A program made the position numbers and the translations under genes. A stretch of 64,000 nucleotides of DNA, taken from the NCBI GenBank assembly GCA_038215705.1, contig JBBQQQ010000004.1, forward strand, positions 147,382-211,381, written 5' to 3'. Below are positions 1-64,000 of the stretch, piece after piece. The notes below the pieces were generated by a model. It ran no database searches and had not been told where the DNA came from. It was given only the letters and a program-made list of their open reading frames with translations. The DNA comes from Bacteroidia bacterium. Lineage in GTDB: Bacteria; Bacteroidota; Bacteroidia; AKYH767-A; OLB10. How positions within the stretch are numbered: position 1 is the first letter of the stretch; the number at the start of each line of letters is the position of its first letter.

Positions 1-25
1 TGGGTGATCAAAAAATGGATGGGAT

Positions 26-820
26 TTGGAAACAGAAAACAAGAATCATATTTTTCCTGAATATGAATTAAGGCCTAAAGATGAATCAAAATTTTTGCAG
101 GAGCCGTTAAGCCGCTGGAGTAATTTCCGATTTGCTTTCCGGGTTTTTTTGGAATTTATGAAAGGTTTCAGAACCCTGCATTTTGTAGGTCCCTGCATTA
201 CTGTTTTCGGATCAGCGCGTTTCAAGGAAGATCATGAATATTATAAGCGTTCCTATGATTTTGGTGCAGGTATATCAAAAATGGGTGGTACCGTTATGAC
301 AGGCGGAGGACCCGGGGTTATGGAAGCTGCTAACAGGGGCGCTTTTGAAAATGGAGGCAAGTCGGTTGGTTGCAATATTTTTTTACCCTTTGAACAAAAT
401 CCGAATCCTTACATGCACAAGTGGGTGATGATAAAATATTTTTTTGTAAGAAAAGTTTTATTGTTAAAATACTCTTACGGATTTGTGGTTATGCCGGGAG
501 GTTTTGGTACCATGGATGAACTTTTCGAAACCTGCACCTTGATTCAAACCAAAACGATCCGCAATTTTCCTATTGTGGTATATGGTATCTCTTACCATCA
601 GCCTTTACTGCTTTTATTTGAGAAAATGATCTCCGAAAAAACAATTTCTACAGCGGATATGAAACTTGTTCTTTTTACAGACAATGTTGAGGAGGGCATG
701 CAACATATTCACAAATATATTAATGAAAATTATTACCGGCAGCCCATTAAGCCTTCTCCATGGTTTTTCGAACAAAGAAAGTTGCGTAATTTTATAAGGG
801 AACCGCAAAAAATGAAATGA
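26..820 (+). CDS. LOG-family (TIGR00730) Rossmann-fold nucleotide-binding protein, cytokinin riboside 5'-monophosphate phosphoribohydrolase-like
   Basis: 264-aa ORF with the motifs GGGPGVMEAANRGA and PGGFGTMDELFE, which are characteristic of the LOG/YvdD family. Confidence 0.8.
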   Translation: METENKNHIFPEYELRPKDESKFLQEPLSRWSNFRFAFRVFLEFMKGFRTLHFVGPCITVFGSARFKEDHEYYKRSYDFGAGISKMGGTVMTGGGPGVMEAANRGAFENGGKSVGCNIFLPFEQNPNPYMHKWVMIKYFFVRKVLLLKYSYGFVVMPGGFGTMDELFETCTLIQTKTIRNFPIVVYGISYHQPLLLLFEKMISEKTISTADMKLVLFTDNVEEGMQHIHKYINENYYRQPIKPSPWFFEQRKLRNFIREPQKMK

Positions 821-852
821 GATTATTGCTGAAATATGCTTTATAATTCAGT

Positions 853-1800
853 TCAATCCTTGCTGAAGTAATCTCCTGACTGATAAACGCCGGTGCGTTG
901 TTTTTGTATCTGCATCAACAGATCATTGGCAAGTGAGCTGGCACCAAACCGGAAATAATCAGACGAAAGCCACGCTTCCCCTAAAGTTTCACGCACCATG
1001 ACCAGGTACTGAAGCGCCAATTTTGCAGTAGCTATTCCACCTGCAGGTTTCATTCCAATCATTTTACCTTCCTGGTAATAAAAATCGCGTATAGCCTCAA
1101 GCATTACAAGGGTAACAGGTAAAGTTGCTGCCGGCTGTACTTTTCCCGTAGAGGTTTTAATAAAATCAGCCCCGGCATGCATTGCCAGATCGCTTGCTTT
1201 CCTTACATTATCGAGTGTGCTGAGTTCCCCTGTTTCGAGAATGACTTTCAAGTGCGCTTTTCCGCATGCTTCTTTTACCGCAGCAATTTCATCGAAAACA
1301 AAATTAAATTCACCTGCGAGAAAATGGCCTCGTGATATAACCATATCAATCTCATCAGCACCCTGATTCACTGCAAATTTTGTTTCCCGTAATTTAACAT
1401 CTCTTGTCGACATGCCACTGGGAAAAGCGGTTGCAACTGCAGCTACTTTAATTTTAGTCCCCGCAAGGGCTTCTTTTGCTATAGCAACCATATTCGGATA
1501 CACACAAACGGCTGCGGCAGAAGGTATATCAGGCAATGATTCATGCGGCCGTATGGCTTTTGCACAAAGTTGCCTTACTTTGCCGGGTGTATCTTTAGCA
1601 TCCAGTGTTGTAAGATCCATCATACTGATTGCCAGCTTTAACGCATAAATCTTGGAATCAGATTTTATACTCCTTTTAGTTAACCTGGAAACACGTTCTT
1701 CAACACCGGTTTGGTCAATTACAGGGGAATTCCTGATGATACTTTTTACGGCAGCCATGGAGTAAATGATTGTGGCACCAAATTTAATAAAAACAATCAC
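853..1800 (-). CDS. deoC: deoxyribose-phosphate aldolase
   Basis: Motif GADFIKTSTGK (Schiff-base lysine region) and (beta/alpha)8 aldolase-like composition. The real start may be at the internal Met (MAAVKS...). Confidence 0.75.
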   Translation of the reverse strand: MIVFIKFGATIIYSMAAVKSIIRNSPVIDQTGVEERVSRLTKRSIKSDSKIYALKLAISMMDLTTLDAKDTPGKVRQLCAKAIRPHESLPDIPSAAAVCVYPNMVAIAKEALAGTKIKVAAVATAFPSGMSTRDVKLRETKFAVNQGADEIDMVISRGHFLAGEFNFVFDEIAAVKEACGKAHLKVILETGELSTLDNVRKASDLAMHAGADFIKTSTGKVQPAATLPVTLVMLEAIRDFYYQEGKMIGMKPAGGIATAKLALQYLVMVRETLGEAWLSSDYFRFGASSLANDLLMQIQKQRTGVYQSGDYFSKD

Positions 1801-1881
1801 ACAGAATACCTGTTAAAGAGTATACGAAGTTGTTTATCAAAGTAATTTTTATTTGATTTGCTGTAACCTGAATATCATTCA

Positions 1882-2109
1882 ATGAAAATACTATGTTTTG
1901 CTGCCATTGCCGAAATAACCGGACACAATGAGATTTCGCTGGAAAGTGCAGGGACTATCGAAGAGCTGAAGCACAAACTTCAACAAAAATATCCCCAAAT
2001 TGCGAATTTGAATTATGCAGTGGCCGTAAATCAAACTATTGCAACTACTAACCAGTCACTCAGAACTACCGATGAAATCGCATTGCTTCCACCTTTTTCC
2101 GGAGGGTGA
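1882..2109 (+). CDS. moaD: molybdopterin synthase sulfur-carrier subunit MoaD
   Basis: 75-aa ORF ending in a C-terminal Gly-Gly (..PPFSGG). It heads the Moco operon immediately upstream of moaA. Confidence 0.75.
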   Translation: MKILCFAAIAEITGHNEISLESAGTIEELKHKLQQKYPQIANLNYAVAVNQTIATTNQSLRTTDEIALLPPFSGG

Positions 2110-2155
2110 CATCGGCGATCATTTTAAATCGTAACTTTACCTATTCACTCTACAA

Positions 2156-3145
2156 ATGCTAAAGGATTCTTTTGGTCGTATACATGATTACCTGAGAATT
2201 AGTTTTACCGACAGGTGTAACTTCCGGTGTTTGTATTGCCTGCCTGATCCGGAGTTTGGAAATGATTGTCACGCCACCGGCAATGATCAGATGAATGCTG
2301 ATGAAATAATTCAACTTGCAACTGCTTTTATTGAACTCGGAATAAAAAAAATTCGCATAACCGGAGGAGAACCTCTGGTTAGGAAAGATGCCGGAAATAT
2401 AATTGAACGACTCGGAAAACTACCCGTTAAACTGGCTATTACAACCAACGGCTCACGTATTGATTCGTTTATTGATAATTTTAATAACGCCGGAATTTCT
2501 TCTGTGAACGTAAGTCTGGACTCCCTAAACCGGGAAACTTTTTTCAAATTGACACACCGTGACGAATTCGTCAAAGTTTTTTCAAATATAAATCTGTTGA
2601 TTCAGAATAATTATCATGTTAAAATCAATGTGGTGGTGATGAACGGATTTAATGAAAATGAGATCAATGATTTTGTGGCTTGGACAAAAGAAGTACCGGT
2701 GCATATACGTTTTATTGAGTTTATGCCTTTTCCTGGAAATCAGTGGAAGCCTGAGAAAGTTATTAATTATGCGGATATCCTTCAGATGATTCATCACAGG
2801 TATGATAACATTGTTAAAATGGAGGATCATCCTAACGATACAACAAAAAAATATCGCGTCCCCGGTCATCAAGGTACATTTGCAATAATCAGCACCATGA
2901 GCGAACCATTTTGCAGTGGCTGTAACAGGCTGCGATTGACATCGGATGGTAAAATGAGAAATTGTTTATTCGCAAAGTCGGAAATAGATTTGCTTACTCC
3001 CTTGCGTGCCGGTCAAGACCTTGTTGCTTTGATAACTGATAATCTGAATGCGAAACATTTTAAACTGGGTGGTAATACCGAAGCAGCCTGGGGAATCACG
3101 GAAACGTCTTCAGGAAAAAGAAGCATGATGGGAATCGGTGGTTGA
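2156..3145 (+). CDS. moaA: GTP 3',8-cyclase MoaA (radical SAM)
   Basis: N-terminal CNFRCLYC radical-SAM cluster motif and a C-terminal second-cluster Cys triad (CSGCNRLRLTSDGKMRNC). Length 329 aa. Confidence 0.9.
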   Translation: MLKDSFGRIHDYLRISFTDRCNFRCLYCLPDPEFGNDCHATGNDQMNADEIIQLATAFIELGIKKIRITGGEPLVRKDAGNIIERLGKLPVKLAITTNGSRIDSFIDNFNNAGISSVNVSLDSLNRETFFKLTHRDEFVKVFSNINLLIQNNYHVKINVVVMNGFNENEINDFVAWTKEVPVHIRFIEFMPFPGNQWKPEKVINYADILQMIHHRYDNIVKMEDHPNDTTKKYRVPGHQGTFAIISTMSEPFCSGCNRLRLTSDGKMRNCLFAKSEIDLLTPLRAGQDLVALITDNLNAKHFKLGGNTEAAWGITETSSGKRSMMGIGG

Positions 3146-3188
3146 TTATTTTAATTTATTGTTATTTATAGTTTAAATCTTTTTTAAC

Positions 3189-4385
3189 GTGGCAGACAAT
3201 TATTTAGTTTCTGTTCATGAAGCACATGAGGCCATCAGGCGAACGGTTAAAGCAGGGAAAATTGTTGAGGTTGATATTGCAGATGCTTTCGGATACGTAT
3301 TGGCTCAGACCGTTAAATCACCTTTGCCTTCGCCTTTATTCGATAACTCCGCCATGGATGGTTACGCCTTTCGATTTGATGATTATAAGAAGGGTAAAGG
3401 CGTTTATATAACCGGTGAGGCTTCTGCCGGGAAAAATTATACCGGCCGGCTGAAAAGTGGTGAGGCAATACGCATTTTTACCGGTGCTGCCATTCCTGAT
3501 GGTGCTGATACGGTTGTAATGCAGGAGCGTATTTTTTTAAAAGAAAATCAATTGCTTGTGCGTGATGATAAACTGGCAAAAGGAGCCAATATCCGTAAAG
3601 CAGGATCACAAATAAAGAAGGGTGACGTAGCAGTTGAAAAAGGATCCCTGTTAAACCCCGGTTCAGTTAGTTTTATTGCAGCACTTGGTGTAGCTCGCGT
3701 GAAAGTTTTTAACTTACCCGATGTGGCCATCATTGTAACAGGGGATGAATTGGTTGGTCCGGGAAAAAAATTGAAGGCGGGACAGATTTTTGAGTCAAAC
3801 TCTGTCGCGTTAAATGCAATGTTAAGAACAGACGGAATCAGGAATGTTAAAATTTATAATGCTAATGATACCTTTGAATCGACCAGGAAGGTATTTCAAA
3901 AAGCATTCGGCCGTCATGATTTTGTTTTGTTCACCGGTGGAATTTCTGAGGGTGATTATGACTTTGTTGGAAAAGTTATGGCGGCAGAGCGTATAAAAAC
4001 ATTGTTTTATAAGGTTAAACAAAAACCCGGTAAACCGTTGTATTTTGGCAGTAAATCGGGGAAGTATATCTTTGGATTACCCGGTAATCCTGCGTCGGTG
4101 CTTTCCTGCTATTACGAGTATGTGAGACCTGCATTGCAGGATTTTCAAAGCAACACGCAAAGAACTTCTTTGATATTACACTTGCCGCTTTCGAAATCAT
4201 ATAGTAAGAAATCCGGACTTACTCATTTTCTGAAAGGGTATACTGATTTCAGAACTGTTTTACCTTTACCGGGTCAAGAATCATTTAACGTCAGATCATT
4301 CGTTGAAGCAAATTGTTTTATAATGTTGGGAGAAGCGACTGAAATTATTAATGAGGGAGATATTGTAGAAGTTCACATGATTTGA
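3189..4385 (+). CDS. moeA: molybdopterin molybdenumtransferase MoeA
   Basis: 398 aa with a GTG start. MoeA-typical segments include GGISEGDYDFV and PGNPAS. Confidence 0.85.
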   Translation: MADNYLVSVHEAHEAIRRTVKAGKIVEVDIADAFGYVLAQTVKSPLPSPLFDNSAMDGYAFRFDDYKKGKGVYITGEASAGKNYTGRLKSGEAIRIFTGAAIPDGADTVVMQERIFLKENQLLVRDDKLAKGANIRKAGSQIKKGDVAVEKGSLLNPGSVSFIAALGVARVKVFNLPDVAIIVTGDELVGPGKKLKAGQIFESNSVALNAMLRTDGIRNVKIYNANDTFESTRKVFQKAFGRHDFVLFTGGISEGDYDFVGKVMAAERIKTLFYKVKQKPGKPLYFGSKSGKYIFGLPGNPASVLSCYYEYVRPALQDFQSNTQRTSLILHLPLSKSYSKKSGLTHFLKGYTDFRTVLPLPGQESFNVRSFVEANCFIMLGEATEIINEGDIVEVHMI

Positions 4386-4441
4386 AAATAGTATAAACTT
4401 GAATTTTTCTTTTTATAGTCTCAAAAATATACGCAACTGAA

Positions 4442-5176
4442 ATGAGCCCGGATTCTATTTTGTTCCTGGTGTTACTTCTTATTATTGCAGTACTTTATTC
4501 GAGTGTGGGGCATGGGGGAGCGAGTGGCTACCTGGCGTTAATGGGTTTGTTTCATTTTGCTCCTGACGTGATGCGCCCTGCAGCACTGGTTCTTAATTTG
4601 TTGGTATCATTCATTGCGTGGTGGCAGTATTCCCGGAAAGCAGCGCTACAGCAAAAATTATTTTTATGGTTGATAATAGGAAGCGTTCCAGCCGCTTTTG
4701 CAGGATCTCTTATATCATTGGATGTATCGTTATACAAACAAATGTTAGGAGTTTTACTGCTGATTCCTGCTCTCAGGATGTTTGGTTTTTTCAAACCCGA
4801 AAATCAGGTTGTACATGAACCGCGTTTATTCCCTGCCGTTACTTTTGGTGTGGTCATCGGATTATTATCGGGAGTAATTGGCATAGGTGGAGGTATTATT
4901 CTCAGCCCTCTGCTGTTAATGCTGGGATGGTCGGATATCCGGCAAACCGCTCACCTGTCGGCATTGTTTATTTTTGTTAATTCCCTTACGGGGATAATTG
5001 GATTATCAGTGAATGATGTTGAATTTCATCCGGATTTACCGATGTGGTGCACAATTGCAGTTATCGGGGGTTTGGTGGGATCCGTGACGGGAAGCAGGAA
5101 AGCTTCCCCGACTACATTGACACATATTCTCGGAGTAGTGCTCATTATTGCAGGACTTAAGCTTCTCATTTTATAA
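4442..5176 (+). CDS. TSUP-family (TauE/SafE-like) membrane transporter
   Basis: 244-aa polytopic hydrophobic protein with two homologous halves (GxGGGxxxxPxL-like glycine-rich segments), typical of the 4+4-TM TSUP family. Confidence 0.7.
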   Translation: MSPDSILFLVLLLIIAVLYSSVGHGGASGYLALMGLFHFAPDVMRPAALVLNLLVSFIAWWQYSRKAALQQKLFLWLIIGSVPAAFAGSLISLDVSLYKQMLGVLLLIPALRMFGFFKPENQVVHEPRLFPAVTFGVVIGLLSGVIGIGGGIILSPLLLMLGWSDIRQTAHLSALFIFVNSLTGIIGLSVNDVEFHPDLPMWCTIAVIGGLVGSVTGSRKASPTTLTHILGVVLIIAGLKLLIL

Positions 5177-5215
5177 TGAAAATCTGATTTTATGCAATAA
5201 ATTCAATAACTTAGA

Positions 5216-5806
5216 GTGATTGAAATGAATGTTAAAAATCGCGAAAGAGCCTTCGTTCTCTGTGGAGGAAAAAGTTCCAGGATGGGTACAGATAAAGGTC
5301 TGGCCTTATACCGGGGTAAGGAAATGGTTTGTCATGTAATTGACGTGTTGCAACCCCTTTTCAGCGAAGTTGTGTTAATAGCTAACAATCCCGCCTATAC
5401 GAAATTCGGGTTGCCGGTCTTTCATGATCTGATTTCCGGAACAGGGCCAATGGGTGGTATTTATACCGGACTAATAAATTCTGATACACCCTGGAATTTT
5501 TTTATTGCCTGCGATATGCCATTCATAACGGACCGGGTAATAGGAAAATTGCAGAATGAAACTGATGTTGGGGATGCAATAGTTGCTTTACATAATAATT
5601 TACAGGAGCCTCTTTGCACATTTTACAATAAATCATGCATTTCATTTATTGAAAAACAAATGGCTGTAAATAATTTCAAATTGCAGGACCTGATTTCAAT
5701 CCTTCGCGTAAAAAATGTTGACGTTTCAGGTACATTTTTGCCTGGGCAGGATCCTTTCAGAAACATCAATACGTTAGACGAATTAATAAACATTAATAAA
5801 TTATGA
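5216..5806 (+). CDS. mobA: molybdenum cofactor guanylyltransferase MobA
   Basis: N-terminal LCGGKSSRMGTDKGL nucleotide-binding motif. 196 aa. The stop overlaps the moeB start (ATGA). Confidence 0.8.
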   Translation: MIEMNVKNRERAFVLCGGKSSRMGTDKGLALYRGKEMVCHVIDVLQPLFSEVVLIANNPAYTKFGLPVFHDLISGTGPMGGIYTGLINSDTPWNFFIACDMPFITDRVIGKLQNETDVGDAIVALHNNLQEPLCTFYNKSCISFIEKQMAVNNFKLQDLISILRVKNVDVSGTFLPGQDPFRNINTLDELININKL

Positions 5807-6927
5807 ATCGGAACGCACAGGAGCAGGAACGGTATGCACGTCAGCTACTCCTGCATGAGATTGGATCTGAGGGACAGGAAAAGCTGAAAGCAGCAAAAGT
5901 GCTGGTTGTTGGTGCCGGTGGTTTAGGTTGCCCTGCACTACTTTACCTGGCAGGTTCCGGCGTTGGTACATTGGGGGTTATGGATTTTGATGCAGTTGCT
6001 GTTTCAAATCTGCACCGGCAAATATTATTTAATGAATCGGATATTGGAAAAAATAAAGCACAGTGCGCTTCTGAAAAACTTAAAATTATAAATCCTTACA
6101 TTGTTGTAAATGCAGTTTCAGAACGGCTAACGGTTAAGAATATACGTAAATTGTTTATGGAGTATGATGTTATTATTGATGCAACTGATAATTTTTCCAC
6201 CCGTTATCTTATAAGTGACGGATGTGTGTTGGCTGAAAAACCTTATGTGTTCGGCTCTCTTCATAAATTCAGCGGACAAGTTGCCGTATTCAATCAGTTG
6301 CTTGATGCGGGAAAGCGATCTCCGGTTTACCGCGATGTTTTTCCATCACCCCCTTCTCCGGGATCAGTGACTGATTGCCAGGAATCGGGTATCATCGGGC
6401 CCGTGGCCGGAATCATAGGAGCTATTCAGGCCACCGAAACCATAAAACTCATTACCGGGGCAGGGGTCACCCTTGCGGGGAAACTGCTGGTTGTCGACAT
6501 GTTGAATCAGATTTATAATCGTATGGAAGTTTCCGCACAAAATTCTAATTCAGAAGGTTCACCCATCACCTGGAAAGAATTGGAAGAGTTTGATTATGAG
6601 GAGTTTTCACCAAAAATTCCTGTGTCCGGCAAAATCGATAGTCACCATCTTGACGAACTATTAACCCGGGAAGCCCCAATACAGGTACTTGATGTAAGGG
6701 AGGAATGGGAAGTTTCAGGTTTGCCGGGTTTAGAAGCGATTCCGATATCGCTTTATGAACTACCGAACCGAATTGAGGAACTTGATAAATCGATGTTTAC
6801 CGTCGTCATTTGTGCTGGAGGCAAGCGAAGTGAACTGGCGGTAAAGTTGTTGCAAAATGCAGGGTTTCAAAATGTACGCAGTCTCGAGGGAGGAATAAAT
6901 GCCTGGCTGGACCGGCAGAAAGTTTAA
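5803..6927 (+). CDS. moeB: molybdopterin-synthase adenylyltransferase (MoeB/ThiF) fused to a C-terminal rhodanese domain (MoeZ-type)
   Basis: ThiF motif VVGAGGLGCP in the N-terminal half. The C-terminal about 100 aa carry the rhodanese active-site loop CAGGKRS. Confidence 0.85.
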   Translation: MNRNAQEQERYARQLLLHEIGSEGQEKLKAAKVLVVGAGGLGCPALLYLAGSGVGTLGVMDFDAVAVSNLHRQILFNESDIGKNKAQCASEKLKIINPYIVVNAVSERLTVKNIRKLFMEYDVIIDATDNFSTRYLISDGCVLAEKPYVFGSLHKFSGQVAVFNQLLDAGKRSPVYRDVFPSPPSPGSVTDCQESGIIGPVAGIIGAIQATETIKLITGAGVTLAGKLLVVDMLNQIYNRMEVSAQNSNSEGSPITWKELEEFDYEEFSPKIPVSGKIDSHHLDELLTREAPIQVLDVREEWEVSGLPGLEAIPISLYELPNRIEELDKSMFTVVICAGGKRSELAVKLLQNAGFQNVRSLEGGINAWLDRQKV

Positions 6928-6928
6928 A

Positions 6929-7378
6929 ATGACCGATAAAAAACATAAAAACATTTTTGTTGAGGGGGCCATCTCTCAGGGAAAAATTGCTGAAAGTATT
7001 GAGAAACATAGCTCTATGCACGGCATTGGTGCGCATAGCATTTTCCTGGGCCAGGTACGTGCCGATGAACATGAAAATGGCGTTGTAGAAGCAATTGAAT
7101 ACAGTTGTTACAGGGAGATGGCAGATAACGTGATACATGCCATCCGTGAAGAAACATTCTCAAAATTTAATTTATCTTGCATGCACATTTATCACAGCCT
7201 GGGACGGGTGCGGACAGGCGAAATTTCCTTGTTCATCTTCACTTCTTCTAAAAACCGGGCGGCAGCCATTGAGGCATGTGCTTATTTGGTGGAAGAGATA
7301 AAAAGAAAAGTGCCCGTATGGGGAAAAGAAATATTAAGTAACCAAACACATACCTGGAAAAATAACAACCAACGTTAG
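6929..7378 (+). CDS. moaE: molybdopterin synthase catalytic subunit MoaE
   Basis: About 149 aa taken from the internal ATG at 6929, directly after the moeB stop. The C-terminal VPVWGKE motif is typical of MoaE. The ORF-track start at 6899 would overlap moeB. Confidence 0.8.
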   Translation: MTDKKHKNIFVEGAISQGKIAESIEKHSSMHGIGAHSIFLGQVRADEHENGVVEAIEYSCYREMADNVIHAIREETFSKFNLSCMHIYHSLGRVRTGEISLFIFTSSKNRAAAIEACAYLVEEIKRKVPVWGKEILSNQTHTWKNNNQR

Positions 7379-9064
7379 ATGATTACAACTGAAACATTAA
7401 CCGACCTGGAAATTGCAACCATCGCAGAAATTAAACCGATAGGTCAAATAGCGAAGCGTCTGAACATTGATCCTGAATTGCTGGAACAGTATGGAAAGTA
7501 CAAAGCTAAATTACCATTGTCATTGATTGATGAGAAGAAGATTGCAGCTTCAAATCTTATATTGGTTTCTGCTGTCAATCCAACACCTGCGGGAGAAGGA
7601 AAAACAACGGTGTCGATCGGGCTCACGGATGGTTTAAATAAGATTGGAAAAAATGCCATGGTAGTTTTAAGGGAGCCTTCGCTCGGACCTGTTTTTGGAA
7701 TGAAAGGCGGTGCAGCAGGCGGTGGTTACTCACAGGTTATTCCAATGGTTGATATTAATTTGCATTTCACCGGTGATTTTTCTGCAATTGAAAAAGCTAA
7801 TAATTTACTTGCCGCTTTAATCGATAATAATATTCAAAGCAAAAGCCGCAATCTTAATATTGACCCGCGCACTATTGTGTGGAAACGGGTAATGGATATG
7901 AATGATCGCGCTTTGCGACATATCATAATTGGTATCGGAGGCAGTTCAAATGGAATTCCCCGTGAAGATGGATTTAATATTACCGCTGCGTCAGAAGTAA
8001 TGGCGATTATTTGTTTGTCGAAAGATTTTGATGATCTTAAAAAACGACTGGGCAATATTTTCATTGGATACACCTTCGATAAAAAACCGGTTTATGCACG
8101 TGATTTAAAAGCAGAAGGCGCCATGGCGCTGCTGCTTCGTGATGCAATCCTGCCCAATCTGGTGCAGACGCTGGAAGGCAATCCTGCAATTATTCACGGT
8201 GGTCCGTTTGCAAATATTGCACAGGGTACCAATTCTATTATTGCTACCAAAACAGGTCTCTCACTTTGTGATTATGTTGTTACGGAAGCTGGATTTGGTG
8301 CCGACCTGGGTGCAGAAAAATTTCTGGATATAAAATGTCCTGTCGGAGGATTGAAACCAAAAGCCCTCGTGTTGGTTGTTACAGTAAGGGCGCTTCGCCA
8401 TCATGGCGGTGCTAAGAAAGACGAGTATAATACTCCGAACATGAGTTATATCGGGAAAGGGTTTTCGAACCTGGCAAAGCATATCGAAAATTGCAAAAAA
8501 TTCGGACTGACTCCGGTTGTAGCTATTAACAGTTTCTTTTCTGATTCTGAAGAAGAAGTAAATTATATCACATCAGAATGCGCCAAAGTGGGAGTAAAAG
8601 CAATTGTGTCGAAAGGGTGGGGCCATGGTGGTGAAGGAACTAAAGACCTGGCGCAGGCAGTTGTGGATGTTATTGAAAGCGGTGTAAATAATTATCACCC
8701 TCTTTACGACTGGAGTTTGCCTGTGGAGGAAAAGATCAAAAAAATTGCAACGGAGATTTATGGCGCTGACGATGTAACGTATTCTGCGAAAGCAAAAACA
8801 CAATTAAAAGAATTCATAAACCTTGGATTTAATAATTTGCCGGTGTGTGTTGCTAAAACTCAGAAATCGTTTTCTGATAATGAAAATAAAATAGGCCGGC
8901 CGACAAATTTTACTGTGAATGTCAGGGAATTTGAACTGGCAGCAGGAGCAGGTTTTATTGTACCCATATTAGGAGATATGATGCGGATGCCCGGGCTTCC
9001 TGCTATACCGGCATCCGAAGGAATGGATATTGACAATGAAGGAAATATTACAGGACTCTCTTAG
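7379..9064 (+). CDS. fhs: formate--tetrahydrofolate ligase
   Basis: 561 aa with the P-loop-like PTPAGEGKTT. Length and conserved blocks match FTHFS. The start abuts the moaE stop. Confidence 0.9.
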   Translation: MITTETLTDLEIATIAEIKPIGQIAKRLNIDPELLEQYGKYKAKLPLSLIDEKKIAASNLILVSAVNPTPAGEGKTTVSIGLTDGLNKIGKNAMVVLREPSLGPVFGMKGGAAGGGYSQVIPMVDINLHFTGDFSAIEKANNLLAALIDNNIQSKSRNLNIDPRTIVWKRVMDMNDRALRHIIIGIGGSSNGIPREDGFNITAASEVMAIICLSKDFDDLKKRLGNIFIGYTFDKKPVYARDLKAEGAMALLLRDAILPNLVQTLEGNPAIIHGGPFANIAQGTNSIIATKTGLSLCDYVVTEAGFGADLGAEKFLDIKCPVGGLKPKALVLVVTVRALRHHGGAKKDEYNTPNMSYIGKGFSNLAKHIENCKKFGLTPVVAINSFFSDSEEEVNYITSECAKVGVKAIVSKGWGHGGEGTKDLAQAVVDVIESGVNNYHPLYDWSLPVEEKIKKIATEIYGADDVTYSAKAKTQLKEFINLGFNNLPVCVAKTQKSFSDNENKIGRPTNFTVNVREFELAAGAGFIVPILGDMMRMPGLPAIPASEGMDIDNEGNITGLS

Positions 9065-9146
9065 GTATGAATCCTCTTATTGAGGGAATAAGAAACTTCA
9101 GAACTTCTCCCGGCAAATTCATTGTGCCGGAGTTTAAGATAAACAA

Positions 9147-9971
9147 ATGTCAGATCACCTCTATCCCGGCCTTTTTTATAACAATGGAAATTTTTCCAGT
9201 GTAAATGATGTAGTGGCAGTTGAGGAATCGCTATCTATTGCCATTAATGGTGAACCCTTTACTGTTACCATGCGAACACCCGGGTTTGAAGAAGACCTTA
9301 TTACGGGTTTACTCTATTCGGAAGAAGTTTTTCGTGACAGGAGTGATCCGCCTGTTGTTGAAATTACAGGTACTAACGCCAGGGGATATGTGACTTCTGT
9401 AAATGTAATTATCCCTTCTGAAAAAATTCTTAAAGACTTTGCAGGATCTCGAAATATTGTTTCCGCATCTTCATGCGGTCTTTGCGGAAGAACTTCCTTT
9501 GAAGATACCATAAGTAAGAATACGATATCGGAGGTGGGATTGCTTGAGCCCGGCATGATTTCCGGCATGCTTGAAACAATGAGCAGTCACCAGAAATCGT
9601 TTCAGCAATCGGGTGGCACCCATGCTTCAGCTGCCTTTACGCTGGATGGAAAGCTGCTCAGCATCCGTGAAGATATTGGCCGTCATAATGCAGTTGATAA
9701 GGTTATTGGTGACCTGATAAAGACACAGATGCTTGAAAATGCAAAGGTGCTTACAGTAAGTGGGCGCATAAGCTATGAAATTGTAAATAAAACGCTTTCG
9801 GCGGGTATACCGTTTATTGCATCGGTATCGGCGCCTTCAACACTTGCTGTTGAAAATGCCCGTGAGGCCGGCATGACCCTTATGGCCTTCTGCAGGAATC
9901 ACAAATTGACAATTTATACTCATCCCGAACGAATAATTCAAAATCATGAAACAGTCCGGGCAAACCGGTAA
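9147..9971 (+). CDS. fdhD: formate dehydrogenase accessory sulfurtransferase FdhD
   Basis: 274 aa with the conserved SSCGLCG cysteine motif and GRHNAVDK. Confidence 0.85.
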   Translation: MSDHLYPGLFYNNGNFSSVNDVVAVEESLSIAINGEPFTVTMRTPGFEEDLITGLLYSEEVFRDRSDPPVVEITGTNARGYVTSVNVIIPSEKILKDFAGSRNIVSASSCGLCGRTSFEDTISKNTISEVGLLEPGMISGMLETMSSHQKSFQQSGGTHASAAFTLDGKLLSIREDIGRHNAVDKVIGDLIKTQMLENAKVLTVSGRISYEIVNKTLSAGIPFIASVSAPSTLAVENAREAGMTLMAFCRNHKLTIYTHPERIIQNHETVRANR

Positions 9972-9977
9972 AAAATT

Positions 9978-11630
9978 ATGTCTAAAAATTTAAGCGAGTT
10001 GTCAGGGCGGAAAGGGCTCACGAAAAACCTCTTCGAAGAATTGGGTAACGCTGCTTTGGCTGATGGGACACCCTCTGACAGTGACATGGAACATTTACGA
10101 CAAGAGTTCCTGGTTGGGAAATCCTCTGTGTATGGTACCGTTTCATTTTATGATTTTCTGAAACCTGAAAACCAGGGTAAAAAAGTGTATGTGTGTAACG
10201 GCAGCGCCTGTATGACGGCAGGTACACAACCTGAATTGATAAGCAAACTCAAAAACCATTTCGCGGTTAATGAAATTGGAGAAATGTGTTGCCTGGGGCG
10301 TTGTCATGAGAATAATGCTTTTCATGTAAACGGACATAATTATTCCGGTGGAGATATCGGGGAAATTACCGCAATTAAAAATCAAAAAAAATTTACTGCT
10401 GAAAAATATCATACAGGTCATAAAGGAACGCCTGTAGTTTCAGCACCATTTTCTTCCGTAAAGGAATATTATTCAATTTTTGAAACTGCACTTGCAGCAT
10501 CACCTCTGGCTTTGCTGGAAGAATTAAAACTTTCCGGATTGCGGGGACGTGGAGGCGCAGGCTTTTCAATGGCGTTCAAACTGGAATCGTGCCGAAATGT
10601 TAAAGGTGCTACAAAGTTTATTGTATGCAATGCTGATGAAGGTGATCCGGGTGCGTATTCCGATCGCTATATTATGGAAGAGCGGCCTCATGCATTACTG
10701 ATGGGCATGATGCTTGCGGGATTTATTACAGGCGCTTCCTATGGTGTGGTTTACATCAGGGGAGAATACCCGGAATCGATTACAATCATCGGGGCGGCCA
10801 TTGATGAACTGCGGAATGAAGGTTTAATTGGCAAAAATATCAGGAATTCAGGATTTGATTTTGAATTTAAAATTATAAAAGCGCAGGGAGCCTATATATG
10901 CGGTGAGGAAACAGCCCTTTTGTCATCAATTGAAGGACAAAGACCGGAAGTGAGAACCCGTCCGCCTTATCCTACTCAAATGGGATTGTTCAACAAGCCC
11001 ACAGTAGTGAATAATGTTGAAACACTTGCCAATCTTCCATATATTGTAAAAAATGGTGGCAAAGCGTTTTCAAAAATTGGTATGGTTAAATCAACCGGAA
11101 CAAAATTAATTTCACTGGATGGTTATTTCAACCGGCCGGGCATCTATGAAGTTGATATGGGTACACCATTACGTATTGTGATTGAGGAGCTTGGCGGAGG
11201 ATTCCGTTCACCGGTTAAAGCCATGCATATTGGCGGTCCTCTTGGTGGACTTGTTCCTGTAAGTAAAATTGACAGCCTGACAGTAGATTTTGACTCTTTC
11301 TCAACACAGGGATTTCTTCTGGGGCATGCTTCAATAGTTTGTATCCCAACAGATTTTCCGTTAATAGCTTACCTGGAACATCTCTTTCGTTTTACTGCCC
11401 ATGAAAGTTGCGGAAAATGTTTTCCCTGCAGGATCGGATCAACACGTGGATATGAAATGATTGATAAAGCACGCACTACTGATTATAAACTCGACCGGGT
11501 GCTGCTAAATGATTTACTTGAAACACTGGAAGCAGGATCATTATGTGCTTTAGGCGGAGGATTGCCATTGCCTATAAAAAATGCATTGAATTATTTTAAT
11601 GATGAATTAAGGCCGTATTTTAAATTATAA
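9978..11630 (+). CDS. NAD-dependent formate dehydrogenase beta subunit with fused N-terminal gamma (NuoE-like 2Fe-2S) domain (NuoE/NuoF-like)
   Basis: The N-terminus carries thioredoxin-like 2Fe-2S cysteines (VCNGSAC...CLGRC). The core carries the NuoF FMN/NADH motifs (GRGGAGF, GDPG) and a C-terminal 4Fe-4S CGKCFPCR. Confidence 0.8.
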   Translation: MSKNLSELSGRKGLTKNLFEELGNAALADGTPSDSDMEHLRQEFLVGKSSVYGTVSFYDFLKPENQGKKVYVCNGSACMTAGTQPELISKLKNHFAVNEIGEMCCLGRCHENNAFHVNGHNYSGGDIGEITAIKNQKKFTAEKYHTGHKGTPVVSAPFSSVKEYYSIFETALAASPLALLEELKLSGLRGRGGAGFSMAFKLESCRNVKGATKFIVCNADEGDPGAYSDRYIMEERPHALLMGMMLAGFITGASYGVVYIRGEYPESITIIGAAIDELRNEGLIGKNIRNSGFDFEFKIIKAQGAYICGEETALLSSIEGQRPEVRTRPPYPTQMGLFNKPTVVNNVETLANLPYIVKNGGKAFSKIGMVKSTGTKLISLDGYFNRPGIYEVDMGTPLRIVIEELGGGFRSPVKAMHIGGPLGGLVPVSKIDSLTVDFDSFSTQGFLLGHASIVCIPTDFPLIAYLEHLFRFTAHESCGKCFPCRIGSTRGYEMIDKARTTDYKLDRVLLNDLLETLEAGSLCALGGGLPLPIKNALNYFNDELRPYFKL

Positions 11631-11661
11631 ATTCAAGGAGCCTTGAAAAATTTCAAACGAC

Positions 11662-14388
11662 ATGGGGAAGACAGCATTTATAAATGATAAAGCATATGAA
11701 ATAAAGGATGGTGATACTATCCTGAGTTTTGTAAGACGTTATTTCGGTAAAGACTTTGTTCCGACTCTTTGCGATGCACCCAATCTGGATCCTTTTGGTG
11801 CCTGCCGGGTGTGCAGCGTGGATGTGGCACTTGTTAAAGATGGCCCTGCCAAAGCACAGGCATCATGTCATACACCCGTAATGGCGGATTCTTTTATTTA
11901 TACCGATTCAGACAGAATAAAACGGTTGCGTCGCAATATCATCGAACTGGTACTGACTGATCATCCGCTTGACTGTCTTACCTGCGAAGTGAATAACAAT
12001 TGCGAACTCCAAACTGTAGCTGCACGTGTCGGGATCAGGGATGTGCGTTATCCCGCCGGTAAAAATCATTTACATTACGAAAAAGATCGCAGTCATCCGT
12101 ATATGACATCCGATTTTTCCAAATGTATTAATTGTGGACGTTGTGTGCGTGCATGCGATGAAGTTCAGGGTGAATTTGTTTTGAGTATGGCAGGAAGAGG
12201 TTTCGATAGTCATATTATTAAGAGTTTTGATAATAATTTTTTTAATTCAGATTGTGTAAGTTGCGGAGCCTGTGCGCAGGCATGCCCTACTTCAGCTATA
12301 AGTGATGTTTTTGAATCCAAATCGGTTGCGGTTGATAAAAAGGTGCGAACGGTATGCACCTATTGCGGAGTTGGATGCAATCTTGATGTGGCAGTAACAA
12401 ATGGTAAAGTAAAATCAATACAGGCACCCTTTGATGCAGAAGTAAACCAGGGGCATACCTGCCTGAAAGGACGTTTCGCATTTTCGTTTTACAATCACCC
12501 CGAACGTTTACGCACACCGTTAATAAAGCGTAACGGCGCATTTGAGCCCGCTACATGGGATGAAGCCTATGATTATATTGCTGATAAACTTACTTCAATA
12601 AAAAGCATCCATGGACCTGATGCCATAGGTGGAATTTCTTCTGCACGCTGTACGAATGAGGAAAATTACCTGATGCAAAAATTTATACGGGCAGTCATTG
12701 GAACCAATAATATTGATAGTTGTGCGCGGGTGTGCCATTCACCCACTGCATTAGGCATGCAGCGGACATTCGGAACCGGCGCAGCAACCAATTCCATTAT
12801 TGATTTAAAATTTACCGATTGCATAATGGTAATCGGGGCAAATCCTACCGATGCACACCCTGTTACAGGTGCTAAATTGAAACAACACGCTGTTCGGGGC
12901 AAAACAACGATTGTGATTGATCCCCGCAGAACCGAAATAGCGCGGTATGCAACGTATCATTTGCAGCTTAAACCCGGAACCAATGTTGCCATGCTGAACA
13001 TGCTTTTGTATTTTATTGTGTCGGAAGGACTGGCGGATAAAAATTTTATTGAAAGCCGGACCGAAGGGTATGAGGATTTCAAAAAGCACATTCTTCAATT
13101 GGATGTTAACGAACTGGAAACTATTACTGGCGTAAATAAGGAGCTGGCTAGAAAAGCCGCAATGGCATACGCAATGGCACCCAATGCGATGTCATTTCAC
13201 GGATTGGGAGTTACTGAGCATTCACAGGGTACGTACACAGTGATGCTCATTGCTGATCTTGCCATGATAACGGGTAACATTGGCCGGCGTGGAGTTGGTG
13301 TGAATCCGTTGCGCGGTCAGAATAATGTTCAGGGTGCTGCTGATATGGGTTGTCAGCCACACCAGGGTGCGGGTTACCTCGACAGTTATGACCCTGAAAT
13401 CAATAAAAAATATACAGCTTTTTATAAGGTTCCCGTACCTATCGGAAAAGGTATGAAAATTCCTGAAATGTATGATGCTTCAATCAGCGGTAAGCTTAAA
13501 GCGTTGTGGTTGATGGGAGAGGATAATGTGCAAACAGATCCAAATACGCAGCATGTAATGAAGGCAATGAGTAACCTTGAGCTGCTTGTGGTACAGGAAC
13601 TTTTTATGACCGAAACAGCTAAAATGGCGCATGTGATTTTACCCGCAGCATCTTTTCTCGAAAAGAGCGGTACATTTACAAATGGAGAACGAAGAATACA
13701 AAAAGTTCAAAATGTAGTTGAGCCTATTGAAGGTACTAAGCCCGACGGACAGATTATTGTTGAAATAATGAACCGTATGGGATATAATCAATCACCCTAC
13801 GACCCAGAAACATTGCTGGAAGAAATTTCAGGAATTGTGCCCTTCTTTGCAGGAGTTAAATGGGATGAGCTTGGCGATAACGGAAAGCAATGGCCGGTAT
13901 TACCCGATGGAACGGATACAGAAATTCTGCACATTGACACTTTTAAAAGAGGGAAAGGAAAATTCCAGGTTGCTACCTGGAAGGAATCGGAAGAAATAGT
14001 AAATCACGGGCAGGAGTTTCCGTATATACTTACTACAAACAGGGAACTTGAACATTATAACTGCGGTACCATGACCCGGAGAACAGGAAATGTTGAGATT
14101 ATCACGGATGATGTGTTGTTGATCAATCCGGCAGATGCACAGAATCATTTTATTGGTGATGGTGACATGGTTTGTATTATTTCTGCTCGTGGTAAGATTG
14201 ATGTTAAAGCAAAGATAACGGATGAAGTACGTGCAGGTGTGCTTTCCTCCACATTTCATTTTCCTGATGTGCGTATGAATGACCTGACTTCCAGCATTAG
14301 TGATTCTGAAGCGATGTGCCCGGAATACAAAGTGGTTGCAGTGAACATCCGTAAGAGTAAGGGGAAGTACAAGTCAGAAGCAGTTTGA
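11662..14388 (+). CDS. fdhA: formate dehydrogenase alpha subunit (molybdopterin, NAD-linked, Cys-type)
   Basis: 908 aa with an N-terminal 2Fe-2S and multiple 4Fe-4S Cys clusters. The molybdopterin-oxidoreductase signature CTYCGVGCNLDV is present. The active-site segment CARVCHSPTALG has Cys where selenoproteins have Sec. Confidence 0.9.
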   Translation: MGKTAFINDKAYEIKDGDTILSFVRRYFGKDFVPTLCDAPNLDPFGACRVCSVDVALVKDGPAKAQASCHTPVMADSFIYTDSDRIKRLRRNIIELVLTDHPLDCLTCEVNNNCELQTVAARVGIRDVRYPAGKNHLHYEKDRSHPYMTSDFSKCINCGRCVRACDEVQGEFVLSMAGRGFDSHIIKSFDNNFFNSDCVSCGACAQACPTSAISDVFESKSVAVDKKVRTVCTYCGVGCNLDVAVTNGKVKSIQAPFDAEVNQGHTCLKGRFAFSFYNHPERLRTPLIKRNGAFEPATWDEAYDYIADKLTSIKSIHGPDAIGGISSARCTNEENYLMQKFIRAVIGTNNIDSCARVCHSPTALGMQRTFGTGAATNSIIDLKFTDCIMVIGANPTDAHPVTGAKLKQHAVRGKTTIVIDPRRTEIARYATYHLQLKPGTNVAMLNMLLYFIVSEGLADKNFIESRTEGYEDFKKHILQLDVNELETITGVNKELARKAAMAYAMAPNAMSFHGLGVTEHSQGTYTVMLIADLAMITGNIGRRGVGVNPLRGQNNVQGAADMGCQPHQGAGYLDSYDPEINKKYTAFYKVPVPIGKGMKIPEMYDASISGKLKALWLMGEDNVQTDPNTQHVMKAMSNLELLVVQELFMTETAKMAHVILPAASFLEKSGTFTNGERRIQKVQNVVEPIEGTKPDGQIIVEIMNRMGYNQSPYDPETLLEEISGIVPFFAGVKWDELGDNGKQWPVLPDGTDTEILHIDTFKRGKGKFQVATWKESEEIVNHGQEFPYILTTNRELEHYNCGTMTRRTGNVEIITDDVLLINPADAQNHFIGDGDMVCIISARGKIDVKAKITDEVRAGVLSSTFHFPDVRMNDLTSSISDSEAMCPEYKVVAVNIRKSKGKYKSEAV

Positions 14389-14474
14389 TCAAATTAATTT
14401 CACATTTATTATTCTGCTATAGTTACCTTCATCTGGAGTATTCAAACGTGTTTTGAAATTATATTTTTATTTTT

Positions 14475-15398
14475 TTGTCAATGATAGATATTACCAATAA
14501 AATTAAAACACACCGCATAGCAATTGCGCAGGCTGTTTTAAAAGTAAGCAGCCAGGAGACCATTGATGCGATTAACAATAAAAAAGTTCCCAAGGGTGAT
14601 GTGATAGAAGCCAGTAGGATAGCAGGTTTGTTTGGCGTTAAGCGAACCAGTGATATGATTCCCGATTGTCACCCGCTACCGGTGGAATTTACTGAGATCC
14701 GTCATCGAATCGAAGGCCTTCAGATTCACGTTGAAGTTGAAGTACATACCATTTATAAAACCGGGGTTGAAGTAGAAGCAATGCACGGTGCTTCGGTTGT
14801 TGCTTTAACGATGTATGACATGTTAAAACCGATTGACAAAGAAATTGAGATTATTTCTATCCGGTTGCTTCGTAAAAATGGAGGAAAGTCACAGTATAAT
14901 GATAATTTAAGCCGAAACGTGTCAGGTGCAGTAATTGTATGTTCGGATAGTATTTCCGCAGGGAAAAAAGAGGACTTCGCGGGAAAAGCAATAATTGAAA
15001 AGTTGAAAAAGTACCAGGTTTCGATTTCAGATTATAGTATTATTCAGGATGAAATTGAAATGATTCAGACTAAAGTAAAGCAACTATGTGATTCAAAAAC
15101 CGATCTTATTATAATTACCGGTGGGACGGGTTTGTCGAAGCGGGATGTAACGCCCGAGGCTATACGTCCATTGCTCGATCGTGAAATTCCCGGAATAGCG
15201 GAAGCGGCCAGGAGTTATGGCATGGAACACATGCCCTACGCCATGCTTTCAAGGAGTTTAGCCGGCTTAAAAGGGAAAACGCTTATACTGGCACTGCCAG
15301 GATCTACCAGGGGCGCACAAGAGAGTATGGATGCGCTTTTTCCATATCTGTTGCATTTGTTCCGGGTTATGGACCAGGAGCCTCATGAGGGGTTTTAA
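14475..15398 (+). CDS. moaC: bifunctional MoaC (cyclic pyranopterin monophosphate synthase) / MogA-MoaB molybdopterin adenylyltransferase fusion
   Basis: The N-terminal about 150 aa are MoaC-like. The C-terminal half carries the MogA/MoaB signature [16 protein letters not shown]. Confidence 0.85.
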
Positions 15399-15465
15399 CA
15401 AAAAATTTGTGATTATTGCAGTGAATTCCTTTGATTGTGTCAGCAGTACTTTGTACATTTGAATT

Positions 15466-15681
15466 ATGGAGAAAGTAGTACATATTACCTCTATCGACAG
15501 CAAACAAAATGATTTTGAATTTTGGTCCCGGAATTCCTATCATGAGCGATTGGCTGCTATCGAAATGCTTCGTCAACAATACTATAGCATAAATAAACAT
15601 GTTCCGCAAGGATTTCAAAGAGTTTGTACAATTAGTAGAAAACGCGATTTGGATGTTTTGGAAAACTTTACAAAAGAGTAA
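15466..15681 (+). CDS. hypothetical small protein (71 aa)
   Basis: ORF ending 3 nt before the next gene. No recognisable motifs. Kept only for its operon-like position. Confidence 0.3.
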   Translation: MEKVVHITSIDSKQNDFEFWSRNSYHERLAAIEMLRQQYYSINKHVPQGFQRVCTISRKRDLDVLENFTKE

Positions 15682-15683
15682 CC

Positions 15684-16190
15684 ATGTTGAATTATTGTAT
15701 TCAATCATTATTAGCAAACAGGAATGCGTTTGAGCATTTGTTGTCAGGCTTAAACCAGGAAGAATATTCCTGGAGAGAGCGCGAGGGAAAATGGTCAATC
15801 ATTGAAGTGGTGTGTCATTTGCGTGATGAAGAAATTGAGGATTTCAGAGCCCGGGTAAAATCAGTTCTTGAAACACCTGAAAAACCTTTTGTTCAAATTG
15901 ATCCTGCAAATTGGGTTTCGGAAAGGAAGTATGCGGACCAGGATTATAAACGCATGCTTACTGCCTTTTTATCGGAGCGCGATAAATCTATTGAATGGTT
16001 ATCATCGTTAACCGATCCGAAATGGGACAACGCGTATAACCACCCGAAAGTGGGTCCTGTATCGGCACGTTTTTTACTGACTAACTGGCTGGCACATGAT
16101 TATCTTCACCTGCGACAGGTAATCAGGATAAAATATAATTACCTTCATTTTTATTCAGGCCACAAACTGGATTATGCGGGTGAATGGTAA
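15684..16190 (+). CDS. DinB/YfiT-like (DinB_2 superfamily) four-helix-bundle metalloprotein
   Basis: 168 aa with His-containing helices (VCHLRDEE..., WLAHDYLHLRQV) typical of the DinB_2 fold. Confidence 0.55.
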   Translation: MLNYCIQSLLANRNAFEHLLSGLNQEEYSWREREGKWSIIEVVCHLRDEEIEDFRARVKSVLETPEKPFVQIDPANWVSERKYADQDYKRMLTAFLSERDKSIEWLSSLTDPKWDNAYNHPKVGPVSARFLLTNWLAHDYLHLRQVIRIKYNYLHFYSGHKLDYAGEW

Positions 16191-16231
16191 ATAAACCCGA
16201 TGAAATTAATTATCATCCCGTAAAGGAAATT

Positions 16232-16558
16232 ATGAACTGGATTATCTTAATTATTGCCGGATTTTTTGAAGTCGCCTTTGCCGCCTGTCTTGGTAAAGCT
16301 AAAGAAACTACCGGCAGCGCCTACATGCTATGGATGGGTGGCTTCCTGGTTTGCCTTACCATTAGTATGGTTTTGCTGTATAAAGCAACACAGACATTGC
16401 CAATAGGTACTGCCTATGCAGTATGGACCGGAATTGGGGCTGTAGGAACGGTATTGATAGGAATTTTCTTTTTTAAAGAACCTGCCGACTTTTGGAGAGT
16501 CTTTTTTATAGTTACCCTCATAGCTTCTATTATAGGATTGAAGCTGGTTTCCTCATAA
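16232..16558 (+). CDS. sugE: SMR-family small multidrug/quaternary-ammonium efflux protein (SugE/EmrE-like)
   Basis: About 108 aa from the internal ATG at 16232, preceded by AAAGGAAAT. Four TM helices, with the conserved membrane Glu in helix 1 (FFEVAFA). Confidence 0.8.
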   Translation: MNWIILIIAGFFEVAFAACLGKAKETTGSAYMLWMGGFLVCLTISMVLLYKATQTLPIGTAYAVWTGIGAVGTVLIGIFFFKEPADFWRVFFIVTLIASIIGLKLVSS

Positions 16559-16581
16559 AGTAAAACCTTTTAAAATACAAA

Positions 16582-16605
16582 AAGCCGGAATAAACCGGCT
16601 TCTTG
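16582..16605. terminator. bidirectional rho-independent terminator hairpin between the convergent sugE and ctp genes
   Basis: AAGCCGG-AATAAA-CCGGCTT stem-loop flanked by A-rich sequence on the left and T-rich sequence on the right. Confidence 0.5.
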
Positions 16606-16626
16606 TAAAACACTAAATCGCGCAGA

Positions 16627-18216
16627 TTATTTTTCTGCAATTTTTAACCGGTCGAAGGTGTCATTTTTCATAGACTCCATGGCTTTACTAAAAAAAGGAT
16701 TGATGTCATTAATCACCTGCCAGTAAGCATCTGTATTCCACAAATCTCTTGCAATAAGCGCTTTTATCTGGACCTGTAAAAGTTTATATGATGTTGCAAG
16801 ACCGACACTGTCTTTTACAACACCTTTCTTTTCTCCATATGCAACAACATCTTCAATTAATTTGTCATCAACTGAAAAATTGTTACGGAATGTTAAGATA
16901 TCAGGGTATTTAGCAACGAGCTGCTTCCGGTTTTTGTCGGTGTAACTGAGTGCGAATTCATACATGACTGATTTTCTCACAAGGTCACTGTGATATTTAC
17001 TGTTCATAGAAGTATCAAGCGGAACAAAAATATCAGGCATGATACCTCCGCCACCATAAACAATGCGTTTAGCCTGGGTGTAATATTTAAGAGAATCATC
17101 AAACTTAATGCTGTCGGCATTATACAATTCACCATGCTTAAACCGGTTTGAAAGATCCATTTCATATTCTTCATCACCTTCCTCGTAAGACTTTTGAATA
17201 CATCTGCCGGAAGGAGTGTAATAACGTGCCACGGTAAGACGCACTGCAGATCCATCGGGAAGTGGAAAAGGTTTTTGCACCAGTCCTTTTGCGAAGGAAC
17301 GGCGGCCTATAATTAATCCGCGATCCCAATCCTGTACAGCACCCGAAACAATTTCACTTGCGGAAGCGGAACCTTCATCAATGAGGACTATCAACTTTCC
17401 TTTTTCAAAACCACCAATAGGAGAAGAAAAATATTCCTGCTTTGTACTGGTACGCCCTTCTGTGTAAACTATTTTTTTGTTATCCGACAAAAATTCATCA
17501 GCTAATTCTATTGCCCGGTTCAGATATCCTCCACCGTTACCAGTTAAATCGAGAATAAGCGCTGTCATGCCTTTTGCTTTTAATTTTGCTAAAGCTTCAC
17601 GGAATTCATCAACTGTAGTATCGGCAAAACGGCTGATTTTAATATAGCCGATTTCAGGTGTCGACATATATGCGGCATCAACACTGAACAACGGAATTTT
17701 ATCACGGGTGATTTCAAAATCAAGAAGATTTTTTTCATCCCTGCGGAAAATAGCTACCGTTACTTTTGTGCCTTTATCACCGCGCAATTTTTTCATTACA
17801 TCGCTGTTGGTAATTTTAGTTCCCGCCACCAGTTCATCATCAATTTTAACAATCCTGTCGCCCGCCCTGATACCAATTTTTTCGGAAGGACCACCGGGAA
17901 TGGTTTGCGTAACCATGATGGTATCTTCAAAAATATTAAACTGGATTCCGACGCCTTCAAATTTACCCACGAGTGGTTCATTTTGTTCCTTAAGATCCTT
18001 GGCGGGAATGTAAACCGAATGAGGGTCCAGGTCTTTTAATATTGCTGTGATGGCCGTTTCAGTCAATTCTTCCTGGTTGGAAGAATCAACATACGTGTAC
18101 TCGATCATTTGCAAAAGGGCATCCAGTTTACGGCCGGAGGCTGTTGTTTGGGCGTTAACGGGTGAAAAACCTTCCAATAGAAGGCATATCAACCCGGTTA
18201 AGAGAAATTTATTCAT
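16627..18216 (-). CDS. ctp: S41-family C-terminal processing (tail-specific) peptidase with PDZ domain
   Basis: 529 aa with a signal peptide and a PDZ segment (GIRAGDRIVKID). The S41 catalytic region carries GNGGG, plus Ser/Lys motifs. Confidence 0.85.
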   Translation of the reverse strand: MNKFLLTGLICLLLEGFSPVNAQTTASGRKLDALLQMIEYTYVDSSNQEELTETAITAILKDLDPHSVYIPAKDLKEQNEPLVGKFEGVGIQFNIFEDTIMVTQTIPGGPSEKIGIRAGDRIVKIDDELVAGTKITNSDVMKKLRGDKGTKVTVAIFRRDEKNLLDFEITRDKIPLFSVDAAYMSTPEIGYIKISRFADTTVDEFREALAKLKAKGMTALILDLTGNGGGYLNRAIELADEFLSDNKKIVYTEGRTSTKQEYFSSPIGGFEKGKLIVLIDEGSASASEIVSGAVQDWDRGLIIGRRSFAKGLVQKPFPLPDGSAVRLTVARYYTPSGRCIQKSYEEGDEEYEMDLSNRFKHGELYNADSIKFDDSLKYYTQAKRIVYGGGGIMPDIFVPLDTSMNSKYHSDLVRKSVMYEFALSYTDKNRKQLVAKYPDILTFRNNFSVDDKLIEDVVAYGEKKGVVKDSVGLATSYKLLQVQIKALIARDLWNTDAYWQVINDINPFFSKAMESMKNDTFDRLKIAEK

Positions 18217-18318
18217 AGTTTTATAGTTGAATCAGCTGTCAATAGTACGTTAATAAAGCTGCAATTATTATGCCTTTGGAACATTTCTATCAAGCATTTT
18301 GTGACATGACAATGTGTA

Positions 18319-18834
18319 TTAATGACCTCGTTTATTATCGGCGGTAGTAGAAAGTGATTGCAAATCGCGGTCAAACAGGTACATACCGCCCTTATCGTTA
18401 CCAATCAGGTTAAGCTTATCAAGTATATTACGTGCCAGCGCCTCTTCTTCAATTTGCTCTGAAACATACCATTGTAGAAAGTTGTGAGTGGTGTAATCCT
18501 TTTCACTCAGACAACTGTCGACGAGCTTATTAATTTCTTCAGTAACATGTATTTCATGCTTGAGTATTTGCTCAAATATTTCCTGGATGCTCTGAAAATT
18601 TGCAGGCGGTGAAGTCAGGGCAGGAACCAGCCCATGTCCTCCGCGTTCATTGATAAACATAATAAGTTTAAGCATATGAGCGCGCTCCTCATCAGTATGC
18701 TTGTAAAGGAATTTAGATACACCATTGTAACCCTTAACTTCTGCCCATGAGGCCATAGCCAGGTAATATTGTGAAGAGGAAGCTTCCAGTTCAACTTGTT
18801 GATTAAGTAAAGATTCAATTTTCTTGCTTAGCAT
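18319..18834 (-). CDS. ftn: ferritin (non-haem, Ftn-type)
   Basis: 171 aa with ferritin-like diiron ligand spacing (E...EExH...E...QxxEE) in a four-helix-bundle layout. Confidence 0.8.
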   Translation of the reverse strand: MLSKKIESLLNQQVELEASSSQYYLAMASWAEVKGYNGVSKFLYKHTDEERAHMLKLIMFINERGGHGLVPALTSPPANFQSIQEIFEQILKHEIHVTEEINKLVDSCLSEKDYTTHNFLQWYVSEQIEEEALARNILDKLNLIGNDKGGMYLFDRDLQSLSTTADNKRGH

Positions 18835-18892
18835 AGTTTAGGTTTTTAAAAATTTATAATGTGATTGTTTCCGGTTTAGGGACCGGCAACTA

Positions 18893-20860
18893 TTAATTTA
18901 CTTCTGCATCAATCCAATCCCCATGTTGGCGGATAAGATCTATTAATTCATCGACAGCAGTTTCGGCATCGATATTCCGTTTAACAACTTCTTTCCCTTT
19001 ATACAGGGTAATTTTTCCGATTCCAACTCCTACATAACCATAATCTGCATCAGCCATTTCCCCGGGACCATTTACGATGCATCCCATAATTCCTATTTTT
19101 AATCCTTTAAGATGATGGGTACGCGACCTGATTTTCGCTGTAGTTTCCTGAAGATCAAATAATGTTCTTCCGCAGGAAGGACAACTAATGTATTCCGTTT
19201 TTGAAATACGTGTACGGGTAGCCTGGAGAATTCCAAATGCAGTGGTGTTGATAGTCTTTTCGGATGCAATACCCGGTGCTTTGATCCACACTCCATCACC
19301 CATACCATCAAGCAATAAGGCACCAATGTCGGTGGCGGCATGCAACTGGAGATCTCTTTCGGAGAGTTGGCGATAATTTCGTTTTATTACAACCGGATTT
19401 TTTACTCCCTGGAGCATTAATTCGATTATAACTCTTCGTTGTTCCGCCATGCCATGCTCATTCGAAGTATCTATAATTAACACTACCGATTCATCATTGT
19501 TTAAAGTCGCAATAAATTTTTGTTCTTCATTGAAAATTACTGATGCATCAATTGCAACAAAATTTACTTCTGAAGATTTATGCAAAGCAGTAAAATACTC
19601 ATTTCCGCAAAATAAAGGATAACAACGTACCGGGTTTTTAATATTTTTCCATGCCTGATTATTAAAAATGAGTCCTAATGTTCCGGGTATTTCAAAATCC
19701 ACTGTATTGTCACCGCAATAAATATAATCACAAGCCTGGTCGCTCAGATTCCATTTATCTGTTGAAACTGCATAATTATATCCAACGGGAAAAAGTGAAG
19801 CTGCTGTGATATTTTTCTTATCGCTGTAATCAGCGATTATGCATGGAACGTTAGTGCCTCCGAGATTATTTACCGGACTAGTTTTCCTGCGTTGATATTC
19901 AAAAGGAGAATAGGGAAGTTCGTTATAATTCCGCACAGGAGGAATTGGTGCGTGCAGCTGGCGGTTTTTATACCGATCAACAAGTGCTTTGGCGACAGGT
20001 ATTTCAAATTCAGGATCTTCAGTTAATGAAACGCGAATGGTATCACCAATTCCATCCTCAAGGAGCGTCCCTATGCCTGCTGCAGATTTAATGCGCCCGT
20101 CTTCACCTTCACCAGCTTCTGTAACACCCAGGTGCAGCGGATAATTCATTCCTGATGCCTGCATTTTTACAATGAGCAACCGATACGCCTGCACCATAAC
20201 CTGTGGATTACTCGATTTCATACTCAGCACAATGTTATGGTAGGATTCATCTTCGCAAATTCGCAAAAATTCCAATGCCGATTCAACCATTCCCAGTGGT
20301 GTATCACCATATCGGCTCATAATGCGGTCACTTAATGAACCATGATTGGTTCCGATACGCATTGCTGTTCCGTACTCTTTGCAAATTTTTACAAGCGGAG
20401 TAAATCGTGTGCGGATCCGTTCTAGTTCCGATTCATACGTCGTATCAGTATAGTTAATGGTTTCAAATTTTTTCTTGTCTGCATAATTTCCGGGATTCAC
20501 CCTTACCTTTTCCACAATACGGGCAGCTAATTCAGCAGCATTGGGCGTGAAGTGAATGTCGGCGATTAATGGTGTGGTGTATCCGCGTTTTTTCAACTCC
20601 CTTTTAATGATTTCAAGATTTTTCGCTTCGTTAATACTGGGTGCTGTGATTCTCACATATTCGCAACCGGCTTCAATCATCCTGATACTTTGTTCCACTG
20701 TAGCCAGCGTATTCATGGTATCGGTAGTAGTCATTGATTGAATCCGTATGGGATGATTGCTACCCAGGGGAACGTCACCAATAACAACTTCACGTGTTAA
20801 AAGTCGCTTATAGCCCGTGAGGCCCTGACAATAAAAAGGGTTTAATTTCAGCGATTCCAT
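18893..20860 (-). CDS. ispG: 4-hydroxy-3-methylbut-2-enyl diphosphate synthase IspG (long form with inserted domain)
   Basis: 655 aa. The N-terminal TIM-barrel half and the C-terminal 4Fe-4S half (CPSCGRT ... GCIVNGPGEMADADYGYVG) are separated by about 250 extra residues, as in the Bacteroidota and plant enzymes. Confidence 0.9.
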   Translation of the reverse strand: MESLKLNPFYCQGLTGYKRLLTREVVIGDVPLGSNHPIRIQSMTTTDTMNTLATVEQSIRMIEAGCEYVRITAPSINEAKNLEIIKRELKKRGYTTPLIADIHFTPNAAELAARIVEKVRVNPGNYADKKKFETINYTDTTYESELERIRTRFTPLVKICKEYGTAMRIGTNHGSLSDRIMSRYGDTPLGMVESALEFLRICEDESYHNIVLSMKSSNPQVMVQAYRLLIVKMQASGMNYPLHLGVTEAGEGEDGRIKSAAGIGTLLEDGIGDTIRVSLTEDPEFEIPVAKALVDRYKNRQLHAPIPPVRNYNELPYSPFEYQRRKTSPVNNLGGTNVPCIIADYSDKKNITAASLFPVGYNYAVSTDKWNLSDQACDYIYCGDNTVDFEIPGTLGLIFNNQAWKNIKNPVRCYPLFCGNEYFTALHKSSEVNFVAIDASVIFNEEQKFIATLNNDESVVLIIDTSNEHGMAEQRRVIIELMLQGVKNPVVIKRNYRQLSERDLQLHAATDIGALLLDGMGDGVWIKAPGIASEKTINTTAFGILQATRTRISKTEYISCPSCGRTLFDLQETTAKIRSRTHHLKGLKIGIMGCIVNGPGEMADADYGYVGVGIGKITLYKGKEVVKRNIDAETAVDELIDLIRQHGDWIDAEVN

Positions 20861-20966
20861 CAGATAGCAAATTTAGTCTAAAACAACCCAGAAGGGCTAT
20901 AGTTTAAGATGGTTTTTTAAAGGGCATGGGAGAAGTGATGTTTTGTGGGAATTAATACTACCTAAA

Positions 20967-20996
20967 TTGATAATATAATTGATAATCAATTATTTG
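20967..20996. promoter_or_regulatory. Fur-box-like AT-rich palindrome upstream of ispG (and the downstream ferritin)
   Basis: TTGATAATATAATTGATAATCAATTATTTG contains two GATAAT hexamers and a near-perfect inverted repeat AATTGATAATCAATT. It resembles the GATAATGATAATCATTATC Fur consensus. Confidence 0.3.
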
Positions 20997-21069
20997 TATA
21001 TAATAAGAATCATGTTTAATGAGCGGCAACCTGAATCCTTTGATATTTCTTAACAAAAAGGCGCAGGAT

Positions 21070-22659
21070 TTATTTTGTTTCGGGCCGGACAAAGATCCGT
21101 TTGGAAAATTGTTGATTTCCGATCATAACTTTAACCACATAAGTACCTTCATACCTGACTTTTTTCCTTATCCAAATGGGTACAAGCTGATAACCTTCTT
21201 TCAGATTACCGGGTAGTTTTTTAATATCAATAATTTTCTCACCCAGGGAAGTATACAATGTTGCAGAAAAATCAGATTTAGTGGTAACATACATGGAAAG
21301 ATAAATTATACCACTGGCCGGATGGTAACTGATTTCACATGAGGATGATCTGTCGGAGGCCGGCACGGAAGGTTTGTTTTTGACGATGGAAAATTCATCT
21401 GCAATAATCCCTTTTGAAGTAAGAAACCGGGCGCGCAGCAGGTTTTCATCTACATCAATTACCATTGAACAATTTGAAGAAAAATCATTAAAATGCATAC
21501 ATGGCATAGGCGCATCAATTTGTTTTCCGGGAAGCTGGCCTGAAGTGCCGCACACTGCATAAACTGTTCCTTCATGGGGAAATTCTTTAATAAATTCAGA
21601 GACGTGTGCACTCATCTTCATTGTGGTATCAAACGTATAGGACGGACCGTTATAACCTCTCATAAAATAACTTCGCTCATTACTGTGCGAATGACCGCTT
21701 AAAACCAGGTCAACTTTAAAAGTCTCAAACAACGGAACCAGATGAGTTCGCATATCAATCAACTCCCGTTCACTATCACTGTCGTGTGAACCTTTACTGA
21801 AGGGAGGGTGGTGGAAATAAATGATCGTCCAGAGTTTTTTGTTGGCGGAAAGATCATTCACCAGCCATTTATACATCGGGCTTCCCGGTTTATTCGAAGC
21901 TCCATAACTGTCGAGTGAAATGCAATGAATGTTTCCATAATTAAATGAATAATACTTCGGTGTGCCGGAAGCGATTCCGCCCGCCTCGCCTTTTTGAGGA
22001 ACAGTGAATATATCAAAGTAGGGAAAGTTGGTAGTGAACGATGCTCTTGAATTATACCCTCTTTCTGAATAATCATGATTTCCCGGTGATGGATAAAGAG
22101 GGAAATGTTTTAGCTCGTCGGGATACATGTTAAATACATAATCCTGGTATTCCTGATCAGTTCCAGAATTGTAGGCATTGTCACCCAGCCAGAGCCATAA
22201 GTTTGTTGGAACGGAATCTAATTGCACATAAGCGTTTTTCACTGCCGACTGATTGGAAGAACCTACTCCAAAATCACCGGTCACCCAGATCCTGATGGGA
22301 GAGGATGCTCCCGAATCGGGAGCTGTGTAAAAATAATTGAGTGAATCTCCCTGCAATCTCTTTGATGTAGTGCCAACCGCATAAAAATACTGCATACTCG
22401 GGGCCAGATTTGATAAGGTTACACTATGTTCTGTAGTGGACTTGTTGCGTATAGCTTCTGAACCGTAATTCACATCCTTACCAAATTCAACTTTAGAATT
22501 AACAGGAATATTTGTTCGCCACCGGACTATAATCGACGATGGTGTTACCTGCTGCAAGTAGGCGCCACGTGTGATAAAAACGGAATCTTGTGCAGACACG
22601 AAATAGGGGAAGATTATGCTGAAAAGAATAACCGGCAGAAGGAGTGTCAGGAATTTCAA
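21070..22659 (-). CDS. secreted calcineurin-like metallophosphoesterase (purple-acid-phosphatase-like) with T9SS C-terminal sorting domain
   Basis: Signal peptide present. Metallophosphatase motifs GDxG/GDNAY/GNHD/GHSH are found. The C-terminal about 80 aa form a beta-sandwich CTD typical of T9SS cargo. Confidence 0.7.
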   Translation of the reverse strand: MKFLTLLLPVILFSIIFPYFVSAQDSVFITRGAYLQQVTPSSIIVRWRTNIPVNSKVEFGKDVNYGSEAIRNKSTTEHSVTLSNLAPSMQYFYAVGTTSKRLQGDSLNYFYTAPDSGASSPIRIWVTGDFGVGSSNQSAVKNAYVQLDSVPTNLWLWLGDNAYNSGTDQEYQDYVFNMYPDELKHFPLYPSPGNHDYSERGYNSRASFTTNFPYFDIFTVPQKGEAGGIASGTPKYYSFNYGNIHCISLDSYGASNKPGSPMYKWLVNDLSANKKLWTIIYFHHPPFSKGSHDSDSERELIDMRTHLVPLFETFKVDLVLSGHSHSNERSYFMRGYNGPSYTFDTTMKMSAHVSEFIKEFPHEGTVYAVCGTSGQLPGKQIDAPMPCMHFNDFSSNCSMVIDVDENLLRARFLTSKGIIADEFSIVKNKPSVPASDRSSSCEISYHPASGIIYLSMYVTTKSDFSATLYTSLGEKIIDIKKLPGNLKEGYQLVPIWIRKKVRYEGTYVVKVMIGNQQFSKRIFVRPETK

Positions 22660-22760
22660 TGCAAAGAATTTTATCTGTAAAGATAAGGACTTAAAAATGC
22701 AGATGTTTTAATAATTGCTGTAAATAAAAAAATTACAACCAGGCAAATAAAGTTAAGAAG

Positions 22761-22779
22761 AAGGAGAACAGTCCTCCTT
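22761..22779. terminator. candidate terminator hairpin downstream of the Kelch-propeller gene (minus strand)
   Basis: AAGGAG-AACAGT-CCTCCTT stem-loop. A T-rich tract follows on the minus strand. Confidence 0.3.
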
Positions 22780-22800
22780 GTACGAAACCGGAGCGTTCGG

Positions 22801-24000
22801 TTACCTGTTAATGTATATTTTTTGTGCGCCCATAAATTGTTGATTCTCCGAATAATTTACAATATACACACCGTTAGCAAGTGCTCCCGGATTTACACGT
22901 CCGGTATTTTTCCAGGATCCTGTTTTTTGACCTTTTAAATTATATAATTCAACCAGATTGTCCATAATGTTTCCTTTCAGGATAATTGATTCTCCATCAA
23001 AGAAAACAGATATCTGGTCTCCGGAAATATTTCCGGTTCCAAGTGATTCAGAAAGTTCCCACAGATCATTCATTCCATTCCCGTTATTAATGCCCGTTGC
23101 AATAAATCCGGAGTTTTGAGTTGTCAAACCAACCGACAGGGTCCGTTCCATTCCGGATGGTAATGCAGGGCCCGGTGTCCAAAGTGCAGTTGCCGGATCG
23201 TACACAAAGAAATTTCCGCTAGTAAAACCGTTGTTCGAATTTCCGCTTCCTACAATTGCCTTTTGGTCCAAAACGATGGAAGTCATTCCGCTTAATTCAC
23301 CCCCGGGATAGGGTGCGATTGATGTCCATGCATCAATTACGGGATCATACCTGTAAAATTCATCATTGAAAATATACACTCCTGCAGATGTTTTAATACC
23401 TCCACCTCCGGTATAGCCCAGGTTGTCAATTGCAAAAGAGGTAGTATAATAAAGCGTACCTCCGGGATAAGATGCTTTTTGCTGCCAGGAATCATTAATG
23501 ATATTATATTCCCAAACTTCATTGGAAAAAGGACCAATAGCGGTGTTATAATTACCTCCCACCAGGAAGGCTTTATGATTTATTAAAAAAACGGAGGCGC
23601 CATATCGTGCAGTTGAAGGTGTTGATGATTTGGTAATCCACATATTTGTTGCCGGATCATATTCTAAAATATCATTATAGAAGATAGCCGGGTTAAAATT
23701 TGCTCCCCAAGCCACATACCCCTTGCCGTTATACGAAAATCCCGTAGCACCATGTCGTGGATTAGGAGTGTTGGCGATTTGAGTCCATGAAAGCGATTGG
23801 GTGTCGAATTTCCAGAAATCCGTTTGGCCGGAAAGATTGAAATTGCCTGCACCTACATACAAAGCGTTGTTTATCGTAAACCCAACAGCGCGGTCCCGGT
23901 TAAGTGTGGGCATGGAAGGTTGCTGTACCCAATTCAGTGTGCTAAAGGCCGGTGTAAAGACAACCAGAAACAGGCAAATTGTGACAATTAGCGTTTTCAT
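22801..24000 (-). CDS. secreted Kelch/galactose-oxidase-like beta-propeller protein with T9SS C-terminal sorting domain
   Basis: Signal peptide present. Repeated Y/W-rich blades (WxxxxxxPxxRxxxxxxxxxxxxYVxGG) are visible. The C-terminus ...GVYIVNYSENQQFMGAQKIYINR is a T9SS type-A CTD. Confidence 0.7.
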   Translation of the reverse strand: MKTLIVTICLFLVVFTPAFSTLNWVQQPSMPTLNRDRAVGFTINNALYVGAGNFNLSGQTDFWKFDTQSLSWTQIANTPNPRHGATGFSYNGKGYVAWGANFNPAIFYNDILEYDPATNMWITKSSTPSTARYGASVFLINHKAFLVGGNYNTAIGPFSNEVWEYNIINDSWQQKASYPGGTLYYTTSFAIDNLGYTGGGGIKTSAGVYIFNDEFYRYDPVIDAWTSIAPYPGGELSGMTSIVLDQKAIVGSGNSNNGFTSGNFFVYDPATALWTPGPALPSGMERTLSVGLTTQNSGFIATGINNGNGMNDLWELSESLGTGNISGDQISVFFDGESIILKGNIMDNLVELYNLKGQKTGSWKNTGRVNPGALANGVYIVNYSENQQFMGAQKIYINR

Positions 24001-24178
24001 AAAGGAGAAATTTAAAATAAAATTACGATTTATTTTTCAAACTGCCTAGACGATCTTTTCCTCAGATGAATTTTCCGCTGTCTTTTGGTGGACATACTTT
24101 TCAGGGCCTTAATCAGATTTTGTTTGGAATTGTTTTTCCATTATCTTTAATTTTTATTCCATAATAAAACTGACCTGC

Positions 24179-26855
24179 ATGAACCGATCACGCTTACTCC
24201 TTTTATTATTCCTGTTAAATTGCTGTACAGGCTTTGCACAGAAAATACTATGGCAGCAAACAGTTGGGGGCAATAAGGAAGATAAAACAATATCGGTGAG
24301 GCAAACAGCCGACGGAGGCTTTGTGTCCGGGGGATGGTCTTCATCCGATATTTCCGGTGACAAAACAGATAGTTGCAGGGGAAACATGGATTATTGGATT
24401 GTTAAGTTTGATGCATATGGAGTCGTTCAATGGGATAAAACATACGGAGGGAATTTCATTGATATCCTTAACACCATTGATCAGACATCCGATGGGGGGT
24501 ACATTTGTGGTGGGATTTCGGGATCTGGTGTTTCCGGTGACAAAACGGAAGGTATTATTGGTTTAAATGACATTTGGATAATCAAATTGGATGCCACAGG
24601 GGCGATTCAATGGCAAAATACCATTGGTGGATTGATGGCAGAATACATATTTTCCATTACTCAAACAGCTGATGGCGGGTATATATGTGGGGCATCCTCC
24701 TCCTCCAATATTTATGGCGACAAGACAGAAAACACGAATGGGATTGCAGGATTTTTGGGTTGTGAAACTTGATGCAGCAGGCAATTTGGAATGGCAAAAT
24801 ACTATTGGTGGAAGCGCAGATGATTTTCTCTATTCGGTTTTGCCAACTCCTGATGGGGGATATATTTGCGGAGGGCGATCTATGTCTGGAATCTCAGGGG
24901 ATAAAACTGAGGTTAGTAACGGTGTTTCAGATTTTTGGGTAGTAAAACTTAATGCTACCGGCGACATACTATGGCAAAATTCTTTTGGAGGAGACGGTTC
25001 TGATGACCTTTATGAGCTGATTTTAACACATGATGGCGGATATTTGACAGGCGGACGGTCATTTTCTACCAAATCAGGTGATAAAACCGAGGAATTGTTT
25101 GGCCTATTTGATTACTGGGTTGTAAAATTAGATTCCACCGGGACCATTCAATGGCAGAATTCTATTGGAGGGAGTGATATGAATGAATTGATGACTCTTA
25201 CCAGTACTTTTGATAACGGGTTTCTTTGCGGAGGCATGTCTCAGTCGTTTATAACAGGCGATAAAAATGAAATATGTCAAGGTCATTATGATTATTGGAT
25301 ATTGAAATTAAATTCCAACGGACAAGTCCTCTGGCAAAATACAATTGGGGGTTCTAATATGGATTACCTTGGTTGGATTGAACCAACAGGGGAAAATGAT
25401 TTCCTATGCGGTGGGTTTTCCAGTTCGAACATTTCAGGAGACAAAACAGAAAATTGCAGCGGATCAACTGATATCTGGATTATTAAAATTTCAGGAAAAA
25501 GGAATATAATATCCGGAACCGCATTTGCTGACTTGAATTCAAGTGGGATAAAGGATCCGGGGGAACCAATTGTTCCTGGCTTGAGAATTGCCGATATTTA
25601 TTCAGGAAATTTTGATTTTACAGACGCTGATGGGTTTTATGCAGTTGCACTCGAAGATACCGGCAATTATGAGGTAGTTGCTCCAACCCTCAATTATTTC
25701 ACAGCCGTGCCTTCCGGTTTTCCGGGATCGTTTTCAGAGTTTCTTGAAACGGATTCGTTGAATGATTTTGCTTTTAAACCTGCCGGAACATTTAATGATT
25801 TATGTGTAAGCAGTACACCTGTCACTGCGTTTCGTTCGGGTATGAATGCAACGTACCGGATAAATTATTCCAATTCAGGTACAACAACACTTAACCCTAC
25901 CGTTATATTCTACCCTGACAGTAATTTATCATTTGCATCCTCTATTCCGGCAGCATCTTCCAGCACACAAGATTCACTGGTATGGAATTTTGGTCCGTTA
26001 ACTCCTTTTGAATCGGGACAGATTTTGGTAACGATGCAAGTTGATTCGGGATTGCCTATTGGTACGCTTATCAATTCGGGTGCAGTTGTAGAGCCACTTG
26101 CGGGAGATGCAAACCTGCTTTGCAACCAGAGTTTCTGGGAAGTGGTTACAACCGGTTCGTATGATCCTAACGATATAATGGTTAACAGGGATACGCTTTA
26201 TGATTTTGAGATAACATCACCTGCGTTTCTTGAGTACGTGGTACGGTTTCAGAATACCGGAAATGATACAGCGTTCTTTGTTAGTGTCAACAATAAAATT
26301 GCTCCGGGTTTGAATTTAAGTTCGTTTGAATTCATTGGTGCATCACACCCATGCACAATTGAGTATCAGAGTTACGATTCCACTTTGAAATTCATCTTCA
26401 ATAATATTTTATTACCTGATAGTAATGTAAATGAACCAGGCAGCAATGGATTTGTAAGGTATCGCATACAACCCCACACTACTTTGGTTCCGGGAGATAT
26501 TATTTCTAACAGCGCAGATATAATATTTGATTTCAACGCTCCCGTTGCTACTAATTCAGCTTTAACCGAAATAGTATTGTACACTTCACTTCAGGAATCT
26601 TCTCCTCCCGGCTTCGCCGTTTACCCCAACCCCGTTACCAATGTAGTGAACGTTGTTTTTAATTTACATGAAAAACAAAATGTTGCCGTCGTACTTTTTA
26701 ATATGTACGGGCAAAAAGTTCAGGAATTGTTTACGGGAGCACTGGAGTCCGGAATTTGGCATAAAGTATTTACATTAGAAAATCTGCCCGGAGGTGTTTA
26801 TGTAATTTCTGTTAACGGATCTTCATTGTGGGGTAAAAGATTAATAAAACTTTAA
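24179..26855 (+). pseudogene. frameshifted gene for a large T9SS-secreted repeat protein (ORF fragments 24179..24772 and 24672..26855 belong together)
   Basis: The 60-aa repeat continues seamlessly from the frame of the 5' ORF into the frame of the 3' ORF. One extra G in ATTGCAGGATTTTTGGG (about 24743..24757) breaks the frame. A signal peptide lies on the first fragment. The second fragment ends in a T9SS CTD (...GVYVISVNGSSLWGKRLIKL). The frameshift could instead be a sequencing error. Confidence 0.6.
24240..25500 (+). repeat. about seven tandem copies of a 180-nt (60-aa) coding repeat
   Basis: Repeat unit consensus DGGYICGG-S-S-ISGDKTE---G--D-W-VKLD--G---WQNTIGG-----L. Seven units are readable in the translation, diverged at the DNA level. 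Confidence 0.7.
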
Positions 26856-26873
26856 AGCTACCGTATTCAAAAT

Positions 26874-27170
26874 TTATTTTATACTTTGAAACAACTCTTC
26901 CTGCTTTATTTCAAAAAGCAGCTGTAATACCTGGTATTTATAAATTTCACCGGTCGGTTTTTGTTTTATAAAACCTTCTTTTACATACTGGGTAAGTTTC
27001 CTTGCCGGGATATCGAGAAGTTTAATTGCATCAGCAGCAGAAATAGTTGTTAATCGCTTTTGTTCCGATGAAATTTCGGCATATAAAGCCTGCCATTCCA
27101 GCAGCAGCCGGAGTGTTTCTTTGGATGGAAAACCGGAGAAAAATTTAAGTTCTCCCTGAGTAATAGCCAT
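26874..27170 (-). CDS. hypothetical small protein, possibly helix-turn-helix DNA-binding
   Basis: 98-aa ORF. The segment TISAADAIKLLDIPARKLTQYVKEGFI looks HTH-like. No other support. Confidence 0.4.
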   Translation of the reverse strand: MAITQGELKFFSGFPSKETLRLLLEWQALYAEISSEQKRLTTISAADAIKLLDIPARKLTQYVKEGFIKQKPTGEIYKYQVLQLLFEIKQEELFQSIK

Positions 27171-27253
27171 AACAATTTATCAAGTTGCAATTATAAGGTT
27201 AATAAAAGTGATTTCAAAATATCAGTCAGTACATATGAAATACCTGATAAGAT

Positions 27254-27285
27254 CAAAAAAAAACGGCAGTCATTGCTGACTGCCG
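27254..27285. terminator. rho-independent terminator for the minus-strand T9SS cargo gene
   Basis: CGGCAGTCA-TTGC-TGACTGCCG perfect 9-bp stem, immediately preceded on the + strand by A9 (a U-run on the minus strand). It lies about 35 nt past the stop of the 27318.. gene. Confidence 0.5.
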
Positions 27286-27317
27286 CGATTCGAAAAGTAA
27301 TAGACCTAACCACAAGT

Positions 27318-29498
27318 CTAAAAAATCGTAAATTTTTTATTAACCGTATATTCACCGATACCTGCTTTCAACTGGTACGAACCTTTTGAAAGGCCTTTCA
27401 GATCGATTGCTGTATGCGAAGCAGGATTTATTAACTGCAGAATCTCTTTACCTGCCAAATCATATACCCTGATAAAATTGACGGGATGGTTGCCTGTAAA
27501 GGAGAAATTTATATGGTCACGGGCAGGAGCAGGATATAAAAGAACCAACTCTCCGGGATGAATTTCACTTATGCCTACAAAGTTAGGGTCAATTACAACC
27601 ACATCACCAATTCCATTAACGGTAACAGGTGTTTCGGAATGTGTTGTTCCTATGATATCAAAAGGAGTTACGTTCAGCATAACTTTCCCTGAAACATTAT
27701 CAGTTGTTACAATAGTGACTCGTGCAACAGGGCCTGTGCCTGTTATATTCGTATGATTGATCCGGGTAATTGCAACATCTACAAACCCATTCATACCTGT
27801 TGAACGGTCTATTTTAATCATATCAACACCGTTTGAACCAAAGAGTGACCCGGGAGTAGTCACAGAAATTGAGTTAAGATCAATCATGGAAGGATCAAAA
27901 TACAAACGGAAAGCAAGACCGTAAATACTGTCGATCGGAGTAGTGAAACTAAGATCAAAATTTACCAGTGTGGTTAATCCTACGGTATCTGCTACGGCGT
28001 TAACCGATAAATCCACAATGGAACTTACCGCGGGATCCTGAAGACGCAATGGGTGATTCAGGCCATAGTTTAAAAAGATTGCAGTGGTATCAGCAAAATT
28101 AATGGTTCCATTACCATCCGTATCGGCGTGTTTGTGATTGATGCCGCTAAGGAAACTGTTTGTCCAGTCAGCTGATGGTTGTGCAGTCCAGTTAAGACTG
28201 GCAGATGGCCTGATCGGACCATTGTCGTTATAAGCTATGCCAATAGGAAGCAGATCATACAGGTTCGCTACACCGTCGGAATTCGCATCACCCGGCCAAA
28301 CATCGTTGGTATTACATCCATTTACAAAAACCTGGTATATGAAACTCTGCGTCCCATAATAATCACAGAAATCGTCATTCACGGTAATATTAAAAATATA
28401 GGGCGAACTGCTCACATCACCAGTAGCCGGAATCCATGTAAAAGTTCCGGAAGGGAAAGCGCCACCAGAGCTGCTTAATGCTGCGGTTGTGCCGATGTTG
28501 TTCATTGAAAGCGAAAGATTCTGAGCGGAATCAGGATCACTGCTGATCACATCAAAAGTGATTGTGTCACCAGGGCAGCCATTGGTCACAAAATTTGCAG
28601 TCCCGTTCATCCCCGTAAGGGAAGGGGCATTGTTACTCGTGTTAACAACGGCAATCTGAAAATCACGGTAAACATATCCGATAAAAAACCCATTCCTGTA
28701 TTCGGAAACTTTCATGCATACCACCGCCACCTGTAAAGCGTTTGGGGATACCGTTAGTAATCCATTGGCAGGATTAAGTGTTGTGGCTGTGGAAGCGAGG
28801 AAAGGCTGCAGATAGGAATAACCTGGTGTGTATGGAATCAGCAACGGGAAAACACCAAAGTCAAGGGCCGGGCCAAGTTCATAAACTATTGAATCACCAT
28901 CAGCATCGTATGTGGTCCAGCCAAGTGTAGTGGTAACATTTGCTGGAATAATATTAACCGGGCTCTGGTCAAATTGTACCGAATTGTTAAATGGAACATC
29001 CAGATTGTTCAGTTGGGCTGAAATATAACTACCATACGTTGAACTATTCGATAAATTGGTAACAGCGGCATTGCGGCAGCATTCTGTATAATAAAAAGTC
29101 CAGTCGTTACAATTAGCGGGCAGTGTTACAGTTGCTTCAAACGAAATTTTTTCAACTGCATAAAGGGATCCGCCGTTACACGATGAGTTGGCTGCAGACG
29201 TTGCACAAACCGGGGATATATTAACCGGTGATCCTATAATACTCATAGCAGTAGTATAAGGACCCATGCCGCAGGAAAACGAGCGGTATTTAATTGTTAA
29301 AGCAGGTACCGGGATGCCCGAACAATCACGGTAATAATCAAGTTTCACCAGGTAAGTGTTGCCTGATATCCACTGGTAAGTTATTTCAGCGCCTGCAATA
29401 TGCGAAGCCCGGCTGCTGGTTGCCAGGCACAGCCATATAAAAAGCACGAAGGCTGCTGCCTTAAATGACTGAGAGGAAGTGGTTAAAATTTTTCTCAT
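27318..29498 (-). CDS. large secreted cell-surface protein with T9SS C-terminal sorting domain and dockerin-like Ca-binding loops
   Basis: The likely start is the internal Met (MRKILTTSS..., signal peptide) at 29498. The protein is Cys-rich in the N-terminal region. It carries DANSDGVANLYDL and DTDGNGTINFADT loops. The C-terminus ...YPAPARDHINFSF...KKFTIF is a T9SS CTD. Confidence 0.7.
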   Translation of the reverse strand: MRKILTTSSQSFKAAAFVLFIWLCLATSSRASHIAGAEITYQWISGNTYLVKLDYYRDCSGIPVPALTIKYRSFSCGMGPYTTAMSIIGSPVNISPVCATSAANSSCNGGSLYAVEKISFEATVTLPANCNDWTFYYTECCRNAAVTNLSNSSTYGSYISAQLNNLDVPFNNSVQFDQSPVNIIPANVTTTLGWTTYDADGDSIVYELGPALDFGVFPLLIPYTPGYSYLQPFLASTATTLNPANGLLTVSPNALQVAVVCMKVSEYRNGFFIGYVYRDFQIAVVNTSNNAPSLTGMNGTANFVTNGCPGDTITFDVISSDPDSAQNLSLSMNNIGTTAALSSSGGAFPSGTFTWIPATGDVSSSPYIFNITVNDDFCDYYGTQSFIYQVFVNGCNTNDVWPGDANSDGVANLYDLLPIGIAYNDNGPIRPSASLNWTAQPSADWTNSFLSGINHKHADTDGNGTINFADTTAIFLNYGLNHPLRLQDPAVSSIVDLSVNAVADTVGLTTLVNFDLSFTTPIDSIYGLAFRLYFDPSMIDLNSISVTTPGSLFGSNGVDMIKIDRSTGMNGFVDVAITRINHTNITGTGPVARVTIVTTDNVSGKVMLNVTPFDIIGTTHSETPVTVNGIGDVVVIDPNFVGISEIHPGELVLLYPAPARDHINFSFTGNHPVNFIRVYDLAGKEILQLINPASHTAIDLKGLSKGSYQLKAGIGEYTVNKKFTIF

Positions 29499-29711
29499 GG
29501 TAAATGAATTAATAGATATTGGCCAGAGGCTTTTTATCACGTTACAAACATATTTCGGAATTCACTAATTAAAAAATACAAAATTTAGCTTTTGTCGGAT
29601 GTAATTTTACGGATTTATAGCCACTTAATTGAATAATATGATAAATATTATATTGAATATTAATTAAATACATTTATCATCAAAATTTTATAAAATCGTA
29701 TATTTGTCGGA

Positions 29712-31139
29712 ATGAATACGATTTCATCATCTCGGTTAACTTCGGTGCTTGCAGCGCTTTCACGGTCAGAATGGCGTCATTTTAAGCGATTTATACAATC
29801 CGGCCTGGCAGGACCTCCAGGGAAATCGGTGGAGTTATATGATTATTTGTCGGATTTCCATCCCGTTTTCACCGGCCGTGAAATGGACAAGACCGTCATA
29901 TTTAACGCAATTTTTACCAATGAAATATACCAGGATAAAAAATTGCGTTATGCGCTCACCGACCTGTACCGGTGTGCCTGCAATTTTTTGCGATACAAGG
30001 CTTTAGAAGATCATAATGAGGAAGGTAATTATCTTTTGGGAACCATTCTGGCGCAGCGGCAGGCGGATAAGGCCTACCTGGCGCATTATCTGACAGACGG
30101 AAATCAATTAAATTTAGATGCAGATAAAGGGGCGGAATACTATTTTCATGCGTATCGCAAAGAGTTTGTTCATCTCAATCATTTCCTGCCCCGACAAAAG
30201 AGAAGCGATCAAAATCCGATAGGTTCAATTTCCCGAAACCTGGATGTTTTTTTTGTTGCAAAAAAATTGCAGCTGCTTTGTGAAATTGTCAATGTGAAAA
30301 ATGTAATGTCGGTAAGTCATGATTTCCTTTTGCAGGAAAAAATAATTGAGATGGTTGAAAATGGTGTGTTCAATGATGTGCCGGTAATCATTATTTATTA
30401 TCGAATTTTAATGACGCTTTTAAATCCTGATGATGAAAAGCATTTTGAAATTTTGAGTGAGTTGCTGAGAATCCATGAAAATGTTTTCAAAAAACCGGAA
30501 TTGCGTGACATGTATCAGTACCTAATAAATTATTGTATTAAAAAAATTAACCAGGGTGTTAGTAGTTATATTTCAACACTGGCCCGCATTTACAAAGTAA
30601 TTCTTGCCAACAAGGTAATTTACAACGGACAATATTTATCACAATGGGATTTTAAAAATATGGTGGTAATAGGCATTCGTGCTGGTGAGCAGGAATGGGT
30701 GAAACAATTTATTGAGAATTACCATCAGGAATTACTGCCGGCAGAACGATCTAATGCCCGTATTTATAACCTGGCTTATTATTATTTCAGCACGGGTGAA
30801 TACCGAAGCGCGCTTTCTCTTTTGCAGAAGGTGGAATTTACTGATTTATATTACCAGCTCGATATGCGGGCTATACTTTTGAAATGTTATTTTGAAATGG
30901 ATGACCAGGAAACATTTTTTTATCATATTGCCGCTTTCAGGATCTTTTTAAGCAGGAATAAACTGGTGTCGGATTACCAGCGAACCATTTATCGTAACAT
31001 GATCCGTTTTTCAACAAAACTCATACGTGCCACTGGTGATAGAACCAAAGCAAACTTTATTCAAAAACAAATTGAAGAGGTGAAACAAATTGCTGATATT
31101 AACTGGCTGCGAAATAAAGCTGCCTTGATAGTTGCTTAA
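29712..31139 (+). CDS. hypothetical all-helical protein (475 aa), function unknown
   Basis: Long ORF with consistent coding composition, a predicted alpha-helical/TPR-like C-terminal half and no catalytic motifs. It is preceded by an AT-rich region with a TATATTTG (-7-like) element. Confidence 0.6.
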   Translation: MNTISSSRLTSVLAALSRSEWRHFKRFIQSGLAGPPGKSVELYDYLSDFHPVFTGREMDKTVIFNAIFTNEIYQDKKLRYALTDLYRCACNFLRYKALEDHNEEGNYLLGTILAQRQADKAYLAHYLTDGNQLNLDADKGAEYYFHAYRKEFVHLNHFLPRQKRSDQNPIGSISRNLDVFFVAKKLQLLCEIVNVKNVMSVSHDFLLQEKIIEMVENGVFNDVPVIIIYYRILMTLLNPDDEKHFEILSELLRIHENVFKKPELRDMYQYLINYCIKKINQGVSSYISTLARIYKVILANKVIYNGQYLSQWDFKNMVVIGIRAGEQEWVKQFIENYHQELLPAERSNARIYNLAYYYFSTGEYRSALSLLQKVEFTDLYYQLDMRAILLKCYFEMDDQETFFYHIAAFRIFLSRNKLVSDYQRTIYRNMIRFSTKLIRATGDRTKANFIQKQIEEVKQIADINWLRNKAALIVA

Positions 31140-31144
31140 ATAAA

Positions 31145-32545
31145 TTAATAAACAGAACTGTCTTGTTTTTTCCTTTCGGAGAAAAGTAACCAGGCCGCAA
31201 CTGAAACAACCATTAATAATTCCAATCTTACCGGAATGGTATAACGTGCCTGAATTGTGAAAGGGATATGAATAATACCAATATACAGGATAATGATAAT
31301 GATCCACAAGAGGGGAGTCATCAGTTTGCGATTCCTGTAAATGGCAAGAGGAATTAATATAATTGCCGCCAGGAAAGCGACCAGTGTTATTAGTAACGGA
31401 TAAAGCAGATAAGCTTTTTTAACCGGGCCAGAAGCATTAAAATCCTTCATTCGTAATCCGGTAACCCATAACCGTACCGCTGAATAGAATTTTACTTTCA
31501 AATAAAAAGGGAAATCTGCACGAATGTTTTCCATTGCAAATTGCCTTAATAAGGCTTCTCTTTTAATTGTGTAAGGGCCATTAAAAGTTTTAAGAAAGGA
31601 AGGATTTTTCTCAGCGAAAACCATCATGATGCTATCGTGATTTGTAAGCAGGGGAGCTGTGATGGAATCAATGATATCCCACTCTTGATTATACCTTTCA
31701 ATATTTTCATTCCGGTCTTTTTCATCAATCAATGCAATCATTTCCCTGTTACAGTAATTACCCCAATACCGGGTATCATAATAATCCGGCATCTTAAAAG
31801 ACCAGTATCCCAGGTGAAGCAATCCTCCGCCACCTTCGAGTGAAGTTACTTTGAAGACACCGTGATTGGATTTATTCCATAATCCATAAGGTATCATGGT
31901 AAGAAAAAAAACTGTTAACAAAAGGAGGCTGTGTGCAGTGGAAAAATTATTCCGGTGTACAACGAATTGATAAATTATGTAAAGTATCGGAAGAAATAAA
32001 ATTACAGGCCGTACCTGGAATGTGATTCCGAAAAGCAGTCCCAGTAAAATGTATTTTTTTAGGGAAGATTGCATCTTAAGATCCGTCCATATAATTAATA
32101 GCAGGAGGAATGTAACTAAAATTTCAGGAAATATTATTGCGGTGTAAGAAGCAACATATACTGATGGAAGTAGTATGAGCAGGAAAATATTTTTAATTGA
32201 AATGTTACCATAAAGTATTTCGAGCACTGATAACGCCAGCATAATTGATACAATATAAAGTACCAGTTGCGCTATTTGGATGGCCAGAATTGAATCGCTG
32301 AATAGCTTAAAAAGTGCGAGAAATAAAGGATAACCCGGATTGCGGAGCGTGTCGGGCATTGGATGCTCCAGGAAATTCCAGTAGGAATAACTTCCCTTTA
32401 ATATTCCTTCAGCCAGTCCAAGGTAAGTGGTTGCATCCTTTCCGGGATCATTAAAAAACAAAAGGAACATAACTACTGAAACCACGACGTTCAGCAATAA
32501 AAGCAACCGGAATGTATTATTGCTATGCAGGAAATTTTTCAGCAT
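31145..32545 (-). CDS. GT-C-fold integral-membrane glycosyltransferase (family 39 / ArnT-PMT-like), predicted polyprenyl-phosphate-sugar-dependent
   Basis: 466 aa with more than ten TM helices. The N-terminal periplasmic-loop region (DATTYLGLAEGIL...RNPGYPLFLALF) resembles the ArnT/PMT family. It is adjacent to a GT2 polyprenyl-P sugar synthase. Confidence 0.55.
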   Translation of the reverse strand: MLKNFLHSNNTFRLLLLLNVVVSVVMFLLFFNDPGKDATTYLGLAEGILKGSYSYWNFLEHPMPDTLRNPGYPLFLALFKLFSDSILAIQIAQLVLYIVSIMLALSVLEILYGNISIKNIFLLILLPSVYVASYTAIIFPEILVTFLLLLIIWTDLKMQSSLKKYILLGLLFGITFQVRPVILFLPILYIIYQFVVHRNNFSTAHSLLLLTVFFLTMIPYGLWNKSNHGVFKVTSLEGGGGLLHLGYWSFKMPDYYDTRYWGNYCNREMIALIDEKDRNENIERYNQEWDIIDSITAPLLTNHDSIMMVFAEKNPSFLKTFNGPYTIKREALLRQFAMENIRADFPFYLKVKFYSAVRLWVTGLRMKDFNASGPVKKAYLLYPLLITLVAFLAAIILIPLAIYRNRKLMTPLLWIIIIILYIGIIHIPFTIQARYTIPVRLELLMVVSVAAWLLFSERKKQDSSVY

Positions 32546-32559
32546 GCCCTGAGCTAAAG

Positions 32560-33309
32560 TTATTTTTTACTTCTTCCTCTTTCTGAGGGAAGATCATAAT
32601 TTTCGGAAAAAATTTCAGAATACATTCTTCGTATATCCTTAATGGTATTCATAATATTTTTCATACTGGTTGATGATCCTTTCCCGATTTCACGCGGGAA
32701 GGTCTGAATTCCCATTTCACCAATCCTGTAACCTTTAAGCATGCTTTTGATTGTTATTTCTGCACCGATAAACGGACTATCGGAGGTAATGATCAACTCA
32801 TCAATTAAAGATTTTCTCACCAGTCGCATTCCGGTACTGATATCCCGGAAACGGGTACGGAATAACCAGCGCAGCACTTTATTGTAAATGTATGATATAA
32901 AAATGCGTTTGTTAGAATATATTTTTTTATAGCGGAATGTAATTATCAAATCATAAAAATCTTTGAGTTTGATCATTCTTTTCAGATCGTGCAGATCATA
33001 TTCGTCATCGCCATCTGTAAGGCAAATCCATTCATATTGTGCATGCTGAAAACCCGTTTTAAGCGCTGCGCCATAACCAAGATTTTTAGGATGATGAATT
33101 ACTTTGATAAACGGGTGCTGTGTTGCAAGTTCATCGGCAATAGCACCCGAACGGTCAGGGCTGCAGTCATCGATAATAATTATTTCAAATTTATTGGCGA
33201 TTTCACTGCAAACGGCGATTGCCTTATTGGTGACAGACGCCACAGTAAGTTCATCTTTATAAACCGGGAAGAATACAGTGATATCCGGTTGATTTTCATT
33301 AGTTGTCAT
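32560..33309 (-). CDS. GT2 polyprenyl-phosphate glycosyltransferase (Dpm1/ArnC/GtrB-like)
   Basis: 249 aa with a GT-A fold, the motifs IIIDDCSPDRSG and TDGDDE (DxD), and NLGYGAALKTG. Confidence 0.75.
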   Translation of the reverse strand: MTTNENQPDITVFFPVYKDELTVASVTNKAIAVCSEIANKFEIIIIDDCSPDRSGAIADELATQHPFIKVIHHPKNLGYGAALKTGFQHAQYEWICLTDGDDEYDLHDLKRMIKLKDFYDLIITFRYKKIYSNKRIFISYIYNKVLRWLFRTRFRDISTGMRLVRKSLIDELIITSDSPFIGAEITIKSMLKGYRIGEMGIQTFPREIGKGSSTSMKNIMNTIKDIRRMYSEIFSENYDLPSERGRSKK

Positions 33310-33312
33310 GGT

Positions 33313-34059
33313 TCAGAACTTTAATTTTTTGTAGATGCTGAATGGAACCAGGTTAAGTACGAAAGTAATCCAGAACCAGAATCGTGGAAGGTAGTACAAT
33401 CCCGGACCTTTTTCTGAATAGCTGATGATTTTTGAGGCAATGGATTTAACAGACGCAGCGGGAAAGGGAAGTTTTTGTCCATAACTCAAATTGGTATCCA
33501 TGTATCCGAAACGGCAGAGCTGAATGGTTGAATTGGTATGTGCCTGTGAATGCATCAGGCCGAAGCAATACTGTTCCAGTGCTTTTTTTGCCGTGCTGTA
33601 TGCAATATTTTTACCTCTTGCCCGGGCAGCAGCAACTGATGAAGCCACTATTATGCGAAGCGACTTTTCTGCTTTTTTTACGAGCAATTCATTGATTAAA
33701 TAAGCAGGACCTGTGAAATTATTTTGCATCAGCACCTGAAGAGTTTCAATGGCATTCAGGTGTTCATCTTTTTCATTAATTGAGCCTGCCAATACGTAGC
33801 AGGTATCCGGAAAATCTGTGATGGCAATCAATTGATTAATTATTTGTTTGCCGTAAGTTGCATCTTTAATGTTTGCCAGATCAAGAGGAAAAGGATGCGC
33901 TTCAACCTGGTAACTGATGCGGATATGACTACATATCGCATCGAGATCACGCTGACTGCGTGCCGAAAGAATTACATTCACACCTTTTGCCGCCAGCATT
34001 TCTGCAGTCTGTCTTCCCAATCCGGTACTTGCTCCTATGATCCAGGCAGTTTGTTTCAT
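33313..34059 (-). CDS. SDR-family oxidoreductase, DprE2-like (lipid-linked 2'-keto-sugar reductase candidate)
   Basis: N-terminal GASTGLGRQ Rossmann motif. The central ASSVAAARARGKNIAYSTAKKALEQY and the C-terminal ...LVPFSIYKKL resemble, as I recall it, mycobacterial DprE2 ([22 protein letters not shown]..., ...HIPRSIFRKL). Confidence 0.65.
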   Translation of the reverse strand: MKQTAWIIGASTGLGRQTAEMLAAKGVNVILSARSQRDLDAICSHIRISYQVEAHPFPLDLANIKDATYGKQIINQLIAITDFPDTCYVLAGSINEKDEHLNAIETLQVLMQNNFTGPAYLINELLVKKAEKSLRIIVASSVAAARARGKNIAYSTAKKALEQYCFGLMHSQAHTNSTIQLCRFGYMDTNLSYGQKLPFPAASVKSIASKIISYSEKGPGLYYLPRFWFWITFVLNLVPFSIYKKLKF

Positions 34060-35369
34060 GAATTGAGATTAATCCGGGTTTTTAATTCCGATGAAATGAC
34101 ATTTCCGGGATCAAACGATTGGATTTTTTTGCGGAATTCCTCAAAGCCGGGAAAGACAGCGCTTATGAAAGAATGGTCAGCGCGGCTATCCTTGCTCAGA
34201 TTTACAATAGCATTAAATTTCACGCATACGGCATCCAGGTCCCGGAAAAATGTGATTGCTTTATGGCTCTCCTGAACATCAATTGTAAGACAAACTCCTT
34301 CTCCCGAAAAACTCAGCTGATGGGTTGTTCCGTTAAAAAGTTTAAGGGAACCAAGTGCCACTGCTATTTTATTTCGTTGAATAAGTTGTTGAATTTCATT
34401 GAATGCTTTTTCATAACTTTTGTAGGGAATCAGCATCTGGTATTCCCGGAATCCCTTTTTCCCAAAGAGGTAGTAATATATTTCTTTATTATACAAGGGA
34501 AAGCTTCCCTGCATAAGATCCTGCTTTGTTGTCTTACTTTTAAGTTTTTCAAGCTGATAATACACACTGCACATAGCTGTAACCGTTAGATCAGAATGCA
34601 ATGCAGGAAGTTTATAACTCAGGGGCATTTTATCGGAATAGTTACGTACTGCTGTTTTACCTTGCACGTATTTTTCCAGGTAAACAATGCCCCTTCCAAA
34701 CCCGGTATTTTTCCTGTTCAGGTCATTCCAGGAATAAACATATTCATAATTGTTTTCCGCATCACGCATGTAACTGACCGCTTCAAAAATATTCTTGACA
34801 AAAATTCTTTCTGATTGAATATTACCGCCAGGAAGTGTTTTAAAGCCAAGCTTTGCGCTTATTATAATTCCGGTAAGTCCGAAACCACCAATGGTAAGGT
34901 TAAACAATTCTTTATTCTGTTGTGGAGAGCACACCATTTCACCGTGCACAGGATGATATACATTCAATTCCTGTACCCAGTCGCCGAACGTTCCGACTTT
35001 AAATTGTGATTTTCCATGAATATTAAAAGCGATACAGCCACCTGCTGTAATCATTGGATAACCGGGTAAAACCGGTAAAATAAAATTCCTGGAAATTAAA
35101 AAATTATTAAGTTCACCTACGGAAATTCCTGCTTCAACAGTTATTGTTTTTGCCTGTGAATCGAATGCAAGAATTTTATTCATTCTTCGCATGTCTACAA
35201 CTATTCCCGCTGCACTAGCCCCGGCATTGCAATAACTTAAGCCTGCGCCTCGGGCAATAAGGGGAGTTTCACGGATATTGAAAATGTCATCATATTTTTC
35301 AGGGCGCACACTTTTACAAAGCGTATGTTCTGTTTTATCGAAACTGGTAATTTCCTGTTGCTTTATCAT
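34056..35369 (-). CDS. FAD-binding oxidase, DprE1-like (decaprenylphosphoryl-beta-D-ribose 2'-oxidase family)
   Basis: Segments ARGAGLSYCN, VVDMRRMNKIL, PVLPGYPMITAGGCIAFNIHGKS, GLTGII and KDSR align, as I recall it, with DprE1 ([50 protein letters not shown], KDSR). A 4-nt overlap with the SDR gene suggests translational coupling. Confidence 0.7.
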   Translation of the reverse strand: MIKQQEITSFDKTEHTLCKSVRPEKYDDIFNIRETPLIARGAGLSYCNAGASAAGIVVDMRRMNKILAFDSQAKTITVEAGISVGELNNFLISRNFILPVLPGYPMITAGGCIAFNIHGKSQFKVGTFGDWVQELNVYHPVHGEMVCSPQQNKELFNLTIGGFGLTGIIISAKLGFKTLPGGNIQSERIFVKNIFEAVSYMRDAENNYEYVYSWNDLNRKNTGFGRGIVYLEKYVQGKTAVRNYSDKMPLSYKLPALHSDLTVTAMCSVYYQLEKLKSKTTKQDLMQGSFPLYNKEIYYYLFGKKGFREYQMLIPYKSYEKAFNEIQQLIQRNKIAVALGSLKLFNGTTHQLSFSGEGVCLTIDVQESHKAITFFRDLDAVCVKFNAIVNLSKDSRADHSFISAVFPGFEEFRKKIQSFDPGNVISSELKTRINLNS

Positions 35370-36097
35370 TTTCGTTTGTAAACCACCTCGTCCAGGTTAC
35401 CAAAACCATGCGGCACAGTTTTATATTCGACAAATTTATTTTTATTAAGCAAATCCTTTATCTGAGTATACGGCACGCGGTTTTTATACATATCATCGTT
35501 GTGATTTTCGATTTGTATGTAGTCAACCGGTACGGCATCATCACCGGTAAATAAACCCTGCAGACAATAAAATTCATGCCCTTCGGTATCAATTTTTAAA
35601 ATGTCGATCTTCCGTAAAGGTAAATTTTCATTGATGAATTCACGTAGTGTTACAACGTTTACCGGATACTGGCTGCTCACTATGTTTTCAGGTTTAACAC
35701 CCAATATTTTAGCTTTTCTTTTAAGGTATTCCGAATCAGGGTTCAGGTCTTCAAACGATGAAGTATAATCGAAAACATTTTCGAAAAACAATTTTTCACC
35801 GGAATGGTTGCTGATGCCGAGGTTGAAAATTTTAATACGGCTGTTAGAGCTATATTTGTTTTGCAGTAACCTGAAAAGAACAGGATTCGGCTCAAGTGCA
35901 AATATTTCACAGGAAGGATTTAGTTTAAGAAAAAAGTCGATGCTTTGGCCTTTATTTGCGCCCACATCAACCACTACGTTACAGGGTGTTATAAATTCCT
36001 GCTTATAAAACCGGAATATGCTCCGCTCAAAGAAAAACTTCTCGTTAAGATCTATTAACCGTTTAATGATATTGACTCTGATCGACTGAAAACTCAT
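35366..36097 (-). CDS. FkbM-family SAM-dependent methyltransferase
   Basis: 243 aa with the SAM-binding motif VVDVGANKGQS. The overall pattern is typical of FkbM-domain sugar O-methyltransferases. Confidence 0.7.
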   Translation of the reverse strand: MSFQSIRVNIIKRLIDLNEKFFFERSIFRFYKQEFITPCNVVVDVGANKGQSIDFFLKLNPSCEIFALEPNPVLFRLLQNKYSSNSRIKIFNLGISNHSGEKLFFENVFDYTSSFEDLNPDSEYLKRKAKILGVKPENIVSSQYPVNVVTLREFINENLPLRKIDILKIDTEGHEFYCLQGLFTGDDAVPVDYIQIENHNDDMYKNRVPYTQIKDLLNKNKFVEYKTVPHGFGNLDEVVYKRK

Positions 36098-36229
36098 AAT
36101 GAGGATTTTGTGATGATGGGAAGCAGCTTTTCACATCCTGCTTCAGAACCGAAGCATGTTCCAAATTTAAACAAAAAGATGAAATGCGGAACCGGTTACA
36201 GGAAAGGCAATAGTATATTGAGCATATTG

Positions 36230-36952
36230 TCAGCCTTCTCCTCTGATATCGAGTTGTTCACAGGCAATGCGGGCTGCAATTTGTTCGGCTTTCTTTTTTA
36301 CAAAATCAGTTCCGGTCGCAATTTCAACACCATCAATCATAAGCCGTACTTTTATGAGCCTGCTCAATGTTCCTTCCTCGATAGTTTCAAATACAAGATT
36401 CTTTTTTTCGCGCTGCGCCCAGTTTATGATACGGCTTTTGAAATTCGTATCCGATTTTTCAATTTCGTTTAAATCGATATGAAGGCTGAAAATGCGGTTG
36501 ACCACAAACTTCTCAGTTGTTTTATATCCTTTATCAAGAAAAATTGCTCCGATTAGTGCTTCAAATGCATCGCCGTACATGGAACGGTACATGCCTGGAC
36601 CGGAATTGGTTTTTACATATTTGTCGAGACCAATTTTCAGTGCCAGGTTTTTCAAATGCTCCCTGCTGACAATCCGGGAGCGCATTTCGGTCAGAAATCC
36701 TTCATCCCGGAAAGGGAATCGACGAAACAGCATATCGGCAACGATAGCTCCAAGTATGGCATCGCCAAGATATTCAAGCCGTTCGTTTGTAAGTTGCATT
36801 CCATTCACAGCCGAAGGCGAAGCGGAGCGATGTGAAAAAGCAAGCTTGTACACTGACAGATTTCGCGGGTAAAACCCTAAAATGTTTTTGAGGGAAAGAA
36901 TCATTACCTTCTCACCTGAAAACAACAGCCGGTAAGGAAGGAGAAAGTCCAA
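36230..36952 (-). CDS. rnc: ribonuclease III
   Basis: RNase III signature ERLEYLGDAILG and a C-terminal dsRBD. 240 aa. Confidence 0.85.
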   Translation of the reverse strand: MDFLLPYRLLFSGEKVMILSLKNILGFYPRNLSVYKLAFSHRSASPSAVNGMQLTNERLEYLGDAILGAIVADMLFRRFPFRDEGFLTEMRSRIVSREHLKNLALKIGLDKYVKTNSGPGMYRSMYGDAFEALIGAIFLDKGYKTTEKFVVNRIFSLHIDLNEIEKSDTNFKSRIINWAQREKKNLVFETIEEGTLSRLIKVRLMIDGVEIATGTDFVKKKAEQIAARIACEQLDIRGEG

Positions 36953-36958
36953 TAGGGT

Positions 36959-38212
36959 TTATTTAAATTTCCTGAAGATAACAGATGCATTATGTCCACC
37001 GAAACCAAAAGTGTTGCTGAGGGCGGCATTTACCGTGCGGTGCTGAGCCTTGTTAAAGGTAAAGTTAAAACGCTTGTCAAATTCCGGATCATCCGTAAAG
37101 TGGTTGATTGTAGGAGGAACGATATCGTGTTTAACAGCAAGAATAGAAGCAACCGATTCAATTGCACCGGCAGCACCCAGTAAGTGACCGGTCATTGATT
37201 TTGTAGAACTAATATTGAGCTTATAAGCATGTTCGCCGAACACGCTTGCAATGGCTTTCACTTCGCTGATATCACCCAGCGGAGTTGATGTTCCGTGTAC
37301 ATTGATATAATCAATTTCAACAGGATCCATTTCCGCATCTGAAAGTGCATTCTTCATAACATTCAACGCGCCGAGTCCTTCCGGATGCGGAGCAGTTATG
37401 TGATGCGCATCGGCCGACATGCCACCGCCCATCATTTCGGCATAAATGGTAGCACCCCTGGCAATTGCGTGTTCGTATTCTTCAAGCACCACTGCCGCAG
37501 CACCTTCGCCCATCACAAATCCATCGCGACCTAAATCAAAAGGTCGGGAAGCAGTTGCAGGATCATCATTTCTTTCAGAAAGAGCGTGCATGGCATTAAA
37601 TCCTCCTACTGCGGGTTCATTGATTGCGGCTTCCGAACCACCGGCAACAATGGCATCTGCTTTTCCTAACCGGATCAGCATAAACGCATCATTTAAGGCA
37701 TGGGTGGAAGAAGCGCAGGCCGAAACCGTAGCGTAATTAGGTCCTCGTAAACCATAACGAATCGATATATGACCCGAGGCAATATCAATGATCATTTTTG
37801 GGATGAAAAATGGGTTGAACCGGGGCGTGCCGTCACCTAACGCAAAATTTGTAGCCTCATCCCAGAATGTTCGTAAGCCACCGATACCCGCAGCCCAGAT
37901 CACTCCAACCCTGTCGGGGTTAAATGAGGGGTGTGCAACCACGCCGGATTCTTCTATCGCCTGAATAGCAGCAGCAAGTCCGAACTGACTAAACAGATCG
38001 AGCTTGCGGGCTTCTTTGCGGTCGAGGATGGTTCCAGGATCGAAGTTTTTCACTTCGCAAGCAAACCGGGTCTTGAATTTAGCAGCGTCAAACCGGGTGA
38101 TGGGTGCAGCTCCTGATTTTCCACTGACCAATCCATCCCAGAATTCTGAAACAGTATTACCAAGTGGGGTAAGGGCTCCTAACCCTGTAACTACAACTCT
38201 TTTGAGCTTCAT
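36959..38212 (-). CDS. fabF: beta-ketoacyl-ACP synthase II
   Basis: 417 aa with the Cys-His-His catalytic triad context (ACASS..., HGTSTPLGD, GHLLGAAG). Confidence 0.9.
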   Translation of the reverse strand: MKLKRVVVTGLGALTPLGNTVSEFWDGLVSGKSGAAPITRFDAAKFKTRFACEVKNFDPGTILDRKEARKLDLFSQFGLAAAIQAIEESGVVAHPSFNPDRVGVIWAAGIGGLRTFWDEATNFALGDGTPRFNPFFIPKMIIDIASGHISIRYGLRGPNYATVSACASSTHALNDAFMLIRLGKADAIVAGGSEAAINEPAVGGFNAMHALSERNDDPATASRPFDLGRDGFVMGEGAAAVVLEEYEHAIARGATIYAEMMGGGMSADAHHITAPHPEGLGALNVMKNALSDAEMDPVEIDYINVHGTSTPLGDISEVKAIASVFGEHAYKLNISSTKSMTGHLLGAAGAIESVASILAVKHDIVPPTINHFTDDPEFDKRFNFTFNKAQHRTVNAALSNTFGFGGHNASVIFRKFK

Positions 38213-38227
38213 CAGCTAAAAAAGTGA

Positions 38228-38464
38228 TTACTTTACGTTTGCCTGAATGTAATCAACGGCTTGTCCTACAGTGCTGATTTTTTCAGCCTGGTCATCCGGA
38301 ATAGCAATATTAAATTCCTTTTCGAATTCCATGATCAATTCAACAGTATCCAAAGAATCGGCGCCCAGGTCATTAGTAAAGCTGGACTCGGTTTGTACTT
38401 CACTTTCGTCAACGCCTAATTTATCAACAATAATTGCCTTTACGCGTGTTGCAATGTCTGACAT
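38228..38464 (-). CDS. acpP: acyl carrier protein
   Basis: 78 aa with the phosphopantetheine attachment motif [12 protein letters not shown]. Confidence 0.9.
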
Positions 38465-38645
38465 AGCTTTATGTATTATTTTAAAGTTGGACGCAAAGTA
38501 ACAAATTTATAGTTGAATCATCAAAATTTATTGACAATAATTTGATATTCAGCTATATATTAGCGTAGCACCAGTTATAAACATAGCGAATCGGGGGGAA
38601 TCAATGTTAAAAGGGTTATAAATGGGTTTCCGTTACCTTTGCGGG

Positions 38646-39212
38646 ATGAGGAAAATAGCCATTTTTGCCAGTGGTTCGGGGAGTAATGCTGAAAACCTGG
38701 TTCGGTATTTTGACAACCACCCGGATATCAAAGTTGAGATGATGATCTCCGACCGGAAAAATGCTTTTGTTTTCGAAAGAATGCGTGCCCTGAACATTCC
38801 GTCTTATTATATGACACGCGATCAGTTTGAAAACGGTGAGGTGTTGGAATTGCTTAAAAGCCGGGGCACAGACTTTATTGTTTTGGCCGGGTTTTTAAAA
38901 CTTATGCCTGCTTCCGTAATTAAAGGATATGAAAGAAAAATCATTAACATTCATCCGGCACTACTTCCCAAATTTGGCGGCAAGGGTATGTATGGGATGC
39001 ATGTTCATAACGCAGTTATACAAGCCGGTGAACAAACCACAGGAATCACTATTCATTATGTGGATGAAAATTTTGATGAGGGAGAAATCATTGCCCGTTT
39101 TGAAACCGAAGTTGAAAAAGGTGATACTGCAGAAATAATTACATCAAAAATTCATAAACTTGAAATGAAATGGTTCCCGGTTATTGTGGAGAAAATTGTT
39201 TTGGAAAAATAA
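38646..39212 (+). CDS. purN: phosphoribosylglycinamide formyltransferase
   Basis: Start taken at the internal MRKIAIFASGSGSNAE. The formyltransferase motifs (HPALLP..., ENFDEGEII) are present. Confidence 0.85.
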   Translation: MRKIAIFASGSGSNAENLVRYFDNHPDIKVEMMISDRKNAFVFERMRALNIPSYYMTRDQFENGEVLELLKSRGTDFIVLAGFLKLMPASVIKGYERKIINIHPALLPKFGGKGMYGMHVHNAVIQAGEQTTGITIHYVDENFDEGEIIARFETEVEKGDTAEIITSKIHKLEMKWFPVIVEKIVLEK

Positions 39213-39244
39213 ATTTCCGTTAAGAACTTCTGTGAACATGCTGC

Positions 39245-40051
39245 TTAGCCTTTATCAAAATACTGTTTCAGTTTTTTAATGGGCTTTATTAATGTTGTAA
39301 ACAGGCCCGGTTTCATGTCATTAATTTTCCAAGCTAATTTATCTTCCATATTGGCTTTCAGTTTCACAAAGAAACTTGTGTTGCTGATGCCTCCCATTCT
39401 CATTTTCACAATAGTTTCAGGAAGATAAGCCACTTTTATCTGGTGCTTGTGTATGAAACGAAGCATTAATTCATAATCTGCTGATAATTTCAGGTCGAGG
39501 TTAAATCCGCCCAGGCGGTCGTACACTGATTTTTTTACAAAGAAAGTCGGATGAGGTGGCATCCAGCCTTTTTTAAATGCATCAGGCTCATAAGTACCGG
39601 CTCTCCATGTGCGCAAAACCTTATCGGTATCGTTTCTATCGACAAAAACCAGGTCGGCATAAACGGCTTCCACTGAAGGATCCATTGCAAACTGCTGCGC
39701 TATGCGGGAAATAACCTGGTTATTGGCATATACGTCGTCACTATGAAGCATACCGATAACATCGCCTGTTGCAAGTTTTATCCCTTTATTAAGTGCATCA
39801 TAAAGTCCTTTATCCTTTTCAGATATGATTTTATCAATATATTTTGAATAACGGCCCGCTATGCTAAGCGTATGGTCTTTAGATAATCCGTCAACAATGA
39901 GGTATTCTATATCGGGAAAATCCTGTGATACAACAGATTTTATAGTTTCTTCAACAGTGTGTTCACTGTTGTAAGTTATGGTGATAATGGAGATTTTCAA
40001 TTCAAAAAGTTTTGAGAGTTCAGGGAAATCAGGCAGCAGGGCTGAGTACAA
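39245..40051 (-). CDS. GT2-family glycosyltransferase
   Basis: N-terminal ISIITITYNSEHTVEETIKSV with DGLSKD and an HSDD-like DxD. GT-A fold. Confidence 0.75.
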   Translation of the reverse strand: MYSALLPDFPELSKLFELKISIITITYNSEHTVEETIKSVVSQDFPDIEYLIVDGLSKDHTLSIAGRYSKYIDKIISEKDKGLYDALNKGIKLATGDVIGMLHSDDVYANNQVISRIAQQFAMDPSVEAVYADLVFVDRNDTDKVLRTWRAGTYEPDAFKKGWMPPHPTFFVKKSVYDRLGGFNLDLKLSADYELMLRFIHKHQIKVAYLPETIVKMRMGGISNTSFFVKLKANMEDKLAWKINDMKPGLFTTLIKPIKKLKQYFDKG

Positions 40052-40141
40052 AGATAATTCCTTATCTTTAAACAGGGTAGATACTCAATAGGAATTTATA
40101 AACGGAAAGGGGTAAATGTACATGCCGGCAACATCAAAGGC

Positions 40142-40696
40142 TTAACTTATAACCCGGTCACGAATTTTAACTGCAGGATTGCCCCTGTAAATCGTATAGG
40201 GCTCGAGCGTTGTACTGGCGGTTGAATCTACACTTAAAACCGAATGGGTTTTGCAGATTACTCCCGGGCAAACTAGCGCCCTTGCACCGATCCACACGCC
40301 TTCTTCTAAAACAATGGTGCCTATGATCAAATCAAAAGTTGATTTTTTAAAATCATGATTTCCACACAAGAGCATGGCACCCTGCGAAAGACAAGCATTA
40401 TCACCTATCACCACTTTTGCATGGTTTTCGATCCAGCAGCATTCACCTATCCATACATGATTTCCGATTTCGAGCAACCAGGGATATTTAATTCGTACGC
40501 CTTGCTTTATGACCACGCCTGTTCCTATTTTAGCCCCGAACATACGAAGCACTGCAACCTTAACGGAACTGATTACCGATAAGTGGTTGATAAGAAAGAG
40601 TGCTGAAAAAATCTGCCAAAGCCCGATCTTAACAACCGATCCCGGTTTGTACCAGGAGTTATTAAATTCAGATAATTTTGTTTTGGGTTGATCCAT
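40142..40696 (-). CDS. hexapeptide-repeat (LbH) sugar O-acetyltransferase (WcaF/NeuD-like)
   Basis: 184 aa with left-handed beta-helix hexapeptide repeats (IGxxVxIGxxxxI). Confidence 0.7.
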   Translation of the reverse strand: MDQPKTKLSEFNNSWYKPGSVVKIGLWQIFSALFLINHLSVISSVKVAVLRMFGAKIGTGVVIKQGVRIKYPWLLEIGNHVWIGECCWIENHAKVVIGDNACLSQGAMLLCGNHDFKKSTFDLIIGTIVLEEGVWIGARALVCPGVICKTHSVLSVDSTASTTLEPYTIYRGNPAVKIRDRVIS

Positions 40697-40709
40697 GGTA
40701 CAAATATCG

Positions 40710-42578
40710 TCAGTTTTCCACCTTGTTTTCGATTAGCCAGTTTTCGAGTACAACTCCGGTCCATATTTCGGGCCACCTTACGGAAGGATCATTGTTCAGG
40801 AACCCATGCCAGCGGTCGAGCAGTACAGAGCCGTTCAGAAATGAACGGCGTGATAACGATTGCATTCTTTCATCACAAAATGATTTGAGTTCATTGCGGA
40901 TCCATTTTTCCCAGGGGAAAGAAAATCCCATTTTTCTCCGGTGCACAATTTCATCGGGTAATAAATCGCCCAGGCTTTCAACCAAAAGTTTTTTCGGATA
41001 CACCGGATTTTTGTATGCGTCATTAATGCCGATCACATATTCCACCAGTTTATAATCAAGGAAAGGAACCCTGACTTCAAGTGCTGATGCCATACTCATC
41101 TGATCCGTATCGCGTAATAACACATTCTGCATATACGTAGTAATTTCAGCAACGCTTATTTTGCTGAGCACTCCAAGTCCTTTGCTTTCGCTAAGAGCTT
41201 CACCGATCAAGTTACCCACCTTATCGGGAGGCATCGGAAAACTTAGCAGCTTTGCAATATGTTCCGGAGGCGCCATTTGTCGTGCGATGGGGAAGGTGTG
41301 GGCAACGTCGCCTTTGGACAGCAGCATCAACTGATTTAATTTTGCTCCAACAAATCCCGGCTTTGCTGAAAGAATGATTTTTCCGGCAAGAGCACGCAGA
41401 GCAGTGGGCAGTTCCCAGAACCATTGCTGTTGCTGTAACCGTTGTGTTCTTTTAAAGACCGGGTAACCTGCAAAGAGTTCATCACCACCCAGGCCCGACA
41501 GGGCCATGGTAATACCATTTTCCCTTGTAATTTTAGAAACCACATACGAGTTAGGCCCATCGCCGCTTGGATGATCCATTGCTGAAAGCGCGGAGGGGAG
41601 CTGTTGCAGAAAAACAGAAGGGCGAAGTTTAAACTCATGATGATCGGTATTAAAAAGTTTAGCAACCTGGCGGGCGTATTTTGCCTCGCTCATTTCGCTT
41701 TCATCAAAGGAAATATTAAAAGTTTTTACCGGATGTTTCTGCACCTTACTCATCAGGCCCACTACTGCAGAAGAATCAATTCCTCCTGATAAAAATGCTC
41801 CGAAGGGAACATCACTGATGAGTCTGCGCTTTACTGCAGCCTCAAACAAATCCCGCACATCATTGCAAACTTCCTTATACGATTTTCCTTCCGAAGCACG
41901 GGAATGATTGGTGACAACATCCCAGTATTTCTCAATTGTTAATCCGGAGGTTGTTATGGTAAGATGGTGACCCGGCATGAGCATATCTACATTCTCAATG
42001 ATGGTTTCCGGTGCATGCACAGTCTGGTACATGAAATAATCAGCAATACTTTTCCGGCTGATCTTACGGGGAACCATTCCTGATTCGAATAAGGCTCGTA
42101 TTTCAGAAGCGAATAAAAGCACATTACCTGCTTTGTAATAATAGAGTGGTTTTATTCCCAGGCGATCGCGTGCAATAAAAAGTGTTTTATTTAATTTATC
42201 CCATATCGCGAAAGCGAACATGCCATTAAAATGGTTCACGCAATCTTTCCCATATTTCAGATAAGCGGCCAGCATAACTTCAGTATCGCTTTGCGTTTTG
42301 AAAGGATAATCTGTCAGTTGTTCCCGGATCTCAAGAAAATTATAGATCTCACCATTAAAAATAATTTCAAGCCGGTCGGTGGCATCGTGCATGGGCTGAT
42401 GTCCGGCTGGCGATAGATCCAATATAGCCAGACGACGGTGACCGAGTGCCACATGATCATCCACATAGATGCCCTGATCATCAGGTCCGCGGTGAGCGAT
42501 TTTATCGTTCATGCGTTGCACCAGGTCGCCTGCCTTTTGCCGGTCAGTTAAGCCAAAAATTCCTGCGATGCCGCACAT
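40710..42578 (-). CDS. asnB: asparagine synthase (glutamine-hydrolysing), polysaccharide amidotransferase candidate
   Basis: N-terminal MCGIAGIFG (Ntn Cys2) and the PP-loop SGGIDSS. 622 aa. Confidence 0.85.
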   Translation of the reverse strand: MCGIAGIFGLTDRQKAGDLVQRMNDKIAHRGPDDQGIYVDDHVALGHRRLAILDLSPAGHQPMHDATDRLEIIFNGEIYNFLEIREQLTDYPFKTQSDTEVMLAAYLKYGKDCVNHFNGMFAFAIWDKLNKTLFIARDRLGIKPLYYYKAGNVLLFASEIRALFESGMVPRKISRKSIADYFMYQTVHAPETIIENVDMLMPGHHLTITTSGLTIEKYWDVVTNHSRASEGKSYKEVCNDVRDLFEAAVKRRLISDVPFGAFLSGGIDSSAVVGLMSKVQKHPVKTFNISFDESEMSEAKYARQVAKLFNTDHHEFKLRPSVFLQQLPSALSAMDHPSGDGPNSYVVSKITRENGITMALSGLGGDELFAGYPVFKRTQRLQQQQWFWELPTALRALAGKIILSAKPGFVGAKLNQLMLLSKGDVAHTFPIARQMAPPEHIAKLLSFPMPPDKVGNLIGEALSESKGLGVLSKISVAEITTYMQNVLLRDTDQMSMASALEVRVPFLDYKLVEYVIGINDAYKNPVYPKKLLVESLGDLLPDEIVHRRKMGFSFPWEKWIRNELKSFCDERMQSLSRRSFLNGSVLLDRWHGFLNNDPSVRWPEIWTGVVLENWLIENKVEN

Positions 42579-42579
42579 A

Positions 42580-43659
42580 TCAGTTCGATTTGATAAATTT
42601 CATAAATGTTTGTGCCCATGTTAAAGGAGTAATTATTGAGGCCATTTCCGCACTTCTGTCACCCATTGTGAGAAGGTCATCCGCGGAAGCTTTATTTATT
42701 TTACGGAATATTTCAATCATCGAATTTACATCATACGGTTGAATTTCAAAGCCATTATATCCATCTTTCAAGAATGTTGTGGCAGCCCCGGTGGTTGAGG
42801 TGCAAATAACAGGGAATCCGGCAGCGGCAAATTCATGCACTACCACACCCCAATGTTCGTAATGGCTTGGAAGAATAAATACACCGCATTCAGCAATATA
42901 TTTATGCATCTCATCAGGTTGTACAAACCCAATATTTTTTATTTTTTCATGTGCCGGAAACTGGTCATTCATTTCACCCTTGCCCAGGCACCACAATTCC
43001 CATTCGTTGGGTTGCTGTTGCTGAAATTCCATAAATGCTTTCCACAATTCTGCCGTACCTTTTAATTTTGTGTACCGGCCGACAAAAATTATTTTTTTAG
43101 GGAAAGATTTTTGCTTTGCGTCGTGGTTCTGCACATACTGATCATGAAAGATGTTGTAATCACAGGAGTAAATTCCCGTTTCAATTGCAGATTTCCCGAA
43201 GCCCAGTTTGCGTGCATATTTTTCCTGCGGGGAACCGGGTACCCAGCAATGTGAAAAATAATTTCGTAGCCAGATGGGACCAACGAGAGATGCAATGTTT
43301 TGTTTTAACGTATTTCTCCATGGATTATCCAATCCGAGGACCGTGTTAACCTTGCCATTAAAATGTTTGCAAACGCTATTGTAGCCTTTGTCAATCCATC
43401 CGCTGCAAAAAATTACATCCGGTTTCAGGTTGATTGCAAATTCAAGCAATTGTTGATCCGTGTAATTTTTCCTTTCATAAAAAAATAAATTTTCTCCTTC
43501 CAGTGAAAAGCGAAATGGTGCAACCGCATTAACAGGCCAGCGAATCACATGCACTTCCACATGCTGTGATTCTGCAAGTTTTTTCATGCAGGCAACAATG
43601 TATCCGGCCAGTTCTGTGAACAGGAATAAACATTTTTGCCTTGGTACGCGGGTGCTCAT
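42580..43659 (-). CDS. GT4-family glycosyltransferase (GT-B)
   Basis: C-terminal EHWGVVVHEFAAAGFPVICTSTTG (E-x7-E donor-binding motif). Confidence 0.75.
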   Translation of the reverse strand: MSTRVPRQKCLFLFTELAGYIVACMKKLAESQHVEVHVIRWPVNAVAPFRFSLEGENLFFYERKNYTDQQLLEFAINLKPDVIFCSGWIDKGYNSVCKHFNGKVNTVLGLDNPWRNTLKQNIASLVGPIWLRNYFSHCWVPGSPQEKYARKLGFGKSAIETGIYSCDYNIFHDQYVQNHDAKQKSFPKKIIFVGRYTKLKGTAELWKAFMEFQQQQPNEWELWCLGKGEMNDQFPAHEKIKNIGFVQPDEMHKYIAECGVFILPSHYEHWGVVVHEFAAAGFPVICTSTTGAATTFLKDGYNGFEIQPYDVNSMIEIFRKINKASADDLLTMGDRSAEMASIITPLTWAQTFMKFIKSN

Positions 43660-43714
43660 ATTTTATTTATAAATGATTTTCGGGTTTTTATTTTCAATTT
43701 GCAAAACCAATTTT

Positions 43715-44896
43715 TCAGCTTGCAGCAGCGAATAACCTGTGATGATCTTCAATAGTTTTTTTATTATCATGAATGGCAACGGCAAAATCCGAAGCTGCCC
43801 CGGACCATTCATCATAGGTTTGCTGATTCATGGCAGCAGCCGTATTCAACACTTTGATAATTTTTTCCTCCTGGTCAAGTGGTATATCCCAGCCGCATTT
43901 TTTTGCTTCCAGGTTTTTCCAGGGAGTCCGGTTGCCGATAATCACCGGGCAGCCTGCGGTAAAACCTTCCACAATAGCATGTCCGTAATTTTCATTCATA
44001 GACAGCAGGAAAAGGAAGTGATAATTTTTTAGCAGTACTGTGATGCCTGCATTATCAAAGGGCCCTTTTAATTCGGCTTTGATGTTTCCGGGCAACGATT
44101 GAATTTCTTTTTTACATAACTCAAAATATTGTTCATCGTCGTGCGGACCATAAATATCAAATTGAATATGATTGTCAGCTGACGTTTTTTTCAAAACCTT
44201 TAAACATTGTAAAAGATTTTTAACTTCACTTATCCTTCCCACGTACACCAGTTTCAATTGCTGTGGTTCCTTATTTCTGGGTACTTTAACAACCGGTATG
44301 TCGGGAGTAAGATTTATAGCATGCTGTACGCGCACATTTTTCCCGAACACAGATTTAATTTCTTCAACTTCAATAAGCGTTGATGCATGAAATGTTACAT
44401 TCCCGAAAAGGCGCATAATTTTAGACATCATTAAAAAAACTTTTTTCTTCAACGGTTTCAAAGCCAAAGCACCTTTGCTCAGCATCCCCCTGGGTGCAAC
44501 CACTACCCGTGCAGGAATCTTGTGTTTCCTTATAGCCAGTAAAGGAAGAAGTGTAAAATAAATAGAGAACATGCTGTTCAAATAAATAATATCCGGCTTT
44601 TCTTCAAGCAAAAGCTTTTCAATATTTATTTTCTTTAAAAAACTGCGTGTGCAATAAAAAACTTCAGTTCCTTTTTGTGTGGTGATCCATGTGTCAGGTT
44701 GAATACCTGGATAGGGATGCGCTTCATTCAGATCGGTATCGCTTGTTACAATCCTGAAGTGATAGTCCTGTTTAAGGCGTTCCACCAGGCTCACGCACGA
44801 TTTAATCGGCCCTCCCGCTTTATATCCCGGAAGATACCAGTCAATGAATACCAGTATTTTTTTGAGTGGTGCTTGCATTTGTGAATGGCCGGTCAC
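43715..44896 (-). CDS. GT4-family glycosyltransferase (GT-B)
   Basis: C-terminal ENYGHAIVEGFTAGCPVIIGN (E-x7-E). The start may be the internal MQAPLKK. Confidence 0.7.
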   Translation of the reverse strand: MTGHSQMQAPLKKILVFIDWYLPGYKAGGPIKSCVSLVERLKQDYHFRIVTSDTDLNEAHPYPGIQPDTWITTQKGTEVFYCTRSFLKKINIEKLLLEEKPDIIYLNSMFSIYFTLLPLLAIRKHKIPARVVVAPRGMLSKGALALKPLKKKVFLMMSKIMRLFGNVTFHASTLIEVEEIKSVFGKNVRVQHAINLTPDIPVVKVPRNKEPQQLKLVYVGRISEVKNLLQCLKVLKKTSADNHIQFDIYGPHDDEQYFELCKKEIQSLPGNIKAELKGPFDNAGITVLLKNYHFLFLLSMNENYGHAIVEGFTAGCPVIIGNRTPWKNLEAKKCGWDIPLDQEEKIIKVLNTAAAMNQQTYDEWSGAASDFAVAIHDNKKTIEDHHRLFAAAS

Positions 44897-46230
44897 GCGG
44901 GTTTGAGATTTTCACCGGAAACCTGCAATTCAGGAGCACTCGCTGCAAAGTCACGGCTGTCGGTAATGGTAACAGTAAGTATCAGCAGCATTGTAATATG
45001 ATACGGATTCAATGAGCCCATCAGCCAGGCTTCAAAAAAGGCGGAGAATAGAACTGTATACAGCAAGGGTAAAGCAGTATAAGTAATAGTGACCGCTTTG
45101 AATATATTTCTTAGAAATCCGATGAACCAAAGTATCAGTCCGATAATTCCTGTGTTCAGCCATAATGCAAGATATGTATTGTGTACACCACCCTGGTGGC
45201 CGAGTGCACTCAGGGCATGTCGATTGGCATAAAATATCATCTCATCATAGGAAAATCCGCCACCGAATAAAAACAAACCGAGGCTTTTATTGATTTCCTT
45301 TAATGCAAACAGCCACGCCACAATGCGGCCTGATCCGCTTTCCAGGTTTTCAGCCCTGAGGGCTTTTGCTAATCCTAATGCTTCGAGGATATCGGGAAGG
45401 TTTGCAAAAACAATCTGGTAGAGAAGTATGGCGACAATCACTGCCATAAAACCATACCAGTAGCTTATTTTGTAAAACTTCGTGAAGATGAGAAAAATGA
45501 TAATCGACATCAGTGTATTTCTCGAGCCGGTTAAAATAGCACTGATTGCAATGAGCGAGAAGATGATTATTTTTTCATGTTTTGAAAACAGTTCGGGGAA
45601 TTTGATAATTGTACAAATGGTAAGCATTAAAAACAGCACACTGTAAATTCCCATGCCATTGGGATTTCCAAGTACACCGGTATACCTTCCCGCAAGGTAA
45701 ACGAACTCAGGATTCACTACAATCAAAAGCAATCCGGCGATCAGCAGCACGGTTATTAGTAATATAAAATCTTTTAAAAACTGCGGACCTTTATCATGAA
45801 ATGCTTTTATAAAATAAGCCGGTACAATGAGGTAAAGCAAACCGTAAGAAAGCGTTTTTTGAAAGGATAACATCATATCCGGGCTTCGGAAACACATTGC
45901 AAACGACCAAACCAGGAAAGGAATGAACGAAATTACCAATGTGTTTTTAAACTGAAACTGTTTGCGGTCGAAGAGATAAAATAAGGTAAGCAGCAGGAGA
46001 TAAATATCCTTTACCTGTTTTGCAAAATCCAGTTGATACTGCCTGCTGTCGGATAGAATCAGGATGAAGATAAGTCCGATAATCATTTCGGCAAACATTT
46101 CTTTCCTTTTCAACAGCATTACAGAAATCGCCACAACTCCAATTCCGGCTACAGGTGCTACCCAGCCGGCAGCTACCCAGATGGCCAGCATAAAAAGAAA
46201 CTGGAGATTGCGTTTAAGGAATTCTGACAT
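44893..46230 (-). CDS. O-antigen polymerase/ligase-family (Wzy-like) polytopic membrane protein
   Basis: 445 aa with about ten TM helices and a large periplasmic loop, located inside a glycosyltransferase operon. No catalytic motif can be verified by eye. Confidence 0.55.
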   Translation of the reverse strand: MSEFLKRNLQFLFMLAIWVAAGWVAPVAGIGVVAISVMLLKRKEMFAEMIIGLIFILILSDSRQYQLDFAKQVKDIYLLLLTLFYLFDRKQFQFKNTLVISFIPFLVWSFAMCFRSPDMMLSFQKTLSYGLLYLIVPAYFIKAFHDKGPQFLKDFILLITVLLIAGLLLIVVNPEFVYLAGRYTGVLGNPNGMGIYSVLFLMLTICTIIKFPELFSKHEKIIIFSLIAISAILTGSRNTLMSIIIFLIFTKFYKISYWYGFMAVIVAILLYQIVFANLPDILEALGLAKALRAENLESGSGRIVAWLFALKEINKSLGLFLFGGGFSYDEMIFYANRHALSALGHQGGVHNTYLALWLNTGIIGLILWFIGFLRNIFKAVTITYTALPLLYTVLFSAFFEAWLMGSLNPYHITMLLILTVTITDSRDFAASAPELQVSGENLKPA

Positions 46231-47358
46231 TTATTTTAAAGCAGCACTAAGTGTTTTAAATAATTCAGCATGTTTGGCAGCCACTATTTTCCATGTAAAT
46301 TTATCCTTTACACGGGAGTAGGAGGCAGTTGACATTGATTTTTTTTCACCAGTTGAGAGGTTGCTGTAGTCCAGGATAGCTTTTTTGAGTGAATTAACAT
46401 CATTTTTCTCAATAATATAGCCATTGGTTGCATCCACCATTTCGCGGGTAGCACCTACATCGGTGACTATTATGGGCATTCCATGTGCCATAGCTTCCAG
46501 CACTACGGTTGGCATTCCTTCAAAAAGTGTTGGTAGTACAAACACATCATTGGTGCGGTATAATTCATTCAATTTATCGTCATCGGCAAAACCAAGAAAA
46601 TTCAGATTTGCAAACGCATATTGTTTGGTATAAGTATCGAACAACGGACCTTTCCCCACCAGGTTAAAAATGAATTTCCCGGAATAACCGGCCTCATTCA
46701 GTTCCTTCACGGCCTGGGCCAGCACATTAATACCTTTGTTCAGGGCGAATCTACCGACAAATAAAAATTGGATGGGTAGAGTATTTCGGTCAAAGTTCCG
46801 TAACGTGACATCGGGTACATTTACTGCATTCGGTAACACAGCAACTTTTCCGGGGGTGGTAAGTTTTTGAAGAATACCGGTAAGTCTGCCTCCAAGTGAA
46901 ACCACACGGCCGGCATTTCTGAAAAGGTGGTTGAAGATGAGCCTGAACGGTGTTCCCAGCAGGTAGTCGCGCATGGTGAGTGATTGGTAAGGCTCCAGGC
47001 CATGAGGATTAACGATTAAACGCTTCCCTACTTTGGCGATTTTGGACCAAACGGTCAATCCCTGCGAATATATAACTGCATCGGGATGCGCCAGAGTGAC
47101 CTCGTAAACTTTTTTTGAATAATTCCAGCAATCAATCAGGTAACGTCCGCTCGATTTTCCGGGGCTGACAACTACTTCCGCTATAGCGGGATTATTGAAC
47201 ACGCTCACACCTTCGTGCGGATGCACCACTATTAACTCCATGTCCTGCATCGCTGCAAGTTGCTCAACCAGCAGACGTGAATGTCGCTGCATCCCTCCCA
47301 CAGCATGAGGAAAAATACCATCGGTACAAAAAAGTACTTTCAATTTATTTACACTCAT
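46231..47358 (-). CDS. GT4-family glycosyltransferase (GT-B)
   Basis: EGMPTVVLEAMAHGMPIIVTDVGA (E-x7-E). Confidence 0.8.
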   Translation of the reverse strand: MSVNKLKVLFCTDGIFPHAVGGMQRHSRLLVEQLAAMQDMELIVVHPHEGVSVFNNPAIAEVVVSPGKSSGRYLIDCWNYSKKVYEVTLAHPDAVIYSQGLTVWSKIAKVGKRLIVNPHGLEPYQSLTMRDYLLGTPFRLIFNHLFRNAGRVVSLGGRLTGILQKLTTPGKVAVLPNAVNVPDVTLRNFDRNTLPIQFLFVGRFALNKGINVLAQAVKELNEAGYSGKFIFNLVGKGPLFDTYTKQYAFANLNFLGFADDDKLNELYRTNDVFVLPTLFEGMPTVVLEAMAHGMPIIVTDVGATREMVDATNGYIIEKNDVNSLKKAILDYSNLSTGEKKSMSTASYSRVKDKFTWKIVAAKHAELFKTLSAALK

Positions 47359-48260
47359 TGCACCAGTGTCTTAATTCCTTCTTCAATTCCAATTTTAGGT
47401 TCCCAGCCAAGGGATTTCAGCTTTGTAACATCAGCAAGTAAATGCATTCTTTCCACTTTGCGTACACGTGCGGGGTCCACTTCAATTTCAATGGGTTCAC
47501 CTATGGCTTTTGAAAATGCTTCCACAATTTCAGTAACTGCATACTCAATGCCACGCCCAAGATTAAATGTATCAATTCCATTACCACTTTTTTCAAGAAG
47601 GATTTTAACAGCGCTGGCCATATCATGCGTATGAATAAAATCACGTTTAGGGGTAAGGTTTCCTAATTTAATCTTGCGATTGCCGCCAAGAATCTGTTTC
47701 TGAATTTCGGGAATCAGGTGAGGGTTGGTTTCATTCGGACCAAAAGCATTGAAGAACCGGCACACCACGGTAGGTATGCTGGTCATCAGGTGAAACTCAT
47801 TGCAAAGGTGTTCACAGGTGAGTTTCGACAATCCATAAATATCAAGCGGGCCGGTTTCATGTTTTTCAGTAACGGCCTCATCGTAAATCGGGTAAACGGC
47901 TGCAGTGGAAGCGAACAGAATTTTTTCCACTTTGGCTCTGCGTGCAGCATCAAGAATGTGCATGGTTCCCCTGATATTTATGTCGCTCGAATCATAAGGA
48001 TGTTCGTTGCAATACGGGATGAAATGTATTGCAGCCAGGTGAATAATAATTTGTGGTTTTATGTTGCTGATAATTTCATTAACACGATCCTTGTTAAGAA
48101 TATCTTCTTTAAAAAAATTAGCATCCGGTAAATTGATAAACTGCCTGTTTCCAAACGATAAATTATCGATTACGAATAGTTCATGATTATATTTCTGAAG
48201 ATGTTCTATAACTGCTGATCCTATGAAACCGGCACCCCCGGTAATCAAAATTTTGCTCAT
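47355..48260 (-). CDS. NAD-dependent sugar-nucleotide epimerase/dehydratase (UDP-hexose 4-epimerase-like SDR)
   Basis: N-terminal ILITGGAGFIGS Rossmann motif. The catalytic YxxxK is present (YGLSK). Confidence 0.8.
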   Translation of the reverse strand: MSKILITGGAGFIGSAVIEHLQKYNHELFVIDNLSFGNRQFINLPDANFFKEDILNKDRVNEIISNIKPQIIIHLAAIHFIPYCNEHPYDSSDINIRGTMHILDAARRAKVEKILFASTAAVYPIYDEAVTEKHETGPLDIYGLSKLTCEHLCNEFHLMTSIPTVVCRFFNAFGPNETNPHLIPEIQKQILGGNRKIKLGNLTPKRDFIHTHDMASAVKILLEKSGNGIDTFNLGRGIEYAVTEIVEAFSKAIGEPIEIEVDPARVRKVERMHLLADVTKLKSLGWEPKIGIEEGIKTLVQ

Positions 48261-48264
48261 GGTA

Positions 48265-49428
48265 TTAGTCTTGATTTATAAAATTAATTAATTGTTTGTA
48301 TTCATTTTTGCATGCACTTTTAGTGAAATGATCAATTGCAAGCTGAATCATTCGTTGTTTTTCCGTCGCCGGAGTTTTTACTGGATTGATAGCATCATTT
48401 GCATTTATTACCATGCCACAATTGTGTCTTTTTGTAAAATCAGAATAATCACCGAGGTTTTCAGAAATTATCACCGGAAGTCCGGCCGATAAATATTCAG
48501 CAAATTTAGTAGGTGATGCAACCTGGTTGGTTACACTGTTCTCACGAAACAGAATTCCATAATCGCAGGCTGCCAGAACTTTTTGAACTTCATGATGTTT
48601 CACCCATTTACTTTTTACCTGCGAAGGAAACTTTTTTTTCATACCGGCAATGTTTTCATCTTCTCCTGATAAAAACAGCAGTTTAAATCGTTTATCTTTT
48701 TGCAATACAGTACCCAGTAAATTCCCAAGTGTATTAAACGACTGCCATCCGGCTGTTGATCCTGAATACACCATAATGATATCATCGGCCTCGAACCCTG
48801 TCAGCTTGCGTTCCTGCAATAATTCATCTTCACTGAACGAAGATGCCCTGAAGCCCGTATTCAGCGTGCAGGGAATTACCACGTGTTTTTCACTTTTGTA
48901 ACCGTAGGAATTATTCCAGTAGGTGATGAGACGTGATGAAACGGCAATTCGGAAGTCACTTTCAAGAACTGCAGTCTTTTCCTGTTCGTAAATCAGCTTT
49001 TTCATTTGTTCATCCGGCACGACTTTATATTCATTCCATTCTGCAGCAATAGCTCCACGGCCATCGAGTATCACTTTTTTTACAACACCTGCCTTTTTTG
49101 AAAACAGCGCAATTTTTGCAGCAATAACATTCCGGGCAATCACTTTTCGTTCTCCTGTTAAGATGCAAACCAGCAAAAAAATCAACGAAGTAAATTGCCA
49201 GTATTTCGCTTTTGGTAATGCAGGCAACACCCATGCTCCGGGAAATTCATTTCTTATTTTTTCCCGGTTAGCCCGGAAGGAGTGCAGTGATATAACGGCA
49301 ACTAACCGTACTTCTGCATGCAATTCCTTATTTAAAAAATTACACACGTCGCTTACCTGGCTTGAATACACCCCTGAAGGCTGATCATTGTATGTTAGGT
49401 AAATCATGTTGTTATACGATGCAAACAT
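48265..49428 (-). CDS. putative GT-B-fold glycosyltransferase
   Basis: The C-terminal segment SPTKFAEYLSAGLPVI resembles the GT1/GT4 donor-binding helix. The N-terminal domain is unassigned. Confidence 0.45.
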   Translation of the reverse strand: MFASYNNMIYLTYNDQPSGVYSSQVSDVCNFLNKELHAEVRLVAVISLHSFRANREKIRNEFPGAWVLPALPKAKYWQFTSLIFLLVCILTGERKVIARNVIAAKIALFSKKAGVVKKVILDGRGAIAAEWNEYKVVPDEQMKKLIYEQEKTAVLESDFRIAVSSRLITYWNNSYGYKSEKHVVIPCTLNTGFRASSFSEDELLQERKLTGFEADDIIMVYSGSTAGWQSFNTLGNLLGTVLQKDKRFKLLFLSGEDENIAGMKKKFPSQVKSKWVKHHEVQKVLAACDYGILFRENSVTNQVASPTKFAEYLSAGLPVIISENLGDYSDFTKRHNCGMVINANDAINPVKTPATEKQRMIQLAIDHFTKSACKNEYKQLINFINQD

Positions 49429-49431
49429 TTA

Positions 49432-50505
49432 TCAGGTAGGAATCATTTTAAGGAAGTCGGTTTCCAGACGGTATAATTCATTGGCTTTTTTCATGAAACG
49501 GTTAAACATGGTTAAGTTATGACAGGTGATCATTTTTGGATGAGAGATAAAATGCATGTAAGCATGTTCATCCAGGAAACGAAGATATATTTTCAGCTTC
49601 ACACGGGTGAGCAGTTCAATGGCCACTCTTTCTGATTGACTATTGCTGATATCGTTCCCCTCAGGCGAAGCAGGGCTTACATTCTCAAGAATTCTGGAAG
49701 GCTGTCCTTCGCCTTTGTGGAAAGTGTGGTCGCGGGTAAGCTTCATGTGCAGTTTGAGCCACACTTTATTCAGCCAAGCTGTAAAGGAAGGGATCGGTAT
49801 GGAACTGATATTGAACTGCAGGTAGGGGCCTTTTTCATTTTCCTTGCAAACATCATTGCTGAAGGAATAAATATTTTTGCGGGGTGCCGATGAGAAATCA
49901 AAAAATTGCGCATCGGTGAACTGGTAAAACCCGCCCAGTACACTGAATTCATATTTAAAATTATGCTTTTCAAAAAACGGAATAAAATCATTAAATGGCT
50001 GAATACTCCATCCACCTGCACGAAAGGCATTAATCTGGTAACCGGGAAACTGCGGATAAATAATTTCTTTCAGCAACAAAACCGAGCCATCAAAGACCCT
50101 TGCTCTATCAGCTTCGGAAATATTCCGGAACAGGTATTTCGATGTACTGTTTAGCCGCCACTGGTTTTTATCAGCAATATATTCAGCGTCCAGCCAATGA
50201 GGATGCAAATGAGGAAATACATAATGACCCTTACCTACAAGTTCTCTTAATTGTTCTGCAACCTTGTTGAAATCAGCGGCACACAAAGGAACCGTTGCGG
50301 CCTGTTCTTTTAATCGCAGTAAATAAGTTGTATCAACAAAAAATATCGCTTTTGCATTGTACCGGGAAAGCAGGGCAATTATCCGATTGGTAGGAACTAT
50401 CATACAATCGTCGACATACCCGCTCCTGTTGCCCAGGAAAAGTTCATAATCAAAAGTTATCAGCAGTTGTTTTTGTATCGGCTGCGACTTGGTTTTTAAA
50501 GACAT
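49432..50505 (-). CDS. hypothetical protein, possibly polysaccharide-deacetylase-like
   Basis: 357-aa ORF. The N-terminal ITFDYE...FFVD is reminiscent of the NodB-fold TFDDG motif, but this is weak. Confidence 0.3.
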   Translation of the reverse strand: MSLKTKSQPIQKQLLITFDYELFLGNRSGYVDDCMIVPTNRIIALLSRYNAKAIFFVDTTYLLRLKEQAATVPLCAADFNKVAEQLRELVGKGHYVFPHLHPHWLDAEYIADKNQWRLNSTSKYLFRNISEADRARVFDGSVLLLKEIIYPQFPGYQINAFRAGGWSIQPFNDFIPFFEKHNFKYEFSVLGGFYQFTDAQFFDFSSAPRKNIYSFSNDVCKENEKGPYLQFNISSIPIPSFTAWLNKVWLKLHMKLTRDHTFHKGEGQPSRILENVSPASPEGNDISNSQSERVAIELLTRVKLKIYLRFLDEHAYMHFISHPKMITCHNLTMFNRFMKKANELYRLETDFLKMIPT

Positions 50506-50506
50506 A

Positions 50507-51721
50507 TTAACTTTGTAGTGCTATACGATTCTCTATAACAGAGTGGTAAAGTGAAATTATAGCGCTTGCAATCTTGTGTTCATTAAAATTTTCACGACAA
50601 TATTTAACCATAGCCGGCTGATCATAGGTGTTGTAATTTAATATCACATGTTCCATGCCGTTAGCCAGGGCAGCGGCTTCATGCTCTTTTACTATAACGC
50701 CCTGCTCAGGATGTATAAAATCAAGTGGGCCACCTGAATCAGTAGTTACAACAGGACGACCACAGGCCAGGCTTTCGATGAGCACCACGCCAAAGGTTTC
50801 ATACTGACTTGCCAGTACAAACGAATGACACTTATCCAGTTCATCCTTTACTTCACTACGCCATAATTTACCGGTAAACTTTATATTTTCCTGAAGCTCC
50901 AGATCATTAACTAATTTATGGAGATCATTTTCTTCCGGCCCGTCTCCGCCTATTGTCAAATGAGCGTCAATATTCTTTTCCTTTAATATTTTGATGGCAT
51001 TTATAATCAGGGGTATATTTTTTCGGGGTAGCAGGAATGAATTAGTAAAGAACCGGAATGGTTCACCGGGAGTATACGTTTTCGGGATAAATGTTTTAAA
51101 AAACAGGTCATTTACGAGGTTATGTACAACCTTAAACGTATTGGGTTTTAATGCGAGTTGTTTTTCAAGATCTCTACGGAAGTTGCTACTGACAATAATT
51201 GAGGAATCAGCATATTCAAATATTTCACAAGCCATTTCCACATCCGTCTTGTGATTGATATATCCCATCAGGTAAGCCGTAAGATGCTCCGTGATGATAA
51301 AAGGAATTTTATACAGTTTAGCTATATAAAAACCAGCAATACCGGCGTGGAATACCGAGTGTGCATGAATTATATCGGGCATTCCGAATGTAGTAACGTA
51401 ATCATCAAATACAGTTCTCACTGATTTACTGAAATGCCGGTAACTGAGGCGCCGCAATTTTGGAATTCCGGCTGTAGCACGTATGTGAAAAGTGGGAATA
51501 CCTTTGTCCATATAGAAATCAATCATCTCCTTATTCTCCCTCGACAATAATGCTCCGGGAGGTGTATACTCAGGATAAATAATTCCTACTTTAAAGCCTT
51601 CATTCTGAAGTGCGCGTGCCTGTTCTTCGAAAAATGTACCCAGCACCGGAGTTTCCGGAGTTTTGTACCACGAAGGCATTATGAGGATATGTAGTTTTTC
51701 TTTTTTAGGGTTGGTTATCAT
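50507..51721 (-). CDS. GT4-family glycosyltransferase (GT-B)
   Basis: QYETFGVVLIESLACGRPVVTTDSGG (E-x7-E). Confidence 0.75.
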   Translation of the reverse strand: MITNPKKEKLHILIMPSWYKTPETPVLGTFFEEQARALQNEGFKVGIIYPEYTPPGALLSRENKEMIDFYMDKGIPTFHIRATAGIPKLRRLSYRHFSKSVRTVFDDYVTTFGMPDIIHAHSVFHAGIAGFYIAKLYKIPFIITEHLTAYLMGYINHKTDVEMACEIFEYADSSIIVSSNFRRDLEKQLALKPNTFKVVHNLVNDLFFKTFIPKTYTPGEPFRFFTNSFLLPRKNIPLIINAIKILKEKNIDAHLTIGGDGPEENDLHKLVNDLELQENIKFTGKLWRSEVKDELDKCHSFVLASQYETFGVVLIESLACGRPVVTTDSGGPLDFIHPEQGVIVKEHEAAALANGMEHVILNYNTYDQPAMVKYCRENFNEHKIASAIISLYHSVIENRIALQS

Positions 51722-51740
51722 AAAGCTGAACTAAAAAAAA

Positions 51741-52745
51741 TTATTGGTTGATCTGGTCTATGATATCAGTGACCCGGTTTCCCCCGGTCCATACTTTTAC
51801 AATTGTATCATAGGCTTTGGCTTTCATCGGAAGCAGATCAATTTTCCACAGGTAACCTGTTTTAAGATCGCCTCCGAATCCTTTTTTAAACCGGAAGATA
51901 CCTTCCAGTGTTGGGTTATTGTTTTTTAAACGAACTCCTACAAAGTCATATTTTTTAACACCCCGCTGCTTGAGAAATTTCATCACCTCAAAATTCAAGA
52001 GTTTGGCGGCACCGTAAAGTTTCGACTCTCCCTGTGTTCCCGCGTGGGTCAGGAAAGCGGAATAGCGGGTGTAAATCACGAATATGCCACTTACAGGCTC
52101 ATTCTGATCATATACTACCGCACTTAATACCCTGTTTTCACCAAGATATTTATACATTGATGAAAAGTAATCCAGGCTATCGGAATGTAACCCTGCATAA
52201 TCCATCGTGCTTTTATACACCGTGAAAAAATCATTCAGCGTTTCTTTTCCTAATTTTATTATGGCACCATTTTTTATGGAGTGATTAACAGCCTTCTGAT
52301 ATTTTGGATGAAACTTATTAAAGATCTGTTCCTCGGATTGATTTTCAAGATCAATAATATAAGTTCCGAATTCACAATATTTCGCCATTGGTGGCCTTGC
52401 TGCAAGAATTCCGTAAGGCTGAGGTTGCATCAGCCGTTCACAGTTATCTTTTTTTTCCAGCATTATTATAAGCTTTTCAAAATACTGCAATTGCTCTTCC
52501 GGACCCAGTTCTACAGCATCTCGCACCGGTGCAAAAAGAATTTGAGCGGGTGCGAAAAGTTTCAGATCCGTAAATCGAAGTGGCATGAATGCCTGCATCT
52601 GCTCATCATAAGCAATTTTAACAGGCTCCCTGAAAAAATGCAGATGAAACCGGCTGAACTCCGACAAAAACTGGAAAGGCCAGTTATCATCAATCCGGGC
52701 AAGGATTTTATGGTCAGCAGGGTTTAAATGGTTAAGCAGTTTCAT
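51741..52745 (-). CDS. FemAB-like / GNAT-fold acyl- or aminoacyl-transferase
   Basis: 334 aa. The composition and the C-terminal YGAAKLLNFEVMKFLKQRGVKKYDFVG resemble FemABX-family transferases. This is a motif-level call only. Confidence 0.4.
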   Translation of the reverse strand: MKLLNHLNPADHKILARIDDNWPFQFLSEFSRFHLHFFREPVKIAYDEQMQAFMPLRFTDLKLFAPAQILFAPVRDAVELGPEEQLQYFEKLIIMLEKKDNCERLMQPQPYGILAARPPMAKYCEFGTYIIDLENQSEEQIFNKFHPKYQKAVNHSIKNGAIIKLGKETLNDFFTVYKSTMDYAGLHSDSLDYFSSMYKYLGENRVLSAVVYDQNEPVSGIFVIYTRYSAFLTHAGTQGESKLYGAAKLLNFEVMKFLKQRGVKKYDFVGVRLKNNNPTLEGIFRFKKGFGGDLKTGYLWKIDLLPMKAKAYDTIVKVWTGGNRVTDIIDQINQ

Positions 52746-52751
52746 GGGTAA

Positions 52752-53882
52752 TCAAAGACTGTAAATATTTTTCTGATTCAACTCATCTTTGAATAGGGTC
52801 ATGCAAACTTCCAGAATGCGATGTGTTGAGTTACCATCCCATAAGGGGGGAATAGCACCTTTTTTATGTTTTCCCTGTTTGATCTGTTCGATGTTTGCTT
52901 TTACAATGGCTGCATCAAAAGGAATAAGTTCATTGGTACCGATGATAATGGTGGAAGGCCGTTCCGTATTTGGACGAAGTGTCAGACAAGGAATTTGCCG
53001 GAATGTGGTTTCTTCCTGGATACCGCCACTATCGGTTATTACAAAACTGCAATCCGCAGTAAGTTTCTGAAAACTGAAATAATCCAGTGGTTCAGTCAGA
53101 ATAAGTTTTTTATTTTCAGAAATCCGTTTCATCAAACCGAACGATTCGAGTTTGTTCGTCGTGCGCGGATGGATCGGGAAAACAAGGTGCATCGATTCTG
53201 TGATGAAATCAATGATGTCAATTAGTTTTGTGAGTCCCTCTGCAAAATCAACGGTTGCAGGTCGGTGCATGGTCATCAGTGCGTAGGCACCTTTATTTAT
53301 TTTTAAGCGTTTAAGTACCTCATCTTTTCGTATTTTATCTTCAAAAGCCACAAGTGTATCAATCATGGTATTTCCAACAAAGAAAATCTGTTCGGGAGAT
53401 TTCCGTTCCGCTGTCAGGTGATCAATTCCACTTTGTTCGGTAACAAAAAAATAATCTGTTATCTCATCCGTTAGCAAACGATTGATCTCTTCTGGCATTC
53501 CCCGGTCATTGCTTCGCAGACCACTTTCGATATGTGCGATTTTAATTCCCATTTTATTCGCCGTAAGGGCTGCTGCAAAAGTTGAATTTACATCACCTAC
53601 TACCATGATTAAAGAAGGCTGAAATTCTTTAACCACTTTTTCAATGCGGATCATGATTTCAGCCATTTGCGTATTGGCTGATTCAGCAGGTATGTTCAGG
53701 AAATAGTCCGGAGTCAATTCAAACTGGCGAAAAAATACATCGGCCATTTTATCATCATAATGTTGCCCGGTGTGTACAATTTTTATGTCAAAAGGTGACC
53801 CTAACTGTTCATTAACTTTTTTAAACTGGGTAACTTTAATAAAGTTCGGTCGGGTTCCAACAACTATGAGAATTCGGCACAT
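52752..53882 (-). CDS. wecB: UDP-N-acetylglucosamine 2-epimerase (non-hydrolysing)
   Basis: 376 aa. The N-terminal ILIVVGTRPNFIKV and the conserved HxEAGLRS-like segment (HIESGLRS) are typical of WecB/MnaA. Confidence 0.85.
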   Translation of the reverse strand: MCRILIVVGTRPNFIKVTQFKKVNEQLGSPFDIKIVHTGQHYDDKMADVFFRQFELTPDYFLNIPAESANTQMAEIMIRIEKVVKEFQPSLIMVVGDVNSTFAAALTANKMGIKIAHIESGLRSNDRGMPEEINRLLTDEITDYFFVTEQSGIDHLTAERKSPEQIFFVGNTMIDTLVAFEDKIRKDEVLKRLKINKGAYALMTMHRPATVDFAEGLTKLIDIIDFITESMHLVFPIHPRTTNKLESFGLMKRISENKKLILTEPLDYFSFQKLTADCSFVITDSGGIQEETTFRQIPCLTLRPNTERPSTIIIGTNELIPFDAAIVKANIEQIKQGKHKKGAIPPLWDGNSTHRILEVCMTLFKDELNQKNIYSL

Positions 53883-54007
53883 TTAGATTGAATTTATAAA
53901 ATGTAAATTTATTAATTACGCTCCACATTCAGGGATGGATTTTTACGTAGTAAACCTGAAAATGTTCGTACCGGAACAGAGATTAATCGGCTTTAGGAAT
54001 CAGGCTG

Positions 54008-55138
54008 TTAGCGCATGGAATCCTGCATCATCAGGGCTTCCACGAAATAGCGCACTCCCCAGCTGGTAATTTCATAGGAGCAATAGTTGCCGCTTATTGG
54101 CCAGGAACCGGAAACACCGCCATGAATCAATGGAGTTTTTGACTCCAGTTGTTTGCCTTTGACGTAATCTGTGATCAGGTCAGCTTTGGCCTTTAAACCG
54201 GCATTTGCCTCTAAAGAAGCTAGTTTGTAGGTCGTAAGTGCAAGCAGGCAACTTCCCGGAAGGCAGGAAAAACTGGCGTTTGAGTTAAAATTTTCATCAA
54301 GTTCTCCCACCAGGAATCCATGAGGTCCTACGTTATTCAGCACGGGAATGAGGCCTTTTTTAGCCGCATCTTTCCAACTTTCATTTCCGGTTAAAATGCC
54401 GGCCTCCAGGATTCCCGCAATTGCATATCCTATTGTGATAGTAAATGCTGATCCCGATGAATCAAATCCGTTTCCTTTGAAATAACCACTTTCACTTTGA
54501 AGTCCCAGAGCAAATTCAATGTTCTTTTCACCTGCTTCAAGGTATTTTTTTTCACCTGTAATGCCCGCAAGGCGTATCAACGCGGCAGCAGTGATAGTAT
54601 TGGAACTTAACTGGTGAAAGGTATATTGTCGCCAGCTACCGTCGGCCGACTGAACTTTCAGCAGCCATTCGGCACTTTTAATACATGCTTCAAGCAAATC
54701 ATTTCCCCCCAATTCGTTGTGATGATCTAACAGGCTATGAATTATTAATCCGTTGTTGAAAACCCGGGGGGGCTGGTTCATAAAATCACCGTACGATGCC
54801 GGAAAGGTGCCGTCACGTCGTTGTGTGCGTAACACCCAGTTAACCAGTTCTCTTACCGTATCGGGATTGGAGAAAATGCGATTGTAAATTTCGGGGTAAT
54901 AGGATTTTAACCGGGATAAAACCGGTATCCAGTTCGCGGTAGACATCGGGTAACCATGTGACATGGTATGAGTCATCATGGAGTATTTCGCAGCACCCCC
55001 GCCTTCAGGTAAAAGACTTGCCTGAAACCAGTTCAGTGCATCAGACAAATGGTCTGTTACCTGCGTCTTCGTGTTTTTCGGTTTGCCTGAATAATCAAAA
55101 AACCGGTAGCGTATCTGGGTAAATATTCGTTCAAGCAT
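54008..55138 (-). CDS. alpha/alpha-toroid protein with prenyltransferase/squalene-oxidase-type repeats
   Basis: The sequence TQRRDGTFP, VQSADGSWRQ and LQSESGYF recurs about 50 aa apart. These look like QxxDG(S/T)W repeats. Confidence 0.4.
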   Translation of the reverse strand: MLERIFTQIRYRFFDYSGKPKNTKTQVTDHLSDALNWFQASLLPEGGGAAKYSMMTHTMSHGYPMSTANWIPVLSRLKSYYPEIYNRIFSNPDTVRELVNWVLRTQRRDGTFPASYGDFMNQPPRVFNNGLIIHSLLDHHNELGGNDLLEACIKSAEWLLKVQSADGSWRQYTFHQLSSNTITAAALIRLAGITGEKKYLEAGEKNIEFALGLQSESGYFKGNGFDSSGSAFTITIGYAIAGILEAGILTGNESWKDAAKKGLIPVLNNVGPHGFLVGELDENFNSNASFSCLPGSCLLALTTYKLASLEANAGLKAKADLITDYVKGKQLESKTPLIHGGVSGSWPISGNYCSYEITSWGVRYFVEALMMQDSMR

Positions 55139-55139
55139 A

Positions 55140-56939
55140 TCAGGAAAGTACTTGTGTTACCAGGTCTTTATATTTGTGTATTCCTGCAACTGATCCGTTT
55201 TTCAATTCATAAATCCTGTCACAATTGCGAAGCGTAGTGATCCGGTGTGCAATTATAAGTATGGTTTTATTGGCATTGGATAAGGCATCGATGGATTCGG
55301 TAACTTCGTTTTCCGTTACATTATCGAGTGCGCTTGTAGCTTCATCAAAGATAAGAATATCGGCATTGCGATAGAGCGATCGCGCTATTCCAATGCGTTG
55401 CCGCTGACCGCCGGAAAGATTTGCACCTTTTTCACCGATGAGGCTGTTCATACCATCCGGCATTTTATCTACCATTTGTTTCAGTGAAGCCTGAACAATA
55501 ACGGTTTTTAATAGTTCCTCATCAACATTTGGATCACCCAATGTTATATTTTCCCGGATGGTTCCATCAAGCAGAAAAATATCCTGTTTCACATAACCGA
55601 TATGATCTCTCCAATGAGCGGTATGCTCATTTTTCAATGCTACTCCATCCACCATTACGGCTCCCGAATCTTCCTTGTAAAAACGCAGCAGCAGGTTCAT
55701 GATCGTGGTTTTTCCAGAACCGGAAACGCCGATAAATCCTACTTTCTCACCTTTCCTAATTTCAAAACTTAGATTATTGATAACCGGTTTTTCAGAGTGA
55801 GGGAATGTAAAAAAAACATTTCTGAAAGTAATCGACTCATTAAATGTAACCGGTTCAGGTTTTCCTGCAGGTACTTCATTTTTCAGAAGATCCTCATAGA
55901 TATCAAGATTATCGAGCGTGCGCTGATTCTTTCCGATATACATAAATGAATTCAGCAACCTGCTCATGGAAGGCATTAAACGGTATGCAGCCGCAGCAAA
56001 GGCCCCCACCATTATCAGAACATCAGTTTGTTTGTTGGTAAGGAACATTGCATAAAGGAAAATTAAAACAATTCCCAGGAGCGCGATTAATTCATTAGTG
56101 CGAAGCGGGATCTGACTCAACAGGTTGCTGCTTTGTTGCAATTCCTGGTAATTTTTAAGATGCTTGAGATACCGTTGTTTGTAGCGGGCTTCCTTACCTG
56201 AAATTTTGATGTCAATGTAACCATTTATGGCCTCAGTAAGGGTACTTAAGGCATACGGAAAAACTTCATCAAGGCCGTTGCCGATACGAATCCCTCTTTT
56301 TTTCAATGCAGCGTAAACCATGTACGTTGCCGGTCCAATTGTAACAATTATAAATCCAAAAAGAAATAAATCATAAAAGGCAATGGCAAAAACAATCAGC
56401 AACACAATAATTGTCTCCGATAATATCATGGTGAGTGGATTTATAATCCACTGCACATACGTTGTTGGATTATAAAGAATGTTCCGGATCATCAGTGATG
56501 ATTTGATGCTGTTATAATCAAGATAATCGAGCTGGTAATATTTCGAATATTGTTTTTCAGTTACTGTTAAAGCAATATCGGAGGTGATGCGTGCCTGCAT
56601 CCAGCTTACAAAAATTCCGAATACTGTTTTTACGATGAAATAAGAAAACAAACACGCGATCATGAACAGCACGAACGTTTTTTCAGACGTAAATTCCATG
56701 AAATCGTAAATCGCCTTAAAGTATTGATTCGACTGAATCATCTCGGGATCAGTACCCGCCTTTATCAGTGGCAGAACTGCGGCCAGACCCACCACATCCA
56801 GGATTGCGGAAATAAAAACCAGAATGCTTAGTCCGCCGATCTTACGTTTTTGCGCGGGATTGGTATGTTTGCGAACGCTTCGCAGCGCGTTTAAAAATGC
56901 ATTTCGTTTACTGTCAGCTGTTACTTGCTCTTCACTCAT
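55140..56939 (-). CDS. ABC transporter, fused permease/ATP-binding type-I exporter (MsbA-like)
   Basis: N-terminal 6-TM domain. The NBD carries Walker A GVSGSGKTT, the signature LSGGQRQRIGIARSL and Walker B ILIFDEATSALD. Confidence 0.85.
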   Translation of the reverse strand: MSEEQVTADSKRNAFLNALRSVRKHTNPAQKRKIGGLSILVFISAILDVVGLAAVLPLIKAGTDPEMIQSNQYFKAIYDFMEFTSEKTFVLFMIACLFSYFIVKTVFGIFVSWMQARITSDIALTVTEKQYSKYYQLDYLDYNSIKSSLMIRNILYNPTTYVQWIINPLTMILSETIIVLLIVFAIAFYDLFLFGFIIVTIGPATYMVYAALKKRGIRIGNGLDEVFPYALSTLTEAINGYIDIKISGKEARYKQRYLKHLKNYQELQQSSNLLSQIPLRTNELIALLGIVLIFLYAMFLTNKQTDVLIMVGAFAAAAYRLMPSMSRLLNSFMYIGKNQRTLDNLDIYEDLLKNEVPAGKPEPVTFNESITFRNVFFTFPHSEKPVINNLSFEIRKGEKVGFIGVSGSGKTTIMNLLLRFYKEDSGAVMVDGVALKNEHTAHWRDHIGYVKQDIFLLDGTIRENITLGDPNVDEELLKTVIVQASLKQMVDKMPDGMNSLIGEKGANLSGGQRQRIGIARSLYRNADILIFDEATSALDNVTENEVTESIDALSNANKTILIIAHRITTLRNCDRIYELKNGSVAGIHKYKDLVTQVLS

Positions 56940-56971
56940 TATACATTATAATCCTGCAGGAAATTTAAAAG

Positions 56972-59275
56972 TTATTTGTAATATCCTCCGCCATATCCGG
57001 CTGGAATATTTTTTACATTTACATTATTCAACAGGAAGACCATATGTTTCACATTGTTTTTCTCAACAATCTGGTGAGCAATATCAACGAAATCTTTTTT
57101 AGAGAACCCAGCCTTTAAAACGTAAATGTTCAGATCAGAGAATTTCATCAGCGCAAGTGCATCTGACAGTAATCCTACCGGTGGCGTATCCAGTATCACG
57201 TAATCATACATGGTTTTTAATTCTTTGATCATCTCTTCCAGCATAGGATCAACAATCAGTTCCGAAGCATTCGGGGTGCGCGGACCGGTGAGAATTACCT
57301 GGAGGTTCTCAATTGGAGTTTCCTTAATGATATCAGCTAATCGTGCTTTTCCTACGAGGTAAGAAGTAACACCAACATCATTCTTTAAATTAAATGCATT
57401 CGCCTGTTTAGGTTTATGCAAATCCAAATCAACCAGAACAACTTTTTTCTTGGTCTTCGCCAGTATGGTACCTGTATTGATGGCATTAAATGTTTTTCCT
57501 TCACCTGCCATGGTAGAAGTAAAGAGCACAACTTTACTTGTAGCTTTCGGACTGAAATAGGAGAGGTTTGTACGGACTACGCGATACGATTCACTGGTGA
57601 GTGACTGCGGATATTTATCAACTATGAGGTAATCATCTTTAGCTTCTTTACTTTTTCCAATAACACCAATAACAGGAAGTGTTGATATTTCAGTAAGATC
57701 TTCTTTTGTCTGAATGTAATTATAGAAAATACTTTTAAGGAAAATTAAAAGGAATGCCAATGCAAATCCAATTCCAAATCCTGCCAGGAGGATTTTCTCT
57801 TTAATTGGTTTTTCCAAACCTGTTGTGGTGGCCGGCTCAAGAATTATTTTGTCGGCAACAATACCGGCCTTTTCAATTACTGTTTGCGCTCTTGTTTCAA
57901 GCAGAAACAAATAAATTTTTTCATTGATCTCAACTTTCCTGTTTATGTTAACAAGACCGCGCATGGTGGAAGGCATCTGCCGCATGGCTCCCTGAAATTG
58001 TCCAAGCTGCGACGAAAGCGAATTAATTTTCACAACCAGACTCCTCCGCATATTCATTACACTTGCAATCAGCGACTGGCGAGCAATAGAAATTTGCGCG
58101 TCAATTTCAGTGACTACAGGACTGCTTGGCGTATTGCTGAATAAGAGGTTGGTCTTTCGTTGAATGAGACCATTAAGTTCCATAAAAGCCCCCTGCAAAG
58201 CAGGATCGGGTGCATCACCCAGCATGGAAGGTGAAATAGCCGAAACTTCTGCACCTGTGGTAAGCTGTTCGTAGATATAATCAACCGTACGCAATTGCAT
58301 TGTGTATCGCGCCTGTTCATTTTCGAAATCAACTTTTTGCTGAAGATAAACACCCTGCTCATTTTCCGGGTTCATGGATGCGCGCGATTGCTGAAATTGT
58401 TCCAGGTTCGACTCCACACCATTGAGGATATCTTCAACATCTTTTAACTGGCCGTCGATAAATGCGAGTGTATTTTCATTGATTTCTTTTTGAGTGGAAA
58501 CCGTATTCGCAATATACTGTTCGGTTAGGGTCTTCAGGAAATTCACTGCCTTTTCGGCAACTTCATCTTCAATAAAAATATTAATAACGGTAGCTTCTTC
58601 CTCGTAGGAAAGGCTCAGGGCTTTCTGATATTTTTTAATGAGGTACGATCGGTCATTGATCATGAAAAGGTACTTTGTTTCGCTGATGGTGGTACTGTTT
58701 TTTCCTATGATACTGGAGTCAGGTGTTACCAGCACTGAAAACCGATCGTTAATAACTGCTTCACCAAATTTATGGATGGCACTATAATTCAATCCATTAC
58801 TGTTTACAGAAAGCCTGTAACTTTTCGGATTAATGACACTTACATGAAAAGGAACACCATAATATTCAGGATCAATAACCTTTCCTTCAACCAGGAATGG
58901 CCGGCCTCTATAAATTTCCCCGGTTTTTAAGCGACCTTCAATAAAGTAAGATATATCAAGGTTTAGTTTGGTAATGACTTCATTAATCAGGCTCGATGAA
59001 TACAGCACTTCCACCTCATTGGCAATTTCATCTTTCGACGGACCTGAGGAAAGTGAAGCACTCAGGGCGTCTTTAAACGCGTTTTTCTGCGGTTTGACAA
59101 GTATTTTGGCGGTGGCACCATAATATTTTGTAGCCTTATAAAGATAGAGAACTGAGCCACCGACACCCAATCCCAAAAACAGGATGAACCAATACCAGTT
59201 CTTGAAAACCAGGACGATGGATTTTTTGATATCCTTCTGATCGATAATTGCGTTACTACCGGTAGGTTTACTCAT
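56972..59275 (-). CDS. wzc: polysaccharide co-polymerase / tyrosine autokinase (Wzc/GumC-like)
   Basis: 767 aa with an N-terminal TM, a large periplasmic coiled-coil region and a second TM. The cytoplasmic kinase domain carries Walker A TSTMAGEGKT and a C-terminal Tyr-rich tail (GYGGGYYK). Confidence 0.8.
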   Translation of the reverse strand: MSKPTGSNAIIDQKDIKKSIVLVFKNWYWFILFLGLGVGGSVLYLYKATKYYGATAKILVKPQKNAFKDALSASLSSGPSKDEIANEVEVLYSSSLINEVITKLNLDISYFIEGRLKTGEIYRGRPFLVEGKVIDPEYYGVPFHVSVINPKSYRLSVNSNGLNYSAIHKFGEAVINDRFSVLVTPDSSIIGKNSTTISETKYLFMINDRSYLIKKYQKALSLSYEEEATVINIFIEDEVAEKAVNFLKTLTEQYIANTVSTQKEINENTLAFIDGQLKDVEDILNGVESNLEQFQQSRASMNPENEQGVYLQQKVDFENEQARYTMQLRTVDYIYEQLTTGAEVSAISPSMLGDAPDPALQGAFMELNGLIQRKTNLLFSNTPSSPVVTEIDAQISIARQSLIASVMNMRRSLVVKINSLSSQLGQFQGAMRQMPSTMRGLVNINRKVEINEKIYLFLLETRAQTVIEKAGIVADKIILEPATTTGLEKPIKEKILLAGFGIGFALAFLLIFLKSIFYNYIQTKEDLTEISTLPVIGVIGKSKEAKDDYLIVDKYPQSLTSESYRVVRTNLSYFSPKATSKVVLFTSTMAGEGKTFNAINTGTILAKTKKKVVLVDLDLHKPKQANAFNLKNDVGVTSYLVGKARLADIIKETPIENLQVILTGPRTPNASELIVDPMLEEMIKELKTMYDYVILDTPPVGLLSDALALMKFSDLNIYVLKAGFSKKDFVDIAHQIVEKNNVKHMVFLLNNVNVKNIPAGYGGGYYK

Positions 59276-59541
59276 ATATTAATTTTCTGTAATTGGAATC
59301 AACTTTTACGGTCATTCAATGCATAAAGTTATAAGGATGTTCCACAACTTCAGGCTGATAAACGGGATTTTTCTATGTAATTTTGCACAAAATTAACAAT
59401 TCCCCGGCAGACATATGGTTTCAAACTGATGAACCGGAGTTCTTTCCCGGTGATACCGGGATATTTGCAACTAAATCCGGTTAGAAACGTTAACCCGTAA
59501 CATTTATTGATCAGAACCCTGAATTTACCTTTCTTTAACTC

Positions 59542-60657
59542 ATGAAAACAGCATTAATTACCGGGATAACCGGCCAGGATGGGGCTTACCTTGCAGAATT
59601 GCTTCTCGAAAAAGGATATATGGTGCACGGCATCAAGCGCCGGAGCTCGCTTTTTAATACCCAGCGGGTCGATCACCTTTATCATGATCAGCACGAAAAT
59701 AATGTGCGGTTTAAGATGCACTACGGTGATCTTACCGACTCAACCAATATTATAAGGATCATTCAGGAGGTACAGCCCGATGAAATTTATAACCTGGGTG
59801 CGATGTCGCACGTCAAGGTGAGTTTCGAAACTCCTGAATATACGGCAAATGCCGATGGAATTGGTGCTTTAAGGGTGCTGGAAGCGGTTCGTTTGCTGGG
59901 ACTTACTCAAAAAACTAAAATTTACCAGGCTTCCACTTCTGAATTATATGGTTTGGTGCAGGAAATTCCCCAAAGGGAAACAACCCCATTTTATCCCCGG
60001 TCACCTTATGCCGTGGCAAAATTGTATGCCTATTGGATCATTATCAATTACAGGGAGTCCTACAATATGTTCGCGGTGAACGGAATTTTGTTTAATCATG
60101 AATCACCTCTCCGCGGTGAAACTTTTGTTACCCGTAAAGTTACCAGGGCGGTTGCCCGGATAGCACTCGGTTTGCAGGATTGTGTTTACATGGGTAATAT
60201 TGATGCCAAGCGCGACTGGGGACATGCTAAAGATTACGTGGAAGCGATGTGGATGATGTTGCAAACAGAAAAGCCGGAAGATTTTGTGGTGGCAACCGGT
60301 GTGACAACCACAGTGCGCGAGTTTATTATTAAAGCATTTAATGAAATTGGAGTGGAGCTGGAATTCCAGGGAAAAGAGGAAGAGGAAATTGCAGTTGTAA
60401 AAAATGCGACTAATCCTTTGTATCCTGTGGAGAAAGGCAAAGTGGTGATGAAAATTGATAAAAATTATTACCGTCCGGCTGAAGTGGAAATTCTTATCGG
60501 TGATCCCACCAAAGCCAAAGAAAAATTAGGCTGGGTCCCGAAACACAGTCTTGATGAAATTATTAGTGAAATGGTAAATTATGATCTGAAGTTGTTTAAC
60601 AGGGATAAATATTTACAGCAGGGCGGACATGAGATTATCAATTATCACGAAGGCTGA
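59542..60657 (+). CDS. gmd: GDP-mannose 4,6-dehydratase
   Basis: N-terminal [23 protein letters not shown]. Length 371 aa. Conserved Gmd blocks are present. Confidence 0.9.
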
Positions 60658-60710
60658 TACACCACATTGTCAAAATAGTAATTGTACCAACTTCCTAAAT
60701 AGTTTGTAAA

Positions 60711-61664
60711 GTGAATAAAGATTCTAAAATATATGTTGCCGGCCACCGCGGAATGGTGGGTTCAGCAATAGTGAGAAAATTACAGTCGGAAGGTTATAAT
60801 AATCTGGTGCTTCGAACTTCGCAGGAGCTTGACTTACGGAAACAGGAAGCCGTGACAGAATTTTTCAGGGAGGAAAACCCGGAATATGTTTTTCTTGCTG
60901 CAGCAAAAGTGGGTGGAATCGTTGCAAACAATACATACAGGGCCGATTTTTTATATGAAAACCTGATGATCCAATCCAATGTGATCCAGCAGGCTTTTGA
61001 AACAAAGGTTAAAAAATTATTGTTCCTCGGATCGTCCTGCATTTATCCGAAAATGTGTCCTCAGCCTATTAAAGAGGAATATTTACTGACAGGCGCACTT
61101 GAACAGACAAATGAACCGTATGCGATTGCTAAAATTGCAGGACTGAAAATGTGTGAAGCATTCCGTTCACAATACGGTTGCGATTTTATTTCGGTTATGC
61201 CGACCAACCTTTACGGGCCAAACGATAATTACGATTTAAAGAATTCTCACGTGCTGCCCGCGCTCATGCGTAAGTTTTTTGAAGCCATGCGCGATGGAAA
61301 AACAGAAGTTGAGATATGGGGAAGCGGAAAGCCCATGCGTGAATTTCTGCATGTGGATGATCTTGCCGATGCATGTTTTTTCATTATGAATAATTACAGC
61401 GATGCAGGATTTTTGAATATCGGCACCGGCATTGATCTTACCATTGGAGAGTTGGCCGAACTTATTAAAAAGATAAGCGGGTTCAATGGTACGCTTCGCT
61501 TCGATGCGTCGAAACCTGATGGTACTCCACGTAAATTGCTTGATGTAAGCGCCATCCATAACCTGGGCTGGAAGCACAGGATTTCACTCGAGGAAGGAAT
61601 CAGTAAAGTATGGAAGGAAGTTACAGTTAAAGGAGTTTTTGATTCGGCTATGCCGGCTAAATAA
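60711..61664 (+). CDS. fcl: GDP-L-fucose synthase (GDP-4-keto-6-deoxymannose 3,5-epimerase/4-reductase)
   Basis: KIYVAGHRGMVGSAI N-terminus and YAIAKIAG (YxxxK). 317 aa. Confidence 0.9.
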   Translation: MNKDSKIYVAGHRGMVGSAIVRKLQSEGYNNLVLRTSQELDLRKQEAVTEFFREENPEYVFLAAAKVGGIVANNTYRADFLYENLMIQSNVIQQAFETKVKKLLFLGSSCIYPKMCPQPIKEEYLLTGALEQTNEPYAIAKIAGLKMCEAFRSQYGCDFISVMPTNLYGPNDNYDLKNSHVLPALMRKFFEAMRDGKTEVEIWGSGKPMREFLHVDDLADACFFIMNNYSDAGFLNIGTGIDLTIGELAELIKKISGFNGTLRFDASKPDGTPRKLLDVSAIHNLGWKHRISLEEGISKVWKEVTVKGVFDSAMPAK

Positions 61665-61745
61665 TAACCGGCGTCTTCTGAAATTAATTGCCTCCAGGTG
61701 ATTACATCCTGTTGAAAGCAGCATTTCCTATTTTTAACTACCTTA

Positions 61746-63110
61746 GTGCCTTTACAGGATGCTATGTTTCCCCAGTTCACATTACCATGTAACCCGGAAG
61801 AATTTAAAGAACGGGTGCTCGCATTTACCGGTTCCTTTGAGCAGGCTGTTTTTCTTGACAGCAATAAAGGCGCCAGTACCGATATTCCTGAAACAGGTAC
61901 GCGTTACCGTTATATTGCTGCGGCGGATGTTGTAACGTATTCGCATAGTGATCAGCACACCCTAGCAGAGTTACAGGAATTTCTCGAACAGGCACGGCAA
62001 AATGGCGAGTGGGTTTTTGGATCATTTACTTACGATCTCAAAAATAACCTGGAGAAACTTAATTCATCCAATCCCGATCACAACGGATTTCCGCTATTTC
62101 ATTTTTTTTCCGCGAAGCATGTAATCATAGCTATTGAAAATGAAATAACTGTAATCGACCATCGTGACCCGAAAGATTTGTGGAATGACATACTTTCACG
62201 TCCTGCCTTATCAAACGGAGAGGAAATTGCAGTTCCTCCTTCAATTTCATATATTCTTAACCGTGATGCCTATCTCCGAAAGGCAGAGAAATTACTTCAG
62301 CATATACACCGTGGCGATATTTACGAAATTAATTATTGTCATGAAGTGCAGGTTAATGCTGAAGGCATTGATCCGGTGTCGGTTTTCAGAAAAATCAATT
62401 CAATTTCACCCAATCCATTTTCCTGCTATTACCGGAACAACCAACGGCACCTTATTTGTGCCAGTCCCGAGCGGTTTCTTGCCAAAAGAGATAACCGGTT
62501 AATTTCACAACCTATAAAAGGAACTGCCGCAAGAGGTAAGAATGCTGATGAAGATGCGCAAAACAAAGCATTACTTGCATCCAGCGATAAAGAACGATCG
62601 GAAAATATTATGATTGTTGACCTGGTAAGGAATGATCTTTCAAAGGTTGCCGAAAAAGGTTCAGTGCATGTGAAAGAACTATGTGGCGTTTACACCTTTC
62701 CTAAAGTCCACCAGTTAATTTCAACTGTGTGTTGCATAGTAAAACAGGATGTTAATTTTCTAGATATTATTCGTGCACTTTTCCCTATGGGAAGTATGAC
62801 CGGTGCACCAAAAATCAGTGCCATGAAACTGATTGAAGAACATGAAAATTTCAGAAGGTCTTTGTATTCCGGTACCGTAGGCTATATTAACCCTGAAGGA
62901 GATTTTGATTTTAACGTGGTAATACGAAGTATCCTGTTTCAGCAAAATTCAGGACTGGCTACGGTTGCTGCCGGAAGTGCTATTACGGCAGCCAGTGATC
63001 CCGAAAGTGAATATTTGGAAACACTTGTTAAGCTGCGACCTCAACTGGAAGCATTGGGTATTGATGCAGGAAGTTTAATCAGTGAAATTTCGCGAAAACA
63101 TGCTGTTTGA
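61746..63110 (+). CDS. pabB: aminodeoxychorismate synthase component I (chorismate-binding enzyme, PabB/TrpE family)
   Basis: The C-terminal chorismate-binding domain carries PMGSMTGAPK and GYINPEGDFDFNVVIRS. Assigned to PabB rather than TrpE because it stands alone, not in a trp operon. Confidence 0.7.
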   Translation: MPLQDAMFPQFTLPCNPEEFKERVLAFTGSFEQAVFLDSNKGASTDIPETGTRYRYIAAADVVTYSHSDQHTLAELQEFLEQARQNGEWVFGSFTYDLKNNLEKLNSSNPDHNGFPLFHFFSAKHVIIAIENEITVIDHRDPKDLWNDILSRPALSNGEEIAVPPSISYILNRDAYLRKAEKLLQHIHRGDIYEINYCHEVQVNAEGIDPVSVFRKINSISPNPFSCYYRNNQRHLICASPERFLAKRDNRLISQPIKGTAARGKNADEDAQNKALLASSDKERSENIMIVDLVRNDLSKVAEKGSVHVKELCGVYTFPKVHQLISTVCCIVKQDVNFLDIIRALFPMGSMTGAPKISAMKLIEEHENFRRSLYSGTVGYINPEGDFDFNVVIRSILFQQNSGLATVAAGSAITAASDPESEYLETLVKLRPQLEALGIDAGSLISEISRKHAV

Positions 63111-64000
63111 TCGTTTTCAGGATTTCCTGGTTAATAGTTGTAACATCATAAGCGGACAAAAAATTTTGCTCGCCGTCAGTGGGGGAATCGACTCTGTAGT
63201 CATGTTACAACTTTTCAGCAATGCAGGAATACAATGTGCAGTTGCGCACTGTAATTTTCAATTGCGTGGTGATGATTCCGATGGAGATGAAAAATTTGTA
63301 CAGGACATTGCCCGGCAAAATAATTTTCAGTTTCATGTGGCCCGGTTCAATACCGCTGAGGTTGCAGTTTCAAACAAAATTTCCATTCAGATGGCTGCGC
63401 GGCAGCTGCGGTATGAATGGCTGAATAAATTAGCGGAAGAGAATATGTACGATGCAGTTGCTGTAGCGCATCATGCGAACGATGTAGCTGAAACCATGTT
63501 GTTGAACCTGGTTAAAGGTACCGGTCTGGCCGGAATGCATGGCATACGTGCAGTACATGGGAAAATAATTCGTCCATTATTGTTTGCCACCAAAGAGGAA
63601 CTGGTTCATTTTGCGGAAGCGAACGGGATTGTTTGGAGGGAGGATGCCAGTAATTCAGCGGTTCATTACCAGCGCAACCTTATCAGGAATAAAGTCATGC
63701 CTGTACTTGCACAAATTAATCCCGGGTTAACAAACGCCATGTTGCAACACGCAAGGCTGATGAAAGGATATGAAGCTATTTTGGAAAAATTTATTTCTGA
63801 AATGGGTAATGAAATTATTTTAACTTCTTCAACAGGGGTATTCCGTACTCTTGATCTTGTTAAGATCAAATCAACCCCGGATCCGGAAATTGTGTTATAT
63901 CATTTTTTGAGTTTCTGTGAAGCAACAGGATCCCTGTGTGAACAAATTCTTTCATCCACGCAAAGTGGCGCTGTATTTTATTCCGGTGCATTCAAACTGG
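63100..64000 (+). CDS. tilS: tRNA(Ile)-lysidine synthetase TilS (3'-truncated by window end)
   Basis: Open frame from the ATG at 63100 to the window end. It carries the PP-loop LAVSGGIDS, then HCNFQLRG... It overlaps the pabB stop by 11 nt. It is absent from the ORF track because no stop falls inside the window. Confidence 0.8.
   Translation, partial: MLFDRFQDFLVNSCNIISGQKILLAVSGGIDSVVMLQLFSNAGIQCAVAHCNFQLRGDDSDGDEKFVQDIARQNNFQFHVARFNTAEVAVSNKISIQMAARQLRYEWLNKLAEENMYDAVAVAHHANDVAETMLLNLVKGTGLAGMHGIRAVHGKIIRPLLFATKEELVHFAEANGIVWREDASNSAVHYQRNLIRNKVMPVLAQINPGLTNAMLQHARLMKGYEAILEKFISEMGNEIILTSSTGVFRTLDLVKIKSTPDPEIVLYHFLSFCEATGSLCEQILSSTQSGAVFYSGAFKL

Follow-up and report, generated by a model that had tools for sequence, protein, structure and literature searches.

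The question raised by this locus is whether a DprE1/DprE2-like enzyme pair can act in a glycosylation pathway whose lipid-linked sugar is made by a GT2 enzyme instead of a UbiA-type phosphoribosyltransferase. The locus is a five-gene operon from the genome of an uncultured Bacteroidota, and it was analysed within a 64-kb stretch of DNA, referred to here as the window. An earlier note on this DNA had described five co-directional minus-strand genes with two 4-nt overlaps, and all five open reading frames were recovered as described (Table 1). Both overlaps are ATGA start/stop sequences, one joining the methyltransferase stop to the oxidase start (35366..35369) and the other joining the oxidase and SDR genes (34056..34059); the SDR and GT2 genes are separated by 3 nt and the GT2 and GT-C genes by 14 nt. 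No signal peptides or TM segments were found in the oxidase, SDR, GT2, or methyltransferase, and these four proteins were therefore placed in the cytoplasm.

Table 1. Genes of the five-gene cassette, in order of transcription
Product	Coordinates	Strand	Remarks
FkbM-family SAM-dependent methyltransferase	35366..36097	-	243 aa; first cassette gene
DprE1-like two-domain FAD-dependent oxidase	34056..35369	-	437 aa; cytoplasmic
DprE2-like classical SDR	33313..34059	-	248 aa; hydrophobic C-terminal tail
TM-less GT2, polyprenyl-phosphate glycosyltransferase type	32560..33309	-	249 aa
GT-C fold polytopic glycosyltransferase	31145..32545	-	466 aa; ~10 TM segments

That the oxidase is a genuine homologue of DprE1 is shown by its sequence, fold, and catalytic residues. 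Residues 4–435 matched positions 2–449 of the 449 in the NCBIfam DprE1 model NF053785 with 223.6 bits, which is below the 500-bit cut-off of that model, whereas no other NCBIfam family scored more than 52 bits; the score against Pfam FAD_binding_4 was 81 bits. The best PDB sequence match was M. smegmatis DprE1 (E 6.4e-39, 30% identity), with the next family at 1e-10, and the top 49 Foldseek matches of an AF2 model of the oxidase (pLDDT 79.7) were all DprE1 (TM 0.80–0.84). On these grounds the oxidase groups with DprE1 and not with the lactone, alditol, or GlcD oxidases, and short sequence blocks that the earlier note had named as shared with mycobacterial DprE1 and DprE2 are indeed present (GLTGII, KDSR, and LPVLPG...GGCIAFNIHGK). 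Conserved residues, in Mtb numbering, include W230, D419, and R421 in addition to Y60, H132, K134, Q336, K367, and K418. Clade-specific changes relative to Mtb DprE1 are D130N, H136Q, Q334E, V365S, and Y415N, of which the last three are pocket-lining positions that differ between the GT2- and UbiA-context clades; together with the retained catalytic set, these differences fit a different sugar substrate.

The SDR scored 78 bits against adh_short. Its top NCBIfam SDR model was PRK07102 (111 bits, cut-off 267), which calibration identified as a model of Gram-negative DprE2 orthologues, and the DprE2 model NF053786 gave 58 bits (cut-off 250). Only these two models cover the SDR from end to end, other high-ranking SDR models matching the N-terminal ~190 residues, which places the protein with the DprE2 type rather than in a generic clade. 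GASTGLG and YSTAK motifs are found at residues 9 and 154, respectively, the C-terminal block named in the earlier note is present as VPFSIYKKLKF, and the most hydrophobic stretch is FWFWITFVLNLVPFSIY (residues 227–243). The SDR presumably works with the oxidase as an NAD(P)H-dependent keto-reductase. Neighbor-joining trees of 27–30 sequences with midpoint rooting placed the window oxidase clade as sister to a UbiA-coupled clade that comprises mycobacterial DprE1 together with six plasmid loci from Gram-negative bacteria (bootstrap 200/200), and the SDR tree mirrors this topology, with the same split at 200/200. As judged by sequence, the oxidase and SDR are paralogues, forming a sister clade, and not orthologues of DprE1 and DprE2, because they score below the NCBIfam cut-offs and fall in sister clades in these trees.

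The GT2 (100 bits against Glycos_transf_2) matched profiles for ArnC (7–221 of 316), AglJ, and PpgS (4–218 of 226) over nearly the whole catalytic domain, whereas other GT2 families matched over the N-terminal half only. Its best PDB matches were three entries for ArnC (E 1.7e-12, query residues 10–225), followed by DPMS, and its DxD motif is TDGDDE at residues 99–104. It is presumed to be the synthase of the lipid-linked sugar, similar to ArnC, DPMS, AglJ, and PpgS. The GT-C would be the user of the resulting donor. This protein scored 29 bits against PMT_2 (cut-off 26.1), and its TM segments are accompanied by a helical extracytoplasmic insert of ~150 residues (225–375). The top Foldseek matches in the PDB for its AF2 model (pLDDT 93.6, pTM 0.92) were all GT-C enzymes, led by ArnT (5f15, E 3.4e-4) and followed by AglB, AftB, PglB, ALG3, PimE, and PMT. 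Among the residues invariant in the family are D37 and Y41, both in the first extracytoplasmic loop, as well as R68, E141, R358, Q432, R434, and Y435. A PDB sequence search with the GT-C returned no match, and its named relatives are almost entirely from Bacteroidota and mostly annotated as hypothetical, which sets it apart from a housekeeping ArnT or PMT. Members of this family are also found with GalE/RmlB-like SDRs and a different GT2 in Hymenobacter and in a Flavobacteriales MAG. The methyltransferase scored 66 bits against Pfam Methyltransf_21 and 79.6 bits against TIGR01444 (cut-off 37.7).

Co-conservation of the cassette genes is evident in related genomes and beyond. The order FkbM–oxidase–SDR–GT2–GT-C recurs in three Bacteroidota loci at 50–57% identity (L002, L010, and L012), one of them in an unrelated neighborhood, and the oxidase–SDR–GT2 triad is kept as a unit in ~20 independent loci from Bacteroidota, Daviesbacteria (CPR), Bdellovibrionota, Planctomycetota (Thermoguttaceae), and a betaproteobacterial MAG. 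A look-up starting from the GT2 reached the same triad; two clade members, L015 and L019, lack a GT2 within the sequence covered. Because the same gene order recurs at such low identity and the core recurs across phyla, chance does not explain the arrangement. Pairwise distances of the oxidase, SDR, and GT2 are correlated (r 0.79–0.82; GT2 versus oxidase, r 0.82, Mantel 0/2000), and the GT2 is the most conserved triad member, with a mean pairwise identity of 64% across 18 loci. The methyltransferase and GT-C are usually near the triad. FkbM orthologues occupy the same position in L002, L009, L010, and L012, and GT-C orthologues lie downstream of the GT2 in L002, L010, L011, and L012; L009, the closest relative, has no GT-C gene, and in L023 a remote GT-C homologue follows the GT2 (hhalign probability 95.5%). 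GT-C or PMT_2-type proteins adjoin the triad in many loci, although outside the Bacteroidota the polytopic neighbors are not orthologous to the cassette GT-C and their GT-C membership is often not demonstrable. No nucleotide-sugar synthesis genes travel with the triad across the examined loci, which fits the use of a housekeeping nucleotide sugar.

The reading that we favor, with moderate confidence, is a Gtr/Arn-style extracytoplasmic glycosylation pathway with DprE1/DprE2-type epimerization inserted at the lipid-linked stage. The GT2 would use a common nucleotide sugar to glycosylate undecaprenyl (polyprenyl) phosphate at the cytoplasmic face of the membrane. On the lipid-linked sugar, the DprE1-like flavoenzyme would then oxidize one ring hydroxyl to a keto group; if it works as DprE1 does, this hydroxyl would be that at C2, adjacent to the anomeric phosphate. 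NAD(P)H-dependent reduction of the ketone from the opposite face, by the DprE2-like SDR, would give the epimer. The FkbM methyltransferase would act on the lipid-linked sugar or at another stage, and the sugar is probably O-methylated. After translocation of the donor by a flippase, the GT-C would transfer the sugar to an envelope acceptor in the periplasm; the cassette itself holds no flippase gene (GtrA, MATE, or SMR), the only SMR gene of the window being 15 kb away. The earlier suggestion that the acceptor is the adjacent polysaccharide or T9SS glycoproteins found no support; in L002 the cassette lies apart from genes of these kinds. All five steps, with 2'-epimerization, O-methylation, and periplasmic transfer among them, are inferred; what the analysis shows is homology, conserved catalytic residues, gene order, co-inheritance, and the lack of the alternative first enzyme. 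No description of a GT2-fed DprE1/DprE2-like cassette was found in the literature that could be searched, and the cassette points to a widespread, apparently undescribed route to a probably methylated cell-surface sugar.

An unlikely alternative is that the pair is not an epimerase of a lipid-linked sugar, so that the keto-sugar would be kept or would undergo further modification, such as C-methylation by the methyltransferase or amination, or the substrate would be a nucleotide sugar before the GT2 step or the polyprenol carrier. Methyltransferases of non-orthologous types are recurrently linked to the triad, FkbM enzymes in five loci and class-I enzymes in at least seven, the latter replacing FkbM in other phyla; a DegT aminotransferase lies near the triad in L005 and L023, and the pocket residues of the window oxidase differ from those of DprE1. 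The aminotransferases, however, are not conserved with the triad, and the FkbM-family enzymes characterized to date are, to our knowledge, O-methyltransferases. Pairing an oxidase with an SDR through overlapping genes follows the DprE1/DprE2 logic exactly, the two proteins co-evolve, and the hydrophobic SDR C terminus suggests a membrane-bound substrate.

Rather improbable is the canonical d-arabinofuranose pathway, in which the pair would epimerize polyprenyl-P-ribose made by a UbiA enzyme encoded elsewhere and the GT2 would serve another purpose. All characterized superfamily members act on polyprenyl-P-ribofuranose (PMC11127046; bioRxiv 10.1101/2020.04.19.049825), the catalytic residues are common to DprE1 and the window oxidase, and the inspected part of the genome is 64 kb. 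Yet a UbiA gene lies immediately upstream in 6 of 6 annotated lower-identity plasmid homologue loci (L033–L038), whereas none was found in the window or within ±7–10 kb in ~20 loci of its clade, a comparison affected by biased sampling in that the UbiA-class loci were drawn from a plasmid database and the GT2-class loci were retrieved by peptide patterns derived from the GT2 class itself. One of these plasmids, L034, is from Bacteroidota and shares 27–28% identity with the window form, so the canonical UbiA form exists within this phylum and is clearly distinct. On the DprE1, DprE2, and PRK07102 models, the window oxidase and SDR also score far lower than UbiA-class proteins from Gram-negative bacteria, the two context classes form distinct clades with their own pocket substitutions, and it is the GT2 that is linked to the pair across phyla. 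The earlier proposal that the GT2 replaces the UbiA phosphoribosyltransferase is thus borne out. That the neighbors serve unrelated pathways, such as generic redox enzymes beside a polysaccharide GT2, is very hard to credit even though no cassette protein reaches equivalog-level annotation, given two ATGA overlaps that amount to translational coupling, a gene order maintained at 34–55% protein identity across phyla and in unrelated neighborhoods, and correlated distance matrices.

Mycobacterial DprE1/DprE2 (Rv3790/Rv3791) is the 2'-epimerase that converts decaprenyl-P-ribose to decaprenyl-P-arabinose, and its partners are the UbiA-type DPPR synthase Rv3806c and the Emb/Aft GT-C arabinosyltransferases. 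As in mycobacteria, the FAD oxidase and SDR genes lie side by side, the oxidase has the same fold and catalytic residues, and the lipid-linked donor would be consumed by a GT-C. The cassette oxidase differs in its ~30% identity, sister-clade position, and scores below the NCBIfam cut-offs, as well as at two further sites, where Mtb N385 is replaced by an invariant cysteine (C360 in the window) and the BTZ-target Cys387 by threonine (T362). The cassette also differs in its attached methyltransferase and in a donor that would come from a GT2, not from a PRPP-dependent UbiA enzyme and phosphatase.

An ArnC/GtrB/DPMS-type GT2 as the first enzyme and a GT-C as the last are shared with GtrA/GtrB/Gtr*, ArnC/ArnD/ArnE-F/ArnT, and Francisella FlmF2/NaxD/FlmK, and ArnT is the closest solved fold to the cassette GT-C. 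A TM scan found no segment in the cassette GT2, which in this resembles PpgS and differs from GtrB and ArnC with their C-terminal TM helices. The Arn and Nax pathways also modify their sugar on undecaprenyl phosphate, by deformylation or deacetylation, whereas the on-lipid modification in the cassette would be redox epimerization by DprE1/DprE2 relatives, of which no example acting on GT2-made donors was found in the literature searched.

Gram-negative pentofuranose systems include the three-component systems of Citrobacter youngae O1/O2 (PPPRS, MATE, and GT136; Kelly et al. 2024, PMC11127046) and the d-Araf pilin glycosylation cluster of P. aeruginosa PA7/Pa5196 (PsPA7_6245–6249 and TfpW), and L033–L038 are of this type. 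They resemble the predicted pathway in cytoplasmic formation of a polyprenyl-P-sugar, optional on-lipid epimerization (by DprE1/DprE2 homologues for Araf), flipping, and use by a GT-C (PMC11127046; bioRxiv 10.1101/2020.04.19.049825). In all of them, however, a PPPRS of the UbiA family starts the pathway from PRPP, and a GtrA or MATE gene is present. The cassette encodes a GT2 instead, genes for a UbiA enzyme, a phosphatase, or a flippase being absent, and the GT-C families are unrelated at the sequence level. A parallel for an auxiliary epimerase that diversifies a lipid-linked donor is ORF13 of C. youngae O2, a GalE-like SDR proposed to epimerize Und-P-Ribf to Und-P-Xylf, which is then used by a promiscuous GT-C (PMC11127046). 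ORF13 works alone, as an extended SDR, on a pentofuranose derived from PRPP, whereas in the cassette two enzymes, a flavoenzyme and an SDR, would act together on a sugar supplied by the GT2.

The five minus-strand ORFs described in the earlier note were recovered at exactly the positions claimed for them, and Pfam and NCBIfam agreed on the family proposed for each product. ATGA overlaps occur at the methyltransferase/oxidase and oxidase/SDR junctions, the oxidase and SDR genes overlapping by 4 nt, and the remaining two gaps measure 3 and 14 nt. The genes fabF and rnc lie upstream on the same strand, and a promoter and terminator scan of 30900-37100 gave counts at the level of shuffled sequence. 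The 475-aa ORF that converges on the cassette was considered as a further member of the system. It is kept at the same position in two related loci (L009 and L010) and is missing beside the cassette in two others (L002 and L012); with no family match, its membership is unsupported.

Features of the cassette and of the surrounding window
Feature	Window coordinates	Strand	Assignment or remark
FkbM methyltransferase	35366-36097	-	Pfam/NCBIfam
FAD oxidase	34056-35369	-	Pfam/NCBIfam
SDR	33313-34059	-	Pfam/NCBIfam
GT2	32560-33309	-	Pfam/NCBIfam
GT-C	31145-32545	-	Pfam/NCBIfam
475-aa ORF	29712-31139	+	convergent with GT-C; no Pfam or NCBIfam match
Molybdenum-cofactor cluster	2156-6927	+	MoaA-like, MoeA, MobA-like, ThiF/MoeB-rhodanese
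TauE-family exporter	4442-5176		interposed in molybdenum-cofactor cluster
SMR protein	16184-16558	+	124 aa, four TM
Kelch-repeat protein	22801-24000		
T9SS cargo protein	24672-26855	+	with DUF7619/DUF11
T9SS cargo protein	27318-29540	-	
Polysaccharide locus, first part	39245-59275	-	Wzy-type
Polysaccharide locus, second part	59542-61664	+	Wzy-type

A tblastn search of the PLSDB plasmids with the window oxidase returned 65 records at 23-29% identity. Annotated contexts were fetched for six plasmids, from Rhizobium leguminosarum, R. tumorigenes, Paracoccus, Cereibacter, Burkholderia stagnalis and a member of the Flammeovirgaceae (Bacteroidota), and in 6 of 6 the FAD oxidoreductase and SDR genes are immediately preceded by a UbiA-family prenyltransferase gene. 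The UbiA-family gene of the Bacteroidota plasmid (L034) is annotated as a decaprenyl-phosphate phosphoribosyltransferase, and most of the six loci also encode a GtrA protein and large hypothetical proteins. Distance-based (neighbor-joining) trees of 27-30 sequences, built separately for the oxidase and SDR, each split the UbiA-coupled set, including M. smegmatis DprE1, from all other sequences in 200 of 200 bootstrap replicates. The window's proteins fall on the other side of this split, in a GT2-coupled clade, and identity between the two classes averages 24%. The oxidases of the GT2 and UbiA classes differ consistently at D130N, H136Q, W323Y, Q334E, V365S and Y415N, several of which we take to line the DprE1 substrate/inhibitor pocket, and share a common catalytic set.

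The expectation that the oxidase would sit with DprE1 rather than with the lactone-oxidase or GlcD families was borne out by profile, PDB and fold searches. The protein (FAD_binding_4, 81 bits) scored 223.6 bits over the full length of the NCBIfam DprE1 model, under the equivalog cut-off of 500 bits, with lactone-oxidase and GlcD models at no more than 52 bits. DprE1 structures were also its best PDB matches, full-length to 4aut at E 6.4e-39 with the next family at E 1e-10, and in a Foldseek search with its AF2 model (pLDDT 79.7) the top 49 matches were all DprE1 (TM 0.80-0.84), the next family following at E 7e-24. The two-domain VAO/PCMH-type flavoenzyme fold specific to DprE1 is present. 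The M. tuberculosis residue numbering was projected onto the PDB alignment of the oxidase, and the resulting map was cross-checked by residue identities at C387, K418 and H132. Equivalents of Y60, H132, K134, Q336, K367 and K418 are kept in the window oxidase and in both clades, and that of W230 is also retained in the window oxidase; at N385 the window oxidase has Cys360, a residue invariant among its relatives, and at C387 it has Thr. With the DprE1 model, UbiA-coupled Gram-negative oxidases score 319-434 bits and those of the window's clade 148-224 bits.

The SDR had been called DprE2-like, and this description stands with regard to overall similarity. The protein carries the motifs GASTGLG at residue 9 (NAD(P)) and YSTAK at residue 154 (YxxxK), scores 78 bits with adh_short and ends in a hydrophobic tail; among the high-ranking NCBIfam models, only PRK07102, its top match, and DprE2 cover it end to end. 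It does not stand as membership of DprE2 itself, since the SDR lies outside the DprE2 clade and under both curated cut-offs (58 versus 250 bits for DprE2, NF053786; 111 versus 267 bits for PRK07102, NF005489). UbiA-coupled SDRs reach 171-199 bits with the DprE2 model and 317-359 bits, above the cut-off, with PRK07102, for which SDRs of the window's clade score 102-138 bits. A non-epimerase or off-lipid role for the redox pair is considered unlikely.

The GT2 protein (Glycos_transf_2, 100 bits) matches ArnC (7-221/316), AglJ (1-217/293) and PpgS (4-218/226) over the whole catalytic domain, other GT2 families aligning over the N-terminal half only, and PDB ArnC was aligned to query residues 10-225 at E 1.7e-12. 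A GT-A catalytic domain with a DxD motif (TDGDDE, residues 99-104) and similarity into its C-terminal half is present. A hydropathy scan detected neither the C-terminal TM helices of the GtrB/ArnC type nor any other TM segment, and the protein resembles the TM-less PpgS/human DPM1 type. It stays below every curated equivalog cut-off, with ArnC best at 60.8 versus 529 bits. All 2157 relatives returned by a homologue search bear generic annotations, none with a name informative on the sugar, and no nucleotide-sugar synthesis gene, sought as a clue to it, recurs beside the oxidase-SDR-GT2 triad.

It had been proposed that this GT2 takes the place of a UbiA-type enzyme, and the comparison of loci agrees: neither the 64 kb of the window nor the neighbor proteins scanned in about 20 related loci revealed a UbiA gene, versus one in each of the six UbiA-class loci. 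Apart from the GT-C, the multi-TM proteins of the window comprise only a Wzy-like protein, an ABC exporter, TauE and SMR; a 244-aa multi-TM ORF tried as a UbiA candidate was rejected, being the TauE protein itself. A canonical Araf pathway served by a remote UbiA gene would suit the homology to DprE1; with 64 kb of this genome inspected, a GT2 gene adjoining the redox pair and both proteins of the pair outside the UbiA-coupled clade, it is considered quite improbable.

No flippase gene (GtrA, MATE or SMR) was detected in the cassette by small-ORF TM scans, which found only the TauE and SMR genes, both far from it. Of the small membrane proteins of the window, the SMR protein alone is flippase-like, and its gene lies at a distance of 15 kb from the cassette; SMR is the family of the ArnE/F-type lipid-sugar flippases. 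In two of the plasmid loci, L035:8036-10683 (R. tumorigenes) and L038:7955-10714 (B. stagnalis), the SDR gene is followed by an extra epimerase/SDR-type gene (annotated 'NAD-dependent epimerase/dehydratase' and 'SDR family oxidoreductase', respectively), as well as by an 'NAD(P)/FAD-dependent oxidoreductase' gene and a GtrA gene, a hint of additional sugar tailoring on the lipid in the UbiA-coupled class.

The cassette genes are conserved together in relatives, as had been anticipated. Look-ups of oxidase homologues with 40-53% identity showed an Arcticibacter MAG (L002) with the same five-gene cassette within an entirely different neighborhood, a Daviesbacteria (CPR) genome with oxidase, SDR, GT2 and methyltransferase genes flanked by PMT-type GT-Cs, and another Bacteroidota MAG with a TM+TPR protein after the triad. 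Scanning GTDB at one genome per species yielded 22 loci, all in MAGs, GT2-class loci having been retrieved by patterns built from the GT2 class itself. ORF maps and tblastn placed an orthologous TM-less GT2 of about 245 aa directly after the SDR in related loci (before the oxidase in L024) from Bacteroidota, Bdellovibrionota, a Thermoguttaceae MAG and a betaproteobacterial MAG, and the triad was also met in three further oxidase-based look-ups and one GT2-based look-up. No GT2 is found within the available sequence of L015 and L019, the adjoining GT2 is a different one in L016 and L025, L026 has the oxidase alone, and L008 stops at a contig edge. Mean identity over 18 loci was highest for the GT2 (64%), followed by the oxidase (43%) and SDR (36%), and the three distance matrices correlate with one another (r about 0.8; oxidase-GT2 Mantel 0/2000), which indicates inheritance as a unit. 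That the cassette genes are unrelated neighbors is most improbable beside this shared inheritance.

The locus that stops at a contig edge, L008:31-3276 from a Bacteriovoracaceae MAG, ends after the SDR and has an Arn/Ppg-like set upstream of the oxidase-SDR pair. The members of this set are a DUF3473-containing polysaccharide deacetylase, a GT2 of 236 aa with a DUF2304 small membrane protein next in line, and a formyltransferase, methyltransferase and MBOAT protein. Phage genomes and viral contigs contained no copies of the system and gave no hint of a seroconversion module.

The FkbM protein scores above its cut-offs (TIGR01444, 79.6 versus 37.7 bits; PF05050, 66 versus 22.7 bits) and had no PDB match by sequence or profile search. 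Its gene is found in the window, L002, L009, L010 and L012, and class-I methyltransferase genes adjoin the triad in L005, L011 (two), L013, L018, L021 and L040 and lie one gene away in L042. Methyltransferases near the triad are recurrent and not orthologous, and the repeated recruitment of different ones argues that methylation belongs to the pathway.

The GT-C protein has about 10 TM segments. It was placed by fold search only, sequence and profile searches against the PDB giving no match at E <= 10; with its AF2 model (pLDDT 93.6), the top Foldseek PDB matches were all GT-C enzymes, ArnT being the best at E 3.4e-4. The conserved acidic residue of the first extracytoplasmic loop is present, and D37 and Y41 are invariant across 36 homologues. 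Given the lack of a PDB sequence or profile match and a PMT_2 score just 3 bits over threshold, it is not an orthologue of ArnT (GT83) or PMT (GT39), in line with the earlier note. Members of this family of about 470 aa are mostly annotated 'hypothetical', and among the named matches almost all are from Bacteroidota; an iterated HMM built from five orthologues and run on all fetched loci added no relatives outside this phylum, and hhalign tied the window GT-C to a neighbor in L023, with no link for those in L020 or L024. Within Bacteroidota, the cassette is accompanied by GT-C orthologues of about 50% identity or more, two homologue lists and locus checks agreeing, and outside this phylum the triad has other polytopic neighbors, PMT_2-type or unassigned. 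This combination of a constant donor module and variable transferases is the modular pattern of Gtr-like systems.

The closest relative, L009 (Bacteroidota MAG JALYQW010000019.1, the nearest by GTDB), encodes cassette proteins 83-93% identical to those of the window and shares acpP-fabF-rnc upstream and the 475-aa ORF downstream. The GT-C gene is absent from this locus (L009:12810-12921; tblastn with the GT-C, 21 kb, no match), the GT2 being followed after 110 bp by the convergent ORF, so the donor module can exist without a GT-C of the window type. Two further loci, L031:6127-9452 from Hymenobacter sp. BT189 and L032:3459-9413 from a Flavobacteriales MAG, have a more distant member of the GT-C family directly after a different 248-aa GT2, which is PgfS/ArnC-like and 22% identical to that of the window. 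Both also carry one or two GalE/RmlB-like extended SDRs and no DprE1/E2-like pair, and L032 has methyltransferases; this suggests modular donor-synthesis cassettes that share one GT-C family.

The window also holds a large Wzy-type polysaccharide locus, with gmd and an fcl-like gene at its flank, encoding Wzz/BY-kinase, an ABC-type exporter, GH127-like, GalE-like, FemAB-like and Wzy-like proteins, UDP-GlcNAc 2-epimerase, five GT4, a GT2, AsnB, a hexapeptide acyltransferase and two unassigned ORFs; purN, fabF and rnc stand between it and the cassette. The molybdenum-cofactor cluster is unrelated to the cassette. The stretch 22801-29540 encodes a Kelch-repeat protein and two cargo proteins of the T9SS, each with a C-terminal Por_Secre_tail domain; no sign of a link between these proteins and the cassette was seen. 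T9SS proteins had been suggested as acceptors, a proposal that found no backing.

In the proposed pathway, the GT2 would load a housekeeping nucleotide sugar onto polyprenyl phosphate, the flavoenzyme would oxidize one of the ring hydroxyls, by analogy with DprE1 that at C2, and the SDR would reduce the ketone to give the epimer, which the methyltransferase may then O-methylate. A cytoplasmic location of these enzymes is suggested by the absence of signal peptides or TM segments; the donor would subsequently be flipped and used by the GT-C. This five-step reading is the best supported and is regarded as somewhat probable: we infer each chemical step, and homology, catalytic-residue conservation, translational coupling, co-inheritance and separation from the UbiA-coupled clade are demonstrated here.

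DprE1/DprE2, a leading target for tuberculosis drugs, is the classic example of sugar epimerization on a lipid carrier, and to our knowledge every described homologue acts on PRPP-derived polyprenyl-P-ribose. The GT2-coupled proteins may represent an unrecognized, phylogenetically broad sister family that epimerizes GT2-made polyprenyl-P sugars instead, providing donors of rare, often methylated sugars for periplasmic GT-Cs; this broader proposal is put forward tentatively. Such a conserved clade would carry DprE1/DprE2 chemistry to nucleotide-sugar-derived donors, and on-lipid redox epimerization would then be a general means of surface-glycan diversification, not an arabinan/pentofuranose speciality. 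A clade of this kind predicts new lipid-linked and surface sugars in Bacteroidota, Bdellovibrionota, Planctomycetota and CPR bacteria and would supply new enzymes for glycoengineering; its members also form a natural comparison set for tracing substrate specificity to particular residues of the DprE1 pocket.

In the literature, of which coverage was incomplete, so that absence is no proof, a GT2-coupled module of the DprE1/DprE2 type was not found described; nothing relevant emerged beyond PMC11127046 and the TfpW preprint (bioRxiv 10.1101/2020.04.19.049825), also with regard to Bdellovibrio bacteriovorus, whose lipid A has alpha-mannose instead of phosphate. PMC11127046 considers DprE1/E2 homologues solely as acting after PRPP-dependent synthases, and its authors were in 2024 aware of no other epimerase in side-chain glycosylation systems. 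Compared with the three-component systems of synthase, flippase and GT-C, the cassette is without a dedicated flippase gene. The UbiA plus DprE1/E2 architecture has been described for mycobacteria, P. aeruginosa pilin arabinosylation and pentofuranose three-component systems (PMC11127046; bioRxiv 10.1101/2020.04.19.049825), and the six plasmid loci share it with all three. The enzyme families and overall logic of the cassette are known, and what is new is the coupling and the substrate class that it implies.
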